A DNA stretch of 60,417 nucleotides, counting the filler, from Dehalococcoidia bacterium (GTDB lineage Bacteria; Chloroflexota; Dehalococcoidia; DSTF01; RBG-16-68-14): NCBI GenBank assembly GCA_040882355.1. It is 3 parts of 2 records of this genome, joined end to end, with 100 filler letters (N's around TTAATTAATTAA, not from the genome) between each part and the next. Parts side by side here need not be neighbours in the genome. Positions count along the whole stretch, not along the records: positions 40,626 to 60,417 come from JBBEBM010000044.1; 2 more parts are not named here. The stretch is one strand, 5' to 3'. The translations under genes and the position numbers were made by a program. The notes beneath the pieces were generated by a model. It was not told where the DNA came from and made no database searches. It saw only the letters and a program-made list of their open reading frames with translations. Positions 1 to 60,417 of the stretch are shown here, in pieces; position 1 is the first letter of the stretch, and the number at the start of each line of letters is the position of its first letter.

Positions 1-202
1 GCATATCGCGGAAGATGCCGTGCTTCTGGAGGAAGCCGAAGTCGAGGCGGATGTCCTCCGTGACCTGCACGAAGCCCAGCTCGTCGATCTCGTACTCGAC
101 GTCGAAGGAGGTGATCGTCCAGTCGTCGGCGCGCGCGGAGGACGGAAGGGCGAGGGCGACAACGGCGGCGAGGAACGCGAGGGCGGGGATGAGGCGGCGC
201 AT
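1..202 (-). CDS. 5' part of a DUF2207-like (YciQ-type) secreted/membrane protein; runs off the window start
   Basis: Hand translation from ATG at 202: MRRLIPALAFLAAVVALALPSSARADDWTITSFDVEYEIDELGFVQVTEDIRLDFGFLQKHGIFRDM. It has a signal peptide and the 'I.sfdv.....dG...VtE.i..dF....hGi.R' pattern. The ATG overlaps the vapC stop (TGATG). Not in the ORF track. Confidence 0.75.
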   Translation of the reverse strand, partial: MRRLIPALAFLAAVVALALPSSARADDWTITSFDVEYEIDELGFVQVTEDIRLDFGFLQKHGIFRDM

Positions 203-594
203 CACCCTGAGTATAGTTCGAGGCCCTCGATTCGGCGGAAGTGCCGTTCGTTGCGAGTGATCAGGGCAAGGCCATGCTCCAGAGCCGTCGCCGCGATCAG
301 GAGGTCGAAGTCCGCGATCGGGCGTCCTTCCTGGCGGAGCTTCGCCCTGAGCTGCGCGAAACGCTCAGCGATCGAGTCCGAAACTGTCAGTGGCGTGAAG
401 GCTCTAAGGAACGATCGCAGGGTCTGCATGTGAGCAGCAGAATCCGGCAGGCCGTACGCACCTTCGTAGATTTCTGCGACCGAAATGATGCTAACGGCCA
501 GCCCTTCTCGCACGACGCCGAGCAGTACAGCAGCAGCCTTCTGGTCACCTCGCAGACAGTCGATGATCCAGTCGGAATCGACCAGATACTTCAT
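202..594 (-). CDS. vapC: VapC PIN-domain toxin
   Basis: 130 aa with YLVDSD, AEIYEG, DLLIAATAL and LITRNERHF PIN motifs. Confidence 0.93.
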   Translation of the reverse strand: MKYLVDSDWIIDCLRGDQKAAAVLLGVVREGLAVSIISVAEIYEGAYGLPDSAAHMQTLRSFLRAFTPLTVSDSIAERFAQLRAKLRQEGRPIADFDLLIAATALEHGLALITRNERHFRRIEGLELYSG

Positions 595-884
595 GCGGGA
601 CGATTTAGTGGCCGACTGCCCTTCCGGCGCCCCTGATAGATGGAACGCTTCATGGCATCCGCGTCGACGTCACCCCAGGAGCCAACCTCAGCGAAGGCGG
701 CGCTGATATCACCGTCGGTCGGGCGGACACTCAGCACTGCATCAAGGTCTGCGATGCCTATGATGGCCGCGACGCTCTCTCCGGACCTCTCCACGATCCT
801 CGGGCAACCATCCGCCTTCACGTCTTCAAGCACGCGGAGAAGATCTCCCTCTGAAGCGACGGCGACTCTCTTTGCGTTCTTCAC
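591..884 (-). CDS. Cognate antitoxin (Phd/YefM-like N-terminus)
   Basis: Small ORF overlapping the vapC start (ATGA). 'RVLEDV..GCPRIVERSGESVAAII' is Phd-like. Probable GTG start at 884 after AGGTG. Confidence 0.75.
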   Translation of the reverse strand: MKNAKRVAVASEGDLLRVLEDVKADGCPRIVERSGESVAAIIGIADLDAVLSVRPTDGDISAAFAEVGSWGDVDADAMKRSIYQGRRKGSRPLNRPA

Positions 885-963
885 CAAGGCACACCTGCGG
901 CTTTCTGTGTAATGCTGCTTCAATTGTACACGCAGGCACGCAAGCACCGCGAAGCGTGCTTGC

Positions 964-1008
964 TCCGCTCGTCCTTCGAGACGGCTGCGCCTCCTCAGGA
1001 TGAGCGGA
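964..1008. repeat. REP-like palindromic element
   Basis: TCCGCTCGTCCT...AGGATGAGCGGA 12-bp arms (one G-U pair) just downstream of the citrate synthase gene. Confidence 0.5.
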
Positions 1009-1025
1009 AAGGGATGTCCGGTCGC

Positions 1026-2309
1026 CTATCGCGCGTCGATGGGGGCGTAGGAGCGGCGGGGTTCGCCGGCGTAGATCTGGCGCGGGCGGGCGATGCGCTG
1101 CTCCGGGTCCTGCAGCATCTCCCGCCACTGGGCGAGCCAGCCGGCGGTGCGGGGGATGGCGAAGAGGACGGGGAACATGTCCACGGGAAAGCCCAGCGCC
1201 TGGTAGATGATCCCCGAGTAGAAGTCGACGTTGGGGTAAAGTTTGCGCTCGATGAAGTACTCGTCCTCGAGGGCGATGCGCTCCAGCTCGAGGGCGATCT
1301 CGAGCAGGGGGTTTGGCTTGGCGAGGTCCAGCACTTCGTCCGCGGTGCGCTTAATGATCTTGGCGCGCGGGTCGTAGCTCTTGTAGACGCGATGGCCGAA
1401 GCCCATCGCGCGCTCTTCGCCGTTGCGGACGCGCTGCACGAAGTCCGGGACGTTCTTCTTGTCGCCGATGCGCTCCAGCATGCGGATGACGGCCTCGTTG
1501 GCGCCGCCGTGGAGCGGGCCGTAGAGCGCCGCCGCGGCCGCCGCCGTCGCCGAGTAGGGGTCGACTTCGGAGCTGCCGACGGAGCGCATCGCGTTGGTGC
1601 TGCAGTTCTGCTCGTGGTCGGCGTGGAGGATGAAGAGCACGTCGAGGGCGCGCTCCAGGACGGGGTCCGGCTCGTACTTCGGCTCCGACATCTTGTAGAG
1701 CATGTTGAGCAGATTGCCCGTAAACGAGAGATCGTTGTCAGGGTAGGCATAGCGCAGGCCGCGGCTGTGCCGGTATGCGAACGCGGCCAGCGTCGGCATC
1801 TTCGCGATGAGGCGCTTGATCTGCAAGAGACGCAGCTCGTCGTCAAAGATCTCCTTCGAGTCCGGGTAGAACGTGGAGAGGGCGGCGACGGTGCTCACCA
1901 GCATCCCCATCGGGTGCGCGTCGTGGTGGAAGCCATCCATGAACTTCTTGCTGTTCTCGTGCAACAGCGTACGGTAGGTGATGTCATGCTCCCACTGACT
2001 GAACTGCTCCTTCGTCGGCAGCTCTCCGAAGATCAGCAGGTAGGCTACCTCCAGGTAGCTGCTCTCCTCCGCGAGCTGTTCGATCGGGTAGCCGCGATAG
2101 CGCAGGATGCCCTGGTCGCCGTCGATGTACGTGACCCGGCTCTTGCACGACGCGGTGTTGAGGAACGCCGGGTCGTACGACATCAGCCCGAAGTCATCGT
2201 CGCCCACCCTGATCTGTCGCAGGTCGGGCGCATGGATCGTCCCGCCCTCGATGGGCAGCTCGTAGCTCTTCCCTGTGCGGTTGTCGGTGATAGAGAGGGT
2301 GTCGGCCAT
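1026..2309 (-). CDS. gltA: Citrate synthase
   Basis: GILRYRGYPIEQL, HADHEQNCST, GPLHGGANE, GFGHRVYK and YPNVDFYSG motifs. Start trimmed to MADTLSITDN. Confidence 0.97.
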   Translation of the reverse strand: MADTLSITDNRTGKSYELPIEGGTIHAPDLRQIRVGDDDFGLMSYDPAFLNTASCKSRVTYIDGDQGILRYRGYPIEQLAEESSYLEVAYLLIFGELPTKEQFSQWEHDITYRTLLHENSKKFMDGFHHDAHPMGMLVSTVAALSTFYPDSKEIFDDELRLLQIKRLIAKMPTLAAFAYRHSRGLRYAYPDNDLSFTGNLLNMLYKMSEPKYEPDPVLERALDVLFILHADHEQNCSTNAMRSVGSSEVDPYSATAAAAAALYGPLHGGANEAVIRMLERIGDKKNVPDFVQRVRNGEERAMGFGHRVYKSYDPRAKIIKRTADEVLDLAKPNPLLEIALELERIALEDEYFIERKLYPNVDFYSGIIYQALGFPVDMFPVLFAIPRTAGWLAQWREMLQDPEQRIARPRQIYAGEPRRSYAPIDAR

Positions 2310-2435
2310 TGGAGGCTCCCTTGGCGGAGATAGCGCTCGTCTATACCATCCTTTCACAGGATCGGCAGCGACGCAAGGGTCTGAGAGGCCCGACACCGAA
2401 CGTTAACAATGCCGCCGCGGCCATCCGGACGCACG

Positions 2436-2465
2436 AAGAGGCCGGGCAGATGCCCGGCCTCTTTT
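2436..2465. terminator. Intrinsic terminator-like hairpin downstream of the FBP aldolase/phosphatase gene
   Basis: AAGAGGCCGGGCA-GA-TGCCCGGCCTCTT perfect 13-bp stem. Confidence 0.7.
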
Positions 2466-2496
2466 CGATTCAAGTGAAGCTGCGGGGAGGAGCGAG

Positions 2497-3591
2497 CTAG
2501 TCCACCGGCTCCCACCGGCCGGAGATCTTCTTGGCAACAGCCGGCATGGTGGTGTACTCCATCTCCTCCAACGGCAAGCGGTGCGGCTCCCACGGCCCGT
2601 GACGGCGCAGGTAGTCGGCGACCAGGTTGGCCTGGTGGCGCGCCTCGTCGAAGCCCGGGTCGTCGAACATGTCGCGCGGGCCGACGAGCATGCCGTTGGC
2701 GAGCTGGAAGCCCAGCGCAGCCACGCGCGGCGGGCCGTCGAAGCGCGACGGATTGGCGTCCTTGACAGCGCAGGGCATCCAGGGCCCGTTGTGCGAGCCG
2801 CGCATCCAGCCCTCAACGATCGCGGGGAAGGCGAACGGCTCCAGCACTTCGCCCACGGCTGGGAAGACGCCCTGGCAGCGCACGACACAGGTCGGGTCGT
2901 CCTTACCGACATAGCGGCCGGCGATCAGTGCCAGCTTGTCGGTGCTGGAAACCGCGCCGACTTCGCCAGAGTTGCGGCTGTAGACCGACTTCACGCAGAA
3001 GCGTGAGGGCGAGCCGAGGAAGACGAGCAGGTCGTACAGCTCCTCCGGGCAGTTGAAGCGGATCTTCTGGTGGTTGATCACGTCGTGCACTTCGAAGGTG
3101 AAGCCTTCGTGGAGCGGCTCGGCGATCACGAGCCCGACGGTGTTGAAGGGGTCGCCGAACATCTTGTACAGGGGCAGGTTGAAGGAGCCGGCGGACGTCT
3201 TGTCGCCCATGAAGACGATGATCGGCTCCGAGGTGCGCTCCTCGATCTCCATCTCGGCGGACCCTGGGCCCATGCCCCGGATGTTGCCCGAGAAGGCGTC
3301 CGAGAGCAGGTCCTGGCCCGCGCCGTATAGCTTCAGCTTCTTCGCCACCTCGGTGCCGGCGAGGAAGGTGTCCCAGGCCAGCTTGTGCACCGTCTCGTCC
3401 AGCTCGCCGCGCTCGTGCGTCATGATCAGGAAGAGGTCGTCGCCGCAGTGGCCCACGTAGTAGTCGATGAGCGTGCCGCCCTGCTTGGCCTTGCCGAGCA
3501 TCTCTTCCGCCGTGGCGATAAGTTCCGGGTGCATCGCGGAGTGCCCGACGTAGCCGCCTACGTCGGCCTTGATTACGGAAACGGTGAGCAT
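2497..3591 (-). CDS. fbp: Fructose-1,6-bisphosphate aldolase/phosphatase (class V FBPase)
   Basis: SVIKADVGG, GDD, KLYGAGQDLL, DPFNT.GL, YVGKDDP, GWMRGSH.GP and GPWEPHRLP..EMEYTT signatures. Confidence 0.96.
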   Translation of the reverse strand: MLTVSVIKADVGGYVGHSAMHPELIATAEEMLGKAKQGGTLIDYYVGHCGDDLFLIMTHERGELDETVHKLAWDTFLAGTEVAKKLKLYGAGQDLLSDAFSGNIRGMGPGSAEMEIEERTSEPIIVFMGDKTSAGSFNLPLYKMFGDPFNTVGLVIAEPLHEGFTFEVHDVINHQKIRFNCPEELYDLLVFLGSPSRFCVKSVYSRNSGEVGAVSSTDKLALIAGRYVGKDDPTCVVRCQGVFPAVGEVLEPFAFPAIVEGWMRGSHNGPWMPCAVKDANPSRFDGPPRVAALGFQLANGMLVGPRDMFDDPGFDEARHQANLVADYLRRHGPWEPHRLPLEEMEYTTMPAVAKKISGRWEPVD

Positions 3592-3724
3592 AGCAGCCTC
3601 CTTAACAGTGCCCTGCCGCAGTCAGGTGCGACTGCCGCCGGTCAGGTTTGGGTGGGTGGGTTGATGGTGACAAGCCACAGGGATCGTATCAACCGATCCG
3701 CCGCAAGCGCAAGACGGGGTTTCC

Positions 3725-4276
3725 CTATGAATCGCGCCGCCGGATGTAGAGCAGCAGCGCGCCAAGCGTCTTTGCGTCCTCTATCTCACCCGCCGCGGCC
3801 AGGCGGAGCGCCTCCTCCAGCGGCACGGCCACGAGATGCACGTCCTCGCCCAGGTCGTCGCTCTCAAGGGGGCTCTCGGTGAGGTCGCTACACAAGAAGA
3901 CGTGCTGGTACTCGCTGCAGTAGCCCGGCGCCAGGTAGAAGCCGCCCAGCTTCTCGATCCGCCCGGGCGCGTAGCCGGTCTCCTCCCGCAGTTCCCGCTC
4001 GGCGCACGTCTCCGGCGTTTCGTTCGGATCGAGCGTGCCCGCCGGCATCTCGAGCAGATCGCGGCCGGCCGGGTGGCGGTACTGGCGGACGAGCAGCAGC
4101 AGCCCCTCCGGATCGAAGGCGACAAGCGTCACGCCGCCGTGATGCTCGACAACGTCGATCGTGCCCTCGTGGCCGTTGGCGTAGCGCAACGTATCGACCC
4201 GCAGGCCGATCCACCCCTTGTGGACGGGCCGGGTCGCGATGACCTCGGGACGGTCGCCGAGCGGCGCGTCGCTCAC
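3725..4276 (-). CDS. nudF: NUDIX hydrolase (ADP-ribose pyrophosphatase-like)
   Basis: VRQYRHP, EMPAGTLD, AERELREETGY Nudix box and IEDAKT. GTG start at 4276 overlaps the upstream stop. Confidence 0.88.
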   Translation of the reverse strand: MSDAPLGDRPEVIATRPVHKGWIGLRVDTLRYANGHEGTIDVVEHHGGVTLVAFDPEGLLLLVRQYRHPAGRDLLEMPAGTLDPNETPETCAERELREETGYAPGRIEKLGGFYLAPGYCSEYQHVFLCSDLTESPLESDDLGEDVHLVAVPLEEALRLAAAGEIEDAKTLGALLLYIRRRDS

Positions 4277-4755
4277 TCCGGCGTCAACTCCATCACGACG
4301 GCGATCTCGTTGCAGGTAGGGAACTTCGGACAGCGATAGCACTCGTTCCAGACCTTGCGTGGCAGCGTCATCACGTCCGCCTGCCGGAAGCCCTGGCGCT
4401 CGAAGAACGCCGGGCGGTAGGTCAGCGCGAAGACAGTGCTCAGCCCCAGCCCGCGAGCCTCCCGCACATGATCGCCGACGAGCAGCGCGCCCAGCCCCTG
4501 GCCTTGCCGGTCCTCCCGCACCGCCAGCGACCTGATCTCGGCCAGGTCCTCCCACATGATGTGGAGCGCCCCGCACGCGACGAGGTCCTCACCTGCCCGT
4601 ACGACGGAGAAGTCGCGCAGGTTCTCGTAGACCTCGGCCATCGTGCGCGGCAGCATTTCGCCGCGCCGGGCGAAGCCGTTGACTAGGTCGTGGATCGCGC
4701 GCGCGTCGCCCACACCGGCCGGCTCCACCTTCAGCGAGCGAGCGAGCGTGGTCAC
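4273..4755 (-). CDS. argA: Short GNAT N-acetyltransferase, N-acetylglutamate synthase-like
   Basis: MLPRT...YENLRDF, AEIRSLAV, QGQGLG, VFALTY and LPRKVWNECYRCPKFPTCNE. Confidence 0.85.
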   Translation of the reverse strand: MTTLARSLKVEPAGVGDARAIHDLVNGFARRGEMLPRTMAEVYENLRDFSVVRAGEDLVACGALHIMWEDLAEIRSLAVREDRQGQGLGALLVGDHVREARGLGLSTVFALTYRPAFFERQGFRQADVMTLPRKVWNECYRCPKFPTCNEIAVVMELTPE

Positions 4756-5645
4756 GCCGGCGCCTCCTCACTGAGCATCGCCTCCGTCTCGGTGGAGATG
4801 CGGCTCTCGTTGTCACGAAGCCAGTTCAGGCGGCGCGCCAGCCGTTGGTAGAACTCGGTCGGCGGGCCCAGGCGCAAGAACCGGGCGCGATGCTCGCCCA
4901 GCCCGACCCGCACCGTCTCGCCCGCAGCGAGATCGAGGTCGCGTTCGCCGTCGACGCTGAACGTCGCCTGCTGGTTCGGCGCGAGCTGCACCTCGACCAC
5001 AGCCGTTGGCGGCAGGACGACAGAGTTGCGCGGCGCCAGGTGCGGCGCCAGGGGCGTGAGCAGGATCTCGCGCGACTCCGGGTGCAGCACCGGCCCGCCG
5101 ACTGACAGCGAGTACGCCGTGCTGCCCGTCGCCGTGGCGACAATGACGCCGTCGGCGCGGTAATCGGCCATGCGCTGGCCGTCGATGCCCACCGCCACCT
5201 GCACCGTGCGCCCGAGCGCCACGCGCCCGATGACGATGTCGTTCAGCGCCTCGTGGCGCGCCGCCGTCTTACCATCGACGATCTCGGCGCGGAGCATCGC
5301 CCGCTCCTCGACGCGCCCGGCGCCGCCGAGCACGTCCGGCAGGCGTTCGAGGGCGCTCCGCGCGTCCAGCTCCGTCAGGAAGCCGAGGCGGCCCATGTTC
5401 ACGCCCAGCAGCAGCGTGTCGTGCGGCACGACGGCCCGCGCCGCCCGAAGCACCGTGCCGTCGCCGCCGATGCAGAGCAGGAGGTCGGTGCCAGGCATGT
5501 GCTCGCGCGTCGCCTCCTCGTCCCAGGCAGAGGCCATCCACGTCTCGCCGACGTGGCTCCCGGCGACGGCGAGCAACTCTTCTGCCACCCGGCGACCGAG
5601 GTCCTCGGGCAGCTTCGGATGGTAACAGCAGCCAACCTTCTTCAT
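4752..5645 (-). CDS. nadK: NAD kinase
   Basis: GGDGTVL, GVNMGRLGFL, ALND and ADGVIVATATGSTAYSLS. Start likely MKKVG at 5645. Confidence 0.95.
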   Translation of the reverse strand: MKKVGCCYHPKLPEDLGRRVAEELLAVAGSHVGETWMASAWDEEATREHMPGTDLLLCIGGDGTVLRAARAVVPHDTLLLGVNMGRLGFLTELDARSALERLPDVLGGAGRVEERAMLRAEIVDGKTAARHEALNDIVIGRVALGRTVQVAVGIDGQRMADYRADGVIVATATGSTAYSLSVGGPVLHPESREILLTPLAPHLAPRNSVVLPPTAVVEVQLAPNQQATFSVDGERDLDLAAGETVRVGLGEHRARFLRLGPPTEFYQRLARRLNWLRDNESRISTETEAMLSEEAPA

Positions 5646-5723
5646 GATCCGGTTCGCGGCAGCAGTAACCGCAGGGCTGTAGCCCTGCACGAGCGTCCGT
5701 TCGGCAGACCTGAAGGTCTGCAC

Positions 5724-6467
5724 CTACAGCGTTTCATCCGAGCGCGTCCTCCACAGGACGAAGAACTCCTTGTTGCCGGCCGGGCCGCGCAGAGGCGACG
5801 TGGTCAGCCCGCCGAAGCGCAGACCTTCGTTCGCCGCCCAGGCGACGGTCCGCCCGAGCACCGAAGCGTGTACGAGCGGGTCCTTCACCACGCCCCCCCT
5901 TTTCACTTCGTTGCGCCGCGCCTGGAACTGAGGCTTCACCAGCGCGACGATGCGTCCTCCCGGCTTCAGCAGCGTCACCACCACCGGCACCACCTTCTCC
6001 AGCCCGATGAACGAGACATCGATCGTCGCGATGTCCGGCATCTCTGCCAGCGACTCGAGGTGGCGGATGTTCGTCCGCTCCTGCACGACGACCCGCTCGT
6101 CCTGGCGGAGCCGGTAGTCGAGCTGGCCGTAGCCAACATCTACAGCATACACCTTCGCCGCGCCGTGCTGGAGCAGACAGTCGGTGAAGCCGCCGGTCGA
6201 AGCGCCAGCATCCAGCGCGACCAGCCCGCTCACGTCGAGCCCGAACGTCCGCAGCGCGTGCTCCAGCTTGTCGCCTCCGCGGCTCACGTAGCGAGGCGGT
6301 TTCGCGACCTCGATTCGCGCGTCCGCCGGCAGCAGCGCCGCCGCCCGCACGGCCGGCGAACCCTCGACCAGCACGTCGCCAGCCAGCACGGCCGCCCGCG
6401 CCTTTTCGCGGCTCGGCGACAGGCCGCGCTCGACCAGCAGCACGTCAAGGCGACGCTTCGTCGACAC
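5724..6467 (-). CDS. tlyA: TlyA-family rRNA (cytidine-2'-O)-methyltransferase
   Basis: S4 domain RLDVLLV..G, YVSRGGDKL, LDAGASTGGFTD, DVSFI, LVKPQF and GPAGNKEF. Confidence 0.95.
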   Translation of the reverse strand: MSTKRRLDVLLVERGLSPSREKARAAVLAGDVLVEGSPAVRAAALLPADARIEVAKPPRYVSRGGDKLEHALRTFGLDVSGLVALDAGASTGGFTDCLLQHGAAKVYAVDVGYGQLDYRLRQDERVVVQERTNIRHLESLAEMPDIATIDVSFIGLEKVVPVVVTLLKPGGRIVALVKPQFQARRNEVKRGGVVKDPLVHASVLGRTVAWAANEGLRFGGLTTSPLRGPAGNKEFFVLWRTRSDETL

Positions 6468-6674
6468 GTCAGCAGCGTAGAAAGCCCGTCCTTGGCGCGT
6501 CAAGCAACCCAGGCACGCCTTTTCGCGGAGGCGCCGCTTCTTCGCGAATCGCGGAGGCTCGACCCCTGCGGGTCACGCTTCAACGTGACGGTCGTGACAA
6601 TTCGTAGCCTCGCATACGCGAGAATGCTTGCGAACGTTGACGTAAACGTCATGGTGGCGCTAGGATGAGGGCCA

Positions 6675-7931
6675 ATGGCCAAGGAAGCCGCCCCAATCAC
6701 TGACGTCCCGGTCGAACCGCCGCCGCGCAGGGGCACGTTCTCCTCCCTGCGCTACCGCGACTACCGCTTCCTCTGGCTCGGCCAGGTCGGCCACGCCGCC
6801 TCGTTGTGGATGGAGCAGATCGTGCGGCCTGTGCTCATCCTCCAACTCACGGACTCCGCGCTCATGGTCGGTCTCGTCGTTGCGACGCGAATGACGCCCA
6901 TGCTGCTCTTCGGTCTGATCGCGGGCGTCGCGGCCGACCGCTTCGACCGCAAGCGCATCCTGCTCGCGACCCAGTGGGTCACGATGTCCATCCACTTCCT
7001 GATGGCGGGGCTCGTGCTCAGCGGTGTCATCGAGCCGTGGCACGTCTTCGTGACGACATTCGTCTCAGGCACTTCGATGGCCTTCAACCAGCCGGCGCGC
7101 CAATCGCTCATCCCGCAGATGGTGCCCAGGGAGGAGTTGCTCAACGCCGTCGCGCTGAACACGTCGGCGATCAACGTCATGCGCATCGCGGGCCCGGCGC
7201 TGGCCGGCGTGCTCCTCTTCAGCGGCATCGGCCCGATCTACCTGCTCAACGGCGCCATCATCGCCGGCGTGATGGTCTGCACGTACCTGATGCACATCCG
7301 CTACCAGGCCCGTCCGGCGGAAGGCGCGCCGTCCTGGCTTGACGACCTGCGCGAGAGCTTTGCCTTCGTTGGGCAGAACCGGTCCGTCCTGTTCTTGCTC
7401 GGTCCCGCGCTGATCCTGTTCGTGTTCGGCTTCCCGTATCAGAGCGTCTTCGTGCCGCTCTTCGCCAAGAAGGTGCTCGACCTCGGCGACTCTGGCGTGG
7501 GCGCGCTCGTCGCCGTGACCGGAATCGGCGCGCTCGTCGGCTCGCTCATCCTCGCGTCACAGGCCAGCCTGAAGAGGCGAGGTCTCCTGCTGCTCACCTT
7601 CCTCGCCCTCTTTAGCTGCGGGCTGCTCGTCTTCTCGCGCTCGAACGCGCTGCCGCTCTCGATCCTCGCCTTGATGGCAACCGCCAGCATGAGCGCATCG
7701 TACATGTCGCTGAACAACAGCTTGTTGTTGGAGCTGAGCCCGCCGGAGATGCACGGCCGCATCATGAGCCTGATGAGCCTCGACCGCGGCCTCATCCCCC
7801 TCGGCGCGACCATCGCCGGCGTCCTCGCGACGTGGCTCGGGCCGCAGGATGCGCTGCTGGTCATGGCGAGCGTCTGCCTGGCACTCACGCTCATCACCGC
7901 CGTCGCCGCGCCCGGCCTCCGTCGCCTGTAG
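6675..7931 (+). CDS. MFS transporter (MFS_3/H+ antiporter-like)
   Basis: 418 aa with ~12 hydrophobic segments, GVAADRFDRKR motif A and N-terminal FSSLRYRDYR. Confidence 0.92.
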   Translation: MAKEAAPITDVPVEPPPRRGTFSSLRYRDYRFLWLGQVGHAASLWMEQIVRPVLILQLTDSALMVGLVVATRMTPMLLFGLIAGVAADRFDRKRILLATQWVTMSIHFLMAGLVLSGVIEPWHVFVTTFVSGTSMAFNQPARQSLIPQMVPREELLNAVALNTSAINVMRIAGPALAGVLLFSGIGPIYLLNGAIIAGVMVCTYLMHIRYQARPAEGAPSWLDDLRESFAFVGQNRSVLFLLGPALILFVFGFPYQSVFVPLFAKKVLDLGDSGVGALVAVTGIGALVGSLILASQASLKRRGLLLLTFLALFSCGLLVFSRSNALPLSILALMATASMSASYMSLNNSLLLELSPPEMHGRIMSLMSLDRGLIPLGATIAGVLATWLGPQDALLVMASVCLALTLITAVAAPGLRRL

Positions 7932-7965
7932 CTCTCAGCCTCTAACGGCGAAATCCGATGCTCGC

Positions 7966-7993
7966 GACCCCTGACCCCTGACGCCTGACCTTT
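7966..7993. repeat. Heptamer tandem repeat (GACCCCT)n between convergent genes
   Basis: GACCCCT GACCCCT GACGCCT GACCTTT. Confidence 0.6.
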
Positions 7994-8003
7994 GGGGGCG
8001 GGT

Positions 8004-8588
8004 CTACCCGCAGGCGCCCCACGCCCCGGGGCCCTGCCGCCGGTACTTCGCGTAGGCGGCCGCAGTGTTTTCTGCGGGGTCGAAGAGACTCCGCGAAGGA
8101 TCGAGGAGCTGGAACAGCCCGACGTACGGCCCTCGTGGGTTGTAGGCGTTCGGGTTACCGCCCGATTCGCAGGCGATGACGGACAGCGCCCACGAACAGT
8201 CCCAGTCGTAGGAACAGACCAACTCTCTCCACTGCTGTCCCGACCCCACGCGACGGGCCGCGCGGACCTCAGAAACAGGTGCCCGCGTCGCCGTCGGTGT
8301 GACGCAGTGGAGCAGGAACCACTTGCGTTCGCCGCCGCTCCGATACTCGGCGCCCCGCATCTCCTTGCAGGAGCTGCGGTCGGGCAAGGGCGTCGACGTA
8401 GGGGTGCTGGTCGGCGTCGCTGTCGCGGTCGGCGACGCGGTCGGGGTCGGTGTCGCTGTTGGGATCGGGGTCGGTGCGGGAGATGCCTCGCTGAGATGAC
8501 GGGACGCCAGGGCCAAGCCTGCCGCTAGAGCTAGGACCGCTGCACCGGCCGCGAGCCAGAACGGAGCGCTGGCTGCGGCCCTACGCAT
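8004..8588 (-). CDS. Membrane-anchored SLT/lysozyme-like lytic transglycosylase with Pro/Thr linker
   Basis: N-terminal TM segment, PT linker, small C-x(19)-C module, then ALSVIACESGGNPNA (catalytic Glu) and GLFQL motifs. Confidence 0.8.
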   Translation of the reverse strand: MRRAAASAPFWLAAGAAVLALAAGLALASRHLSEASPAPTPIPTATPTPTASPTATATPTSTPTSTPLPDRSSCKEMRGAEYRSGGERKWFLLHCVTPTATRAPVSEVRAARRVGSGQQWRELVCSYDWDCSWALSVIACESGGNPNAYNPRGPYVGLFQLLDPSRSLFDPAENTAAAYAKYRRQGPGAWGACG

Positions 8589-8780
8589 GGTCGGGCAACC
8601 CCGATGGCGTGTCGATTCCTCGGCAGACCTCCGCTACACACGGCTACAGCCATCCCTTGGCAGAGCATGAATCCTTTCAGTCAGTGGGATCGTGTGAGTC
8701 TCCCCACCACCGCCGGTCAGGTTAGTGAAATCCTGCACTAGGATCAATGCCGGTTTGCAGTCTCGGCGAGTCTATGGAAT

Positions 8781-8796
8781 ACCCCCAGACGGGGGT
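8781..8796. terminator. Hairpin after the remnant gene
   Basis: ACCCCC-AGAC-GGGGGT immediately after the TAA at 8798. Confidence 0.4.
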
Positions 8797-8797
8797 C

Positions 8798-9001
8798 TTA
8801 TGCGCAGCTATGCCCGAGCTGCGCGACGGCCGCGCCCACGTCGGCGGAGCTCGCCGGGTCGTCGATGCGCAGCTTGATGCGGTCCGTGTCGTTCTCGCCT
8901 GTCCCGAAGAAGCGCACCGCCGCCCCCGGCGCCGCAATGGCGCCCGACGAAGCGAGCGCTACCACGATGCCGAGAGCGGCTATGGCAAGTGTACGTATCA
9001 T
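8798..9001 (-). pseudogene. Internally deleted surface-protein remnant: signal peptide and N-terminal fragment fused to the last residues of a flexitail/dockerin tail
   Basis: SD GGAG and ATG at 9001; 67 aa ending DVGAAVAQLGHSCA, versus DIGAAVAQFGHSCA (14773) and DIAAAVAQFGHSCL (55639). Confidence 0.7.
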
Positions 9002-9140
9002 GGCTCCTGCCGAGATCATCGACGGGCAATCACGCAGACGAGTGGTCGCCATCTTCATTTCGGGTTAGGGGGGCTGAGGCTGCGTTCCGTCAGGCGATCC
9101 ACTGGCCCGCGTGTCATATCAGGCCTGGCGTCGGCCCTCT

Positions 9141-9455
9141 CTATTGCTCGAGCAGGAACTCGGTGAAGGGCGGCGGCCTCATCTTGTCTATGTAGACGAC
9201 GGAGACGATGCCCTCCTGTGGAAAATGGTAATAGAAGTAGTATTTTCCGTCGGTGCAGAGCACGCCATTTTGGGCGGGCCCGACCGGCAAAGAGATCTTC
9301 GTGAGATGGCGCGGAAGGGGATCTTCAGCGAGCGGGTGCTTCTCAATGCCTTCGTAGAGGAGGCGCTGAACCTCCTCAAGCTCAGGGGGATTCAGGCTCT
9401 CGTAGAAGCGTCTGGCCTGTCCCTCCTGTGGCACATAAACCTCATACTCCCCCAT
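9141..9455 (-). CDS. Putative RelE/ParE-like toxin
   Basis: 104 aa: YEVY..EGQARRFYESL...EEVQRLL..IEKHP followed by beta-rich DGKYYFYYHF..GIVSVVYI. The size and layout fit RelE/ParE, but the sequence is divergent. Confidence 0.55.
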   Translation of the reverse strand: MGEYEVYVPQEGQARRFYESLNPPELEEVQRLLYEGIEKHPLAEDPLPRHLTKISLPVGPAQNGVLCTDGKYYFYYHFPQEGIVSVVYIDKMRPPPFTEFLLEQ

Positions 9456-9624
9456 TGGAGGCTTTGTGCCGGTCAATATCCCTGAGCGGAACCCGTCCGG
9501 ATTTTTCCTCCTGCTGGAGCTGCTTCTGTATCTCCGCCAGAAGGTCCTTATCCCGCTGGGCGGCTGTCCTCAGCCGCTTAGCCGAGAGCCCCTTCTGTGC
9601 GCGGTCAAACCCCTTCTTCGGCAT
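9442..9624 (-). CDS. Small basic protein, putative antitoxin
   Basis: 60 aa (MPKKGFDR...) overlapping the start of the RelE-like ORF. The start codon is uncertain. Confidence 0.45.
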   Translation of the reverse strand: MPKKGFDRAQKGLSAKRLRTAAQRDKDLLAEIQKQLQQEEKSGRVPLRDIDRHKASNGGV

Positions 9625-9868
9625 GGTGGCAATTGCTAGGACTAGCGCCACTGGTACACGCAGCGCCCTCGAAGCAAGCATCGGCACCTTCAAGTGTAAC
9701 CTTGAGGAGGTCCTGGGCGCCGCCGTGAACCTATTGTCGCTAGTCACGCTCTACCATCCAATCTTAGTCCGCCTTCGGGCCGCTACTATTGTGGTAGTTG
9801 TAAACGAAGTCCTAAGTCTCTGTCAATAGGGCTCTTGTCATAGTCAGCTCTAGCTGGGTATTGATGGG

Positions 9869-12535
9869 TCAGTCCTCCAGCACCACGATTCCCTCGCTGC
9901 CATCGACCGTGATCGTCTGCCCCGTGCGGATCATGCGGGTACCGTGCTTGACGTTGACGACCGCGGGCAGGCCGTACTCGCGCGCGACCGTGGAGCCGTG
10001 CGAGAGCGTGCCACCAACGTCGACGACGATACCGGCCGCCGCGACGAAGAGCGGCGTCCAGCCCGCGTCCGTCACCGGCGCGACGAGGATCTCGCCCGGC
10101 TCGATCACAGCGTCGATGCGTGGGTCCAGGATGACGCGGGCCGGTCCGGTGACCCGTCCGGGCGAGACCGGGATGCCGTGGAGGGTGTGGCCGTCGGGAA
10201 ACGGCATGTCGGCCCGTCGGAGCGGCTTCGGACGGCCCTGGAACGTCTCGGGCAAGACGACGTCCTGGTTGCGGGCCTCCTCGCGCTTGCGGCGCCGGAT
10301 CTCGACATAGATCTGGTTGCGGCTCATCTCGCCGCTCACCAGCGCCTGCGCGTCTTCGAGCGTTAGATAGTAGAAGTCGCCCACATCGTCCAGGAGGCCT
10401 CGCGAGGCCAGCCGACGCGCCAGTTCACGGCTGAGCCGGCGGCCGCGGTTCGTTCCGCGCACCAGCAACGACTTGGTGTGCTCGCGGGAGGTCACGCCGT
10501 TCTGCGCCTGGGCGAGCACTCTGCGAAAGACGGTCCGCCGCCACCAGCTTAGCCGCCGTAGCGCGTCTTGCGTTGCCGCCTCACGCTCCCGGCGCTGATG
10601 CTCCTCGATAGCGCGCGGGTCGGCCGAGTCCCTCGCGTGGAGGTAGTTGCGGATCATCGCGTAGACGGTCGGCAGGTCCTCCTCCCAGCTCTTCGCCGCG
10701 ATCTCCGCCTCCATCACACTGCGATGGCCGTGGCGCTTCAGGAACTCCTGGAGCCGGGCGCGAAACGCCGCGACCGCCTCGCCCTCGAGGGGGGCGAGCA
10801 GGCCCTCGATCTCGGCGCCGTCGCGCGGCTCGAACGCGTGGCGCAGCGCATCGGAGGCGACGACGAGCCGGGAGAGGTCCCACAGCTCGTAGGCTGGCTG
10901 CGCGCTCTCGACGCTGGCGAGGCCGGAGCAGAGCGTGGCCTGCAGGCTGCCCGTCTCATCGCCCAGCCAGTTCTTCGTCAACCGCCGCAGCATGTCGAAG
11001 GTCGAGCTGGTCAGTCCCGCGCCGGAGACGTGCGTGATCGCGACGTCGGCGGCCGGGCCAAGCCCTTCGACGATCGTCCCCATCAGCTCTGCGTCGCTCA
11101 GTTGCAGGAAGTGCTGCTCGGCCAGCTCGCGCTCGAACTCGTCACAGATCTTCTCCGCGCGCCGGGTCTCGGCCGGGTAGCGCATCGTGAACCAGAGCAT
11201 GCGCGGCGTCGTGTTGAGATAGCGCCAGAGCTTCGCAGGCGAGAGACCGGTCGCCTGCGGCAAGATCTCGCGCGGGATGTCGTAGTACTGCTCCATGATC
11301 CCATCGACGGAGCCGAACGGGATCTGGTCGGCCACCTCACACGTCATGTTCACGTTGAGGAAGGGCCGGCCGTAGAACATCGCCGAGAAGGGGTCGGCGT
11401 TTTTGAGGCGGATACCCATGCGTTCGATCGACTCTAAGCCGTACTCGTCGAGCATCTTCAGCGTGATCGAGCAGTTGAACGGCGAGAGCTGGTCGGGCAG
11501 CACTTCCTGCACGTTGGCCGAGGTCCAGACCGTGTGCGGCTGGCCTTCCGTGTCGAACTCGGAGACCCACTCGGCCTCCTGCTCCTCCGCCACCGGCGCT
11601 GCGCCCGCAGCCGTGATCGGGCGCGCCTGCAGCAGATAGAGCTTCCCTCCCGCCAGCGCCCATTCGATGTCCTGCGGGACGCCCGCCTCCTCCTCGACGC
11701 GCAAAGCGAGCCGCGCCAGCTCGGCGATCCGGTCGTCACTTAGCACGGCCTCGCTCACCCGCTGGCCGGAGAGCGCTTCATTTCGCGTGCCGCCGCCGGC
11801 GACGCTGGTGACCTGCACCTCCTTCTCCGCCACCTGCCTGCGGACGACCGCGCCGTCGGCCTTGCGCACTGCGTAGTGATCGGGCGTGACCATGCCGCTC
11901 ACCACGCCTTCTCCGAGGCCCCAGGCCGCTTCGATCACCATCGTCTCGCGGTCGCCGCTCACAGGGTCCAGCGTGAACGCAACGCCCGCCGCCTCGGCCG
12001 GCACGAGCGCCTGAACCACGACCGCCATCGCCGGCTCTTCGTCCACGCCGCGGGCGTGCCGATAGTGGAGCGCCGTCGCGCCGTAGAGCGACGCCCAGCA
12101 ACAGAGCACGCCGTCGCGGAGCGCGTCGACGCCCACCACGTTGAGCAGCGTCAGGTGCTGGCCGGCAAACGACGCGCCCGCGCTGTCCTCCGCCGTCGCC
12201 GACGAGCGCACGGCGGCGGCGCTCTCGCCCGCGCGCTCGCACAGTGACTGGTAGGTCCCTTCCAGCGTCGATCGCAGGTCTTCGGGCCAGGGGGCGGCGC
12301 GGAAGAGCGCGATCACCGCGGCTTCCGTCTCGGGGCCGGCGTTCTCGGTCACGGACGCGAGCTGCGCGCCCAGGCCGTTCGCGTGCAGGAACGCCTTGAA
12401 CCCCGGGACCGTCAACACGAAGCCCGGTGGGACCGGCAGGCCCCAGCGGAGCAGCCGGGTCAGCCCCGCTGCCTTCCCGCCGACCAGCGCCTCGTCGTCG
12501 GGCGCGTCCTCCAGATGATAGATGTAGGTTCCCAT
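9869..12535 (-). CDS. PEP-utilizing ATP-grasp/His-swivel enzyme (rifampin phosphotransferase/PigC-like architecture)
   Basis: VGGKA, VRSSATAEDS..ASFAGQ, EAAWGLGEGVVSG and DIEWA..LLQARPIT; large central domain; C-terminal TDAGWTP and LSHGSTVAREYG. Confidence 0.9.
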   Translation of the reverse strand: MGTYIYHLEDAPDDEALVGGKAAGLTRLLRWGLPVPPGFVLTVPGFKAFLHANGLGAQLASVTENAGPETEAAVIALFRAAPWPEDLRSTLEGTYQSLCERAGESAAAVRSSATAEDSAGASFAGQHLTLLNVVGVDALRDGVLCCWASLYGATALHYRHARGVDEEPAMAVVVQALVPAEAAGVAFTLDPVSGDRETMVIEAAWGLGEGVVSGMVTPDHYAVRKADGAVVRRQVAEKEVQVTSVAGGGTRNEALSGQRVSEAVLSDDRIAELARLALRVEEEAGVPQDIEWALAGGKLYLLQARPITAAGAAPVAEEQEAEWVSEFDTEGQPHTVWTSANVQEVLPDQLSPFNCSITLKMLDEYGLESIERMGIRLKNADPFSAMFYGRPFLNVNMTCEVADQIPFGSVDGIMEQYYDIPREILPQATGLSPAKLWRYLNTTPRMLWFTMRYPAETRRAEKICDEFERELAEQHFLQLSDAELMGTIVEGLGPAADVAITHVSGAGLTSSTFDMLRRLTKNWLGDETGSLQATLCSGLASVESAQPAYELWDLSRLVVASDALRHAFEPRDGAEIEGLLAPLEGEAVAAFRARLQEFLKRHGHRSVMEAEIAAKSWEEDLPTVYAMIRNYLHARDSADPRAIEEHQRREREAATQDALRRLSWWRRTVFRRVLAQAQNGVTSREHTKSLLVRGTNRGRRLSRELARRLASRGLLDDVGDFYYLTLEDAQALVSGEMSRNQIYVEIRRRKREEARNQDVVLPETFQGRPKPLRRADMPFPDGHTLHGIPVSPGRVTGPARVILDPRIDAVIEPGEILVAPVTDAGWTPLFVAAAGIVVDVGGTLSHGSTVAREYGLPAVVNVKHGTRMIRTGQTITVDGSEGIVVLED

Positions 12536-12700
12536 CGCAGACTCGCTCGCAAGCGTAATGCTAGTGGTTGCGGATCGGGGCGGTCAAGGAGAATGAAAGG
12601 AGGAGGCCTGCGACGGCGCATCGCCGTTCTGCAGTTGCACAGCGCCTCCAGCGGGCCGACTATCCTAAAGAGCGTATAATCGCATGAAGGAAACGTATTC

Positions 12701-14773
12701 GTGATCCCCGCCCGCGCCGCCGCAACCGTCGCCCTGCTGCTCCTGCTCGCAGTCGCGACAGTGTCGAGCCCTGGCCACGGCACGGCCGGGAGCGAGTCAG
12801 GGGACGAGATTTCACTCGATCCGTCCGGCCGGGCGAAGATGCCACACGGCAAGCTGCAGGCGCCCCTCGATCGCCTCGCCGCGGCGCAGCGTGCCTACGG
12901 CCCAACGGGCGCTCGTGTCGCGGCGGAGCGTCTCGACGTGGCCCTGCACCAGGGCGAGGTGCGCATCATCATCGAGGCGCAGCCTGATAGGGCCAGCGAT
13001 GTCACGCAACGGGCCGCATCGCTCGGCCTCACCGTCGAGACGGCGCACCAGGACCTCGTCCAGGTGCTCGCGCCTATCGACCGCCTCGATGCGCTGGCGC
13101 GCGAGCCCTCGGTCGCCTCCGTGCGCTTGCCACTGACTCCCGTGCCAAGCGCCGTCGGCCAGGGCGTCGACCAGATCAACGCCAGCGGCTGGCACTACAT
13201 GAAGCAGCCGGGCGCCGGCGTGAAAGTCGCCGTCCTTGACCTGGGCTTCGCCGGCTACCAGTCGCTGCTGGGCACCGAGCTCCCCAGCTCCGTGACGGCG
13301 CATTCCTGCCGCGCCGACACCGACATCACCGGCGGCGGCGAAGAGCACGGCAGCGCCGTCGCCGAGATCGTCCACGAGGTCGCGCCCGGCGCCCAGCTCT
13401 ATCTCGCCAACTTCAACACGGACGTAGAGCTCGCGAACTGCATCGACTGGCTCGTCGGCCAGGGCGTGCAGGTCGTCAACTTCTCGATCGGCTACATCGC
13501 CAGCGGGCCCGGCGACGGCACCGGTCCGATCAACGACCTGGTCAGCGACGCGATCGCGCAGGGGGTCCTCTGGGTAAGTTCTTCGGGTAACCAGGCGCAG
13601 GGCCACTGGATGGGGCCCTGGCTCGACACCGACGCCGACGACCTCATCCAGTTCTCCGGGTCTGACGAAGGAAACTCGATCAACGCGACGGCCGGTTCGC
13701 TGCTGGTGCTCTTCCTGAAGTGGGACGACCCGTTCGGCGCGTCCTGCAACGACTACGATCTCTACCTGCTCAACGAGGCGAACACGACGGTCCTCTCCGC
13801 CTCAGCGACGCCCCAGGACTTCTGCAACCCTATCACCAACCCAACCGGCATCCCCACCGACCCGGTTGAGGTGGTCATCTACCAACTCCCGAGCACGGGA
13901 ACGTACAACGTGGCTGTGGGCCGGTACGACGCCGACGGCGCCGCCACGTTCCACCTCTACTCCATGATCCAGGACTGCCCCGCGCTCCAGTACTGCACGA
14001 AATCTGGCAGCATCATGGAGCCCGGCGACAACCCAAACGCGCTCACCGTCGGCGCGGTCCGCTTCACCACGCCCGACAGCATCGAGTCCTTCAGCTCGCG
14101 CGGGCCGACCGACGGCGGGACGCTGAAACCGAACATCGTTGCGCCCGACGGCGTGGACAGCGTCTCGTTCGGCTCGTTCTTCGGCACGTCTGCGTCCGCG
14201 CCGCACGCGGTGGGGGCCGCGGCGCTCGTGCAGGGCTGGCAACCCGGCTGGACGGAGGCGCAGGTCCGCGCCTTCCTCACATCGAACGCGATCGACCTTG
14301 GCGCAGCCGGGCCCGACAACACCTTCGGCTACGGCCGCCTGTTCCTGGCCCTGCCCAAGGACGGCAGCCTCGACACGGACGGCGACACCCTCCTCAACAG
14401 CGCCGACCCGGACGACGACAACGACGGCTGCACGGACACTCAGGAGCAGAGCACGGACCCGCTCGCCGGTGGCCGCCGCAGCCCGCACCACATCTGGGAC
14501 TTCATGGACCAGTACACGGGCTCGCCGCTGGCCAAGGACCGCGTCGTCGTCATCGGCGACATCGGAGCTGTGGTCGGACGCTTCGGCGCCACGGGCAACC
14601 CGAACGACGATCCGCTCATTACGCCGTCAAGTGCCACCGGCTACCACACCAGCGCGGATCGCAACGGCTCCACTCCCGGCCAGAACCCATGGAATCTGCA
14701 GTTCCCCGACGGCGGCGTCTCCATCGGTGACATTGGTGCCGCGGTCGCTCAGTTCGGCCACTCCTGCGCCTAA
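12701..14773 (+). CDS. Secreted S8 (subtilisin-like) peptidase with C-terminal flexitail/dockerin-like domain
   Basis: Signal peptide; triad VAVLDLG / EEHGSAVAE / FGTSASAPH; SFSSRGP..LKPNIVAP. Tail from ~14372: DTDGD..DDDNDGC..GGRR..WDFMD..IGDIGAVVGRFG..PDG.VSIGDIGAAVAQFGHSCA. Confidence 0.92.
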   Translation: MIPARAAATVALLLLLAVATVSSPGHGTAGSESGDEISLDPSGRAKMPHGKLQAPLDRLAAAQRAYGPTGARVAAERLDVALHQGEVRIIIEAQPDRASDVTQRAASLGLTVETAHQDLVQVLAPIDRLDALAREPSVASVRLPLTPVPSAVGQGVDQINASGWHYMKQPGAGVKVAVLDLGFAGYQSLLGTELPSSVTAHSCRADTDITGGGEEHGSAVAEIVHEVAPGAQLYLANFNTDVELANCIDWLVGQGVQVVNFSIGYIASGPGDGTGPINDLVSDAIAQGVLWVSSSGNQAQGHWMGPWLDTDADDLIQFSGSDEGNSINATAGSLLVLFLKWDDPFGASCNDYDLYLLNEANTTVLSASATPQDFCNPITNPTGIPTDPVEVVIYQLPSTGTYNVAVGRYDADGAATFHLYSMIQDCPALQYCTKSGSIMEPGDNPNALTVGAVRFTTPDSIESFSSRGPTDGGTLKPNIVAPDGVDSVSFGSFFGTSASAPHAVGAAALVQGWQPGWTEAQVRAFLTSNAIDLGAAGPDNTFGYGRLFLALPKDGSLDTDGDTLLNSADPDDDNDGCTDTQEQSTDPLAGGRRSPHHIWDFMDQYTGSPLAKDRVVVIGDIGAVVGRFGATGNPNDDPLITPSSATGYHTSADRNGSTPGQNPWNLQFPDGGVSIGDIGAAVAQFGHSCA

Positions 14774-14798
14774 AGTTCCGTTACTAGACCGATTACCG

Positions 14799-14827
14799 TT
14801 GACACCAAGCGGGAACGCGGGTAAGGT
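14799..14827 (+). promoter_or_regulatory. sigma70-type promoter
   Basis: TTGACA-N17-TAAGGT upstream of 14968. Confidence 0.55.
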
Positions 14828-14967
14828 TGGGCGTGTCCCGTTCCGGCGTCACGAGATCGTTCGACCAGCTTGGGGCGTTCGTAACAACGGGAGCCGTTCG
14901 ACGCAGGGAGCAGCGCGAGCGGGTGTGCTGGCACGGAGGCCGCACCAACGCGGGATAGCGAGCTTCA

Positions 14968-16614
14968 GTGACAGGATTCCGTCTTCCTCTGCACGGCGCA
15001 CAGCTCTTTGCCGCGCTCTTGCTCCTCAGCGGGCTCGTCGTCGTTGCCATCGCCCTGCCCATCAGTTCGTCGGCCACGCAGAAGCACGACCGCCCTCTCG
15101 ACGTGATCAAGATCGTGGCCAAGTGCGCGACCGACGCTGGCGTCACGGGCAAGATCACCGTTCGCAACGGGCGAGACGTGCCGATCAACGACAACATCCC
15201 TCTCGTCCTCACGCAGCACATCCCGGTATCACAGGGCGGCAGCTCGGACTTCATCCCTGCCGGTGTCTCGACGCTGGTGAAGGTCGACCTCGAGCCGGGC
15301 GAGACCGCCAGCTTCCCCTTCGGACCGCTCAGCACCACAACCGTTGACTCCAGGGCGAACTCCCTTCGCGTAGAAGTCGATGTCAAGGCCCGGCCCGACC
15401 TGAACAAGGAGAAGTCAGAGAGCTTCAAGCCCTGCAAGGCGACACCGGTGAAGTCGCCCACCGCCACGCCAAAGACACGCACCTCCACCCCGGTCAAGTC
15501 CGTCACCGCCACGCCGAAGACGCGAACGGCTACGCCGGTCAAGTCCGTCACCGCCACACCCAAGCGCACAAACACGCCGACGCCGACCAAGAAGGCGACA
15601 CTGACGCCCACGCCCACGAAGAAGCGCACCGCCACCCCCACCAGGACCGCGACTCCCACGAATACGCCTACCTCAACCCCGACCGCGACCCGCACACCGA
15701 CGCCCACGAGTACTGCGAGCTCCACGCCAACGCGCACCAGCACGCCTACCGCAACCCCGACCTCCACGTCGACGAGCACCGCCACGAGCACACCAACGCC
15801 CACTCCCACGAACACACCCACTGCCACGAATACGCCGACGCCAACCATCACACCGACTTCCACGCGGACCAGCACGCCAACCAACACACCGACTTCCACG
15901 CGGACCAACACACCGACTTCCACGCGGACCAGCACGCCAACAGCAACGAACACGGCCACCCGGACGGCCACACCAACGCCGACCCGGACAGCAACACCGA
16001 CGAATACAGCGACCAGCACGCCAACGACGACGCTCACAACAACGCCGACCGCCAGTCCGACCCACACAAGCACGCTGGAACCGACCGGGACCCCGCCGTC
16101 CTCCTCGCCCACGCCGACGATCACCCGCGTCAGCGAGGTGCTCGGCCCGACGCCCACATTCCCCGGCGTCAACGAGCTGCCTCGCTCGGGCCTCAACGAC
16201 GTGGGCGACCAGGGCAACACCTGGTCGCCCTGGATGGTCGCCGGGCTCGCGCTCGCCACCTCCGGCGCCGGCCTCTCGCTGAGCGCCAAGCTGATGCGCG
16301 ACCGGCGCCACGGAGGCCCTCGCCGCCCCGGTGGCGGCGCCCGCCTCCACCGCGCGTCTCAGCCCGCTAGCCAGCCGGAAGCTGCTGCGCCCGTCCTCGT
16401 GCGCATCGCCCCCATCGCCGACTTCAGCGACTTCGTCGCGGTGCTGCGCGCGCTGAACCACACGCCCGCCGTCGAGCAGGCGCAGGCGGTCTTGCTGGAA
16501 AACAACGCGGGCCTCTTCGAAGTCACGCCCTTGCTACCACTCGCCCGGGAGACGCTGATCGAGGCTCTAGAGCGGGCGATAGGCCGTGACGTACGCATCG
16601 ATCCAGACGATTGA
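14968..16614 (+). CDS. Pro/Thr-rich surface protein with LPRSG sorting-like motif, TM helix and extra C-terminal domain
   Basis: Signal peptide; ~120-aa Cys-bounded domain; three 15-aa [14 protein letters not shown] repeats; long TP stalk; LPRSG...[26 protein letters not shown]; then ~100 more residues. Confidence 0.8.
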
Positions 16615-16655
16615 CGTAGGGGAGCCTGCTCAGGGATGAAGCATCGAATGCACGG

Positions 16656-17308
16656 ATGCCACTACAGCGGCTTATCGCGCCTGCGCTGACCGCCGCGCTC
16701 ATCGGCGTGGCCGTCCTCGCGCTGGCGCTCACGCGAGGCGGGGGGGGCTCTGACCCCACATCACTCGCCATCTCGTCCATCACCGCCACCTCCACAGCGA
16801 GCCCAACGCACACCCCGACCGCAAGCCCCACGCCCACTCCCCCACCCACTCCGACCTCGACGCCGCTGCCGCCGCCGCCGCCTCGACCGCAGGTCCAGCA
16901 GGCGCCGGCCCAGCCCCCGCAGCCGGCAGCGCGAACGTACTCGGAAGCGGGCTTCGCATCGCAGGTGGTGGCGCTCGTCAATGCGGAACGCGCGTCCAGG
17001 GGCCTCGGCCAGCTCTCCTCGAACGGCGCGCTCTCGAACAGCGCATCGAGCTACGCTCGCCAGCTCCTCCAGTACAGCTCTCTCTCGCACAGCGCCGGCG
17101 GCACCACGCTCTCGGGCCGGGTAGCAGCCGCCGGCTACGGCGGCGGGCCGCCGCTCGGGGAAGTGCTCTGGCTAGGCGTCGGACGCCTGCCGCCGGAGCG
17201 GGTCGTGTCGGACTGGATGAACAGCCCTTCCCACAGAGAGGTCATCCTCAACCCCACCTACGACCGCGCCGGCGTGGGCTGCTACTTCCGTGAGGGGCAG
17301 CGCCTGGA
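16656..17308 (+). CDS. CAP/SCP-domain protein with TM and Pro/Thr linker, truncated by the contig end
   Basis: VVALVNAERA, LSHS, GEVL, WMNSPSHREVILNP and GVG motifs. Confidence 0.88.
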
Positions 17309-17408
17309 NNNNNNNNNNNNNNNNNNNNNNNNNNNNNNNNNNNNNNNNNNNNTTAATTAATTAANNNNNNNNNNNNNNNNNNNNNNNNNNNNNNNNNNNN
17401 NNNNNNNN
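17309..17408. other. Artificial contig-join spacer
   Basis: 100 bp of N around TTAATTAATTAA, which has stops in all six frames. Confidence 0.98.
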
Positions 17409-17599
17409 TGCAGCAGCCTGTGGATGTCGGGATCGCGGCTGGGCGCGATGCCGAATGCTCGCCGGAAGCGCAGGTAGGACAGCGGTACACCCAACGTGCG
17501 CCCGACCAGGGGCGCCTGGCTAAGCACGCGGGTCAGCGGCCAGACGGCCAGGCCTGCGGCGGCTCCCGCTGCAAATGCGATGATCCAATCCATGGTCAT
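17409..17599 (-). CDS. 5' part of a membrane protein of unknown function, truncated by the contig end
   Basis: SD GGAGG, ATG and an N-terminal hydrophobic helix. Confidence 0.55.
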
Positions 17600-17712
17600 T
17601 CCTCCCTAGAGCCCCTCAGCGAAAGGAGTCTACACCTTATGACAAGAGATGACAAGCGGGCATGAGGTAGCTCCGGGAGTTATGTGCACCCTTTGCGGTC
17701 GAGAATCGATGC

Positions 17713-17736
17713 GGGAGGCCTGAAGGCCTCCCCTAC
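17713..17736 (-). repeat. GTAG-type REP hairpin
   Basis: Minus strand reads GTAG-GGGAGGCC-TTCA-GGCCTCCC. Confidence 0.6.
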
Positions 17737-17836
17737 AACCGACTCAGAGTCCGCGGAATGAGGCCGCGCCGCGCCGGGCATCGCCGCACGCCGGATCGCC
17801 AGGCTGAAGCCTGGCCTTCGGGCCGATGGGGTTCGC

Positions 17837-19492
17837 CTAACCGCCCAGCAGCTGCCGGGCGATGATCTTCAGCTCCAGGATGGGTTTGACGCCTTCGAAG
17901 ATCGGCAGCACGAGCGCGTCGACGACGTAGCGCGCGACGGGGTCCTCCTCGGAGTAGCCCCACCCGCCATGAATGAGCTGCGCCTCCTGGCTCACCCAGA
18001 CCGCGACGTCTGAAGCGAAGAGCTTGCACATCGCCGGCTCCACGGCGGCCCGCTCGTCCTGGGCCATCGCGCGAGCAGCGGCGTAGGTGAGGTGACGGCC
18101 GGCCGCGACGTGCGTCGCCATCCGGCCGATCTTGTGCTGCGTGAGCTGGTATTCGGCGATGGGACGAGCGAACTGCCGGCGCTCCGATGCGTAGGCGCAG
18201 GCCTTCTCGAGCGCCGCCTGCCCGACGCCGGTCGCGCGGCCGCCGGTCTGGAGCCGGCCCGCCGCGAAGCCGCCCATCTGGAGATAGAAGCCCCGGTTCA
18301 GGCCGGACTCGCCGCCGACGAGGTTCTCGGCGGGCACGAAGTACCGATCGATCGCGAGCGTGAACGAGTGCATGCCGCGATAGCCGGGCGTCGGGTTCGC
18401 CGTGCCCGTGATCGAGCCGCCGCCGGCCTGCGTCTGGACGAAGTGGCGGCCGTCGTGCGGGTCCTTCGACACGATGAACAGCGAGAGGCCGCGCGCGCCA
18501 GCCGCCGGGTCGGGGTCGGTGCGGGCGAGCAGCGCGAGGATGTTCGCGCGCCCTGCGAACGTCGACCAGGCCTTCGCGCCCTCGATGAACCAGCCCTGCC
18601 GGCCGTCGTGCTCGCCCGGGGTGGCGCGACACTGCACGGACGCCACGTCGGAGCCGACGTCGGGCTCGGTGACACAGATGCCGACGATCAGCTCGCCCGA
18701 AGCGATGCGCGGTAGCCAGTATTGGCGCTGCTCCTCGGTGCCGCCCTGACTGAGGGCGCGCGTGAGGATCTCCGATCGAGTGATCAGGCTACCCGCGACA
18801 AGCGAAGCGGCGGACAGCTCTTCGGTGAGGACGACCATAGTGAGGTAGCCCATCTCCGTGCCGCCGTAGGTCTCGGGCACGGAGCAGCCGAAGAGGCCAA
18901 GCTCTGCGATCTTGCGGATGAGCGGCTCCGGCACCAGATGGTCCTGGCGGTGCATCTCCTGCGCGATCGGCGCGACTTCGGCCTTCGCGAAGTTACGGGC
19001 CGAGTCTCGGACGAGCGAAGCCGCCTGGTCTTCGAGCTCGGTCGCGTGGGCGCCGCGCGCTTCGAGCACCTGCGTGCCGATCGCGCGCACTCGCGCTTCG
19101 TCCAGTCCGGCCCGCACGAGCGCGCGCAACGACGGATCGTCGAGGCGAGCACGCCCGGCGTCGTCGAGGCCGAAGGCGTCCGGCGAGAGCTCGACCGCGG
19201 CGCGCAGCTTGTGCACCACCTCCGCGGCGAAGGCGCAGGCCTGCTCTTCAGCCAGCGCATCGCGCCGACCGGCCGCGGCCTGGCGCCCGGCATAGCCGGC
19301 GAGCTCCTGAGCGGCCCGCGCCTCGGTGGCGTGGAGAGCGATACGCTCCGCATGCACCTGATGGTCGTCGATGAGCTTGCCGCCGTCCGTGAGCCGCGAG
19401 CCGGCGGCGACGGCCGCCTCGACCGCGTCCGAGGCGGCATCAGCGAGCCGCCGGGCGGAGGTGAGGGCGTCGATCTCGGCTTCGGTGCTCAT
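17837..19492 (-). CDS. mcd: Acyl-CoA dehydrogenase, probably (2S)-methylsuccinyl-CoA dehydrogenase
   Basis: ACAD core (TEPDVGSD, IEGAKAWSTF, QLIHGGWGY, IFEG) plus ~150-aa N-terminal extension. GSLITRSEI and GYRGM motifs. Adjacent to mch. Confidence 0.75.
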   Translation of the reverse strand: MSTEAEIDALTSARRLADAASDAVEAAVAAGSRLTDGGKLIDDHQVHAERIALHATEARAAQELAGYAGRQAAAGRRDALAEEQACAFAAEVVHKLRAAVELSPDAFGLDDAGRARLDDPSLRALVRAGLDEARVRAIGTQVLEARGAHATELEDQAASLVRDSARNFAKAEVAPIAQEMHRQDHLVPEPLIRKIAELGLFGCSVPETYGGTEMGYLTMVVLTEELSAASLVAGSLITRSEILTRALSQGGTEEQRQYWLPRIASGELIVGICVTEPDVGSDVASVQCRATPGEHDGRQGWFIEGAKAWSTFAGRANILALLARTDPDPAAGARGLSLFIVSKDPHDGRHFVQTQAGGGSITGTANPTPGYRGMHSFTLAIDRYFVPAENLVGGESGLNRGFYLQMGGFAAGRLQTGGRATGVGQAALEKACAYASERRQFARPIAEYQLTQHKIGRMATHVAAGRHLTYAAARAMAQDERAAVEPAMCKLFASDVAVWVSQEAQLIHGGWGYSEEDPVARYVVDALVLPIFEGVKPILELKIIARQLLGG

Positions 19493-19506
19493 GGTTCACA
19501 TGGCAC

Positions 19507-19567
19507 GTAGCCGAGACTTTCCAGTCTCGGCGCGCATGTCACGGCGAGGCTGGAAAGCCTCGCCTAC
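19507..19567. repeat. REP doublet (two inverted GTAG REPs)
   Basis: GTAGCCGAGACTTTCCAGTCTCGGC ... GCGAGGCTGGAAAGCCTCGCCTAC. Confidence 0.7.
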
Positions 19568-19596
19568 GGAGTGTAGACGAGCGCGAGGACACGCCG

Positions 19597-20673
19597 TCAT
19601 CGCTTCCTCGGCATCAGGACCGTGTAGTCGAGATCGAGGACCACATTCGGGTGGTACTGCTCGCGGTTCGTATCAGGGTCGCGGGTCTTCAGCTCGATGG
19701 GGTGCTCGTTCGGGTCGAGGTTCTTCACGCCTACGAGGCGCAGGCGAAGCGCGCCCGCGTCGCGCCGGCCGAGGTCGATGCGCTCCAGCACGTCCGTCCA
19801 GGCGAAGAGCGTGTCCCCGGCGACGGTGGGGTTCGCGTGGGCGCCGGCGTTGAAGGCGAGCACGCGGATTGCGTTCTCCAGGCCGTCGTACGAGAGGGCG
19901 TGGCAGACGGAGATGATGTGCCCGCCGTAGATGATGCGCCGGCCGAGGCGCGACTTCTCCTGGAGGAGCTGGTTGAAGTGGACGCGGGCGTTGTTCTGGT
20001 AAAGGCGCGTCGCCATCTGGTGTTCGGCGTCTTCCAGCGTCATGCCCTGCGGGTGGACGATGCGCTCGCCCGGCTCGTAGTCCTCCCAGAAGAACGCGCC
20101 GCCCGTCGCGACGGGGTCGAAGCGGCTGAGGTCAAGCTCGTCCGGCACGCTCAGGTGCTCGACCGCGACGTGGGACGGGAGCTCGGGCGCGTCGTTCGCG
20201 CCGGTGTTCGTGTTTGGGTCGCGCTTGTTCACCATCGCCCAGCGGTAGAACTGGAGTACCGGCTCGTCCCTCTGGTTGAAGCCGCGCGTGCGCACCCAGA
20301 CGATGCCCACTTCCGGTCGCGACGTCTCGCGCCGGCCGATCACCTCCGTTTCGGCGTGGAGGGTGTCGCCCGGGAAGACGGGGCGGAGGAAGCGGACATC
20401 GGCATAGCCGAGGTTCGCAGGGGAGTTGAGGGAGACGTCGGGAACGGCGCGCCCGAAGACGAGATGGAAAACGAGCAGGTCGTGGGCGGGCTCACGCGGA
20501 AAGCCGAGAGCTTTGGCGAGCTCGGTCGAACAGTGGAGGGGACGCCGGTCGCCGGTGAGGGCGATGTAGACGGCGAGGTCGCCCTCGGTTACGGTGCGCG
20601 GGACGGCGTGGTGGAAGACCTGCCCAACGGCGAAGTCCTCTAAGAAGTTGCCAGCGCGAGTTTTCGTGGCCAT
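19597..20673 (-). CDS. mch: Mesaconyl-CoA hydratase (beta-methylmalyl-CoA dehydratase; double hot-dog)
   Basis: KT.AGNFLEDF..GQ..HAVPRTVTEGD, FHLVFG..VPDVSLN..ANLGYA, ATRLYQNNARVHF, IYGGHIIS, GALRLRLV and VLDLDY. Confidence 0.9.
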   Translation of the reverse strand: MATKTRAGNFLEDFAVGQVFHHAVPRTVTEGDLAVYIALTGDRRPLHCSTELAKALGFPREPAHDLLVFHLVFGRAVPDVSLNSPANLGYADVRFLRPVFPGDTLHAETEVIGRRETSRPEVGIVWVRTRGFNQRDEPVLQFYRWAMVNKRDPNTNTGANDAPELPSHVAVEHLSVPDELDLSRFDPVATGGAFFWEDYEPGERIVHPQGMTLEDAEHQMATRLYQNNARVHFNQLLQEKSRLGRRIIYGGHIISVCHALSYDGLENAIRVLAFNAGAHANPTVAGDTLFAWTDVLERIDLGRRDAGALRLRLVGVKNLDPNEHPIELKTRDPDTNREQYHPNVVLDLDYTVLMPRKR

Positions 20674-20984
20674 GGGATCGAGTACAAGGGCGGCCTGCGC
20701 CGGCTGGCGAGGCCGCCTGTGGAATTGTACTCGACCGGCTGGAGGGGCGGAAGCTGGGTCAGCGGATAGGAAACGGACAAGCGGATGGCAGATGGGGCGC
20801 GAAGGTGGTCGTGCTGCTCTTCGATTGGGCCGGACAGACCTTCCGCCAGAGCGCGGACCCGCCTTCGGCGGGGAAGGTCTGTCCCAACAGGCTGATGCCT
20901 AGAACAGCATCCGGCCCCAGGCGCGGCGGGGGCGTCGCTGGGGCCGGACGGTGGCATCGGGATGCACCGGCTTGGGTGGGGAGG

Positions 20985-21179
20985 CTATGGCGCCGGTGCT
21001 ACCCTGGACCTACCTGAGATGAACGATGGGAGCGGGAGCCCCCGGAGGCGAGGAAAGGCCGAGCGTCGCGAGGCCGCCTTGCGCTCCACCGTCGCCAGCG
21101 CCTGGGCCTCGCGGAGGACTGCCGCCGCCTCGCGCATTCGTTCCTGGTGGCTTGCCTGCATGAACTCCTGGCTGATCAT
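20985..21179 (-). CDS. Small hypothetical protein (64 aa)
   Basis: SD AAGGAG and ATG at 21179; MISQEFMQASHQERMREAA helical start; divergent from crp. Confidence 0.6.
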   Translation of the reverse strand: MISQEFMQASHQERMREAAAVLREAQALATVERKAASRRSAFPRLRGLPLPSFISGRSRVAPAP

Positions 21180-21236
21180 GGCGGTTCTCCTTAACCTCTT
21201 CGTAGCTTCAGGATAGCCCCGATTGGAGGGCCTTTC

Positions 21237-21252
21237 TATGAAGTACTTCACA
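21237..21252. promoter_or_regulatory. CRP/FNR-family binding site
   Basis: TATGA-AGTACT-TCACA, one mismatch to TGTGA-N6-TCACA, between divergent genes next to a Crp gene. Confidence 0.65.
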
Positions 21253-21281
21253 CAACGGCCCAATCCCGTGAAAATGAGGGT

Positions 21282-21959
21282 ATGGACCAACACCAGGACC
21301 TGATCCGCGACGTCCCCCTGCTTGCCCGCCTGCCGGAGGCCGACCTGAGCGCCCTTGCCTCGCGCGGGCGGGTGCGGAGCTACCGGTCTGGGGACCTGAT
21401 TTTCCGCGAGGGCGAGCCCGGCGATTCGCTCCACATGGTGGTCGAGGGCCAGGTGCGCATCGTCGTGCTCTCGCCCCTCGGCGAAGAGGTGACAGTGACC
21501 TACCTGGGGCAGGGCGAGTGTGTGGGCGACCTGGCGCTGCTGGACGGCCGGCCGCGTTCGGCGAGCGCGATCGCGTCGCAGGCGACGAAGACACTGGTGG
21601 TCACTCGCGGCGACTTCCGGCGCTGGCTGCGGGAGCGCCCGCAGGCAGCGTTCGCGCTACTGGAGACGCTGAGCCTGCGCGTACGCCGGACGGACGAGGC
21701 GCTCGCCGACCTGGCTCTGCTCGATCTGCCGAGCCGGTTGGCGAAGCGGCTGCTGTCTCTCTCGGGCGCGCGTCAGCCGGCGAAGGGCGGCTCGCCCGCG
21801 AAGCTGCGCATCACCCAGGCGGAGATGGCGTCGATGATGGGGGTGAGTCGGGAGAGCGTGAACAAGCAGCTCAACGCCTTCGCGCGCGAAGGGTGGGTGT
21901 CGCTGGGGCGCGGCTCGGTGACGGTCACGGACGCGAAGGCGCTGCGAGACCTGGCGTAG
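21282..21959 (+). CDS. Crp/Fnr-family transcriptional regulator
   Basis: IFREGEPGD, GDLALLDGRPRSASA (cNMP-binding) and HTH TQAEMASMMGVSRESVNK. Confidence 0.95.
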   Translation: MDQHQDLIRDVPLLARLPEADLSALASRGRVRSYRSGDLIFREGEPGDSLHMVVEGQVRIVVLSPLGEEVTVTYLGQGECVGDLALLDGRPRSASAIASQATKTLVVTRGDFRRWLRERPQAAFALLETLSLRVRRTDEALADLALLDLPSRLAKRLLSLSGARQPAKGGSPAKLRITQAEMASMMGVSRESVNKQLNAFAREGWVSLGRGSVTVTDAKALRDLA

Positions 21960-22026
21960 GCTCTCTGGCACCGGATTCCAAACGGACCAACGAATGGCGA
22001 GCACTTGCGCCGGCGGCCGTCGGCCA

Positions 22027-22050
22027 GGGCGCCCAGATGGGCGACCCTAC
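22027..22050 (-). repeat. GTAG-type REP hairpin
   Basis: Minus strand reads GTAGGGTCGCCC-ATCT-GGGCGCCC. Confidence 0.5.
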
Positions 22051-22082
22051 ATCCGCCCGTTCACGCGGAAGACCCGCCGGAT

Positions 22083-22330
22083 CTGCGCGGCAGGCGGTTC
22101 CCGAGGCGGGAGCGGCGGAAAGGGAGCGTGGGGTTCGGTCTGCCCGCCCTCACCCCGCCTGCCGGCACCCCTCTCCCAATTGTGAGAGGGGACACGGACG
22201 TCCTCGATGATTAGTCGCGCGGGAGCCGCTGCCCGACGGGCGGCAGCGGCGGGAACGGCGCGTGAGGCTCCGTTTGGTCCTCCCTCACCTCGTCCTGCCG
22301 GGCATCCCTCTCCCAAGGCTGGGAGAGGGG
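22083..22330 (-). repeat. Two extra copies of the DUF2961 gene 3' end, each preceded by a CCCCTCTC..GAGAGGG hairpin element
   Basis: 22211-22276 encodes QTEPHAPFPPLPPVGQRLPRD*. 22083-22142 encodes QTEPHAPFPPLPP/(frameshift)RLPR. The gene itself ends QTEPHAPFPLLPPAGDRLPRA*. Confidence 0.85.
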
Positions 22331-22355
22331 CCGATCGCGAGCCGACCTCGATTGG

Positions 22356-23414
22356 TTAGGCGCGTGGCAGGCGGTCTCCCGCGGGCGGGAGAAGTGGGAA
22401 GGGAGCGTGGGGTTCGGTCTGGTACCAGTACGCGGTCGATGAGTAGTCGTGCGAGTTCTCGTTGGCGTGGCCGTGCTCGACGGTGACGCGGACCGACTCG
22501 CGGAAGTGGACGGGGTCTTCGATGTGGAAGCGGTACATGGAGTGCTTGCCGCCATACGGCGAGCCGTCGTTCGAGGTGAGGGGCAGGCCGTGGTAGGGGC
22601 CGCAGAACTCCTCCTGCGGGCTCCAGGCGGTGTTGAAGTAGTCCTCCGTGCCGGTGCCGTGGAGCGTCGGCGAGCTGTCGCCGTCGATGTAGATCATGTC
22701 GTCGCCCTCGCCGTACCAGTCGTTCTTGCCGCGGGCGAAGCAATCGATGTTCAGGCTGCAGCCGACGTAGTGGCCGCGGCCACGCGCCTCCAGGATGACG
22801 TAGTTGCCCTCGCCGGTGAGGTTGGGCGTGGCGAATACCTCGCCCAGGTAGTCGGGGTTGCCGGCGAAGAGACGAGCGTCGTCGCCCCAGCCGTCGGTGG
22901 GGTTCTGGCGGCGCCACTGCGCGTGGAAGCAGGCGGCGTTCTCGGGCGGGCGGTCGTAGGTCTCGTAGTCGACGTAGAAGTAGGCGGCGAGGCGGCGCTC
23001 GCCGTCGTTTGTCAGGTCGATGCGCCCGCCCCGCGCGAAGGGCATCGGGAAGTAGCAGTTGAAGCCACGCCCGTCGCGCGGGCTCATCGTAAGCGGCAGC
23101 GACCAGAACTCCTTCGTGATGCCGTGGCCGATGCCGAAGAAGTCGCCCGTCGGCGCTTCGACGCAGGGCGTGTCGGCGCCGTCCCAGTACATGCGCAGCA
23201 CGCTGCGTCGCGGGAAGGCGTCCTCGCGCGAGGCGAGCGTCATCCAGATGTGACGGACGGCGCCCGCGCCCTCGATCTGCGCGAGCGTGCGTGTCTCGCC
23301 GGGCTGGAGCAGCCAGAAGTCGGCATTGCCGCCAGTCCTGTCGTACGACGAGGCGCGGCCGCGGCGGGCGTCGCGGAGGAAGGCGAGGCCGGAGAGCGAG
23401 GATGGGCCGAGCAT
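22356..23414 (-). CDS. DUF2961 / glycoside hydrolase family 172 protein
   Basis: SSYDRTGGNAD, GAVRHIWMT, GDFFG, NCYFPMPF, WYGEGDD, GTGTEDYF and YRFHIEDPV.F. Confidence 0.92.
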   Translation of the reverse strand: MLGPSSLSGLAFLRDARRGRASSYDRTGGNADFWLLQPGETRTLAQIEGAGAVRHIWMTLASREDAFPRRSVLRMYWDGADTPCVEAPTGDFFGIGHGITKEFWSLPLTMSPRDGRGFNCYFPMPFARGGRIDLTNDGERRLAAYFYVDYETYDRPPENAACFHAQWRRQNPTDGWGDDARLFAGNPDYLGEVFATPNLTGEGNYVILEARGRGHYVGCSLNIDCFARGKNDWYGEGDDMIYIDGDSSPTLHGTGTEDYFNTAWSPQEEFCGPYHGLPLTSNDGSPYGGKHSMYRFHIEDPVHFRESVRVTVEHGHANENSHDYSSTAYWYQTEPHAPFPLLPPAGDRLPRA

Positions 23415-23608
23415 GCGCCCATTATAGGCGAGCGGTAGCCGTCAGCCGATGACGGGTTGACGAATAGAGAAGCGCCACCGACTGGTTGGTGCTCTCGACC
23501 CGCGGCCTCACCCTAACGCCAACAACTCACGCTGGGCATGGCCTGCTTGTCGTTCGCGGGCCCGCTTCGCGCGGAGGAGGTGATTCGAGGCGTGGCGCTC
23601 AGAAAGCG

Positions 23609-23631
23609 CGATTCTGCAAAACGTAATGACA
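23609..23631 (+). repeat. Dispersed intergenic repeat, copy 1
   Basis: CGATTCTGCAAAACGTAATGACA, 21/23 identical to 45140-45162. Confidence 0.6.
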
Positions 23632-23652
23632 CGTTTCGAGGTGTAGTGTGCG

Positions 23653-25707
<2,055 letters not shown>

Positions 25708-25713
25708 GGGGGC

Positions 25714-25747
25714 GGTTGCTGGTTGCTCGTCGCTGGTTGCTGGTACT
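25714..25747. repeat. Heptamer tandem repeat (GGTYGCT)n
   Basis: GGTTGCT GGTTGCT CGTCGCT GGTTGCT GGTACT. Confidence 0.65.
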
Positions 25748-25785
25748 GGCGGGCGACCGGGGACCGCCACCGACCCGAAGATCGG

Positions 25786-26202
25786 CTAGTCGACGGCCAC
25801 GAGGACTTCGCCGCCCTCTTCCTTCACCTCGTAGGTCGGGACGTTGCGCTTCATGAACGCGGGGAGGGTCGCGTCGTAGATGAGCTTGAGGATCGCCGGG
25901 CGCTGCGCCCATTTGGCGACACAGCCGTCGGTGACGTCGAACTGGGCGCCGTGCCACGGGCATTCGAGCAGCGTGCCGTTGAGGGTGCCCTTGCCGAGGC
26001 GGGCGAACAGGTGCGAGCAGCGCCCACCGAGCGCGAAGAGCTGGCCACCGACGACCCGGCCGACGGCGACCTCCTTGCCGCGCGCCTTGAGCTGGCGCAC
26101 CTCACCCTCCGGCAACTCATCGGACTTGCAGACCGAGACGAAGGTGTACGCGGTCGAGTCTTTGCCCTTCGGCGCTTCGGTCCGTTTGGTGTCGACGGCC
26201 AC
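25786..26202 (-). CDS. Rieske [2Fe-2S] ferredoxin
   Basis: CSH...CPWHGAQFD motifs; SD GGAGG before GTG at 26202. Confidence 0.9.
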   Translation of the reverse strand: MAVDTKRTEAPKGKDSTAYTFVSVCKSDELPEGEVRQLKARGKEVAVGRVVGGQLFALGGRCSHLFARLGKGTLNGTLLECPWHGAQFDVTDGCVAKWAQRPAILKLIYDATLPAFMKRNVPTYEVKEEGGEVLVAVD

Positions 26203-26293
26203 GTTCGCTCCTCCCGATTCGAGCTTGCTCAGCGCAGCGATCAGAGCGTACAGGAACGCGAAAACAGGAACAAGGAACGAGGCTGCGCGCGTC

Positions 26294-26378
26294 TTGACAC
26301 TAGGTCTCAGTTGGCGTATGCTGCCCTTCTGAGACGCCGTCTCAGTTTCTTTTGGACAGGACTGATACCGGGTCTCAA
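26294..26378 (+). promoter_or_regulatory. sigma70 promoter with three TGAGAC-N3-GTCTCA operators (probable Fur/Zur-family boxes)
   Basis: TTGACA(26294)-N17-TATGCT(26317). Palindromes at 26294-26310, 26329-26345 (perfect arms) and 26362-26378. Confidence 0.75.
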
Positions 26379-26400
26379 TAAGCAGAGTGGAGGAATCGAA

Positions 26401-27297
26401 ATGACCCGCCGCATGACACTGCCGCTCGCGCTGGTGCTCGCCGCAAGTCTGGCAGCCGGCACGATTGGCCTCGCCTGCGACGACGACGAGCCGGCGGATG
26501 AGAGCAACGTTCAGGTGGTGACGAGCCTGGAGATCTTCGCGGACATGGCGCGGAACGTGGGCGGCGATAGCGTCCAGGTGGACGCCCTCCTGCCGCCGGG
26601 CGCCGACCCGCACACGTACGAGCTGGCGCCCAACAGCGTCGCGGACGTCGCGCGAGCGGACGTCGTCTTCATCAACGGCCTCGGGCTGGAGGAGAGCATC
26701 GAGGACGTAGTGCGCAACAACGCGGACGAGGTCGTCGAGCTGAGCGAGGGGCTGCGCGTAGTCGAAGGGGAGGACGAGGAGGGCAACCCCCATCTGTGGC
26801 TGGACGTGACGAACGCGATGGCCTACGTCGAACGCATCCGCGACACGCTCGTCGAGGTGGACCCCGACGGCGCCGGCGAATACGAAGCGAACGCCGAAGC
26901 CTACCTCGCCGAGCTCGGGAAACTCGACGCAGACATGGAGGCGGCCGTGCAAGCGATACCGGCGGAGAACCGCAAGCTGGTCACCTTCCACGACGCCTAT
27001 CCATACTTGGCCGAGCGTTACGGGTTGGAGGTCGTTGGCGTGGCTGTGCCTTCGCCGGGCCAGGAGCCGAATGCGCAGGACATCGCGGCGCTGACCGAGA
27101 CGCTTGAGTCGCAGGGCGTGCCGGCAGCGTTCAAGGAACCGCAGTTCAACGCGGAGGTCCTGGAGCTGGCTGCCGACGACGCCGGCGTGCGCGTGCTGGA
27201 CCTGCTCAGCGACGCCTTCATCGAGGACGTGGACTCGTACACCGAGCTGATGCGCTATAACATGCGACAGTTGGAGGAGGGACTAGGTGGCAACTGA
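26401..27297 (+). CDS. znuA: Zn/Mn ABC transporter substrate-binding lipoprotein (ZnuA/PsaA family)
   Basis: SD GGAGG; lipobox GLAC; DPHTYE, NPHLWLD, FHDAY.Y and KEPQF. Confidence 0.92.
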   Translation: MTRRMTLPLALVLAASLAAGTIGLACDDDEPADESNVQVVTSLEIFADMARNVGGDSVQVDALLPPGADPHTYELAPNSVADVARADVVFINGLGLEESIEDVVRNNADEVVELSEGLRVVEGEDEEGNPHLWLDVTNAMAYVERIRDTLVEVDPDGAGEYEANAEAYLAELGKLDADMEAAVQAIPAENRKLVTFHDAYPYLAERYGLEVVGVAVPSPGQEPNAQDIAALTETLESQGVPAAFKEPQFNAEVLELAADDAGVRVLDLLSDAFIEDVDSYTELMRYNMRQLEEGLGGN

Positions 27298-28081
27298 CGT
27301 CCGAACTCAGGCGCCCGCCACGAGCGCAGTCGCGGTGAGCGACCTCTGGGCCGGCTACGACGGCGAGCCGGCCCTCGAAGGCGTGTCCTTCGAGCTACCG
27401 CAGGGCTCGCTCGTGGGGCTCGCCGGGCCGAACGGCTCAGGCAAGTCGACGCTGCTGAAGGCGGTGCTCGGGCTGGTACGTCCATGGCGCGGACGCATCG
27501 AGCTGTTCGGCGATCGCATCGATGCCGTGCGCCAGCGGGTCGGCTACGCGCCGCAGGCGGAGCTTGTCGACTGGGACTTCCCGGCGACGGTGGGCGACGT
27601 GGTGATGATGGGGCGTTACGGCCGGATCGGCCTGCTGCGGCGACCGCGCGCGGCCGACCGCGAGGCGGTGGGCCGGGCGCTCGCGCAGGTGGGGCTCGAA
27701 TCGCTCGCCGAACGGCAGATCGGCGAGCTCTCGGGCGGCCAGCAGCGGCGCATGCTGATCGCGCGGGGGCTGGCGCAGGAGGCGGACCTGCTGCTGCTGG
27801 ATGAACCGATGGTGGGGCTGGACGCGACGACCCAGCACGCGCTCCTGGCCCTTTTCGAGGCGCTGCGCGGCCAGGGAAAGACGCTGCTGGTCGCGACGCA
27901 CGACCTGTCGTGTGTGGCCGCGTGCTTCGACCTGGCGCTGCTGCTCAACCGGCGGCTCGTCGCGTTCGGCGCGCCGGGCGAGGTCTTCAAACCCGAGATC
28001 CTGAACGAAGCGTTCGCGGAGCACCTCCTGCTCATCCCAACCGAAGGCGGCGTCTTCGTCGGCCACCACGGCCATGGCTGA
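27287..28081 (+). CDS. znuC: Zn/Mn ABC transporter ATPase
   Basis: GPNGSGKST, LSGGQQRR, LLLDEP and THDL. Confidence 0.92.
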   Translation: MATDVRTQAPATSAVAVSDLWAGYDGEPALEGVSFELPQGSLVGLAGPNGSGKSTLLKAVLGLVRPWRGRIELFGDRIDAVRQRVGYAPQAELVDWDFPATVGDVVMMGRYGRIGLLRRPRAADREAVGRALAQVGLESLAERQIGELSGGQQRRMLIARGLAQEADLLLLDEPMVGLDATTQHALLALFEALRGQGKTLLVATHDLSCVAACFDLALLLNRRLVAFGAPGEVFKPEILNEAFAEHLLLIPTEGGVFVGHHGHG

Positions 28082-28958
28082 CGTCTGGGCCTGGTTCGCC
28101 GACCCGCTGGAGTTCGAGTTCATGCGGCGGGCGCTCCTCGCCGTCGCCCTCGTCGGCATCGTCAGCGCCGTCGTCGGCGCGTTCGTCGTCGTGCGGGGGA
28201 TGGCGTTCATCGGCGACGCGCTGGCGCACTCGTCGTTCGCAGGAGTCGCGGCGGCGTTCGCGCTGGGCGCGTCGATCTACCTGGGCGCCATCGTCGCGGC
28301 GGTGGCGACGGCGCTGGGCATCGCCTACATCTCGCAGCGGGCGCGGCTCCGCTTCGATACGGCGATCGGTGTGCTCTTCGCCGGCGCCTTCGCCCTGGGC
28401 ATCGTGATCGTCAGCCGGCAGGACAACTACACTGTCGACCTGTTCAGCTTCATGTTCGGCAACGTGCTGGGCGTGAGCTGGAACGACCTGGCGCTGATGG
28501 CGGCGATCGGCGCGCTGGTCGTCGGGCTCATCGCCGTTTTCTACAAGGAACTGCTCTTCATCGCATACGACTCCACCGTCGCGACCGCCGCCGGCATCCC
28601 GACGCGCCCGCTGGAGTACGGCCTGCTGGCGCTGATCGCGCTCTCGACCGTCGTCGCGCTCCAGGCCGTCGGCATCGTCCTCGTCATCGCGATGCTGGTG
28701 ACGCCCGCGGCGACGGCGGGCCTGCTGGTGCGCCGCCTGCACCACGTCATCTTCCTCGGCGTGGCGGTCGCGCTCGTTTCGGCCGTGGTGGGGCTGTACG
28801 TCTCGTACCACGCGAGCGTCGCGTCGGGCGCGAGCATCGTGCTCGTCGCGACGGCGCTGTTCGCGGTGGCGCTGCTGCTGGCGCCGCGACGGGGCGTGGT
28901 CGCGCGCTGGCGCGTCGACCGGGCGCGGCGCAACGACCTGGCGAAGGCGCTCCCATGA
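28074..28958 (+). CDS. znuB: Zn/Mn ABC transporter permease
   Basis: GDALAHSSF, DTAIG, FGNVLG and LVTPAATA. Confidence 0.92.
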   Translation: MADVWAWFADPLEFEFMRRALLAVALVGIVSAVVGAFVVVRGMAFIGDALAHSSFAGVAAAFALGASIYLGAIVAAVATALGIAYISQRARLRFDTAIGVLFAGAFALGIVIVSRQDNYTVDLFSFMFGNVLGVSWNDLALMAAIGALVVGLIAVFYKELLFIAYDSTVATAAGIPTRPLEYGLLALIALSTVVALQAVGIVLVIAMLVTPAATAGLLVRRLHHVIFLGVAVALVSAVVGLYVSYHASVASGASIVLVATALFAVALLLAPRRGVVARWRVDRARRNDLAKALP

Positions 28959-29371
28959 GCGACGACGTCGCCGCGCGTCTCGCCGTCGTCCGTGAGTTCG
29001 CGCAGACGTCGCCCTACTACCAGGCGATGGGTATGGAGCTGGCGGCGATGGAGGAGGGCCGCGTCGTGTTGCGCGTCGTCGTCCAGCCGTCGCACCTGAA
29101 CGCGGACGGCATCGTCCACGGCGGCGTCCTGCCCGCGATCGCGGACGGCGCGATGGGCAACGCGCTGCGCACCCTCCACGGCGACGCGCAGGTGCTCACC
29201 GCCGAAGTTCACCTCCACTATCTGCGCCCGGTGACGGGCGGCGCGCTGCTTGCCGATGGCCGCGTCGTGCAGTCCGGGCGGCGGCTTTCGTTCGCGGAGG
29301 TGGAGATCCGCGACGAGGCGAGCGGCCGGGCCGTGGCGAAGGGTAGCGGCCTGTTCGTCATCGAGGTTTGA
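28955..29371 (+). CDS. PaaI-family thioesterase
   Basis: HLNADGIVHGG..AIAD and HYLRPV hot-dog motifs. Confidence 0.9.
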   Translation: MSDDVAARLAVVREFAQTSPYYQAMGMELAAMEEGRVVLRVVVQPSHLNADGIVHGGVLPAIADGAMGNALRTLHGDAQVLTAEVHLHYLRPVTGGALLADGRVVQSGRRLSFAEVEIRDEASGRAVAKGSGLFVIEV

Positions 29372-29756
29372 TTGACCAGTCCGTTTTGCAAAATCACCCT
29401 TTCCAGGAGGCGGCTCCCGAAGCCGGCCGACGCCTTGGGCGGCGGGCTGTGAATCTGAGCGGGGCGTTTGATTGATCCGGCTCAAAACCTCGCTCAGGAC
29501 TGGCCGGCTGGAAGGTGGCAGTTGGCTCGGCAGAATCGTGTTTTCCCGGCGGGACATGGCCGATCTCCTCTCGATTCGCATCTAGCGCGGGCCCGCCGAA
29601 CGGCGCATGCCTGCGCAGGGTTATCGAGGGTAGGGTAGGGCCGCGGTGGGAGAGCGCGAAGGGGTGGACGGCACCGCACCGGTCGCTGGTCGCTCGTTGG
29701 TAGTGGGTCAGTTTGATTGAATCTGCATGATGGCAGATGATCCGAGCGTCACCACT

Positions 29757-30194
29757 CTATGGGGTCGCCTCGTCGTCCCACGTGATGGCAAGGGGCAACA
29801 CCGCGACCGGTTCACCATCGCACAGGAACCGGAACTCGTAGTCGGTGCTTCGCTGAAAGACGAACTCCCCGCTATCGATTTCGATAATCAGTCTGTGGTC
29901 TGGCGTTGGCCCCCAAGTGAACGTCCTGGGCGGAAGGAATAGATCGGGTTCCGTGAGAGATGAGCCGAACGCCCCGACAATCGTAACGTCCCTTTCAGGT
30001 TCGCCGCCCCGCAAGTCCAGAACGGCCAGCATCGCCGGAAACGTGCAGAGCATCCCATCCTTGCCTGAGGCGACGTAGTCCGCTCGTGTGCTGGACGGCA
30101 GGCGCAAGCTCGTGATGGGCACGATCTCCAGTAGTTCGCCGTCACCACCCCGGCGATCCTTCACCAAGGCGCCTGCAACCACTCGGATAGCCAT
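29757..30194 (-). CDS. Hypothetical beta-rich passenger protein (DUF6941-like)
   Basis: SD GGAGG; 145 aa; C-terminal YEFRFLCDGEPVAVLPLAI pattern. Confidence 0.55.
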   Translation of the reverse strand: MAIRVVAGALVKDRRGGDGELLEIVPITSLRLPSSTRADYVASGKDGMLCTFPAMLAVLDLRGGEPERDVTIVGAFGSSLTEPDLFLPPRTFTWGPTPDHRLIIEIDSGEFVFQRSTDYEFRFLCDGEPVAVLPLAITWDDEATP

Positions 30195-30231
30195 CTTGCG
30201 CCCTCCCTGGTAGGTGTGGCATCATAGTAGC

Positions 30232-30471
30232 ATGCCCAAGCGGTCAAGCAAGCCCCGTGACGTGAACGCCCTGGCCGCGTCTATCGTGGCCGAGGCGACG
30301 GGCGACGCACCGGCGCAGCGTAATGACGGCAAGAACCCTGCCGCCGTCGCGCTAGGTAGGCTGGGCGGGCTCAAGGGCGGCAAGGCGCGGGCGGCCAAGC
30401 TCAGCGCCAAGAAGCGGCGGGAGATCGCGAAGAAGGCGGCGGCGGCGCGATGGGAACGAGCTCGGCGCTAA
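30232..30471 (+). CDS. Small Lys/Ala-rich basic protein typical of IS1-like element cargo (often annotated histone H1-like)
   Basis: PRDVNALA..IV..ATG, KNPAAVALGRLGGLKGGKARA..LS...R.EIAKKAA.ARW. Confidence 0.85.
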   Translation: MPKRSSKPRDVNALAASIVAEATGDAPAQRNDGKNPAAVALGRLGGLKGGKARAAKLSAKKRREIAKKAAAARWERARR

Positions 30472-30947
30472 GCAGTCTTGTCGCCCTCGCGGCGCCACTC
30501 CACATCGTCTGTGAAGTCCGCTGGCATTACGATTGGCTCTTCTGCGGGGTTGATCCTGTTCCAGTGCTCGGCGTCGAATGTTAGCTGCACCACGTCGCCC
30601 ACGACTTGCTCTCGACGATTTACGAGGGACTTCAGCATAGGCGCTCTCGGAGCATCGTCGATATCTACCCAAAGGTAGAGTTGTTCGCCATGCACACCGC
30701 GCTTGTAAGGGAGGGCATGATTTGCTCGGTACGGCCTGCCAGTCTTGGAATCATGCCTAACCTCCTCACGCGCGGCTTGCGAAAACTGGGCTACCAAGAG
30801 ATCGAACGGGTCGGGCGGCGTCGGCAACTGCCAGCCAAGCTTAACGGCATATGCCGTGACCGCGTGCAGGTCGATTTCCGCCTCGCCGGTTTCAGATCGA
30901 TAGCGGCGCATCATCGCTTGCATTTGCCGGTTCTTTGAAATCCTCAT
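30468..30947 (-). CDS. Conserved-looking hypothetical protein downstream of the HTH-IrrE gene
   Basis: SD AAGGAG; 159 aa; co-oriented 14 bp after the HigA/IrrE gene. Confidence 0.75.
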   Translation of the reverse strand: MRISKNRQMQAMMRRYRSETGEAEIDLHAVTAYAVKLGWQLPTPPDPFDLLVAQFSQAAREEVRHDSKTGRPYRANHALPYKRGVHGEQLYLWVDIDDAPRAPMLKSLVNRREQVVGDVVQLTFDAEHWNRINPAEEPIVMPADFTDDVEWRREGDKTA

Positions 30948-30961
30948 CCCGTACTCCTTCG

Positions 30962-32107
30962 CTAGATTCCGACTGGCACTATGTCACCCCAGCCATCAAC
31001 AATCGCGCTCGGCCTGACCATGTCCCGAATCTTGACTAGATGGCTGCGAAAGCGTTCATAGCGACCTGTCTCGTGCTGCAATTGACCCGCAACGATTCCC
31101 GGATGCACTCGTAAGGTTCGGGCAAAGCCTAGAATGTCTCGTTCAGCAAAGAACGGTGCCTTGCGCGCGATGAACCGCTTCAATTGGTCCTCGGGTACGC
31201 AGAAGTCGGCGGCGGCGGCGTTTGCGGCTCGCTCTTGCTCGCCCAGTTCCATGCTCGTGCCAGCACGTTCGCCCTCTAGCTCGGCATCCAAGGTGGCTGC
31301 ACCTTGGCCGTGCCCGGCGAGGACATGCTCAAGCTCATGGCGAAGGACAAACCAGAAGTTGTCGATCCTGTCATAGCGTAATGACATCCCGATTACTGGC
31401 GAAGCCTCGTCGAGCCAGAGGCATGCTCCGTCGATCTTGGCGGTCGAGAGTGACTCGACTACTACAAAGCGAATGCCACTCTCAGCCAAAATGCGAGGAG
31501 CCTTCCGCGCTTCTTCCGGTGATAACAGTAAGTTGCTCAGCTTGGCGATGGCACCCCTTCCGGTGGTAGGAGAGTATCGACCGACGATCATTTCGGCGGC
31601 TATCTGCCTAACGCGATAGAGCCAAGCCAACTGTGCCGGCGTGACCTCAGGAGACACGTTTGTCTTCTTGGGCGCGTGGGGAAGTATCTCGATTGCCTCT
31701 AATGATGCCTCGCCAAAGAAGTCCGTCAGGGCAGCTTCAACGCTAGGAACATCGCGAATGTCACTCGCGTTCAGCCAGCCTCGCTGGATCATCTCGGAGA
31801 CTGGCAGGCCGCCAAACAGGTGAGCCCTCGTGCTTCGCCCAGGATCGGGGCGGCTGGCAAAGCGAGCCTGTGCGACATCCGACACCTTTTGAAGCTCTAG
31901 GAAGTCCTCAGCCGGGATGCCGAACAGCTCCTCAAGCTCTACTGCGAGAGGAGCTGTTATCGGACGCTTCCCGGCGATGAGCTTGTTGATGCTTGTTTCG
32001 TGTACGTCGAGCACGATGGCTAGCACCCGCTGTGTCCAGCCCTTCTCCTCTAACGCGGCGGCGATCAGTTGCCCTGGCGTTTTGTACTGGCCCGCGTCTA
32101 TACTCAT
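30962..32107 (-). CDS. HigA-like Xre HTH fused to an ImmA/IrrE (M78) metallopeptidase domain
   Basis: TPGQLI...LEEKGWTQ..LA..L HTH; IDGAC.W; RYDRIDNFWFVLRHELEH (HExxH); E..ANA.A. Confidence 0.9.
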   Translation of the reverse strand: MSIDAGQYKTPGQLIAAALEEKGWTQRVLAIVLDVHETSINKLIAGKRPITAPLAVELEELFGIPAEDFLELQKVSDVAQARFASRPDPGRSTRAHLFGGLPVSEMIQRGWLNASDIRDVPSVEAALTDFFGEASLEAIEILPHAPKKTNVSPEVTPAQLAWLYRVRQIAAEMIVGRYSPTTGRGAIAKLSNLLLSPEEARKAPRILAESGIRFVVVESLSTAKIDGACLWLDEASPVIGMSLRYDRIDNFWFVLRHELEHVLAGHGQGAATLDAELEGERAGTSMELGEQERAANAAAADFCVPEDQLKRFIARKAPFFAERDILGFARTLRVHPGIVAGQLQHETGRYERFRSHLVKIRDMVRPSAIVDGWGDIVPVGI

Positions 32108-32159
32108 GAGAGGTTTATACCACAACCTGCGCAAAATCGCAAACTGGCCTTGCTGGCTA

Positions 32160-32188
32160 TTGACAAGCATTGAGCGCTCAAGTATAAT
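32160..32188 (+). promoter_or_regulatory. Consensus sigma70 promoter of the transposase with a palindromic spacer
   Basis: TTGACA-N17-TATAAT; TTGAGCGCTCAA palindrome at 32170-32181; ATG 7 nt after the -10. Confidence 0.8.
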
Positions 32189-32195
32189 GGTCAGT

Positions 32196-33038
32196 ATGAA
32201 CAAGATGAGTCCAGAGCGTCGGGCACAGGTTATACGGGCGCTGGTCGAGGGCAACTCGATCCGTGCTACCTGTCGCATGACCGGCGCGGCTAAGGGCACC
32301 GTCCTAAAGCTCCTGGCCGACATAGGCGAGGTCTGCGCTCAGTACCACCATGAGAACGTGCGCGGGTTCACGTCCGAGCGCATCCAGTGTGACGAGATAT
32401 GGGCGTTCGTCTACTCGAAGGCGAAGAACGTGCCGAGCGAGTACGCGGGCGTGGGCGACGTGTGGACGTGGGTAGGCATCGACGCCGACACTAAGCTAGT
32501 CGCCTCGTGGATGGTGGGCGGACGTGACGCTCGCTCGGCCAAGGTGTTCATGGACGATCTGTCGCGCCGTCTCGCGCACCGCGTCCAGCTAACGACAGAC
32601 GGCCACGCGGCCTACCTCACGGCGGTCAAGGAAATCTTCGAGGATGAGATCGACTACGCCATGCTGGTCAAGCTGTACGGCGCAGACGCTGAGCAAGAGA
32701 AGCGCTACAGCCCGGCGACGTGTACCGGAGCCGTGCCCAAGACGATCACCGGTAACCCTGACCCGAAGCACGTCTCAACATCCTACGTCGAGCGTCAGAA
32801 CCTCACCATGCGGATGAGCATGCGCCGGTTCACGCGGCTGACCAACGCCTTCTCCAAGAAGCTGGCGAACCTCGAAGCGGCGCTCGCACTGCACTACGTC
32901 TACTACAACTTCTGCCGTAAGCATCAGACGCTTGGCACCACGCCAGCGGTCGAAGCGGGCATCGCTGGCCACGAGTGGACGGTCGATGAGATCGTGGCGC
33001 TGCTGGAAGCGCGGGAAATTTCACGTGACGCAAACTGA
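32196..33038 (+). CDS. IS1-family DDE transposase (single ORF)
   Basis: N-terminal HTH LVEGNSIRATCRMTG; IQCDEIWAFV, QLTTDG and STSYVERQNLTMR; RFTRLTNAFSKK. Confidence 0.92.
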   Translation: MNKMSPERRAQVIRALVEGNSIRATCRMTGAAKGTVLKLLADIGEVCAQYHHENVRGFTSERIQCDEIWAFVYSKAKNVPSEYAGVGDVWTWVGIDADTKLVASWMVGGRDARSAKVFMDDLSRRLAHRVQLTTDGHAAYLTAVKEIFEDEIDYAMLVKLYGADAEQEKRYSPATCTGAVPKTITGNPDPKHVSTSYVERQNLTMRMSMRRFTRLTNAFSKKLANLEAALALHYVYYNFCRKHQTLGTTPAVEAGIAGHEWTVDEIVALLEAREISRDAN

Positions 33039-33091
33039 CCCACTACCCGCTGGTCGCTGGTGGCTAGTCGCTGGTACCCTCTTCGCCCTGG

Positions 33092-33721
33092 TCAGTGCGT
33101 GCTCAGTTGAGCTAGCAAGCGGCCGATCCGGCCCTCGCCCCGCTCCAGCGACTCCATGGCCGACCGGTCCAGCGAGTAGACGTACATGTCCCAGTACTGA
33201 TCTCGCCATCAGGTGAACTCTTTGAAGCAGCCCTCCTTCACGAAGCCCGAGGCCTCCAGCAGATGAACGACCCGACTGTTGTAGGCATAGGTCTGGCAGT
33301 AGACCTTGCGCAAGGGATAGCTGGCGAACAGGTGACTGACGAAGCGGTAGATGGCGACCAGGCCGCTGCGGAGCCGCGAACCGGCTGGCAGGTAGACCTC
33401 AAACTCAGCGACGCCGTGAAGCTCTCTGACCTTGCCATCGAGAAAGCCGCAGGGCTCGCCGGTCGCCAGGCTCCGAATCACGGTAAACAGACCAACGCGG
33501 CAGCGATCGCGGATGTCCGCCTCGAGGTCCGCGTACGGGCGGGGCAGCCGGCGGGTTGTCCAGAAGTGCAGCTCGTCGATGTTGTTGAACCACGCGCACA
33601 GGGCGGGCAGGTCATCGTCTCTGAGGCCGTCGAGCACGACATCCGGGTGTTCAGTCACGCCATCGGTGATCGCCTGGCTCGCGCGCCCGTCGGCCGTCAG
33701 CGGCGGCATTGCTTCATTCAT
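33092..33721 (-). pseudogene. RimJ/RimL-type GNAT acetyltransferase with in-frame TGA at 33209-33211
   Basis: After ..GFVKEGCFKEFT* the same frame continues WRDQYWDMYVYSL..., the expected RimL C-terminal strand, for 38 codons to a TGA at 33092. Confidence 0.75.
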
Positions 33722-34331
33722 GTGCTGCCGCCGCTCTATCGCTTTTGCGCTGCGCCAGCGCGATATCGAGCGATGTGATCAGGTGACGCCGCGTTTGGCT
33801 CCAGGCCGTTTCGCTGATGCTGAAGAACAGCAGGTCAGCATAGGCGGAGCCATAGCGCAAATACTCCGGCAGCCGCACCGCTTCTTCGAAGCCGGCCTTC
33901 TCCAGCCGCGAGATGAGGAGCCGGTTGGGAGACGGCGTCTCGCAGTAGAGCCGGCGCAGGTTGAACTGTGTGAAGGCGTAGTCCAGGAAGAGAAGAAAGG
34001 CTTCCATGAGCGCTGCGCCGTCCATGTCGGGCGAGAGGCGGAACTCCGCGTAGCTGCGGCGATCGCGAGGCTCGATTCTGAACAGGCGCATAAGCCCTGT
34101 GAAGGCGCCGTCATGACCTTCCACGACGAAGGCAGGGCCGCTGTTGAGCAGATCGGCCAACTCGGTCATCTCCCAGCGTTCAAAGGAGGGGATGGCGACA
34201 GGCTGCGCATGGTGCTGCGCGAATTGCGGCGCTATTCTTTGGGCGAACAGCAGCGGGTGGTCGCTCCGCACCACGGGGCGGAGCCTAACGAACTGGCCCG
34301 CGAAGGCGGCTGGCAGGAGGTTCTTCGCCAA
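33714..34331 (-). CDS. RimJ/RimL-type GNAT acetyltransferase
   Basis: VRLRPV, LDYAFTQFNLRRLYCE and LEKAGFEEAVRLPEY..YG..YADL. The start codon is uncertain. Confidence 0.8.
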   Translation of the reverse strand: MAKNLLPAAFAGQFVRLRPVVRSDHPLLFAQRIAPQFAQHHAQPVAIPSFERWEMTELADLLNSGPAFVVEGHDGAFTGLMRLFRIEPRDRRSYAEFRLSPDMDGAALMEAFLLFLDYAFTQFNLRRLYCETPSPNRLLISRLEKAGFEEAVRLPEYLRYGSAYADLLFFSISETAWSQTRRHLITSLDIALAQRKSDRAAAAHE

Positions 34332-34384
34332 GACGTTGAAGCTAGTCTATTTCACCGGCGTCGCTGAGCGAGCTTTATCCCTAC

Positions 34385-34474
34385 TCAGGGACAATTGTCG
34401 CCAGCCCAGCGGTAGCAGCTTCCGAGGGCCGCCCTTGTACTGGCCGGTGTTGGCGTCAACCAGAGCGACGAAGT
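34385..34474 (-). pseudogene. Orphan, frameshifted 3'-end cassette of the upstream paralog family
   Basis: HFVALVDANTGQYKGG/(+1 nt)LGSCYRWAGDNCP*, versus FFVALIDADTGDYLTGIGACYNSAGDSCP*. Confidence 0.75.
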
Positions 34475-34501
34475 GCCCGACGTCAATGGAACGGCCATCA
34501 T

Positions 34502-34972
34502 TCAGGGACAACTGTCTCCAGCCGAGTTGTAGCAGGCCCCGATCCCGGTCAGGTAATCGCCCGTGTCCGCGTCGATCAGCGCGACAAAGAACCTGTGGTG
34601 GGGAATCTCGCTCACATCCATGCTGAAGATCCAGGCGTTGCAACCGCTGGGGCACTCATACCAACCTGACTCGACGCGAGCGAGCTTCGCCTCGCGAACC
34701 CCATCGAAGGGCGCCTCCTCCTCAACAACCCGCTCGGCTTCTTCGCGGCTGAGCGACACGGCGTCAGTGGCGAGCGCCGTCAGCTCCAGGTCGCCGAAGT
34801 CCTCGGCAAGGAGCGTATCCAGCGACGGGCCTGACGTCGGAGCCTCGTCCTCGATCGTTGCGGGCGGTGAGAGCTGCGCGCTGAGCACGAACCACAGACC
34901 GAGGGCGGCAGCGACTCCTAGGGCGAGCGCTCCCAGGGCCCGGAAGCGGCGGCGTTCTAGCAGTTGTCTCAT
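34502..34972 (-). CDS. Membrane-anchored Cys-containing protein, tandem paralog B (PepSY-like DA.TG motif)
   Basis: 156 aa with N-terminal TM, CPSGC and CY.....CP; colinear with 35005-35475. Confidence 0.8.
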   Translation of the reverse strand: MRQLLERRRFRALGALALGVAAALGLWFVLSAQLSPPATIEDEAPTSGPSLDTLLAEDFGDLELTALATDAVSLSREEAERVVEEEAPFDGVREAKLARVESGWYECPSGCNAWIFSMDVSEIPHHRFFVALIDADTGDYLTGIGACYNSAGDSCP

Positions 34973-35004
34973 GGCTTCCTCCTAGCGCCGAAGCGCTTGG
35001 TCAG

Positions 35005-35475
35005 TCAGGGACAGCTGGAGCCGGCCCAGTTGTAGCAAGCGCCGATTCCCTGGAGGTATTCCCCCGTGTCTGCGTCGACCAGCGCGACGAAGAACCTGTG
35101 GTGGGGCATCTCGCTCACATCCATGCTGAAGATCCAGGCGTTGCAGCCGCCGGGGCACTCATACCAACCCGACTCGACGCGAGCGAGCTTCGCCTCGCCG
35201 ACCTTGTGAAACATCGCCTCCTTCTCAACGACCCGCTGGGCGTCTACGCGGCTGAGCGACACAGCATCGGCGGCGAGCGCCGTCAGCTCCAGGTCGCCCA
35301 TGTCCTCGGCAAGGATCGTGTCCAGCGACGGGCCTGACGCCGGAGCCTCGTCCTCGATCGTTGCGGGCGGTGAGAGCTGCGCGCTGAGCACGAACCACAG
35401 ACCGAGGGCGGCAGCGACTCCTAGGGCGAGCGCTCCCAGGGCCCGGAAGCGGCGGCGTTTCAGCGGTTGTCTCAT
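35005..35475 (-). CDS. Membrane-anchored Cys-containing protein, tandem paralog A
   Basis: 156 aa; near-identical N-half to paralog B, more divergent at the C-terminus. Confidence 0.8.
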   Translation of the reverse strand: MRQPLKRRRFRALGALALGVAAALGLWFVLSAQLSPPATIEDEAPASGPSLDTILAEDMGDLELTALAADAVSLSRVDAQRVVEKEAMFHKVGEAKLARVESGWYECPGGCNAWIFSMDVSEMPHHRFFVALVDADTGEYLQGIGACYNWAGSSCP

Positions 35476-35484
35476 AGTTTCCCC

Positions 35485-35640
35485 CTAGGAAGGGCCTGGA
35501 GATGCCCGAGCAGTGGCGCGGCCGCGAGGCCGACGGCAAGGCCAGCCGCCGGGAGGGCATGGCGCAGCCTGGGTCTTGGCCTTCCGCGCGAGGAAGCTGG
35601 GGACTTTCCGTGTCCTGCGTGCTCGCCGTGCAGCCTTCAT
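35485..35640 (-). pseudogene. Possible 5' remnant of a lost secreted-protein gene
   Basis: SD GGAGG and ATG at 35640, basic N-region. A shifted frame reads RLRHALPAAGLAVGLAAAPLLGHLQA (signal-peptide-like) and then ends. Confidence 0.35.
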
Positions 35641-35683
35641 TGCGCCCTCCAGACCTATCGCCTTCCAGATCTAGCTCGCGCCC

Positions 35684-35712
35684 ACCATAAGGCACATCGC
35701 CGCGCTTGTCAA
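35684..35712 (-). promoter_or_regulatory. sigma70-type promoter for the paralog/GNAT cassette
   Basis: Minus strand reads TTGACA-N17-TATGGT. Confidence 0.6.
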
Positions 35713-35914
35713 CGGGTATCAGGGCCGGCATCCGGTGTGGCCCAGCAGGCCGGCTTGTTCCCACCCAGCGCGAAGGGGCAATTGGCACGCGGCGCGGTCT
35801 TGGGGCGGAGTGGGGTAATCAGATAACGCAAGATTCTTCGCTGCGCTCAGAATGACAAGGGGACGGTCAGCTTGCGTCTGGCCCGCTACGAGGTTCTGCT
35901 ACAATCGTGTCGCC

Positions 35915-36733
35915 ATGGCGCAGCGGGATTTCGATGAGCAGTTGGAGATCGCGGCGCAGATCGTGGCGGAGTCGTCGTATCTGATAGCGCTGGTGGGCGC
36001 GGGGATGTCGAAGGAGTCGGGCATTCCGACGTTCCGCGGCGGCGATGGGTTGTGGGACAAGCACGGCGAGCCGCCGATGAACGACTACCAGCGCTTCCTC
36101 GAAGACCCGGCGAACTGGTGGGCCGAGCGGCTGGCGCAGCAGGCATCGCGGGGAGACTTCGCCCAGGCGCTCGACGAGGCGAAGCCGAACGCGGGCCACG
36201 TCGCGATGGCGGAGATGGAGCGCGCGGGCCTGCTGAAGCACATCATCACTCAGAACATCGACAACCTCCACCAGGAAGCGGGCTCGATCGCGATAACTGA
36301 GATCCACGGCAACCGGACGAAGATGCGCTGCATCGGCTGCGGGCGGCGCTGGCCGCGCGACGAGTTCGTCTCGAATGAGGTACCGCCGCGGTGCCCCGAC
36401 TGCCAGGGCCTGGTGAAGAACGACACCGTGATGTTCGGCGAGCCGATCCCGCAGGACGCCTTGCAGTCGTGCTTCGAGCACGCCGAACGCGCCGACGCGG
36501 TGCTGCTCGTCGGCACGTCAGCCGTCGTCTACCCGGCAGCGGAGTTCCCGTTGATCGCGTATCGAAGGGGCGCGCGCCTGATCGAGGTGAACCCGCAGGA
36601 GACGCCGCTGAGCGACGTCTGCTCCGCCCTGCTGCGCGCGCCCTCCGGCGAGGCGCTGCCCCGCCTGATCGACCGCGCGCGGGAGATCGTGCGACCCTCA
36701 CCCCCGGCCCCTCTCCCGCAGGGAGAGGGGTGA
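35915..36733 (+). CDS. cobB: Sirtuin, NAD-dependent protein deacylase
   Basis: GAGMSKESGIPTFRG, ITQNIDNLH, EIHGN, two CxxC, VMFGE and VGTSAVVYPAA. Confidence 0.95.
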   Translation: MAQRDFDEQLEIAAQIVAESSYLIALVGAGMSKESGIPTFRGGDGLWDKHGEPPMNDYQRFLEDPANWWAERLAQQASRGDFAQALDEAKPNAGHVAMAEMERAGLLKHIITQNIDNLHQEAGSIAITEIHGNRTKMRCIGCGRRWPRDEFVSNEVPPRCPDCQGLVKNDTVMFGEPIPQDALQSCFEHAERADAVLLVGTSAVVYPAAEFPLIAYRRGARLIEVNPQETPLSDVCSALLRAPSGEALPRLIDRAREIVRPSPPAPLPQGEG

Positions 36734-36762
36734 CCCGGCTCTAGGCGGGGTCGCGGTGAGGG
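36695..36762. repeat. CCCTCACC..CCCCTCTCCC..GGGAGAGGGG..GGTGAGGG palindromic element overlapping the cobB 3' end
   Basis: Same family as 22147-22190, 22281-22330 and 44961-44980. Confidence 0.65.
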
Positions 36763-36818
36763 CGGTGAGGCGCTCCCCCGCCTGCTCGAACGCGCGCGGG
36801 AGCTGGCGAAGACGTAGG

Positions 36819-38102
36819 TTAGGGACCCAGCTTTGGCGGGCCGGTCTCGCCCTTCGACCCACGCTTCAGCTCTTCACGAGCGACCTGAACGAGAGCTGGC
36901 ACTTGGCGCCGCTCCACGATGAGCCAGCCCATTGCGAGCACCACGTAGAGCACGCCGAACGCCCAGCGCACCGTCGGGTCGGGAAAGAAGAGCTGGCCGA
37001 TGAAGAGCAGGAACATGAGCGTCGCCTCCCTCGCGTTGAGGCTCAGGCTCATCAGGATCGCCACCGCGAAGAGCGACTGTCCGGCCGTGAGGAAGACCTC
37101 CTCCACCTGGCGGCTGTCCATGGGTAGCGGCGCGAGCGACTGGTCCGAAATCGCGTAGGCGAGCGGCAGCGAGCCCACCAGCAGCGTCCACTGATTCACC
37201 TTCGATGAGATTAACAGCGTCATCCCCGCGATCGCCCGGCCGCGCAGCGCGAGCAGCGCCGCAAGGATGAACTCCGGCGCCTCCGAGGCGAGCGGCGCCA
37301 CCCACTGCACCAGGATGAACTCATCGATGCCGAGCGACTCGCCCGAGTCAACGAGGGCAGTGGCGAACGGCTCCGCCGAGGCGAACACGGCCCCGGCCGA
37401 GAAGGCGAACAAGCCGATGATGGCGATCCACTTTCCGCGGTGTGACAGCGCATCGATCGCCTGGGCCGGGCCGACGAGCTCCGCCTCCTCCCGTGGCGGC
37501 GCCCGCGACGAGAGAACCAGGTACGCCACGAACATGCTGATGAGAACCACGCTGTCGATCAACGAGAGGTGCCCGCGCAATGGGATCGAGAAGCTGTAGA
37601 TTGTCGCCACGCCGAGGAAGATCAGCCCGATCGAGCTCTCCTCGCCAACGTGCAACTCCCGCTTTCGCTCCCGCATCCAGAAGATGAAGAAGATGAGCGG
37701 CCAGGCGAAGCCGACAAGCAGCCGATTCGCGCCGGTCATGTTCGCCAGCGCGAAACCCGCGTTCTCCGGATTGCCGGGCGCGGTCCAGGCAAAGTAGAGG
37801 TCGACGGCGTACTCCGGCAGCACCGCGATGATCGCGAGGATCGCCAGCGCCAGCGTCGCCGAGACGAGCTGCTCGGCCACCTCGCTCGCCCAGACCAGGA
37901 TCGTCGCCGCCCCCAGGATCGAGACACCGAAGATCAGCGCCTCGACCTCGCTCGCCATGTGCGGGTGCGGCGCCCCGGTGAGTTCGAGCGTGTGTAACAC
38001 CGGGCCGGGCAGCGCCACCAGCATCGCGAGAGCGATCTGAAGCCACTCACGGCTGTGAGCGCGCATCGAGGCGAGGGCGGAGACCTCCTCTGTTCGAGAC
38101 AT
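36819..38102 (-). CDS. Ca2+/cation antiporter (CaCA, Na+/Ca2+ exchanger family)
   Basis: Alpha-repeats AVLPEYAVD..ANMTGANRLL and PLASEAPEF..SSKVNQWTLL. Confidence 0.9.
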   Translation of the reverse strand: MSRTEEVSALASMRAHSREWLQIALAMLVALPGPVLHTLELTGAPHPHMASEVEALIFGVSILGAATILVWASEVAEQLVSATLALAILAIIAVLPEYAVDLYFAWTAPGNPENAGFALANMTGANRLLVGFAWPLIFFIFWMRERKRELHVGEESSIGLIFLGVATIYSFSIPLRGHLSLIDSVVLISMFVAYLVLSSRAPPREEAELVGPAQAIDALSHRGKWIAIIGLFAFSAGAVFASAEPFATALVDSGESLGIDEFILVQWVAPLASEAPEFILAALLALRGRAIAGMTLLISSKVNQWTLLVGSLPLAYAISDQSLAPLPMDSRQVEEVFLTAGQSLFAVAILMSLSLNAREATLMFLLFIGQLFFPDPTVRWAFGVLYVVLAMGWLIVERRQVPALVQVAREELKRGSKGETGPPKLGP

Positions 38103-38164
38103 CGGTACAGCGTAGCAGAGGGTCGATCTTCAGCATACGCGAGACCGACGCAGGGTGCGGGACG

Positions 38165-39868
38165 CTAGGAAGCGCCGCCGCCCGCTCGCGGGGCTGTCGG
38201 TCGGGCCTCGGCGAGAGCCGCGCCGGCGAGCGGCTCGGGCGTCGGTCCGGCCGCCGGCGCTGGGGCCGCGACCGACGCTTCCTCGAAGTCCACGGTGGTG
38301 CGGAGGCGGACCTCCGGCAAGAGCAGCGTCACGACCAGCAGCGCGGCCGCTGCGAGCATGCCGGCAAAGAAGACCTCCGTGATCCCGTCGGCGAGCATGC
38401 TGCGCATGATGGCCAGGGACTGCTCGAAGACCTGCGAGCCGTTCGCGCCGAGGTCGGCGAAGCCGGCTCGCAGTCTGTCGACCGCTTCGGGGCTGAGCAG
38501 CGTGTTCGGTTCGCGGAGCTGCTCCAACAGCGGGGCGGGCGCGTCCTGCGCTTCCGGCGGCAGGCGATCGGGCAGGTCCGCGACGCTGGAGGTGATCAGC
38601 GTGCCGAAGACCGCCACGGCCAGCGTCCCACCGATCTGGCGGAAGAACTGGCTGGACGCCGACGCGACGCCAAGCTGGCGGTAGGGCAGAGCGTTCTGCG
38701 CGACCAGGTTCAGAATGGGCAGCGTAAGCCCCAGCCCGAACCCGATGAGCACCATGTTGCGCACCGCAGTCGCGTAGGCGGTATCTTCACTCATTCGCGA
38801 CAGTAGGAACATCCCGCCAACAAGCAGCGCCGCGCCCGCGATCAAGAACGGTCGCGCCACGCGGACACGCGCCAAGAGCTGGCCTGAGATGACCGACGCG
38901 ATCACCATACCCACCGTCGTCGGCATAAGCGTGACGCCGGAGTTCGTCGCGGACATGCCGAGCACTCCCTGGACGAAGAGGGTCATGTACGATAGGACGC
39001 CGAACATCACCATCCCCAGGAAGAACGCGGCGAGGTTCGCCATGGCGAACGCCCGGTTGCGGAAAAGCGAGGGCGGCAGCACCGGGTCCACGGCTCGCAG
39101 CTCGATCCAGATGAACGCGGCCAGGGCGATGGCCGACGTGGCGAACAGCCCGACGATCCGCGGCGAGGTCCAAGCATAGTCGCGGTTCCCGGCCCAGACG
39201 AGGCCGAGCAGCAGCGGCACGACGACGGCGATCAGCATCAAGCCACCGGCGTAGTCGACGTGGCGCTCGCCGTGCGGGCGGCGCATGTTTGGGAAGGCGA
39301 GGCCCAGCACGAGCAGCGCGGCCACCCCGAACGGGATGTTCACCAGGAAGACCCAGCGCCAGCTCAGGTGGTCGGTGAGGGCGCCGCCGACAAGCGGGCC
39401 GAGGATGCTCGAGAGGCCGAAGACGGCGGCGAAGAGGCCCTGGTAGCGAGCACGCTGCGCGGGCGGGAACAGCTCGCCGATCGTGGCGAAGGCGTTCGCC
39501 ATGATCAGCCCCGCGCCGACGCCCTGGAACGCCCGCGCCATGATGAGCTGCACCATGCTCTGCGACAGCCCCGCGAACACCGAGGTCACGGTGAAGAGCA
39601 CGACGCCAGCCATCAGGAACGGCTTGCGCCCGTAGAGATCGGAGAGCTTCCCGGCGAGCGGCACCGTGACGGTGGAGGTGAGGAGGTAGGCGGTGATCAC
39701 CCAGCTAAACAGGCTGAGCCCGCCCAGCTCGCCGATGATGCGCGGGAGCGCCGTGTTCACGACCGTCTGGTCGATCGCGGCGACGAAGAGCGCCATCAGT
39801 GTGCCGGTAACGACGACGGCCTTCTGGCGCGGCGACAGGTCGACGGCGAGGGGGCGCATCTCGCTCAT
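38165..39868 (-). CDS. DHA2 (EmrB/QacA) MFS efflux permease
   Basis: AAIDQTVVNTALP, GKLSDLYGRK, GPLVGG.LTD..SWRWVFLVNIP and D.VLP..LF. Confidence 0.93.
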   Translation of the reverse strand: MSEMRPLAVDLSPRQKAVVVTGTLMALFVAAIDQTVVNTALPRIIGELGGLSLFSWVITAYLLTSTVTVPLAGKLSDLYGRKPFLMAGVVLFTVTSVFAGLSQSMVQLIMARAFQGVGAGLIMANAFATIGELFPPAQRARYQGLFAAVFGLSSILGPLVGGALTDHLSWRWVFLVNIPFGVAALLVLGLAFPNMRRPHGERHVDYAGGLMLIAVVVPLLLGLVWAGNRDYAWTSPRIVGLFATSAIALAAFIWIELRAVDPVLPPSLFRNRAFAMANLAAFFLGMVMFGVLSYMTLFVQGVLGMSATNSGVTLMPTTVGMVIASVISGQLLARVRVARPFLIAGAALLVGGMFLLSRMSEDTAYATAVRNMVLIGFGLGLTLPILNLVAQNALPYRQLGVASASSQFFRQIGGTLAVAVFGTLITSSVADLPDRLPPEAQDAPAPLLEQLREPNTLLSPEAVDRLRAGFADLGANGSQVFEQSLAIMRSMLADGITEVFFAGMLAAAALLVVTLLLPEVRLRTTVDFEEASVAAPAPAAGPTPEPLAGAALAEARPTAPRAGGGAS

Positions 39869-40323
39869 GCCGGGGTCTCGCTCCACTGCACCGTCTCGGC
39901 GGCGGCGACGAGGCCGTCGAGCGCGCGCACGAGGTCGCGCACCTGCGCCTCGCTGAGGCGCGAGAGCACTTCGCCCAGGTAGGCGCGCGCTGCGATGTCG
40001 ATCTCTTCGAGCACGCAGCGGCCTTCGTCGGTGAGGCAGATGCGAACGAGGCGCCGGTCGTCGGGGTCCTCACGTCGCTCGATCAGGCTCTGGCGGACGA
40101 GGCGGTCGGTGAGGCCGCTGATCGTGGGCGCGGTCACGCGCATCCGCGAGGCGAGCGCGCCGACGGTTGCGCTGCCGCTCTCTCGGGCGAGGTACATCAG
40201 GCGGAGCTGCGGCATCGTCAGCCCGCGATTGTCCCAGAAGCGCAGGCGGATCGGGTCGGCGACGGCGAGGGCGCGGCCGTAGGCGCGCATCGCTTCGGAG
40301 AGAAGGTCGTCGGAGAGCGGCAT
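39865..40323 (-). CDS. MarR-family regulator
   Basis: LTMPQLR, TISGLTDRLV and DPDDRR..RI.LT.EG. Its stop overlaps the permease ATG. Confidence 0.92.
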   Translation of the reverse strand: MPLSDDLLSEAMRAYGRALAVADPIRLRFWDNRGLTMPQLRLMYLARESGSATVGALASRMRVTAPTISGLTDRLVRQSLIERREDPDDRRLVRICLTDEGRCVLEEIDIAARAYLGEVLSRLSEAQVRDLVRALDGLVAAAETVQWSETPA

Positions 40324-40338
40324 GTTAGGCCCTAGCAA

Positions 40339-40362
40339 ATAGTTAGCGTTACGCTAAGTATA
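40339..40362. promoter_or_regulatory. Probable MarR operator overlapping the -10 element
   Basis: TTAGCGT-T-ACGCTAA perfect 7-1-7 palindrome (40343-40357); minus-strand TATACT at 40357-40362. Confidence 0.65.
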
Positions 40363-40525
40363 TCGCCGAGCCAGCACCTTTGGCAAAGTGCCCGCCGGAG
40401 GATCGCACCCCCGAAGCCCAGGCTTCAGCCCTGGCGGGGCCGTCCCACGCTGCGGGCCGGGCCTGAGCCCGACGGCGTCAGCCTAAAGGCTGACCCGCCC
40501 GGAGAGAGCGAGAAGCGCCCCGGTG

Positions 40526-40625
40526 NNNNNNNNNNNNNNNNNNNNNNNNNNNNNNNNNNNNNNNNNNNNTTAATTAATTAANNNNNNNNNNNNNNNNNNN
40601 NNNNNNNNNNNNNNNNNNNNNNNNN
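40526..40625. other. Artificial contig-join spacer
   Basis: Same 100-bp N/TTAATTAATTAA linker. Confidence 0.98.
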
Positions 40626-40900
40626 CGTCTTCCGCCCCCTCCGGTTCGCCATCGGCACCGGCGCCCCCGCACCGCCGCCCCCGTTCGGCCCCGCCCCCTC
40701 CGAACCTAGCGCCCCGTCTCCCTGACCGCTGTCTTCCGGACGATCCATCGCAGACCTCCTCGTCGTGGTGAGGCCCAGGGTAGGGCCGCGTGAGCAGAGC
40801 CCGAAGGGGGAAGTGGCGTAGTGTGGCAAGATGGCGGCTAATGCGAGCGGGGCCTTCTCGACTCAAAGCGCGGTGGCTACTATAATGCGCAACAAATGGT

Positions 40901-42187
40901 ATGAGACAAGGCGAGCCCTTTCACAGGTGGGCTCACTACCCTATGGCGTTCGAGCCAGGGCAGGTGCGATTCCTCATCGATTCGCTTCCGACATGTGCCA
41001 CCCCTCGTCTGTTGGACCCGTTCTGTGGATCCGGTGTCTCCCTCGTGGAGGCTAAGTCCCTGCGCATACCCTCGGTGGGAATCGATGCCAACCCATGGGC
41101 CGTGATTCTGGCGCGCAGCAAGACCCAGTGGAACGTCAGGCCAGCCAAGCTCGCGAGCCTCGCAGACCAAATTGCGGACACCGTGACACGTCAACTGAAC
41201 CGAGACCGTCGTGCTGATCCTGGGCGCCGCTGGTTCCTCACGCCTGCCATCGCGTCTGACCCCGCGTTCGAGTACTTCACCGAATCCGGGATGGTGGAGC
41301 GAGGCTGGATCGGGCTCTCGGCCCTCGCCCGAACAATTCGGCTGAGGCAGGCAGTGGAAGCAATGGCCCAGGGCATGTATCGCGATGCGCTGCTAGTGGC
41401 GCTGGCCGCGACTGGGCGGGAGGACATGTCCAACCTGTCTAATGGCCCCGAGGTTTACGTTGGGTACAACGGAGCGAAGCGCCGCGATGTGGTAGCTGCG
41501 TGGCTCGAGAAAGTGTGCAACATAGCCCAAGATCTCGGCGAGACTGACAAGTCGCTCGCGCACGTACCTACCCGTGTGATCCACGGGGATTCACGGGCTT
41601 GTTCTACACTGGTACCGCCTGGTGAGCCCTTCTCGATGGTGGTGACCTCCCCGCCATATCCTGCTGACCATGACTATACGAGGAATGTAAGGCTTGAGCT
41701 GGCTCTTCTAGGATATGCCCGAGATAGGAGCTCTCTACAGGCGATCCGACGGCGCATGATTCGATCGCACAGCAAGTCCGTTTACAAGGGAGACGATGAT
41801 TCCTCATACCTGGGTCCTGGCGACCGCGGCGTGCTGAGAATAGTTGGGCAGCTACAACGCCTTGCCCAAGACCGGTCCGATGGCTTCGCTCGCCAGTATC
41901 CCAAAGTCGTTGCACACTACTTTGGCGGGCTCCTGCGTCATATCTATGACTTGACAGCCTTGCTTGCTCCGGGTGGCCACTGCGCGTTCGTGCTTGGAGA
42001 TCAACAGTCGTTTCTCAATGTCCCTATCCGCACGGCAAAATTGTTTGCTGACTTGATCGTCAAGCGTCCTGAGTTGAACCTGGACGTTCAGGGTATCGTT
42101 GAGCTTCGGCAACGCTACTCGCCAACCAGGCAGGTGTGCCTGAGCGAAAATGCGGTCATAATCGCGAAGCGAGACACGATTCAATGA
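40901..42187 (+). CDS. Amino-DNA methyltransferase, probably N4-cytosine, alpha-class motif order
   Basis: HRW..Y, motif I LLDPFCGSG then GIDANP, and later GDSR and motif IV VVTSPPY. Confidence 0.88.
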   Translation: MRQGEPFHRWAHYPMAFEPGQVRFLIDSLPTCATPRLLDPFCGSGVSLVEAKSLRIPSVGIDANPWAVILARSKTQWNVRPAKLASLADQIADTVTRQLNRDRRADPGRRWFLTPAIASDPAFEYFTESGMVERGWIGLSALARTIRLRQAVEAMAQGMYRDALLVALAATGREDMSNLSNGPEVYVGYNGAKRRDVVAAWLEKVCNIAQDLGETDKSLAHVPTRVIHGDSRACSTLVPPGEPFSMVVTSPPYPADHDYTRNVRLELALLGYARDRSSLQAIRRRMIRSHSKSVYKGDDDSSYLGPGDRGVLRIVGQLQRLAQDRSDGFARQYPKVVAHYFGGLLRHIYDLTALLAPGGHCAFVLGDQQSFLNVPIRTAKLFADLIVKRPELNLDVQGIVELRQRYSPTRQVCLSENAVIIAKRDTIQ

Positions 42188-43737
42188 CGCAGTTTCAAGA
42201 CATCTTGGTCTCCACAAAACTCCTGGGCCACATAAGCGAGGGATTTTATACCAGCCCGGCAGCGGCGATGAAGGAACTCATCAGCAACTCCTTCGATGCC
42301 GGGGCGACAAGAGTAGACCTCACTACGAACTGGCCCTACTTCGATATCTTCACTGCGACAGACAATGGCAGTGGGATGGAGGCTGCTGATTTTCGTAGCC
42401 TGATGCGAGGAGGGATTGGAACTAGTAAGAAGCGGGTAACGGGCGCGCCGCGTCCAGGGTATGGGCGACCTACGATCGGCAGGTTAGGTGTCGGCGTCCT
42501 TGCAATAGGGCAGTTCTGTCATTCGTTCCAATTTGAGTCTCACCATTCTGGAACACGTACGGCCTTCTCGGCCACTGTAAGCCTTACTCAAAAGGCGCCT
42601 CAGAGGCTCGATGAGTCGGATCCTAACCGCAAGAAATTTGATGTTGGAAAGTTCAAGGTGGAGCGGGTCCCATATGACGTGGAAAGGCGTGGTACGAGAA
42701 TCTTGTCGGACGATCTGAAGGAGAGCTTCATTCGCAAGATGGCGGCCTCGGTTCTCTTAGACGGAGAGCTAAAGCCGCCAGTTCAACGTGACTTTGTCGC
42801 GTTCTTCCAAGATGTCGCGCAATCGAGACGCGGCCTAGCCGACGCAGGAGAGTATGCCAAACTGATCTGGGGGCTGGCGCACTATGCCCCAGTCCAATAC
42901 ATGAATGATGGTCCGATTGAAGGTCGCCGGGTGGCTGTCGAGCATAAGGCTAGACTGGATGCGTACAAGTTCGAAGTCATTGTGGACGGTTGCTCGCTTA
43001 GGAAGCCGGTGCTCCTTCCCTCGTCGCGCCAGACAGCTCAAGGAGGCGTGGCACCACGCATCAATCCGTACTCTCTGCACATCGACAAGACGGTGCTAGG
43101 AGAGCGTTTGGAAGTGAAGGGCTATGTCGCGATCCAGTATGGCCAGGCTATACAGCCGCCTGAGTTGCGTGGCTTGGTGATTCGCGTTCGCGACGTCGCT
43201 ATCGGCACCTATGACCGGTCGCTGCTAGGCTATCCGTTCGTGGAGGGACCTCGCTCTGAGTGGGTCAGTGGCGAGCTGTACGTCGTATCTGGGCTAGAGG
43301 ACGCATTGACCGCGCCGAGAGAGACCTTCGACAGTCTTCACCCTCACTATGAACAGCTTCAGGACGCGGTATTCTCGACGCTCCATAACAGAGTATTTCC
43401 CGACGCCTACAAGGGAATAGCTGAGAGGACGCTGGCTCGCCGTGAGGAAGCTGCAGCGAAGCTGTTGATCGACGGGCAAACGCTCTTGGAAGAGGAGCTG
43501 GATCTCAAACTGCGAGTGGCGCGGGGCCCGACTCGTGTCAGCTCAGTACCCGTGGAGATAGATCTGAGGCGTGGGCGTGTTACCATCAACGAGTCGTACT
43601 CGTGGCCACGGGCTCGTGCGCGGAGGGACGTACTTCAACGAGTAGCTCTGGCGTTCGAGATTTCCCGACAGCTGGCTGGTAAAGCAGGCAGCGACCAGGC
43701 AGAGATGTTCTACCGCCTCCTCAGGAGACTGGTATAG
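42184..43737 (+). CDS. GHKL/MORC-family ATPase
   Basis: Y.SP..A.KELISNSFDAGA, DNGSGM, IGTS.K, IGRLGVG.LA, GT.I; S5-like GLVIRVRDV.IG..GEL....L....RE.F. ATGA-coupled to the methyltransferase. Confidence 0.88.
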   Translation: MTQFQDILVSTKLLGHISEGFYTSPAAAMKELISNSFDAGATRVDLTTNWPYFDIFTATDNGSGMEAADFRSLMRGGIGTSKKRVTGAPRPGYGRPTIGRLGVGVLAIGQFCHSFQFESHHSGTRTAFSATVSLTQKAPQRLDESDPNRKKFDVGKFKVERVPYDVERRGTRILSDDLKESFIRKMAASVLLDGELKPPVQRDFVAFFQDVAQSRRGLADAGEYAKLIWGLAHYAPVQYMNDGPIEGRRVAVEHKARLDAYKFEVIVDGCSLRKPVLLPSSRQTAQGGVAPRINPYSLHIDKTVLGERLEVKGYVAIQYGQAIQPPELRGLVIRVRDVAIGTYDRSLLGYPFVEGPRSEWVSGELYVVSGLEDALTAPRETFDSLHPHYEQLQDAVFSTLHNRVFPDAYKGIAERTLARREEAAAKLLIDGQTLLEEELDLKLRVARGPTRVSSVPVEIDLRRGRVTINESYSWPRARARRDVLQRVALAFEISRQLAGKAGSDQAEMFYRLLRRLV

Positions 43738-43744
43738 CCGTCAA

Positions 43745-44815
43745 GTGGCGATTGATTACGACACCGACGTGCCAAAGCAGTTCGTCCGTGAACGTGGCTG
43801 GCTCAAGGCTGCGCTACAGACGAGCAAGACGATCGGACCCGGTAGTGGGCTCCGCTACCTGACATTCTGCGCAGTCGAAGCGATCGACGTGTTCTTGCTG
43901 GATCTCCACGACCTCCTCGATCGCGACCCCGCTTCAGGAAAGTTTCGAGACGTCTATTTCTGCGAGCGAGGGCCCGACGCCTTCCGTGAGATATCCGGTA
44001 TTCTTGGTCTGCAGGGATTTCTCGGCGAATTCGAAGATATCGTGCTGTTCGAGGAGGAGGAGGGGCCCGACACGGCGAATCTCAAGCCCCTGGACCATGA
44101 GATAGAGGCGTCAGAACCCCAACGGCGGCGGCTGAGGGTGAAGCGGTCTGCCGCCAATTTCCGAGAGGCATTCCCCTTTGATGTTATCAACTTGGATTTC
44201 GATGGGACGCTGTTCCCGCCCCAACAGCCGGCGGACAGTCGCCTATTCCAGGCGGTCAAGCGCGTCATAGAATGGCAGCGGACTCCGCCATCTGGCGCGC
44301 AGGGGCCAGCAGAGTTTACGCTTTTCTTGACTACGCGGGTAGACAGAGACCGCTTTGGGAGTGAGGCGTTGAAGGTCCTGATCGACTTGGTAGAGGACAA
44401 TGTCGACCAAGACCCGGGGTTCAAGGCTGGGTTCGCGAAACGGTTCAGCGGGTCGCCGGCTGACGTGGCTGCAAACGATCTCGGTCCCTTTTGCGCTGCA
44501 AGCTTGCCTAAGCAGATCCTTGAGGACGCGGTTCATTTGTCCTGGAAGGCCCAGTACCGTGACATCTTCATCTACCGGCGCACGCCTAAGAACGGTTCTG
44601 AATACCATATGGTGAGCTTCGTCTGCCACTTCACGCGGATGCCGAAGAAGGTTTCGCTGAAAGCCATGCGAGACGTGCTGGCCGAGGCGACGGCCATTGT
44701 CGCGAACGAGCCTTGCGACGTAGATCGAGAACTCGGCGACTCGGCGATTCGTGACACGCTTAGGGCGAACTTGGCGGCGGTTGTTGAGCACCGCGCGAAG
44801 GCCACGAGCCCTTGA
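43745..44815 (+). CDS. Hypothetical protein with Rossmann/methyltransferase-like motifs
   Basis: 356 aa; LRYLTFCA..AIDV, VYFCE, FPFDVINLDF, FTLFLT and Y.....YHMVSF; 7 bp after the ATPase. Confidence 0.65.
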   Translation: MAIDYDTDVPKQFVRERGWLKAALQTSKTIGPGSGLRYLTFCAVEAIDVFLLDLHDLLDRDPASGKFRDVYFCERGPDAFREISGILGLQGFLGEFEDIVLFEEEEGPDTANLKPLDHEIEASEPQRRRLRVKRSAANFREAFPFDVINLDFDGTLFPPQQPADSRLFQAVKRVIEWQRTPPSGAQGPAEFTLFLTTRVDRDRFGSEALKVLIDLVEDNVDQDPGFKAGFAKRFSGSPADVAANDLGPFCAASLPKQILEDAVHLSWKAQYRDIFIYRRTPKNGSEYHMVSFVCHFTRMPKKVSLKAMRDVLAEATAIVANEPCDVDRELGDSAIRDTLRANLAAVVEHRAKATSP

Positions 44816-45139
44816 CGCAGCTGAGGTGCCGAAGAATGCACGGCACCATCGGTCGGGGGCATGGGGCCATCGCCAACTGCGGGCCGCTGTCCAGGGTGGT
44901 TGACCTTGCAGCGCGGGCAGTCACCAAGCGATACCGCCTGTCGGCAGCCAGACCTCGCTACCCTCACCCCGGCCCCTCTCGCGAACCCTAGGCTGGCCCC
45001 CCTGCCACCCGCCCCTTGGCGCTCTCGCCGCCCGGCCTTACCCTCGTGCTCTACAACTCGCCGTGGGGAGGGCCCTCCGAGGGCGGTCCTCTCAGATTCG
45101 GCGCAGGAAGGGAGGATCGCCGTGATCCGGCGAAAAAGG

Positions 45140-45162
45140 CGATTTTGCAAATCGTAATGACA
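45140..45162 (+). repeat. Dispersed intergenic repeat, copy 2
   Basis: CGATTTTGCAAATCGTAATGACA. Confidence 0.6.
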
Positions 45163-45289
45163 TGAACCGCGCGCCAGGCCGGGCGTCGCCCGCCGGCGCC
45201 CTCACGCTGCGGGCGCTATTTACTGTCGAAAGTCGCTCTGCTAGACTGCGCAGGCAAACGGACAGCCCATCTTGCACGGAGGTACAGCC

Positions 45290-45796
45290 ATGAAAGCCCT
45301 ACTTCGCCTCATCGACCGGATCAGCCCGCCGGAGACCGTCCACGCCCACTGCGACATCCCCTGCGGCATCTACGACCCGCACCTGGCGCAGATCGGCGCG
45401 CTCACCTGCATCCGCATGAACCAGCTCATCAACGACCTCGGCGACTCGCCGGGCCCGGGGGACAAGAAGAAGAATGACGCGTGGCACAGCTCGCTCGGCC
45501 GCTACATCACGGTGAAGGAGGAGCACGCGGAGCTGGTGAAGCGAGAGGTGCGCATCATCTGGGGCGACTTCTTCAAGCCGGAGCACCTGGAGAAGAGCCC
45601 TGACCTCCACGCCACGGTCTGGAACATCATGAAGGGCGGCTCCAAGGTGCGCCAGAACATCGACCTGGCCGCCGCGGAAGAGCTGCTCGCCGGGGTACAG
45701 AAGTTCGCCGAAGCGTTTTGGGCGGCGAAGGGCGTCAAGACCCAGCGAGTGCCGTCGCAGCAGGCCGTCGGCGGCGAGCTCGTCGTCCCGGCGTAA
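45290..45796 (+). CDS. sodN: Nickel superoxide dismutase precursor
   Basis: SD GGAGG; leader ending VHA then Ni-hook HCDIPCGIYDP; KEEHA..VK; IWGDFFKP. Confidence 0.96.
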   Translation: MKALLRLIDRISPPETVHAHCDIPCGIYDPHLAQIGALTCIRMNQLINDLGDSPGPGDKKKNDAWHSSLGRYITVKEEHAELVKREVRIIWGDFFKPEHLEKSPDLHATVWNIMKGGSKVRQNIDLAAAEELLAGVQKFAEAFWAAKGVKTQRVPSQQAVGGELVVPA

Positions 45797-45803
45797 GGCC
45801 ACG

Positions 45804-46124
45804 ATGCTGCGAACGCTCGGGGCGCTGGTGCCGCTCGGCCGCTATCGCGTGGCCGGGCGGAGCATGACGCCTGCGCTGATCGAAGGCGAACGCGTCCTCG
45901 TCAACAAGGCCGCCTACTGGTTCGCCACGCCGCGCCCCGACGACGTCGTCGTCCTGCGCGACCCGCGCGCGCCGCAACGATTGCTGATCAAGCGCATCGA
46001 ACGCGCGGCCGGCGTCGACGAGTGGCTGGTGGCCGGCGACAACCCGGACGCCAGCACCGACAGCCGCGCCTTCGGCCCCGTCGCCCGCGACGCCATCGTC
46101 GGCAAGGTGTGGCTGCGGTACTAG
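45804..46124 (+). CDS. sodX: Ni-SOD maturation protease (S26-like)
   Basis: V.G.SM.P.L, LIKRI and GDNP.ASTDSR.FGPV; directly after sodN. Confidence 0.92.
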   Translation: MLRTLGALVPLGRYRVAGRSMTPALIEGERVLVNKAAYWFATPRPDDVVVLRDPRAPQRLLIKRIERAAGVDEWLVAGDNPDASTDSRAFGPVARDAIVGKVWLRY

Positions 46125-46174
46125 GTTCGATCGCATCGTGCCCGGGCTGAAGGCCCGGGCCGAAGGTTCTAAGA

Positions 46175-46208
46175 AGAGGAGGGGCGTTCACAGAAACGCC
46201 CCTCCTCT
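46175..46208. terminator. Hairpin between convergent genes
   Basis: AGAGGAGGGGCGTT-N6-AACGCCCCTCCTCT 14-bp stem. Confidence 0.7.
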
Positions 46209-46227
46209 CAGTAAGCGCGAGCTGTCG

Positions 46228-47034
46228 CTACCTGGCGTCCATCGCCTCGGCCAGGTCGCGGGCATCCACACCCGTCGATCCGCCGGCGGGCGCCATCACG
46301 ATCACCATGCGCATCTGGTCGCCGTCGAGGAAGCCGTACATCTCCATCGCGATGCCGTCGGCGAACGGGTTGTCTTCCTCCGGCGCGCCCAACGCGCCGA
46401 GCAGGCCGGCGATGTCCATGGTCATGCGCATGCCGAACCCGCTCTCGCCCAGACCGTCGGCGTCGAGCACGTCGATCTCAGCGAAGCCGAGGCCGGACTC
46501 GCCGGCGAGGCTCTCGATCTCGTCGAGGTCGTCCTCGCTCAGATCGAAGCTTCCCATGTCTTCGAGCGCCTCAGGCGGCAGCACCGCGGCGGCGGACATC
46601 ACGATCGCGTTGAACTCACCGCTCTCGACGTCGCCGCTCATGAACATGCTCGCCGCCAGATCGAGGTCGCCCGCTTCGCTCGGCACGGAGTAGCCGAAGC
46701 TGCCCATGTCAAGGAAGTCGCCGGGCAGGTCGCCCGCGGTGAGGAGCGCCGCCGCCAGCGTCGGGTCCGGTTCGCCCATCGAGGCGGCGCTTCCGCTCAG
46801 GCCGCCCAATACGTCGAAGGGGTTGAACGCGGCGAAGGGATCGCCGCCCGCGTCGTCGCCCGACGCGCTGTCGGCGTCGTCTGTCGCGACGGCGCTGTCG
46901 TCGGTCGCCTGGGCGTCGGACCCGGGCGGGTCTGCGACCTCAGTGGGCGCGCTGCCGCTCTTGTCACCGCCGCTGTTGCAGGCGGCGAGGAGCAGCACGA
47001 GCGGGAGGAGCAGGAACGCGAGTTTTCGGGGCAT
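46228..47034 (-). CDS. Acidic lipoprotein of unknown function
   Basis: SD GGAGG; lipobox LAAC; ALLTAGDLP motif. Confidence 0.8.
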   Translation of the reverse strand: MPRKLAFLLLPLVLLLAACNSGGDKSGSAPTEVADPPGSDAQATDDSAVATDDADSASGDDAGGDPFAAFNPFDVLGGLSGSAASMGEPDPTLAAALLTAGDLPGDFLDMGSFGYSVPSEAGDLDLAASMFMSGDVESGEFNAIVMSAAAVLPPEALEDMGSFDLSEDDLDEIESLAGESGLGFAEIDVLDADGLGESGFGMRMTMDIAGLLGALGAPEEDNPFADGIAMEMYGFLDGDQMRMVIVMAPAGGSTGVDARDLAEAMDAR

Positions 47035-47163
47035 GAGACCTCCTTCTGGGGGCAAGGGTGCCCTGTCTCATCATCGGCCTGAGCTGAGCCCGACTTCAGG
47101 GCGGAGGGGCGCTAAGGGGTCGGCCAAGGGGCGTACGCCGCTGGATTGGCCGGGCCTACTAGC

Positions 47164-47796
47164 CTAGCTAGCGGACTGAGACGGGACCTTCTTCTCGAAG
47201 GGAGGGAAGAGCGACTCCAGCTCGAGCCGGATCGGGTCTTCCGGCGGCAGGTAGGCGCTGAAGTCGCCGTCCGGCTCGGGACGCTCGCGCTCGCCGGTGT
47301 GACCGGCATCACGGATGCGGTCCTGGAGCAGCATCAGGCCCTGGAGCAGCGACTCAGGCCTGGGCGGACAGCCCGGCACGTACACATCTACCGGTGCAAT
47401 CAGGTTGACGCCCGGGAGCGTACTGTAACCGAACGCAAATGGCCCGCCCATCGTCGCGCAACCGCCGAAGGCGATCACCCAGCGTGGTTCCGCCATCTGC
47501 AGGTAGATGCGGCGCACGGCGGGCGACATCTTCCACGTCACTGTGCCCGCCACGATCATCAGGTCGGCCTGGCGCGGCGAGGCGCGGAAGACCTCCGCGC
47601 CGAAGCGGGCGATGTCATAGCGGGAGGTGGCCGTGGCGATCATCTCGATCGCGCAGCAGGCGAGTCCGAACATCACCGGCCAGAGTGACGAGCTGCGCGC
47701 CCAGTTCAGCACCGAGTCGACGGAGGAGAGGAGCAGGTTTCCGCTCAGCTCGTCCTCGATGTCCGTGGTCAGCAGCGGGACTGCCTCTGAAGCCAT
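47164..47796 (-). CDS. nuoB: NADH-quinone oxidoreductase subunit B
   Basis: [22 protein letters not shown] and [14 protein letters not shown]. Confidence 0.96.
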
Positions 47797-47901
47797 CGCG
47801 AGTTTGAGAACTCCTCACTGCGCATTCTAGGCGGTTGTGAACGAGGGCGCAATGGCGCCGAGTGCCGGTGAGCGAGTGGACATAAGCGCTGGAAGTGATA
47901 C

Positions 47902-47930
47902 TGGACAGAATGGTTATTGGGCACTACACT
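47902..47930 (+). promoter_or_regulatory. sigma70-type promoter upstream of the scaffoldin
   Basis: TGGACA-N17-TACACT. Confidence 0.55.
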
Positions 47931-48160
47931 TACCGTAATTCGAGGGGGAGCGGCGTCCATGAGGGGCCTGGTTCCTCCTCGATTTGTGTCTCAGTAGCTT
48001 GCTTCCGGCGGGCTTGTGGCAAGGACGCCTCAGTCCTCGCGATACGACTACTGCGCGTGGGCGTTTGGATTATGAACGGCTGCGAATGGTGGGGGCGCAG
48101 GCGAGCCGGAAGGCCGCCTGCTGCCTCTGCTTTGCGCGGGTGTCCTTTCTGGGAGGGAGA

Positions 48161-51100
48161 TTGACCGGCACGATCCGAGGATTGGCCCGCCGACGGCTAC
48201 TGCGGCACAGTCTCATCCTGGCCGCGTTTCTGCTGGCCGCCACCGCCGCCTTGCTCCTGCTGACGCCTGCCGGCCGCCGCTCCGCGCACGCTCAGCAGCC
48301 CACACCGACGCCGACACCTGCGGCGCTGGTGCGCATCGACCCGGTGTCGCAGAACGTCGCGCAGGGCGAAGACGTGGTGGTCGACGTCGTCGCCGACGAG
48401 GTGAATGACCTCGGCGCGTACGAGTTCATCCTGGGCTTCGATCCTGGAGCGCTCACCTTCTCCAGCTTTACCAACGGCTTGTTCCTGGGGAGCACCGGGC
48501 GCAGCGTCATCTGCCTTCCCGCGCTCACGTCGATCGACATCGACGGCGATACGATCATCGATCCGGGCTTCATCCGCGTCGGCTGCGTGACAACCGGTGG
48601 AGCGACCGGCGCGTCGGGTAGCGGGATCCTGGCGACGATCAGCTTCACCACGTCATGTGACGGCTTCAGCGCGCTGGACCTGCCGCTCGTCGGCATCGCG
48701 ACCACGCTGGGCGGCGGCATTCCCACCCGCACGCAAGGAGGTGACGTGACGATCGGAGGGGGTGGCAACGACTGCCCCACGCCCGAGCCGTCGGCAACAC
48801 CCACCGTAACGGACACGCCCACGGTCACGCCCACCGGCCCGACGGCGACGCCCAGCGTTACGGCCACGCCCGCAACGCCGACGATCCCGCCGACGCCGGC
48901 GCCGCAGCTCTGCGGCCCCGCCGCCGGACCGGCGGTCTGCGTCCTGCCGACCTTCCAGACAAACGTGGTCGGTGGGGTCAGGACCGTATTCGTCGGCGTC
49001 GACAACGTGACCAACCTGGGCGCGTTCCAGTTCGATCTGCTCTTCAACGACACGGTGCTTCAGCCCGTCAGCGTCAGCGTGGGGCCGTTCCTGGGCAGCA
49101 CCGGGCGTTCGGTGGTCTGCCTGCCCACGCTGAATCCGGGGCGCGTACAGCTCGTCTGCACGACGCTTGGCAGCGCGACGCCCGGGCCGAACGGCTCCGG
49201 GCTGGTCGCGGAAGTGCGCCTGCAGGGCTCAGCGACCGGCCTGTCGCCGCTGCACCTGGAGAGCGTGATCCTCACGACGGTCACTGCCGCCGAGGTGCCT
49301 GTCTCGGCCACGCAGGACGGTGTAATGACCGTGCAGCCCGGCCCGACGCCAACGCCGCCCGGCGCGACGGCGACAGCGACGGCGACGTTCACCCCCAGCG
49401 GCCCGACATCGACGCCCACGAACACGCCCACGCCCGGCCCTACGCCGTCGACGATCGTCCGCGTGATCCCGGCCGACCAGACGTTGGCCGAGGGCGAGGA
49501 CGTGGTCTTCGATATCACGGTCGAAGACGTCGTTGGCCTGGGCGCGTACGAGTTCGAGGTCGACTTCGATCAATCGCTGCTGAACTACACCAGCGTCACG
49601 AACGGCTTGTTCCTGGGGAGCGGCGGGCGCACGGTGTTTTGCCTCGCGCCCCAGCTCGACGTCGGCAAGGTGCGCTTCGGCTGCGTGACCAGCGGCGTGG
49701 CGCCGGGCGCGACGGGCAGCGGCGTGCTGGCCACCGTTACGCTCGGTTCGTCATGCGCTGGCACCAGCCCGCTCGGCCTGCCGCTGGTCGGGCTCAGCGA
49801 TACCGCGGGCGGCCCGCTCGCGCGCAACGTCGAAGAGGGCAGCGTCACGGTAACCGGCGCGACCGTGTGTCCGACACCGACAGCGACGTTCACCCCGACG
49901 GCCACGAGCACGACTGCGCCGGTGACGCCGACGCCGACGCGCACCAGCACTCCTTCGCCAACGCCCAGTCCGACGATCACGGCGACGCCCTCGCCCGGGC
50001 TCTGCGGGCTCTCGTCCGGGCTCACCGTCTGCCTGCAGCCGGTGAGTCAGAAGATCACGCGGGGCGACCAGACCACAGTGGAAGTGGTCGTCGATAACGT
50101 GAACGGTCTCGGCGCCTTCCAGGTCACGCTCGGATACAACCAGGCGCTCGTTTCGCCTGCTGACATCGCGGTCGGCACGTTCCTGGGCAGCACGAGCCGG
50201 GCGGTGGTCTGTCTCGAGCCGGCGTCTGACCCTGGCTTCTTGCAGCTCGTTTGCACCACGCTCGGCCTGGCGCCGGCCGGCCCGAGCGGCTCGGGCACGC
50301 TGGGCGTGGTCACGTTCGAGGGCATAGGAGCCGGCCTCAGCCCGCTCTCGCTCCAGGACGTTATTCTCACCAACATCGCCGGCGTGGCGTTCGCGCCGCC
50401 GGCGCTGCAGGGCGGCGCTCTTCAGGTGAANNNNNNNNNNAACGAGCCGCCCGCGCCGACGGCGACCGCCTCGCCTACGGTGACGCTCTCGCCGACGCCC
50501 ACGCTCTCGCCCACCGAGACGCCTTCGCCGACGCCCTGCCCGCCGGGGGGCTGTCCGACCCCGACGATCACGCTTACACCCACGATCACGCCGACGCGAA
50601 CGGTTACACCCACGCGCACCGTGACGCCGTCGCCCACCAGCACGCCTTCGCCCACGGCAACGCCCGGCCCGCTCACCGTGCGCGTCCAGCCCGTGTCGCA
50701 GAACCTGGCGCAGGGAGGCACAACGACCGTGGAGATCGTCGTCGACAACGCGCTCAACCTGGGCGCCTTCCAGTTTACGCTCGGCTTCAACTCCGCAGTT
50801 GTGGGCTTGCCCTCAGTCGTGGGCTTCCAATCGGTGGTGGTCGGGCCGTTCCTGGGCAGCACCAACCGTAGCGTTGTCTGCCTGCCGCCGAGCCTGGACG
50901 GCGCCGAAGTGGAGTTCGTCTGCACCACGCTGGGAAGCACACCGCTCGGCCCGTCCGGCTCCGGTGTGCTCGCCACCGCAACGTTCGAGGGTCTGACGCA
51001 GGGTCTTTCACCTCTCCACCTGTCGGACGTGATCCTGGCCGACATCGTCGGCCTGGCAAAGGCCCCCGTTACCACGCAAGACGGCGTGCTCGTCGTCGGG

Positions 51101-52855
51101 CCGGCCGCCACGCCCACGGCGACGCCCACGGCGACGCCGCTTGTGGCCGGGTCAGCGGCAGACCCGCTGGCCGCGCGGCTCGTCCTTCGTGAAGGCGCCG
51201 GGTCGGCCGCCGTCGTCCATTCGCTCGTGGTGCCTGCCGGCTCAGCGGGCGGGCCGGCCGCGCAGGCAGTCGAGGCCGCGGAGGTGTTCAAGGACCCGAA
51301 GGCGGCCAACCTCTTCCTCGGCGCCGGTACGCTCGTCATCGCGGAGCGCGTGGACGGAGTCCCGGCCGGGGCCGGCCTCGGCGCCTTCGAGCTGCACGTG
51401 GAATACAACGCCTCCGTGGTGGATGCCGAGATCGAGCCCGCCTCGTTCCTAAGCAGCACGGGTCGCGATCAGCACTGTCTCACCGCGAAGTCTCCGGGGC
51501 GGGTCCGGCTCTCGTGCTTCAGCACGGGCTCGGTCAGCGGCCCCACGGGTTCCGGCATCCTGGCGCTGATCGTGGTCCGACCGGTCGAGACCCTCGACCT
51601 GCGCGCCGCGCAGGACAACGGCGTGTTGCTCACGCTGGATGACATCTCGGCCAGCACCAGGCTTGCCGACATCAAGGGCAACCGCATGCCTGTGGGCGCG
51701 GTGGGCGACAGCCGGGTCATCGTGCGAGCGCTCGAGGGCGATATCAATAACGACTGCGAGGTAAACGTCGTCGACCAACAGACCATCGCCGGCCGCTTCG
51801 GCGCCAGCCTCGGCTCGCTCTTCTACCAGCAGAACCTCGACCTGGAACCATCGATCTCGGCGGACGGCGACGTCGATATCAAGGACCTGCAGTTCGTGTT
51901 CGGGCGGAGCGGCAGCACCTGCCAGAACCCTCACCCGGAGCAGACGCCTCCGTTCAAGGAAGAGACACCGTCGCCAACGCCGACCGAGGGGCCGCCGACA
52001 GCCACGCCCACTCCGACGGTGACGGGTACCGTGACGCCTGCGACCGCTACACCGTCGGCCACCCGCACGCCGACGGCCACCCGGTCGCCGACCGCAACGG
52101 CCACTCCGACGGCGACACGTACACCGACTGCAACCGTTACCCGCACGGCCACGCCGACTGCCACTCGTACGCCGACCGCGACCGCTACCCGCACGGCCAC
52201 GCCGACGGTGGCTCGCACACCCACGCCGACCGCGACACGAACGGCCACGCGCACACCCACACCGACCGCGACACGAACGGCCACGCGCACGCCTACGACG
52301 ACGGCGACGCGAACGGCCACGGCGACACCCACGATGACGAGAACGCCAACCCTCACCGCCACGCGCACCGCGACCGCCACGGCTACGCGGAGCCCGACCG
52401 TGACGCCGACCCGCACGGCTACGCGGAGCCCAACCGTGACGCCGACCCGCACGTCGACGCGCACGCCGACCGTCACGCCGACCCGCACGTCGACGCGCAC
52501 GCCGACCGTCACGCCGACCCGCACCCGTACCCCGACGCCCACGCTGACCCGCACGCCGGGCGGTCCGACCGATACGCCCACGCCGACGGAGACGGCGGCC
52601 GCCGTGACCCGCACGCCCACGCCAACCACGACATCCGAAGTGGCGCCAACGGAGGTGCCGGGCGTGACAACCTCGCCGACGTCGCAGGTCGGCCCGGCGG
52701 TGCGCCCGCCGCCCGCAGGCCTCCCGGCGACGGGCCGCGGCGCGTCTGCTGGTGGCTGGGTGCTGACGTCGGTCCAGGCGGTGAGTCTCACAGCGGGAAT
52801 TGCGCTGCTGTTGATCTGGTCCGCGCTGGTCCGCGCGCGACGCCGCCAGGAGTAG
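48161..52855 (+). CDS. Scaffoldin-like surface protein: signal peptide, six cohesin-like domains, dockerin, Thr/Pro stalk, LPATG-TM-basic tail
   Basis: SD GGAGG and TTG at 48161. Six ~140-aa repeats (V.V..V.NLGA(Y/F)(E/Q)F.L.(F/Y)(D/N)...GSG.LA..TF) separated by PT linkers. Dockerin [21 protein letters not shown] at ~51731-51925. LPATG at 52721-52735. A 10-N gap at 50431-50440 keeps the frame. Confidence 0.88.
50431..50440. other. Small scaffold gap inside the scaffoldin gene
   Basis: Ten N at a cohesin/linker boundary; true length unknown. Confidence 0.95.
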
Positions 52856-52916
52856 CCGGATGTTGAGGATGAGAGTTGAGGAGGTGGAGGCGAAATGGCT
52901 CACAACAGCGGGCCTC

Positions 52917-52944
52917 TTTACAGAATTCGCGGAACGCGTATAAT
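52917..52944 (+). promoter_or_regulatory. sigma70-type promoter
   Basis: TTTACA-N16-TATAAT; supports a start at 53015 rather than 52895. Confidence 0.55.
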
Positions 52945-53014
52945 GACGGGGCTTACCTCTCCAAGCGCGCGTCCGCTGCGGGTAGCGGGCCCGCCTCCCC
53001 GCCGGAGTGAACGG

Positions 53015-55639
53015 ATGCGATTAGCTCGGATTTGTCAAGCAGTAGCGCTCGCCCTCGTAGCCGCCCTCCTGGGTTGGCTGGCGGTAGGCCGCGGCGCGCA
53101 GGCCCTGCCGCCCGCTGGCACGGACCGCCTGCCGGTCGTCGCCACAGCGAATGTGACGAGCCGCCTGGGCACCGAGAATGTCGTGTTCACCGGCTGGGCG
53201 GAGATCGCGCGCGAGGCGCCTCACGACGAGGGTGGCGTCGATGTGGTCGACTTCGAGGTCGTTTCGATGGACCTGCGCGGCGCCAGCTCGATTGGCGCGG
53301 TCACTGTAGCCGAAAGCGCGACCGCAGTCTCGACCGGCGAGATCAGGTCGCTCCAGGCAGGTCAGGACTTCCCGGCGTCAAGCTTCATGGACGTCTTCAT
53401 GGTTGTGACCGTGCCGGCGAACCCGACGCCGACGTTGGAGCTTCACAACCAGGCGGCGATGCGCCTGCAACCAATGACCGGCTCACAGGTGGTGACCCTG
53501 AACGCGTGGCCGCCGCTGGGCGTGACGTACCGCCTCGATCCAATCTATAGCGTGGACAACGACGGCGACACTCAGATAGATGAAGACACGGCCGACGACG
53601 ACGGCGACGGCGCGTATGATGAGGACCCGCCCGGCGGCGGGAATCAGGATACCGACGCTCTTACCGACGAGGATCCTCCCCTGGCCCAGTGCACCGTTCC
53701 CGTTTGCGACGAGGACGGCGACGGCTCGATGGACGAAGATCCGTCGTGCGTGCCGCTCTTCAGCCCCCCACCGGCGAACTCTAATCTGAAGGCGGGGTTC
53801 TGCGTTCGCGATCTCAGCTTGCAGGTCGCCCCCGAGCTGCCCAGCTTCTCGGTGGCGCGCGGCGGGCCATCCAATATCCACCCGGCCGACATTCTGAGCC
53901 TGGGCCCACCGCCACTCCAGCCGGGGGCGCCCACGCCAACGCCCACGGCGCCACCTCCGCCCACGCCTGTCGACGTCTCAGGCAATGACAACTTCGCGAA
54001 CGGCTGGGTGGTCCCGGGCCTGCCGTTTACCGGAACACAGACTACCGCCGGCTCCACCATGGAGGGTGGCGAACCCACCACGCTTGCGAACTGCCCGCTC
54101 GGCATTTCTACTCCTATCGGGGCGACGGTCTGGTATCGATTCACGCCGTCTGTAGCGGGCACCGTGACGGCCGATACCGATGGAAGCGACTTCGACACCG
54201 TGCTGGCAGCCTACACCGGTGGCGCAGTCGGCTCGCTTACCCGCGTAGCCTGTGATGATGACACCCTCTTTCCTCAATCGCGCATCGCGTTCCCGGTGGC
54301 CGCCGGGACGCTCTACAGCCTGCAGGTGGGCGGTTTCGTGAACGCGACAGGGAACCTGACGCTCAACCTCAGCGCCGGCGGCGCGATCGCCCCCGACGAG
54401 ACCGCGCCCTTCGTCCGCATCCCCTGCTTGAGTCTGGGGCTGACGGCGGATGGATGCGACGTGCCCGGCGCCACCGACGACCTGGACGCGCTCGCCTATG
54501 GCGATGACTTCCCGGCGGACGCGAGCCCGTCCGTGAACTTCTCGGTCGCGCCAGGCGCCGAAGGCGTTCTGGGCTCGGCGGTGCGCGCTCAGCGCAACTG
54601 CCCGGCGCCGGAGCCTCAGGGCGACGAGTTCCGCTCGACGTTCAACAACAGCAATACGCTGTTCCTGGATGGCAACGGTCCCATCGGCGCCTGCACCTCC
54701 GCCTTCCCGCTCGGCCTGATCGAGGGCGCTACCTCGCGCGATGACCTCGATGCTCTGGACGAAAAAGACACTTCGTTTGTTGACCCCGACGAGGACGGCG
54801 TGCCGGACAACCCCGTGTACTTCTCGCTGGAGTCGGCTTCGCCGTCGCTCACGACCTTCGGCTTCAGCGCCGCCGATATCCTCAAGACAGTAGACGGCAA
54901 TGCCCCAAGCGTCTATGCCGCGGCGCCGGCGCTCGGCCTGGAGACGGGTGACGACGTTGACGGCCTCTGCCTCCAGGAAGACGGCAACGGAGTGTATGAC
55001 CAGGCCGACACGCTTGTCTTCTCGCTTGCGAGCGGCTCGCCCACGCTGGCGCAGATCGGCGCGGGGCCAGCCGACATCCTCGCGCCTGGCAGTCCGAACC
55101 CTACCGTGCTACAGAATGAGGGGACGATGGGCCTCCTGCCGGCCGATGATCTGGACGCGATGAAGTGCCAGGCCCTGGCCCTCAAGGACCCTGTAGGCGA
55201 CACGGACGGTGACACGATTCCAAACGGGACGGACCCCGACGACGATAACGACGGGTGCACCGACTCCCAGGAGCTGGGAGCCGACCCGACGTTGGGAGGG
55301 CAGCGCGACCCGCACAACTTCTGGGACGTGATGGACGTCTTCACCGGATCGCCCCTGGCCCGTGACGGCTCGATATCAGCGGGCGACGTCGCGGGCGTGG
55401 TCGGGCGCTTCGGCGCGAACGACGGCGGGCCTGGCACGTTCGACCGCAACAGCAACCCGCTATCCATGCCCAGCCCGCCGGTACAGCCGTCCGGCGCGCG
55501 GGCGAACTACCACCCCGCCTACGATCGAGGTGGTGGCACCCCGGGCGGCAGCCCCTGGAACCTGAACCCACCGGACGGCGCGATCACTTCAGGGGATATC
55601 GCAGCGGCCGTGGCGCAGTTCGGGCATAGCTGCCTGTGA
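53015..55639 (+). CDS. Secreted multidomain acidic protein with C-terminal flexitail/dockerin-like domain
   Basis: Signal peptide ending AQA; DxDGD..DED repeats; PPC-like NDNFAN..VWYRFT..SDFDTVLAAY; repeated DDLDA; tail GGQRDPHNFWD..SAGDVAGVVGRFG..PDG.ITSGDIAAAVAQFGHSCL. Confidence 0.85.
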   Translation: MRLARICQAVALALVAALLGWLAVGRGAQALPPAGTDRLPVVATANVTSRLGTENVVFTGWAEIAREAPHDEGGVDVVDFEVVSMDLRGASSIGAVTVAESATAVSTGEIRSLQAGQDFPASSFMDVFMVVTVPANPTPTLELHNQAAMRLQPMTGSQVVTLNAWPPLGVTYRLDPIYSVDNDGDTQIDEDTADDDGDGAYDEDPPGGGNQDTDALTDEDPPLAQCTVPVCDEDGDGSMDEDPSCVPLFSPPPANSNLKAGFCVRDLSLQVAPELPSFSVARGGPSNIHPADILSLGPPPLQPGAPTPTPTAPPPPTPVDVSGNDNFANGWVVPGLPFTGTQTTAGSTMEGGEPTTLANCPLGISTPIGATVWYRFTPSVAGTVTADTDGSDFDTVLAAYTGGAVGSLTRVACDDDTLFPQSRIAFPVAAGTLYSLQVGGFVNATGNLTLNLSAGGAIAPDETAPFVRIPCLSLGLTADGCDVPGATDDLDALAYGDDFPADASPSVNFSVAPGAEGVLGSAVRAQRNCPAPEPQGDEFRSTFNNSNTLFLDGNGPIGACTSAFPLGLIEGATSRDDLDALDEKDTSFVDPDEDGVPDNPVYFSLESASPSLTTFGFSAADILKTVDGNAPSVYAAAPALGLETGDDVDGLCLQEDGNGVYDQADTLVFSLASGSPTLAQIGAGPADILAPGSPNPTVLQNEGTMGLLPADDLDAMKCQALALKDPVGDTDGDTIPNGTDPDDDNDGCTDSQELGADPTLGGQRDPHNFWDVMDVFTGSPLARDGSISAGDVAGVVGRFGANDGGPGTFDRNSNPLSMPSPPVQPSGARANYHPAYDRGGGTPGGSPWNLNPPDGAITSGDIAAAVAQFGHSCL

Positions 55640-55693
55640 TCAGAGGAGCGTGAAGCTCTTCGGCGCTTCATGCCAGAGGTAAGAGCCGAGGAC

Positions 55694-55718
55694 GGAGCAA
55701 GGAGCAAGGAGCAAGGAG
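55694..55718 (+). repeat. Heptamer tandem repeat (GGAGCAA)3 running into the RBS
   Basis: GGAGCAA GGAGCAA GGAGCAA GGAG. Confidence 0.65.
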
Positions 55719-55726
55719 GGGAAACC

Positions 55727-57889
55727 ATGGAACGTCACATGAGATCACAGCGGTGGCTGCAACGGAGGGGCTGGTTGTTGCTGCTGCCTCTGCTGCTGGC
55801 CGCAGCGGCGGGCGTCCTCGCTGTTACGCTCACCCGGCCGCAGGGGGCCGCAGCGCTGGACGGCGCCATGGCGCTCGACTGCAACGCCGGGCTTTCAGCC
55901 ACGCCGTTCCCGCCGGCGCCGACGCCCACGCCCACCAAGGTCGTCGACCCGGACGTCGACACGAACTGCTCGTTCCGGGTAGGGACCGTCTTCCATATTT
56001 CCATGCACATCACCGATGCGCCCGCGGCGGGCTTCAACGGCTGGCAGGCGAAGGTCCGCTGGCCCAATGACATCCTCCAGTACTTACCGGCAAGCAACCC
56101 CCTGACGGAATCGAGGTCGCCGGAATGTACCATCCCTGCCCGCTTCGATAATCAGCCGGGGGATCCCTCCTTCGCCTATGCGTGCCAGCCGTTTCCCGCA
56201 CCGGACCCCCTGCTCGTGTACGAAGGTATCGCAGGCCAGTGGCGTATGCGCTGCGATGCGGAGGGCACGACCCAACTGATCCTGGTGGCCCGCGCGGGAG
56301 ACTCGCAGGCAGGATCGCACTTCACGGACGGGTTCAACAATGCCTTAGATCCCACGCTGAGCAACGCCGTCGTGACTTGCTTTGCCGACACGCCAACGGT
56401 GACGAGGACGGCCACGGCGACGAACACAGCCACGCGCACGCCGACGGCGACGCGCACGCCAACGAGCACGCCGACGCCAGTCAACACTCCGACGCCCACG
56501 CTTAGCCCAACACCGACGCCGCTGCCCAGCGACTTGCCCGACGTCCTCGTCATCAAGAACGATGGGCCGGATCCGGTTGGGCCGGCGGGTACCCTCACCT
56601 ATAGCCTGGTCGTGCGCAACATCGGCCTCCAGACTGCGACCAGCGTGCAGGCTGTAGACACCTTGCCGCCTGAAGTGACATTCGTCTCCGCCAGCCCGGC
56701 CTGCTCGCACGTGGCCGGCGTCGTGACCTGCCTTGTCGGCAACCTGGCGGCCAACGACGGCGCTCCGGGCGGCCCGGACGAGGCGAAGATACAGATCCAG
56801 GTCACGGCGCCCAGCCCGGCCTTAGATACCCGTGTCCTGAACCAGGCCGAGGTGACCGCCTCCAACGAGCCGTTTGCTAACGCAGGCAACAACCGCGACT
56901 TTGAAGAGACCGTGGTGCTGGCACCGCGCGCGGATGTGACGGTGGAGAAGACCGACCAGCCTGATCCGCTGTCCAGCGGCGGCAGTGTCACCTACACCAT
57001 CACCGCGCGGAACATCGGCCCCGAACAGGCCAACGACGTGACCATTGAGGACACGCTGCCCGTGAGCGCCACCTTTGTCTCGGCCAGCCCGGAGTGCGGG
57101 GCGCCGGTAGCGGGCGTCGTCACGTGTCTCCTCGGCAGCCTGGGGGCGAACGGCGGACAGGCCGCCGTCCAGATTACGGTGAGTGCGCCCTTCGTCACTC
57201 AGGACCTGCGCCTGAAGAATACCGCCCGCGTGAGTGCGAGCAATGAACTGTTCGCCCAGACGGGCAACAACCTGGACATCGAAAACACAGCCGTGATCGC
57301 CCCCGATCCAGACCTGGTCGTGACGAAGGCCGACTCGCAGGACCCGGTGCTGCGCGTCCGTCAGTTCAGCTACAGCATCACTGTCGCCAACCAGGGCGGC
57401 GGCGACGCGAAGGGCGTGACGGTGACCGACCAGTTGCCGACCACGACGCTGCCCAACGGTACGCCCCAACCTCTGGTGTACAAGAGCGCCAGCGGTGCGA
57501 GCTGTTCAGCCATGCCGCTCAACCTCATCACCTGCAGCCTCCCGCTGGTGCCCGCCAACGGCGGTCAGGTGGTGATCACCATCAACGTGCGCGCGCCTAC
57601 GGTGCTCAGCGACACTACGCTGAACAACCAGGCGAGCGCCGTCGATCCTGATGAGCCTGGCGATCCCACCGCCAACAACAGCGACGGCGAGGCGACGGTC
57701 ATCGAAGCCTGCTTCGACGTGAACAACGATAACATCGTCTCCATCGGCGACATCGGTATCATCATCGCCGCGTTCGGCACGCTCAGCTCGGATCCGGACT
57801 ACGACCCGCTTCTGGATATTGACGACAAGGGAGTGATCTCGATCGGCGATATCGGCTGGGTGGTCGGCCAGTTCGGCCGCATTTGCTGA
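55727..57889 (+). CDS. Secreted protein: cohesin-like N-domain, PT linker, three DUF11 Ig-like repeats, C-terminal dockerin
   Basis: Three D..V.K.D.PDP.....TY.I.V.N.G...A..V...D.LP...NN repeats; tail CFDVNNDNIVSIGDIG..DIDDKGVISIGDIG..QFGRIC. Confidence 0.88.
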   Translation: MERHMRSQRWLQRRGWLLLLPLLLAAAAGVLAVTLTRPQGAAALDGAMALDCNAGLSATPFPPAPTPTPTKVVDPDVDTNCSFRVGTVFHISMHITDAPAAGFNGWQAKVRWPNDILQYLPASNPLTESRSPECTIPARFDNQPGDPSFAYACQPFPAPDPLLVYEGIAGQWRMRCDAEGTTQLILVARAGDSQAGSHFTDGFNNALDPTLSNAVVTCFADTPTVTRTATATNTATRTPTATRTPTSTPTPVNTPTPTLSPTPTPLPSDLPDVLVIKNDGPDPVGPAGTLTYSLVVRNIGLQTATSVQAVDTLPPEVTFVSASPACSHVAGVVTCLVGNLAANDGAPGGPDEAKIQIQVTAPSPALDTRVLNQAEVTASNEPFANAGNNRDFEETVVLAPRADVTVEKTDQPDPLSSGGSVTYTITARNIGPEQANDVTIEDTLPVSATFVSASPECGAPVAGVVTCLLGSLGANGGQAAVQITVSAPFVTQDLRLKNTARVSASNELFAQTGNNLDIENTAVIAPDPDLVVTKADSQDPVLRVRQFSYSITVANQGGGDAKGVTVTDQLPTTTLPNGTPQPLVYKSASGASCSAMPLNLITCSLPLVPANGGQVVITINVRAPTVLSDTTLNNQASAVDPDEPGDPTANNSDGEATVIEACFDVNNDNIVSIGDIGIIIAAFGTLSSDPDYDPLLDIDDKGVISIGDIGWVVGQFGRIC

Positions 57890-57915
57890 GAACTCACCAC
57901 CCTGCCTCAACCTGG

Positions 57916-57948
57916 CAAGAGCCCGGCCCAGTAGGGGCCGGGCTCTTG
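57916..57948 (+). terminator. Terminator-like hairpin
   Basis: CAAGAGCCCGGCCC-N5-GGGCCGGGCTCTTG 14-bp stem. Confidence 0.75.
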
Positions 57949-58318
57949 TGCTAAGGCGTGGCGTCGCGGCCCTTGCTCCAAAAGTTGACATAACCGCTGA
58001 CCGGGCCGGGTGGCCGGCCCAGAGCCCGGGCGAGATTTTCCCACCGCCAGGGTATTGACAAGCAGGGCGGATCGTGATATATCTGGTGCGCTGGTGGAAC
58101 TCTGTTCCACTTGGATCCCCGCCCGAACAACCTTATACTCTGCGTTCGCAGGCCAATTTGCTTGTCTATCTTGGCAGGCTGTTGCACCTGAAGAGCGCGC
58201 GTTGGCTCCTACCCCCGCCTAGGGCCCTGAAAGGGGGGATGTCCAGAACCACAGGCAACAGAAATTCCGTGGAACATCGGAGAGAAGCAAATTACTTCTC
58301 GGTAGGAGGTTTTACAAC

Positions 58319-60417
58319 GTGCATCAGAACGTACGAAAGTTGACAGTGTGGGCGCTGCTCGTCCTGCCGCTGGTGGCGGTAGGCGTGGCCGTGGCGCTCA
58401 TGGTCACCTGGGGTAGCAACGCTCAGGCCAATACGGTGACTCCGGAGCTGTCCATCGCCGGCGTTGGCCTGAACTGCGACACCGACCCCGCCACGGGCGC
58501 TGGCGCCAAGTGCAACGTGCCCGTAGGCACCATGTTCACAGTCCAAGCAAACGTCGACAAGCTTGCTGGCTTGACCGATGTAGACATGGACACGAACGCC
58601 GGCTACAACGGCTTCCAGATCCGTTTACTCACGTCGGCAGAGCTCACCCTGAAGAACCGGGCAACGCAGACCGAGCTGGGTCCCGCTGCCGGTCGGTTCT
58701 GGCCAGACTGCGGCATTCCGGCGGAGAACAAGGCCGCGAATGACTACCAGTTGGGCTGCAACATCGGCATTGGCGGGGTCGGCTCCATCTACACGGGCAA
58801 GGTAGCCGAGGTCGACTACAACTGCACGACCCAGGGCGCCTTCAGCGTCGCGATGCCCAACGGTGCGGCGCCGAACAGCCACGTGACGAACGAGAGCAAC
58901 GGCGCAGTGCCGGACGGCACTGAGATTGACACGCTCGCCATCAACTGCACGCCGCCTAGCCAGTTGATCAATGTGAACGTGGTGGACGCCGCTGTTCCAG
59001 GCAAGAAGCTGAGCGGCAGCTGCGTCCTGATTGCCGTTGACATGCTGGCCGGTTCGCCGCCCGCGCAGGTCAATCAGCCGATTGACGTGGTCAGCGACAA
59101 CAACGCCAACGCGACTTGCGATGGCATCATCGGCGGTCCGCTGTCCGACTCGAACGCGGCCGTCGGCCGCATCGACGTCAGCATCAGCGGCGCGCTGCGT
59201 ATCCAGAACGGTGACAGCTGGCACGCCCAGCAGGTGGCGACCGATGCGAAGCACCTCGTGGACAACACGAAGTACGCGTGTGACCTGAGTGTGGGCAAGT
59301 GCACCGTCAACATCAGTAATGTCCGCATCGCGGGCAACGGCTTCGTCAACTTCAACGACACCGTGACGGGCCTCCCGCTCGCCGGCCAGTGTGTTGACGT
59401 TTCACCGCCGCTGACCACGATCTGCGACAACAACGTTGCGCCAGGCGCGGCCGGTGCCGACCTGGACCCGGCTGCTGGAGTGATCCACTTCACGCAACCG
59501 ATCGGCGTTTACACGGTTACCTACAACCCGGTAAACCAGCCGAGCGACCGTCTCGTGAAGGCTCCGCTCGCCGTCGCCTGTGACCTGTCGGGTACGAGCA
59601 CGGCGACGCAGACGTGCAACGCCAAGTACAACTTCAACCCGACGATTCCGTTCAACCTGAAGACGCCCACGCTGCAGAACCTGTTCCTGACAGCCCAGGG
59701 CGCCAAGCTGCCGCCGAGCACCTGCGCAGCGAGCACGAACGTCCAGTCGTTCACGCACACGCTGAGCAACGCGCCGACGACAGCCGACCCGAAGGACCCG
59801 TCTTTGATCCAGCAGATCGGTGGATTCGAGATGGACGTCCTCTTCGACGAGGACCTGATCTGCGTGAACCTGGCCGCCGGTGCCTACTTCACCAACACCG
59901 CTGGCGGGACTTGCTTCATCGACGACAAGGATGACGGACTGCAGCCTGACGGCCTGGCCCGCATCGGTTGTGTCGTCTTGGGCAAGCCGACCTCAGTGAG
60001 CAGCTCCCTTGAGCTGGCCGTGATTACGGTCCGCCCGCAGCCGGAGCTCTACTCCCTGATCACAGCAGACCAGGACAACGGCGTTATCGTCCAGGTCCTG
60101 AACTCAGGCTGTAACCTTGCTGACATGCAGGGTCACCCGATCAAGAAGATCGGCTGTGACGACAGCGAACTGACCATCCGCTACCTCGAAGGCGACGTGA
60201 ACGGCGACTGCGCTGTGAACGTGCGCGACGAGCAGCTCTTGGCCTTCCGCTGGGGCGCCAAGATTGGTAGCCTGCTGTACAACGACCGCTTCGACCTGGA
60301 GCCGTCCGGTCAGATCAACAGTGACGGCGACATCGACATCAAGGATGTCCAGTTCGTCTACGGTCGCCATGGCAGCATCTGCACCAAGGCAGGTCTGCCG
60401 CCGCAGACGTGGCCGGC
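58319..60417 (+). CDS. Large secreted Cys-rich protein with C-terminal cohesin plus dockerin; no stop in window, absent from the ORF track
   Basis: SD GGAGG at 58305 and GTG at 58319: [37 protein letters not shown]... Same frame at 60182: YLEGDVNGDCAVNVRDEQLLAFRWG..DLEPSGQINSDGDIDIKDVQFVYGRHGSIC. Confidence 0.88.
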   Translation, partial: MHQNVRKLTVWALLVLPLVAVGVAVALMVTWGSNAQANTVTPELSIAGVGLNCDTDPATGAGAKCNVPVGTMFTVQANVDKLAGLTDVDMDTNAGYNGFQIRLLTSAELTLKNRATQTELGPAAGRFWPDCGIPAENKAANDYQLGCNIGIGGVGSIYTGKVAEVDYNCTTQGAFSVAMPNGAAPNSHVTNESNGAVPDGTEIDTLAINCTPPSQLINVNVVDAAVPGKKLSGSCVLIAVDMLAGSPPAQVNQPIDVVSDNNANATCDGIIGGPLSDSNAAVGRIDVSISGALRIQNGDSWHAQQVATDAKHLVDNTKYACDLSVGKCTVNISNVRIAGNGFVNFNDTVTGLPLAGQCVDVSPPLTTICDNNVAPGAAGADLDPAAGVIHFTQPIGVYTVTYNPVNQPSDRLVKAPLAVACDLSGTSTATQTCNAKYNFNPTIPFNLKTPTLQNLFLTAQGAKLPPSTCAASTNVQSFTHTLSNAPTTADPKDPSLIQQIGGFEMDVLFDEDLICVNLAAGAYFTNTAGGTCFIDDKDDGLQPDGLARIGCVVLGKPTSVSSSLELAVITVRPQPELYSLITADQDNGVIVQVLNSGCNLADMQGHPIKKIGCDDSELTIRYLEGDVNGDCAVNVRDEQLLAFRWGAKIGSLLYNDRFDLEPSGQINSDGDIDIKDVQFVYGRHGSICTKAGLPPQTWP

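Follow-up and report, generated by a model that had tools for sequence, protein, structure and literature searches.

How does an insertion sequence (IS) of the IS1 family come to carry genes besides its transposase, and what would hold such a transposase down when it is read from a single frame? These questions are raised by a 3,349-bp element in the window, the whole 60,417-nt stretch of Dehalococcoidia DNA analysed here (assembly GCA_040882355.1, filler included). The overall explanation preferred, at a probability of roughly 70%, is that of an autonomous passenger-carrying single-ORF IS1-family IS with a fixed core, swappable cargo slots, a repressor of its own and a cargo module that lacks HigB.

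Boundaries and age of the element

The ends and their surroundings are as follows.

29361..29680 (no strand): host multi-copy intergenic repeat of ~320 bp, ending in a 7-bp tandem array (GGTCGCT-type); the insertion target
29691..29698 (+): left target 8-mer, CGCTCGTT (flank comparison)
29699..29715 (+): left terminal inverted repeat, GGTAGTGGGTCAGTTTG (repeat comparison, genome 17-mer scan, relatives)
33031..33047 (-): right terminal inverted repeat (repeat comparison, genome 17-mer scan)
33048..33055 (+): right target 8-mer, CGCTGGTC, followed by further 7-bp repeat units (flank comparison)

Sequence comparison placed the element at 29699-33047, where the two ends are complementary at 17/17 positions and both open with GGT. 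An earlier note on this DNA had described these perfect repeats as bounding a complete passenger-carrying IS1-family element with ~2.4 kb upstream of the transposase, and it was right: the ends are paired, the DDE transposase is a single ORF, and the ~2.47 kb measured between left repeat and transposase hold four ORFs (145 aa, 79 aa and basic, 159 aa, 381 aa), the small basic gene among them belonging to the core. Perfect matches to the 17-mer in the 3.33-Mb genome were confined to both ends of this element and both ends of a sibling on C67; six further matches have 3 mismatches each. A nearer left repeat, which the note had named as grounds for giving up its reading, was not found at ≤3 mismatches in this genome-wide scan. 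The element is confirmed as real and intact, with a fixed core. An AAACTGA-like motif upstream of the transposase -35 box was considered as an inner end and rejected, since the window's copy falls on the -35 box that belongs to the divergent cargo promoter. The motif resembles the inner half of the terminal repeat.

The copy looks intact but settled, not freshly inserted, and its earlier description as recent was unsupported. It is single-copy in a 94%-complete assembly, the C67 sibling is 75% identical over the transposase, and the target duplications of both copies in this genome are mismatched (6/8 and 7/8, against 55/60 perfect elsewhere). No empty-site join was found among the joints listed for four DNA runs of one study, one of them possibly the source, in contigs from which rare variants are dropped; across the element, contig depth was 16.9 vs 17.8. 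When 30 relatives were searched at the DNA level, the host genes upstream turned up but the element did not, which dates nothing because these relatives are other genera.

The single copy, the lack of an empty site among those joints and the flanking 8-mers, which agree at 6/8 positions only and lie inside a 7-bp tandem repeat, might suggest a dead or hybrid relic whose ends derive from different insertions or an adjacent deletion and whose cargo is trapped host DNA. Such a history is very improbable, given that all frames, repeats and promoter boxes are intact, that the interior has 60% GC vs 67% for the genome, and that the elements of locus L107 and of a Mesorhizobium loti plasmid are laid out in this gene order between perfect duplications. 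The right flank observed is exactly what would remain had the flanking array lost one 7-bp unit. The host intergenic repeat has 33 paralogous right ends elsewhere in the genome.

The transposase and its family

32196..33038 (+): single-ORF IS1-family DDE transposase, 280 aa, with N-terminal HTH, no zinc finger and no frameshift (Pfam, NCBIfam, alignment)
32160..32188 (+): internal transposase promoter TTGACA-17-TATAAT (12/12), leaderless, 7 nt before the ATG at 32196 (consensus scan)

The transposase frame is uninterrupted and its TGA stop (33036-33038) falls within the right repeat, as had been noticed before. The best NCBIfam match was IS1 transposase NF033558 (E=2.9e-16; 60 bits, below the cut-off of 100) and Pfam DDE_Tnp_IS1 matched at E=1.3e-4. 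At least 95% of 62 elements keep D69, D138 and E202 (283-aa numbering), an HTH was weakly matched by Pfam at residues 8-42, and the cysteines (29, 50, 68, 179, 243) form no CxxC. Three of the four closest plasmid homologues are annotated 'IS1 family transposase', and a phage collection yielded one distant unannotated homologue. The transposase has a near-consensus promoter to itself, far from the ends of the element: in the family survey 99 of 115 distinct upstream regions score ≥9/12, and in 68 of these 99 the ATG lies 6-7 nt past the -10 box.

Passages of PMC12428005 ascribe to classical IS1 (E. coli IS1A/E) a DDE transposase with HTH, GGT-starting repeats and an 8-9-bp target duplication, all of which are shared here, the duplication being a perfect 8 bp in 55/60 paired-end relatives and 9 bp in 1/60. 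Classical IS1 is, however, 768 bp long, with a zinc finger, an insA/insB frameshift, a weak promoter over the left end and the InsA repressor, whereas members of the present family, at 2.2-6.7 kb, have a single ORF, which lacks the zinc finger, and an internal promoter of consensus type with a separate palindrome; they also carry cargo and an additional core gene. The window copy, at 3,349 bp with a 280-aa frame, accordingly falls outside the classical subgroup (-1 frameshift, zinc finger, <1 kb) and within the family. IS derivatives carrying passenger genes are called transporter IS (tIS) in parts of PMC9330008 and PMC5704250. Here passenger genes and a single transposase lie in one repeat pair.

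Passenger-carrying IS1 elements are a known kind. Siguier, Gagnevin and Chandler in 2009, with ISfinder/TnPedia, reportedly recognised IS1-family tIS of an ISMhu11-like subgroup, said to have a single ORF, no zinc finger, a longer D-E spacing and, upstream of the transposase, passengers including HTH, peptidase and toxin genes. The window transposase agrees with this description in its single ORF, retained HTH, missing zinc finger and D138-E202 spacing of 64. No account is known of such elements having a conserved basic gene in the core, an operator that is shared, or swappable slots dominated by defence genes, and a literature search, with most subscription papers outside it, returned nothing for ISMhu11 or for IS1-family elements with anti-phage passengers; primary sources may already note these features.

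Eighty related loci were surveyed, of which 60 had paired ends, with terminal repeats of 16-17 bp. None of the delimited relatives is cargo-free, and at least 722 bp lie upstream of the transposase inside the repeats in the window copy, the C67 sibling and 60/60 delimited relatives; the earlier note would have been contradicted by cargo never found within the repeats elsewhere. In most elements cargo separates the basic gene from the transposase; 40/60 have cargo after the transposase, and some, the window copy among them, have it between left end and basic gene. In close pairs, shared DNA is limited to two stretches, the left end plus basic gene and the promoter plus transposase. Close transposases carry unrelated cargo, and cargo has therefore been exchanged between transposase lineages, which is the kind of variability that the note had proposed looking for. 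The repeats, the 8-bp duplication, the basic gene and the transposase form a fixed core with exchangeable cargo slots.

The family is widespread and often has defence- or toxin-antitoxin (TA)-type cargo. A recognisable gene of this kind was found in 29/60 delimited relatives, a hand tally made without a background control, with Pfam run on 150/199 cargo ORFs and PADLOC on 58 proteins; to this extent the suggested vehicle for TA or defence modules holds, but its being recent is unsupported. Elsewhere the slot holds restriction, STAND, Fic, Panacea, GmrSD and similar genes, and RmrA/RmrT-type modules are the cargo of sister elements L027, L049 and L066; the C67 sibling in the same genome also has other cargo. 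The peptidase module of the window copy occurs in only 6/60 elements; a quick tree of 77 transposases calls for 16 gains or losses of it, with well-supported branches forcing at least 11. Cultured, harmless carriers are M. loti 582, with the four-gene layout on plasmid CP050295, and Methylocapsa pRX1, where three of the four genes are annotated.

The basic gene, the palindrome and control of transposition

30232..30471 (+): 79-aa basic protein, family core gene and candidate repressor (BLAST clustering, HMM, neighbourhoods)
30232..30251 (+): operator-like palindrome copy B, 15/20 to consensus, overlapping the start codon of the basic gene
32166-32185 (within the transposase promoter): operator-like palindrome copy T, 16/20 to consensus, in the promoter spacer

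The small basic gene had been counted among the passengers, wrongly, as it is core and not cargo. Its product is present in 56/62 elements by BLAST clustering and near full length in 57/62 by an HMM built from the same elements later scanned with it. Among 201 genomes the gene stands beside a transposase in 16/21 N-terminally complete matches, and across the family it starts ~65 bp inside the left end. The protein is annotated 'histone H1' in GenBank relatives and carries 'histone H1 family' labels without Pfam in the ESM Atlas. Its model has three loose helices (pTM 0.43) and no recognised DNA-binding fold, the best Z of 4.3 in the fold search not being meaningful.

A 20-bp palindrome lies in the consensus transposase promoter and again at the promoter or start of the basic gene. 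At ≥14/20 it was found at the transposase promoter in 38/62 elements, a circular count in that the consensus was derived from these same promoters, at the basic gene in 36/62, at both in 33/62, and elsewhere in 8; shuffled sequence gave 0.029 sites per kb. Within an element, the two copies agree at non-consensus bases more often than shuffled pairs do (48 vs 26.9 ± 4.3, 45 elements), although related elements are not independent, so that the palindrome statistics are overstated. No palindrome of ≥14/20 stands at either promoter in 21/62 elements, the C67 sibling (12 and 13/20) among them, and most of these keep the basic gene. In elements whose site B covers the first codons of the gene, protein conservation could account for its maintenance. 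The motif occurs across many phyla, which points to a binder that is probably encoded by the element.

According to passages of PMC12428005, InsA and frameshifting each hold transposition of classical IS1 down ~1000-fold. With neither available, an element-encoded repressor bound to the palindrome would hold the strong transposase promoter down. To judge from the sequences, it is probable that such a repressor acts on the palindromes at the transposase promoter and the basic gene in place of the frameshift/InsA control of IS1, while the odds are about even that it is the basic protein itself, as an autoregulated stand-in for InsA.

The palindrome could instead be bound by the N-terminal HTH of the transposase, or by a truncated product of it, the basic protein then being a co-regulated transposition cofactor or a DNA-bending accessory. 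There is a precedent in IS1, which part of PMC12428005 describes as autoregulated by the DNA-binding part of its transposase. At the transposase start the -10 box is often followed by GGTCAGT, which forms the inner core of the terminal repeat, and the basic gene adjoins the left end. The palindrome is, however, unlike the terminal repeat, so that one HTH would need two specificities, and a site placed over a gene's own promoter or start, as at the basic gene, usually indicates autorepression, which is established for small repressors. A transposase-derived binder is judged rather unlikely, and a separate repressor is preferred. The occurrence of the palindrome at both core-gene promoters is new here, and the self-control of the family may be previously undescribed.

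The peptidase module and the remaining passenger

30962..32107 (-): 381-aa HigA-like Xre HTH with M78 (ImmA/IrrE) zinc peptidase, HExxH intact, PD-lambda-2B homologue (Pfam, TIGR02607, PADLOC)
30468..30947 (-): 159-aa partner of the HTH-peptidase, uncharacterised family, model pLDDT 92.7
32114..32142 (-): probable leaderless promoter of the peptidase operon, TTGCGA-17-TATAAA, 6 nt before the ATG, divergent from the transposase promoter (read by eye; not among the sites given by the consensus scan)
29757..30194 (-): 145-aa passenger between the left repeat and the basic gene, distantly DUF6941-like (Pfam DUF6941 E=0.027)

The HTH-IrrE protein and partner that had been noticed among the passengers were recovered as an HTH_3 + Peptidase_M78 protein with the motif HELEH (Pfam) and a 159-aa protein. 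The peptidase matched TIGR02607 at E=3e-12, just under the cut-off, and PADLOC PD-Lambda-2_B (PDLC03982) at E=1.7e-49 over residues 39-389 of a 409-aa translation; H257, E258, H261 and E292 are invariant in 29 sequences. The partner has 232 homologues and no Pfam, NCBIfam or PADLOC match. Searches with its model gave no PDB hit by Foldseek at E≤0.001, a best Z of 5.3 (a long helix) in VIA, a best E of 0.034 (unnamed) in BFVD and only unnamed clusters in the ESM Atlas; these sequence and model searches hold no clear fold match, from which a new fold does not follow.

The peptidase precedes the partner in 33/33 metagenome loci with upstream sequence, and a transposase is directly upstream of the pair in 20/24. 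The module is also found without an IS. In L022, and on a Paraburkholderia plasmid beside restriction and Abi genes, RelE/HigB, peptidase and partner form a three-gene operon. Structure prediction scored the peptidase-partner complex at 0.41 against 0.00 for the best control (contacts agreeing at ≥96%, partner pLDDT ≥84), a mark reached by 116/157 solved and 2/215 mismatched pairs, of which only 18/157 solved pairs, and both mismatches, lie at ≤0.60; it weakly suggests that the two may bind each other.

Like the abortive-infection phage defence PD-lambda-2 (Vassallo et al. 2022, PMC9519451), the module has a component B (HigA-like HTH + peptidase), here a homologue over the full length, and after it a gene in third position. 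It differs in having no HigB-like component A, either in the element, where only 88 bp part the start codons of peptidase and transposase, or upstream in 24 metagenome loci, and in its downstream gene, a 159-aa unrelated family and not the 374-position PD-lambda-2C (P4-antitoxin-related). The HigB of L022 had no match in the window region or in 37 partner loci; a genome-wide search with PDLC03981 (component A) was likewise negative, with its controls also silent. For component C, 8 partner sequences had no PADLOC match at E≤1, and the controls of the genome-wide search were silent. Xre-COG2856 (ImmA/IrrE) TA-like and regulatory modules and RmrTA likewise fuse an Xre HTH to an HExxH zinc peptidase, but the window protein had no match to RmrA at E≤1e-8 and no toxin domain, whether PIN, RelE or another, is present in its partner. 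On these comparisons the cargo is judged, by a small preference, to be a HigB-less variant of the PD-lambda-2 anti-phage module. The peptidase would act as a self-repressed sensor or toxin, with the partner in the accessory third-gene position.

A doubtful alternative is that the pair is an addiction (toxin-antitoxin) or stress-switch module that, instead of acting against phage, maintains the element or sets off its movement, as ImmA does for ICEBs1. PD-lambda-2B alone is toxic on overexpression (in parts of PMC9519451), and passages of PMC2701414 propose Xre-COG2856 fusions as TA or regulatory switches and have ImmA inactivating ImmR. The peptidase operon is divergent from the transposase promoter, with start codons 88 bp apart, and the repeat-like AAACTGA upstream of the -35 box is enriched in module elements (16/21 vs 13/80). 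The rarity of the module among the elements, however, means that it is not needed for their cycle; it also occurs outside any IS, and its slot is otherwise filled by the restriction, STAND and similar genes. An IS3-type element interrupts the partner gene in L020 and leaves the peptidase frame intact, which argues against the partner as an essential antitoxin.

Taken at its widest, the proposal would be of phylum-spanning IS1-like unit transposons in which a basic repressor of an undescribed DNA-binding type, on twin palindromic operators, replaces the frameshift/InsA brake, and which serve as vectors swapping defence cassettes in fixed slots, including a HigB-less peptidase system whose partner has no known fold. 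This is put forward tentatively. If true, it would explain what keeps transposition from running away in a single-ORF IS1 whose promoter is at consensus, give a function to a common protein now mislabelled 'histone H1', and make the unannotated cargo of the family a source of new anti-phage systems; many ORFs in the slots have no Pfam family. Defence genes would then be sought in two stretches, from the basic gene to the transposase promoter and from the transposase to the right repeat. The cultured carriers make the claims testable now.

The 145-aa passenger is absent from the other 61 elements, and a word-based search returned only itself. HMMER found 24 representatives at E≤0.001, including itself and four repeat-protein matches, and 2 of 17 scanned match DUF6941.

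Ends, transposase and insertion site

The window element lies entirely within the middle piece of the stitched window (17409-40525, C42:81309-104425), the other pieces being 1-17308 (C42:1-17308) and 40626-60417 (contig C44) with joins at 17309-17408 and 40526-40625. The features concerned are:

29699-33047 (G000:C42:93599-96947, the source genome, by BLAST): window element, 3,349 bp
30232-30471: basic gene, 79-aa small basic protein
32196-33038: transposase gene
C67:57411-59912 (L001:3012-5513): sibling element, 2,502 bp, with ends and basic gene as in the window element

The terminal repeats are 17 bp long and complementary without mismatch. Genome-wide the perfect 17-mer was found only at both ends of this element and both ends of the sibling. 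A left end closer to the transposase, which the earlier note had named as refuting its proposal, is therefore absent. The transposase is a single frame whose stop codon falls inside the right repeat; it contains D69, D138 and E202, lacks a zinc finger and matches an IS1-like NCBIfam model (E=2.9e-16, under the cut-off), and three of its four closest plasmid homologues carry an IS1 annotation. The description as a complete IS1-family element with perfect ends is thus upheld. Four ORFs lie upstream of the transposase and the GC content of the interior is 60% vs 67% for the genome.

The element, proposed to be recent and possibly active, is intact and probably transposition-competent. Recency was not supported, as it is present as one copy, its flanking 8-mers match at 6/8 (7/8 at the sibling) and no empty-site joint was found among those displayed, from X-run contigs of one study. 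Both junctions were bridged by contigs of runs X1 and X2, with even depth in X1 (16.9 and 17.8). The insertion target was a 7-bp tandem array terminating a multi-copy intergenic repeat, and we infer that loss of one 7-bp unit after insertion would produce the right flank as seen. This MITE- or REP-like repeat (29361-29680, ~320 bp) recurs in the genome with 33 or more paralogous right ends, of which some finish in tandem arrays of 7-bp units. Elsewhere in the window tandem 156-aa ORFs at 34502-34972 (-) and 35005-35475 (-), spaced by 503 bp and 86-89% identical, are accompanied by a partial third copy within 34385-35475.

Conserved core and exchangeable cargo

A one-genome-per-species search returned at least 589 relatives, of which the best 80 were examined; 60 had paired ends and 20 loci without an end pair, several running off their contigs, were set aside. 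Hosts of the family include Acidobacteriota, Chloroflexota, Planctomycetota, deltaproteobacteria, Verrucomicrobiota and others. The 60 delimited relatives ranged from 2,247 to 6,694 bp, and 55 had perfect 8-bp target duplications, one a 9-bp duplication, one a 7/8 match and three none. All 60 hold at least 722 bp inside the repeats upstream of the transposase, with differing contents, and 40 have more than 250 bp downstream. One internally deleted 583-bp derivative with perfect ends and a perfect 8-bp duplication (L097:1485-2067, G186) is probably non-autonomous. Brevundimonas phage Gurke encodes an unannotated full-length transposase homologue, 33.6% identical (ON529850.1:174791-175666).

The ISMhu11-like subgroup of IS1 has a single ORF, lacks a zinc finger and carries passengers, and the window family may belong to it. 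The passenger-carrying IS (tIS), which the family resembles in having passengers, are an established class (PMC9330008, PMC5704250). No report of IS1 with defence cargo was found in the literature searched, whose coverage mostly excluded subscription papers.

The small basic protein had been counted among the passengers, a view that did not survive the survey. One cluster of the basic ORF covered 56 of 62 elements, and an HMM, built from 48 of the elements on which it was scored, matched near full length in 57. An independent set of 201 genomes from the class of the host gave 21 N-terminally complete matches, 16 of them within ~6 kb of a transposase; two are from the source genome itself. Its presence in most elements and near transposases in independent genomes marks it as a core gene.

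Pfam searches of 150 of the 199 cargo ORFs and PADLOC searches of 58 proteins gave matches to STAND and AbiEii-type ATPases, MazF, Gp49/RelE, YhaV, Fic, Panacea, RelA/SpoT, RhuM, GmrSD, NotI and its methylase, other methylases, RmrTA, P63C and ClpP-like proteases. A recognisable defence or TA gene was present in 29 of 60 elements, a hand tally with no background control. The window's peptidase-partner module occurred in six of the 60. A quickly built tree of 77 transposases required it to have been gained or lost 16 times, with well-supported (starred) branches forcing at least 11 of these events; shuffling gave a mean of 20. In close pairs such as L063/L110 and L002/L036, shared DNA is confined to two stretches, one holding the left end and basic gene and the other the promoter and transposase. 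Together these observations indicate that cargo is swapped between backbones, most simply by recombination between the conserved flanks. The sibling, whose transposase is 70% identical to that of the window element, has three unlike cargo genes: a 134-aa ORF without assignment, one encoding an Xre HTH and one encoding DUF3467. This layout, possibly a three-part TA system, recurs in L040 and L052 with Gp49/RelE matches, and L053 is similar.

P63C-domain proteins were the commonest cargo (8/60 by Pfam: L013, L015, L036, L047, L063, L065, L074, L079), and the N-terminus of the P63C gene of L015 and of L065 was matched by the basic-protein query or HMM as well, which suggests that the two proteins have a small domain in common. 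Weak proteasome-subunit similarity was seen in L019, L024, L034, L039 and L080 (cluster c7; by Pfam in L024 and L080). ARAGORN called eight tRNA genes within 7/62 elements (L009, L017, L021, L026, L040, L045, L078), including Ser(act) and one with an unassigned 4-base anticodon; the window element had no such call. Other IS, of IS3, DDE_Tnp_1_4 and IS1595 types, were nested within the cargo across L020, L037 and L069.

Twin palindromes and a candidate repressor

Both the putative twin-operator core and the peptidase module lacking HigB merit bench work. The sole consensus promoter detected in the window element, TTGACA-17-TATAAT (32160-32188, 12/12), ends 7 nt before the transposase ATG at 32196. 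Promoter scores of at least 9/12 were found in 99 of 115 distinct transposase upstream regions, and in 68 of these 99 the ATG lies 6-7 nt past the -10 box, so the transposase mRNA would usually be leaderless. The promoter spacer holds a palindrome with consensus ATGCTTGAGCGCTCAAGCAT. Among 62 elements it scored at least 14/20 at the transposase promoter in 38, at the basic-gene promoter or first codons (site B) in 36, at both in 33 and elsewhere in eight, against a shuffled background of 0.029 sites per kb, figures to be read knowing that the consensus derives from the same transposase promoters and that related elements are not independent. Neither site was present in 21 elements. The window palindromes score 16/20 and 15/20 and those of the sibling 12 and 13. 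Variant bases common to an element's two palindromes numbered 48 in 45 elements, vs 26.9 +/- 4.3 in shuffled pairs. Conservation of site B could be helped by codon constraints.

Classical IS1 is restrained by InsA and by frameshifting, each ~1000-fold (PMC12428005), whereas the window family has neither brake. That a twin operator-like palindrome persists in many phyla implies a repressor encoded by the element, which would act at both the transposase promoter and the basic gene, and only two proteins are conserved. We put the probability that the basic protein is this putative repressor at about 0.5. Binding by the HTH of the transposase, the other conserved protein, is less likely, as the palindrome is dissimilar to the terminal repeat and one copy overlaps the basic gene's own start, the same two points that favour the basic protein. 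The model of the basic protein has three helices and gave no meaningful match in a fold search. An AAACTGA-like motif precedes the -35 box of the transposase promoter by ~16 bp in 16/21 module elements vs 13/80 others; in the window (32140-32146) it overlaps the -35 box of a divergent promoter, and it might serve the HTH-peptidase as an operator.

The peptidase-partner module

The 381-aa protein joins a HigA-like HTH to an M78 peptidase whose HExxH is invariant, and it matches PADLOC PD-Lambda-2_B (E=1.7e-49). In PD-lambda-2, overexpressed B alone is toxic, HigB-like A rescues and C is required for defence (PMC9519451). The window module has no space for A and is by definition not a member. 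The 159-aa partner encoded downstream had no match in Pfam, NCBIfam or PADLOC; it has 232 homologues, and its confident model gave no clear match in fold searches. Among 37 metagenome loci retrieved with the partner as the only query, some near-duplicates, the peptidase preceded it in all 33 with upstream sequence, a transposase lay upstream in 20 of the 24 with enough sequence to see, and the HigB of L022 had no match. The complete HigB-peptidase-partner trio was found in L022 and on a Paraburkholderia plasmid without the IS, so that the partner stands third in a PD-lambda-2-like operon. A role as essential antitoxin is counted against by L020, where an IS3-type element splits the partner gene and the peptidase is intact.

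Modelling lends weak support to a peptidase-partner complex: the predicted complex scored 0.41 vs 0.00, with contacts agreeing in at least 96% and partner pLDDT at least 84, in a range (up to 0.60) that took in just 18 of the 157 solved pairs along with the two mismatched pairs that passed. The module may work like PD-lambda-2, a reading we lean slightly towards. The 145-aa ORF of the window cargo is a distant DUF6941-like protein, absent from the other 61 elements.

Follow-up and report, generated by a model that had tools for sequence, protein, structure and literature searches.

Cohesins and dockerins are known from several systems that come close to the locus described here. In CipA of Clostridium (Acetivibrio) thermocellum, with its X-dockerin II, and in ScaB of Acetivibrio cellulolyticus, tandem cohesins and T/P linkers are followed by a beta-sandwich, which is fused with a dockerin of a distinct kind. 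Ruminococcus flavefaciens displays clustered scaffoldin genes (sca), including an adaptor with one cohesin and one dockerin (ScaC) and the single-cohesin protein ScaE. In Clostridium perfringens the modules are borne by hydrolases, and we know of no dedicated multi-cohesin scaffoldin in this species. ScaE has been described as an LPXTG protein anchored by a sortase (PMC12484212). Precedent for non-cellulolytic cohesin-dockerin scaffolds has been inferred in ANME archaea and Cloacimonadota: according to the description in PMC9012536, which is genome-inferred only, ANME archaea encode proteins resembling scaffoldins, which combine a dockerin with as many as five cohesins, and the cargo there consists of ABC substrate-binding and S-layer domains, while the account of Ca. 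Stygibacter (Cloacimonadota) in PMC8542988 gives a MAG-inferred scaffoldin together with dockerin-tagged S8 and other peptidases. We found no cohesin-dockerin scaffold described in Chloroflexota in the literature; the survey PMC11557425 left out genomes derived from metagenomes and made a dockerin-fused glycoside hydrolase a condition.

The window, i.e., the whole stretch of 60,417 nucleotides analysed, consists of joined contig pieces of a Dehalococcoidia genome with a completeness of 93.9%. The locus lies on contig C44, and the sequencing runs listed with it are four DNA runs from sediment belonging to one study, one of which may be the source, with no RNA run among them. As originally predicted, it holds four consecutive, co-oriented ORFs on the plus strand, all of which were confirmed: S1 (48161..52855), S2 (53015..55639), S3 (55727..57889) and S4 (58319..60417). 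By visual inspection, all four start with a hydrophobic stretch resembling a signal peptide, and the products are putatively secreted. A single operon is doubtful, since a promoter-like site (52917..52944, plus strand; 11/12 consensus positions, a consensus match only) precedes S2 and an inverted repeat with a 15-bp stem (57915..57949) precedes S4; the latter was not called a terminator by the scan because it has no U-tract. We consider it likely that these four genes form the conserved core of a system for cell-surface display in the style of a cellulosome, whose scaffold probably presents tagged secreted proteins by the dozen on the wall, among them proteases and binding proteins, and not cellulases. 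This reading is based on domain anatomy, predicted folds, a genome census, gene order and co-occurrence, which together back the original prediction of a modular, wall-anchored display system in Chloroflexota with mostly non-carbohydrase cargo; the binding of dockerins to cohesins, and any pairing of their types, is presumed.

S1 (1564 aa as assembled) starts with a TTG at 48161, preceded by a GGAGG-like site, and has the features of a non-catalytic scaffoldin with at least two cohesins. Its signal peptide is followed by five tandem cohesins (48323..51100), namely c1 (48323-48757), c2 (48929-49336), c3 (49451-49855), c4 (50021-50430) and c5 (50672-51100), and by a sixth, c6, directly fused to a class II 'structural' dockerin (51278..51943, the dockerin at 51728-51943). 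Then come a Thr/Pro-rich stalk of 254 aa with 60% T+P (51959..52720) and a sortase-type sorting signal (52721..52852) composed of LPATG, a hydrophobic transmembrane segment and the basic tail RRR, so that the predicted anatomy of this protein held throughout. Pfam Cohesin matched four stretches (E 2e-27), and our own HMM revealed all six repeats, each at E<1e-34. Compared with the PDB, the S1 cohesin profile matched solved type II cohesins (best E 4e-11), and the S1-type cohesins share two invariant Cys. A quick tree with many open forks, used for subtype grouping only, separated two position-conserved subtypes, c1/c3 and c2/c4/c5. An assembly gap of 10 N lies inside S1 at 50431-50440, and none of the listed contigs bridges it; S1 orthologues with the same architecture are single ORFs.

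The genome also encodes what an anchored surface protein needs in addition to the sorting signal of S1, namely a sortase and peptidoglycan synthesis genes (mraY and three transpeptidases). The sortase is above the cut-off of PF04203, its His, Cys and Arg motifs could be read, and its nearest NCBIfam class is class F, below the cut-off of that class. The LPxTG pattern was matched 35 times in the genome, with 31 matches being plausible LPxTG-TM proteins, and LPxTG is retained in seven orthologous scaffoldins. S1 would be exported, cleaved at LPATG by the class-F-like sortase and joined to peptidoglycan, and the stalk may keep the cohesins off the wall.

S3 and S4 start with a domain, here called cohC, that has no library annotation (55814-56380 in S3; 58397-58948 in S4). 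The cohC model (pLDDT 89.6) shows a cohesin fold: in a structural search against 48,161 chains, cohesins filled the top 20 rows (the best with Z 15.7 and an rmsd of 2.0 over 130 aa), and non-cohesins scored Z 10.9 or less. The cohesin beta-sandwich is thus assigned by sequence profile for the S1 repeats and by predicted structure for cohC, which appears to be a cohesin family missed by sequence libraries; a cohesin fold by itself shows no function, which counts against our main reading. In S3, cohC is followed by three DUF11 repeats (from 56537, 56930 and 57308; Pfam E 4e-38) and a compact dockerin (57704-57886), matching what had been proposed for this protein. S4 had been described as Cys-rich with a cohesin and a dockerin, and indeed has 22 Cys in 699 aa, a Cys-rich middle, and a fusion of a cohesin (59753-60181) with a class II dockerin (60182-60406); that description missed the second, N-terminal cohesin-fold domain and the fact that S4 is cut by the contig end, where only a few residues are missing as judged from orthologues.

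The census of the genome revealed 79 dockerin-like ORFs, including 49 full flexitails, the tail type found in S2, and about 38 cohesin-fold domains, made up of 18-19 of S1 type and 19 cohC. The compact dockerin has a duplicated calcium loop plus helix, matches solved type II dockerins (E 3e-12) and shares a repeated I-x-x-G-D-I..FG motif with the flexitail. The class II dockerin was likewise assigned a duplicated calcium loop plus helix, with a weak PDB match to the dockerin 2y3n_B (E 0.005). A canonical dockerin class, with up to 76 copies in relatives, is absent from this genome. Co-loss could not be used to match cohesin subtypes with dockerin classes, as the canonical class is missing here, yet both S1 subtypes and cohC are kept.

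In the display system that we favour, about 70 secreted proteins would bear a putative calcium-loop dockerin of one family, flexitail or compact, and these dockerins would plug into the cohesins of S1 and of smaller proteins, either anchored or acting as adaptors, S3 and S4 among them. With socket and plug in one protein, S3 and S4 could extend or branch the assembly, and the class II dockerin fused to a cohesin, at the end of the S1 array and in S4, probably joins scaffold to scaffold. Several proteins are fusions of a cohesin with a flexitail or compact dockerin, from which it follows that the sockets of flexitails may be other than those of S1; this counts against our main reading. The network might also be real but mainly structural, with socket-plus-plug proteins polymerising to form the matrix of a biofilm or a branched coat, cargo with flexitails sitting on cohC or single anchored cohesins, and the S1 cohesins mostly binding scaffold parts. 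We regard this as unlikely, although both module types do occur together in many proteins (a dockerin-like module in 9/17 cohC ORFs; a cohesin-like domain directly before 26/28 class II dockerins), a dockerin or flexitail can replace the terminal LPxTG in multi-cohesin proteins of relatives, and anchored cohC-only proteins exist. Most dockerin-like ORFs carry no cohesin but enzyme or binding domains, as expected of a display scaffold; moreover, the two readings overlap and need not exclude each other.

S2, probably starting at 53015, had been predicted to be an acidic multidomain protein with a flexitail dockerin, and the flexitail was found at its C-terminus (55208-55636; NF041520, E 4e-29, 101.5 bits, with a threshold of >40 bits). 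In its body, Pfam DUF6073 was below the cut-off and the Atlas matches were under the bar. Besides S2, 51 matches to NF041520 in the genome were above the cut-off. NCBIfam describes this family as a tail of putative surface proteins, named without a mechanism, and among the papers listed for the word flexitail none was microbiological. The flexitail model (pLDDT 89.5) shows an enlarged two-helix dockerin, and HHalign linked it to the compact dockerin (99.1%, E 7e-19). In a structural search, every one of the 15 rows with Z>=2 belonged to an entry that contains a dockerin, the best one scoring Z 4.7 with an rmsd of 1.8 over 53 aa. A duplicated calcium loop plus helix is assigned to the flexitail at low Z. 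These low scores count against our main reading, as do the long insertions and the extra N-terminal acidic loop, which solved dockerins do not have. Likewise, Foldseek gave no match to the model at E<=0.001, and the flexitail alignment, run as a profile against the PDB, reached a sub-threshold E of 0.12 at best. A complex prediction of S1 c3-c4 with the S2 flexitail, a single pairing, yielded a score of 0.07 and a mark of 0.32 and counts neither for nor against binding.

The order S1-S2-S3-S4 is conserved in seven relatives, from which more cohesin genes and a sortase would be expected beyond the contig end of the locus, and in 7/7 complete S2 orthologues a type-I-like canonical dockerin replaces the flexitail at the end of the protein. 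Flexitails occur in about 50 copies in this genome and in 13-53 copies in each of 15 family relatives. Among 31 genomes searched, whose kin are not independent, the 19 flexitail-positive ones all fall within the 26 cohesin-positive ones; the seven cohesin-positive genomes without a flexitail count against our main reading. In another family of the same order, none of five genomes matched any of four cohesin/dockerin models. It is quite improbable that the flexitail is a dockerin-derived tail that works on its own at the C-terminus, for sorting or for binding to the envelope, and that the cohesin-fold repeats only serve ordinary LPxTG adhesins as inert Ig-like spacers. The C-terminal position of 63/79 dockerin-like modules, the replacement of LPxTG by a flexitail at some scaffoldin ends and the NCBIfam name would fit such a tail; against it, the flexitail lacks a transmembrane segment, retains the two helices and the loops of a dockerin, is swapped with a canonical dockerin in orthologues, is confined to cohesin-positive genomes among the 31 searched and is not C-terminal in three proteins, being N-terminal in two of these and internal otherwise.

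The putative cargo on dockerin-like ORFs consists mostly of RCC1 propellers (17), S8 proteases (6) and other hydrolases, with further phosphoesterases, oxidoreductases, M23 peptidases, CAP domains and one RHS protein; many cargo proteins have no family match, which counts against our main reading, as does the GH30-like protein described below. An S8 subtilase with a C-terminal flexitail (12701..14773, plus strand; Pfam, NCBIfam) is a candidate and the catalytic dockerin-bearer cited in the original prediction, but it lies on contig C42 and not on C44, for which reason a link to the locus was rejected. The claimed lack of a glycoside hydrolase stood for the locus and nearly so genome-wide, where a remote search revealed one GH30-like flexitail protein as the exception. 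That the system is an ordinary cellulosome for polysaccharide degradation, or something close to one, with enzymes too divergent to recognise, is extremely unlikely: the GH30-like protein, two beta-helix cargo proteins that could be polysaccharide-active, the many unannotated cargo proteins and the incomplete genome leave some room for it, but GH5, GH9 and CBM3 profiles, all matched in control genomes, found nothing in this genome, the scaffoldin included, and none of the 79 dockerin-like ORFs showed a GH or CBM family at E<=1e-5. Since the GH48 profile matched no control genome, the statement on missing cellulases covers GH5 and GH9.

With binding propellers, proteases, phosphoesterases and oxidoreductases as its load, the display system would likely capture and break down organic matter, proteinaceous or microbial, in sediment, and also serve adhesion. 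A bolder version, possible if rather doubtful, is that this soil/sediment Dehalococcoidia order has the first large cohesin-dockerin surface machine with a non-carbohydrate-enzyme load. It would comprise at least three dockerin classes (flexitail/compact, fused class II and canonical), at least three cohesin classes (one invisible to Pfam) and a wall coat of 70 to >100 proteins with the flexitail as main plug; its RCC1-like propellers, subtilases, M23 peptidases, CAP domains and RHS protein would point to a platform to grapple with and digest other microbes or their remains. In either version, a catalogued but unexplained domain would gain a mechanism, cellulosome-type scaffolds at full cellulosome scale would extend to the phylum Chloroflexota, and there would be a hint of the ways in which abundant uncultured bacteria in sediment may feed or attach. 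Since the modules are small and expressible, the claim can be tested directly, and designer scaffolds would profit from new orthogonal cohesin-dockerin pairs that contain disulfides.

In comparison with the known systems, the locus resembles CipA and ScaB in architecture, sharing their series of tandem cohesins, T/P linkers and a beta-sandwich before a distinct dockerin, with modules that match solved type II cohesins and dockerins. In contrast to these, CBM3 and cellulases are lacking, the LPxTG anchor sits on the multi-cohesin protein itself, a cohesin-like module precedes the dockerin, two invariant Cys occur in the cohesins, and the cargo dockerins are type-II-like and often enlarged. With the sca cluster it shares clustered scaffoldin genes and one-cohesin, one-dockerin adaptors, while six cohesins here sit on the anchored protein itself and the cargo is not plant-wall enzymes. 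The C. perfringens complexes of X82 cohesins with dockerins (PDB 2ozn, 2vo8), likewise non-cellulosomal, are the best structural matches of the flexitail and cohC models. The ANME system is archaeal, and its description in PMC9012536 names no LPxTG scaffoldin or flexitail, as far as that account extends. The scaffoldin of Ca. Stygibacter, as portrayed in PMC8542988, differs by its CBM2/CBM3, its C-terminal-domain anchor and its few cargo proteins, which include GH18 and GH57.

The four co-oriented genes for predicted secreted proteins lie on contig C44 (positions 48161-60417). Gene 1, which starts with a TTG codon at 48161, encodes a scaffoldin with six cohesin-like repeats, c1 to c6 (Pfam E 2e-27, also found by our own HMM), a dockerin joined directly to the sixth, and a stalk of 254 aa with 60% Thr and Pro, followed by LPATG, a TM segment and RRR, an architecture that agrees with the original prediction of six cohesins, a dockerin and an anchored Thr/Pro stalk of about 250 aa. 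A gap of 10 Ns, bridged by none of the listed contigs, is located between c4 and c5; the orthologues are single ORFs of 1458-2217 aa. Gene 2 ends in a flexitail, and its body could not be assigned to a family by Pfam and other database comparison. Gene 3 opens with an N-terminal domain (cohC), continues with three DUF11 repeats and closes with a compact dockerin. Gene 4, truncated a few residues short of its end, carries the same type of N-terminal domain, followed by a cohesin to which a dockerin is fused. All predicted modules of both genes were present, the N-terminal domain of gene 3 modelling as a cohesin and that of gene 4 being an additional cohesin-fold domain. With a promoter-like site upstream of gene 2 and an inverted repeat ahead of gene 4, the four genes may not form a single transcript.

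Several near-identical copies of the gene 4 cohesin-dockerin module, with identities of 65-76%, were detected on other contigs (L027:301-4454, L077:5023-8709, L050:301-1539, L064:4649-5944). These copies may account for C44 ending at gene 4, as depth increases toward that contig end. A search with the module returned 33 loci: 30 in MAGs that carry the label Dehalococcoidia, Chloroflexia or Chloroflexota, plus three weak matches in Planctomycetota. This genome is taken to belong to the class Dehalococcoidia, other members of which include small genomes of 1.3-1.9 Mb.

A profile built from 18 S1-type repeats (those of the scaffoldin kind) of this genome matched only cohesins among solved structures (21 sequences at E<=1), with type II cohesins of A. 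cellulolyticus as the best match (E 4e-11), and by this profile comparison the repeats are predicted to be cohesins. Neither Pfam nor NCBIfam recognises the cohC domain of genes 3 and 4, and its profile resembles the S1-type just weakly (HHalign 72%). Its predicted model (pLDDT 89.6) retrieved cohesins with Foldseek at E 5e-7, and the 20 highest rows of the VIA structure search were cohesins without exception, at Z 11.3-15.7 and with a best rmsd of 2.0 over 130 residues; pilins and adhesins ranked below Z 11. The genome holds 19 cohC domains in 17 ORFs, some of which have nothing after them except a stalk and an anchor of the LPxTG or TM kind.

Four lines of evidence from sequences and models say that the flexitail of gene 2, confirmed by its NF041520 match, is a dockerin. 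It retains two copies of the loop-helix motif common to compact dockerins, to which it aligns with a profile-profile probability of 99.1%; for the compact dockerin in turn, solved type II dockerins score E 3e-12 and calmodulins a weaker 2e-8. The 15 matches of the flexitail model (pLDDT 89.5) at Z>=2 among 48,161 chains are all in dockerin-containing entries. In the orthologues of gene 2, a canonical dockerin (E 1e-11 to type I dockerins) replaces the flexitail in 7/7 complete cases, an eighth being cut by a contig end. Counting against this reading, the highest Z of the model was 4.7, Foldseek returned no significant match for it, and a direct profile search of solved structures with the flexitail stayed below threshold. 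That the flexitail is instead a C-terminal sorting signal is contradicted by its N-terminal position in two proteins and internal position in one.

Across the genome (3.33 Mb, 93.9% complete), NF041520 yielded 54 matches, 51 above cut-off. The census of dockerin and flexitail proteins and sortases, put forward with the original prediction, returned with our own profiles 79 dockerin-like ORFs, a few of them fragments or frameshifted pieces (49 full flexitails, eight modules belonging to the cohesin-fused class, 22 others). The genome also has a single sortase, which bears His, TLxTC and Arg motifs. A Pfam scan of all 79 identified 17 RCC1 propellers, six S8 subtilases, three glucose/sorbosone dehydrogenase-like and three P-domain proteins, two each of M23, phosphoesterases, CAP and beta-helix, and one protein each for penicillin amidase, RHS, Kelch and VWA; many of the ORFs matched nothing. 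In an RHS/YD-repeat protein (L018:301-4713; C22:30325-34737) the dockerin-like module is internal, just ahead of the RHS core, and three Cys-rich flexitail proteins of 850-1015 aa (L009, L036, L040:301-3042) are made up of an unannotated repeat and match nothing in Pfam at E<=0.05. The claim that glycoside hydrolases and CBMs are missing held for Pfam, which found neither at E<=1e-5 among the 79 ORFs, but remote searches revealed a single exception, a flexitail protein with a GH30-like TIM barrel and an FN3-like domain (L039:301-3210; C54:69259-72168), the one cargo protein found that is likely to be a glycoside hydrolase. GH5, CBM3 and GH9 were absent in a genome-wide search whose controls matched.

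The LPxTG-TM pattern gave 35 matches, four of them discounted as FtsW/RodA or antisense frames. Five adjacent LPxTG proteins with Big_1 domains lie in tandem on C35 (L024, C35:33200-53199) and three more on C52 (L052, C52:50800-56000). The genome encodes mraY and three transpeptidases for peptidoglycan, which, according to the part of PMC10284905 consulted, was demonstrated in Tepidiforma and inferred to be ancestral for the class Dehalococcoidia. The system is real, conserved and large, and cohesin-dockerin binding is predicted. The simplest reading, which we regard as fairly probable, is that a wall-anchored scaffold would display dockerin-tagged cargo, that adaptors would extend it, and that a second dockerin class would link scaffolds together; by analogy with how these families are known to behave, export, linkage by sortase, binding of calcium and each of the binding pairs are predicted.

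Among 31 genomes, which include kin and so give a pattern and no statistic, S1-type cohesins occur in 26 (this one included), flexitails in 19, compact dockerins in 22 and canonical dockerins in 14, with up to 76 copies. The canonical class is missing from this genome and from G008, in both of which compact dockerins are relatively numerous; the other 14 family relatives have 4-76 copies. In family f2, searches for all four modules found none in five genomes, sortases nonetheless being present. The S1-type cohesin is concentrated in one order, as only five of 200 genomes sampled across the phylum matched, once each. Of 20 loci compared from 18 relatives, seven show the order of genes 1 to 4, usually followed by more single-cohesin and anchored cohC genes, and several of the other loci stop at contig edges. 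The scaffoldin terminus varies (seven LPxTG, three compact dockerin, three flexitail). Family f3 divides the scaffoldin between two genes, one for a TM-ended multi-cohesin protein and the other for an anchored cohesin-dockerin protein whose terminus reads LPGSG or LPGAG (L092, L093, L095, L101), an arrangement also seen in two single-contig genomes. Six relatives have sortase genes at a distance of about 6-10 kb from the cluster, and sortases were found in 53/58 genomes of the order, a count that includes G243, flagged unpublished.

Positions 1-40525 are two pieces of contig C42 and 40626-60417 come from C44, which ends at 60417; the joins (17309-17408 and 40526-40625) connect non-adjacent pieces, with a jump of about 64 kb within C42 at the first and C44 beginning after the second. 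The start of C44 (40901-44815, plus strand) is probably a restriction-modification or defence island, encoding a Type II DNA methyltransferase, an ATPase of the GHKL/MORC type that weakly matches restriction enzymes and Mza, and an ORF of 356 aa that has no annotation. Nickel superoxide dismutase sodN and its maturation protease (45272-46124, plus strand) suggest oxygen exposure, and a NuoB-like subunit, called by eye from Cys motifs (47164-47796, minus strand), is divergent from the scaffoldin gene. The locus was found in four sequencing runs, all sediment metagenomes from one study.

The literature searched held no description of a cohesin-dockerin system in Chloroflexota, one of which may be mentioned in subscription papers, supplements or Peer et al. 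2009; "flexitail" returned unrelated papers only, the word stem "Chloroflex" is absent from PMC11557425 and PMC12484212, and one paper reports dockerins to be absent from Anaerolineae. In the portions consulted, non-cellulolytic cohesin-dockerin systems were inferred for ANME archaea (PMC9012536) and Cloacimonadota (PMC8542988), and mucin- and starch-directed variants are described (PMC12997984). The system presented here would work like a cellulosome scaffold, but differs from a cellulosome in its cargo and in lacking CBM3.
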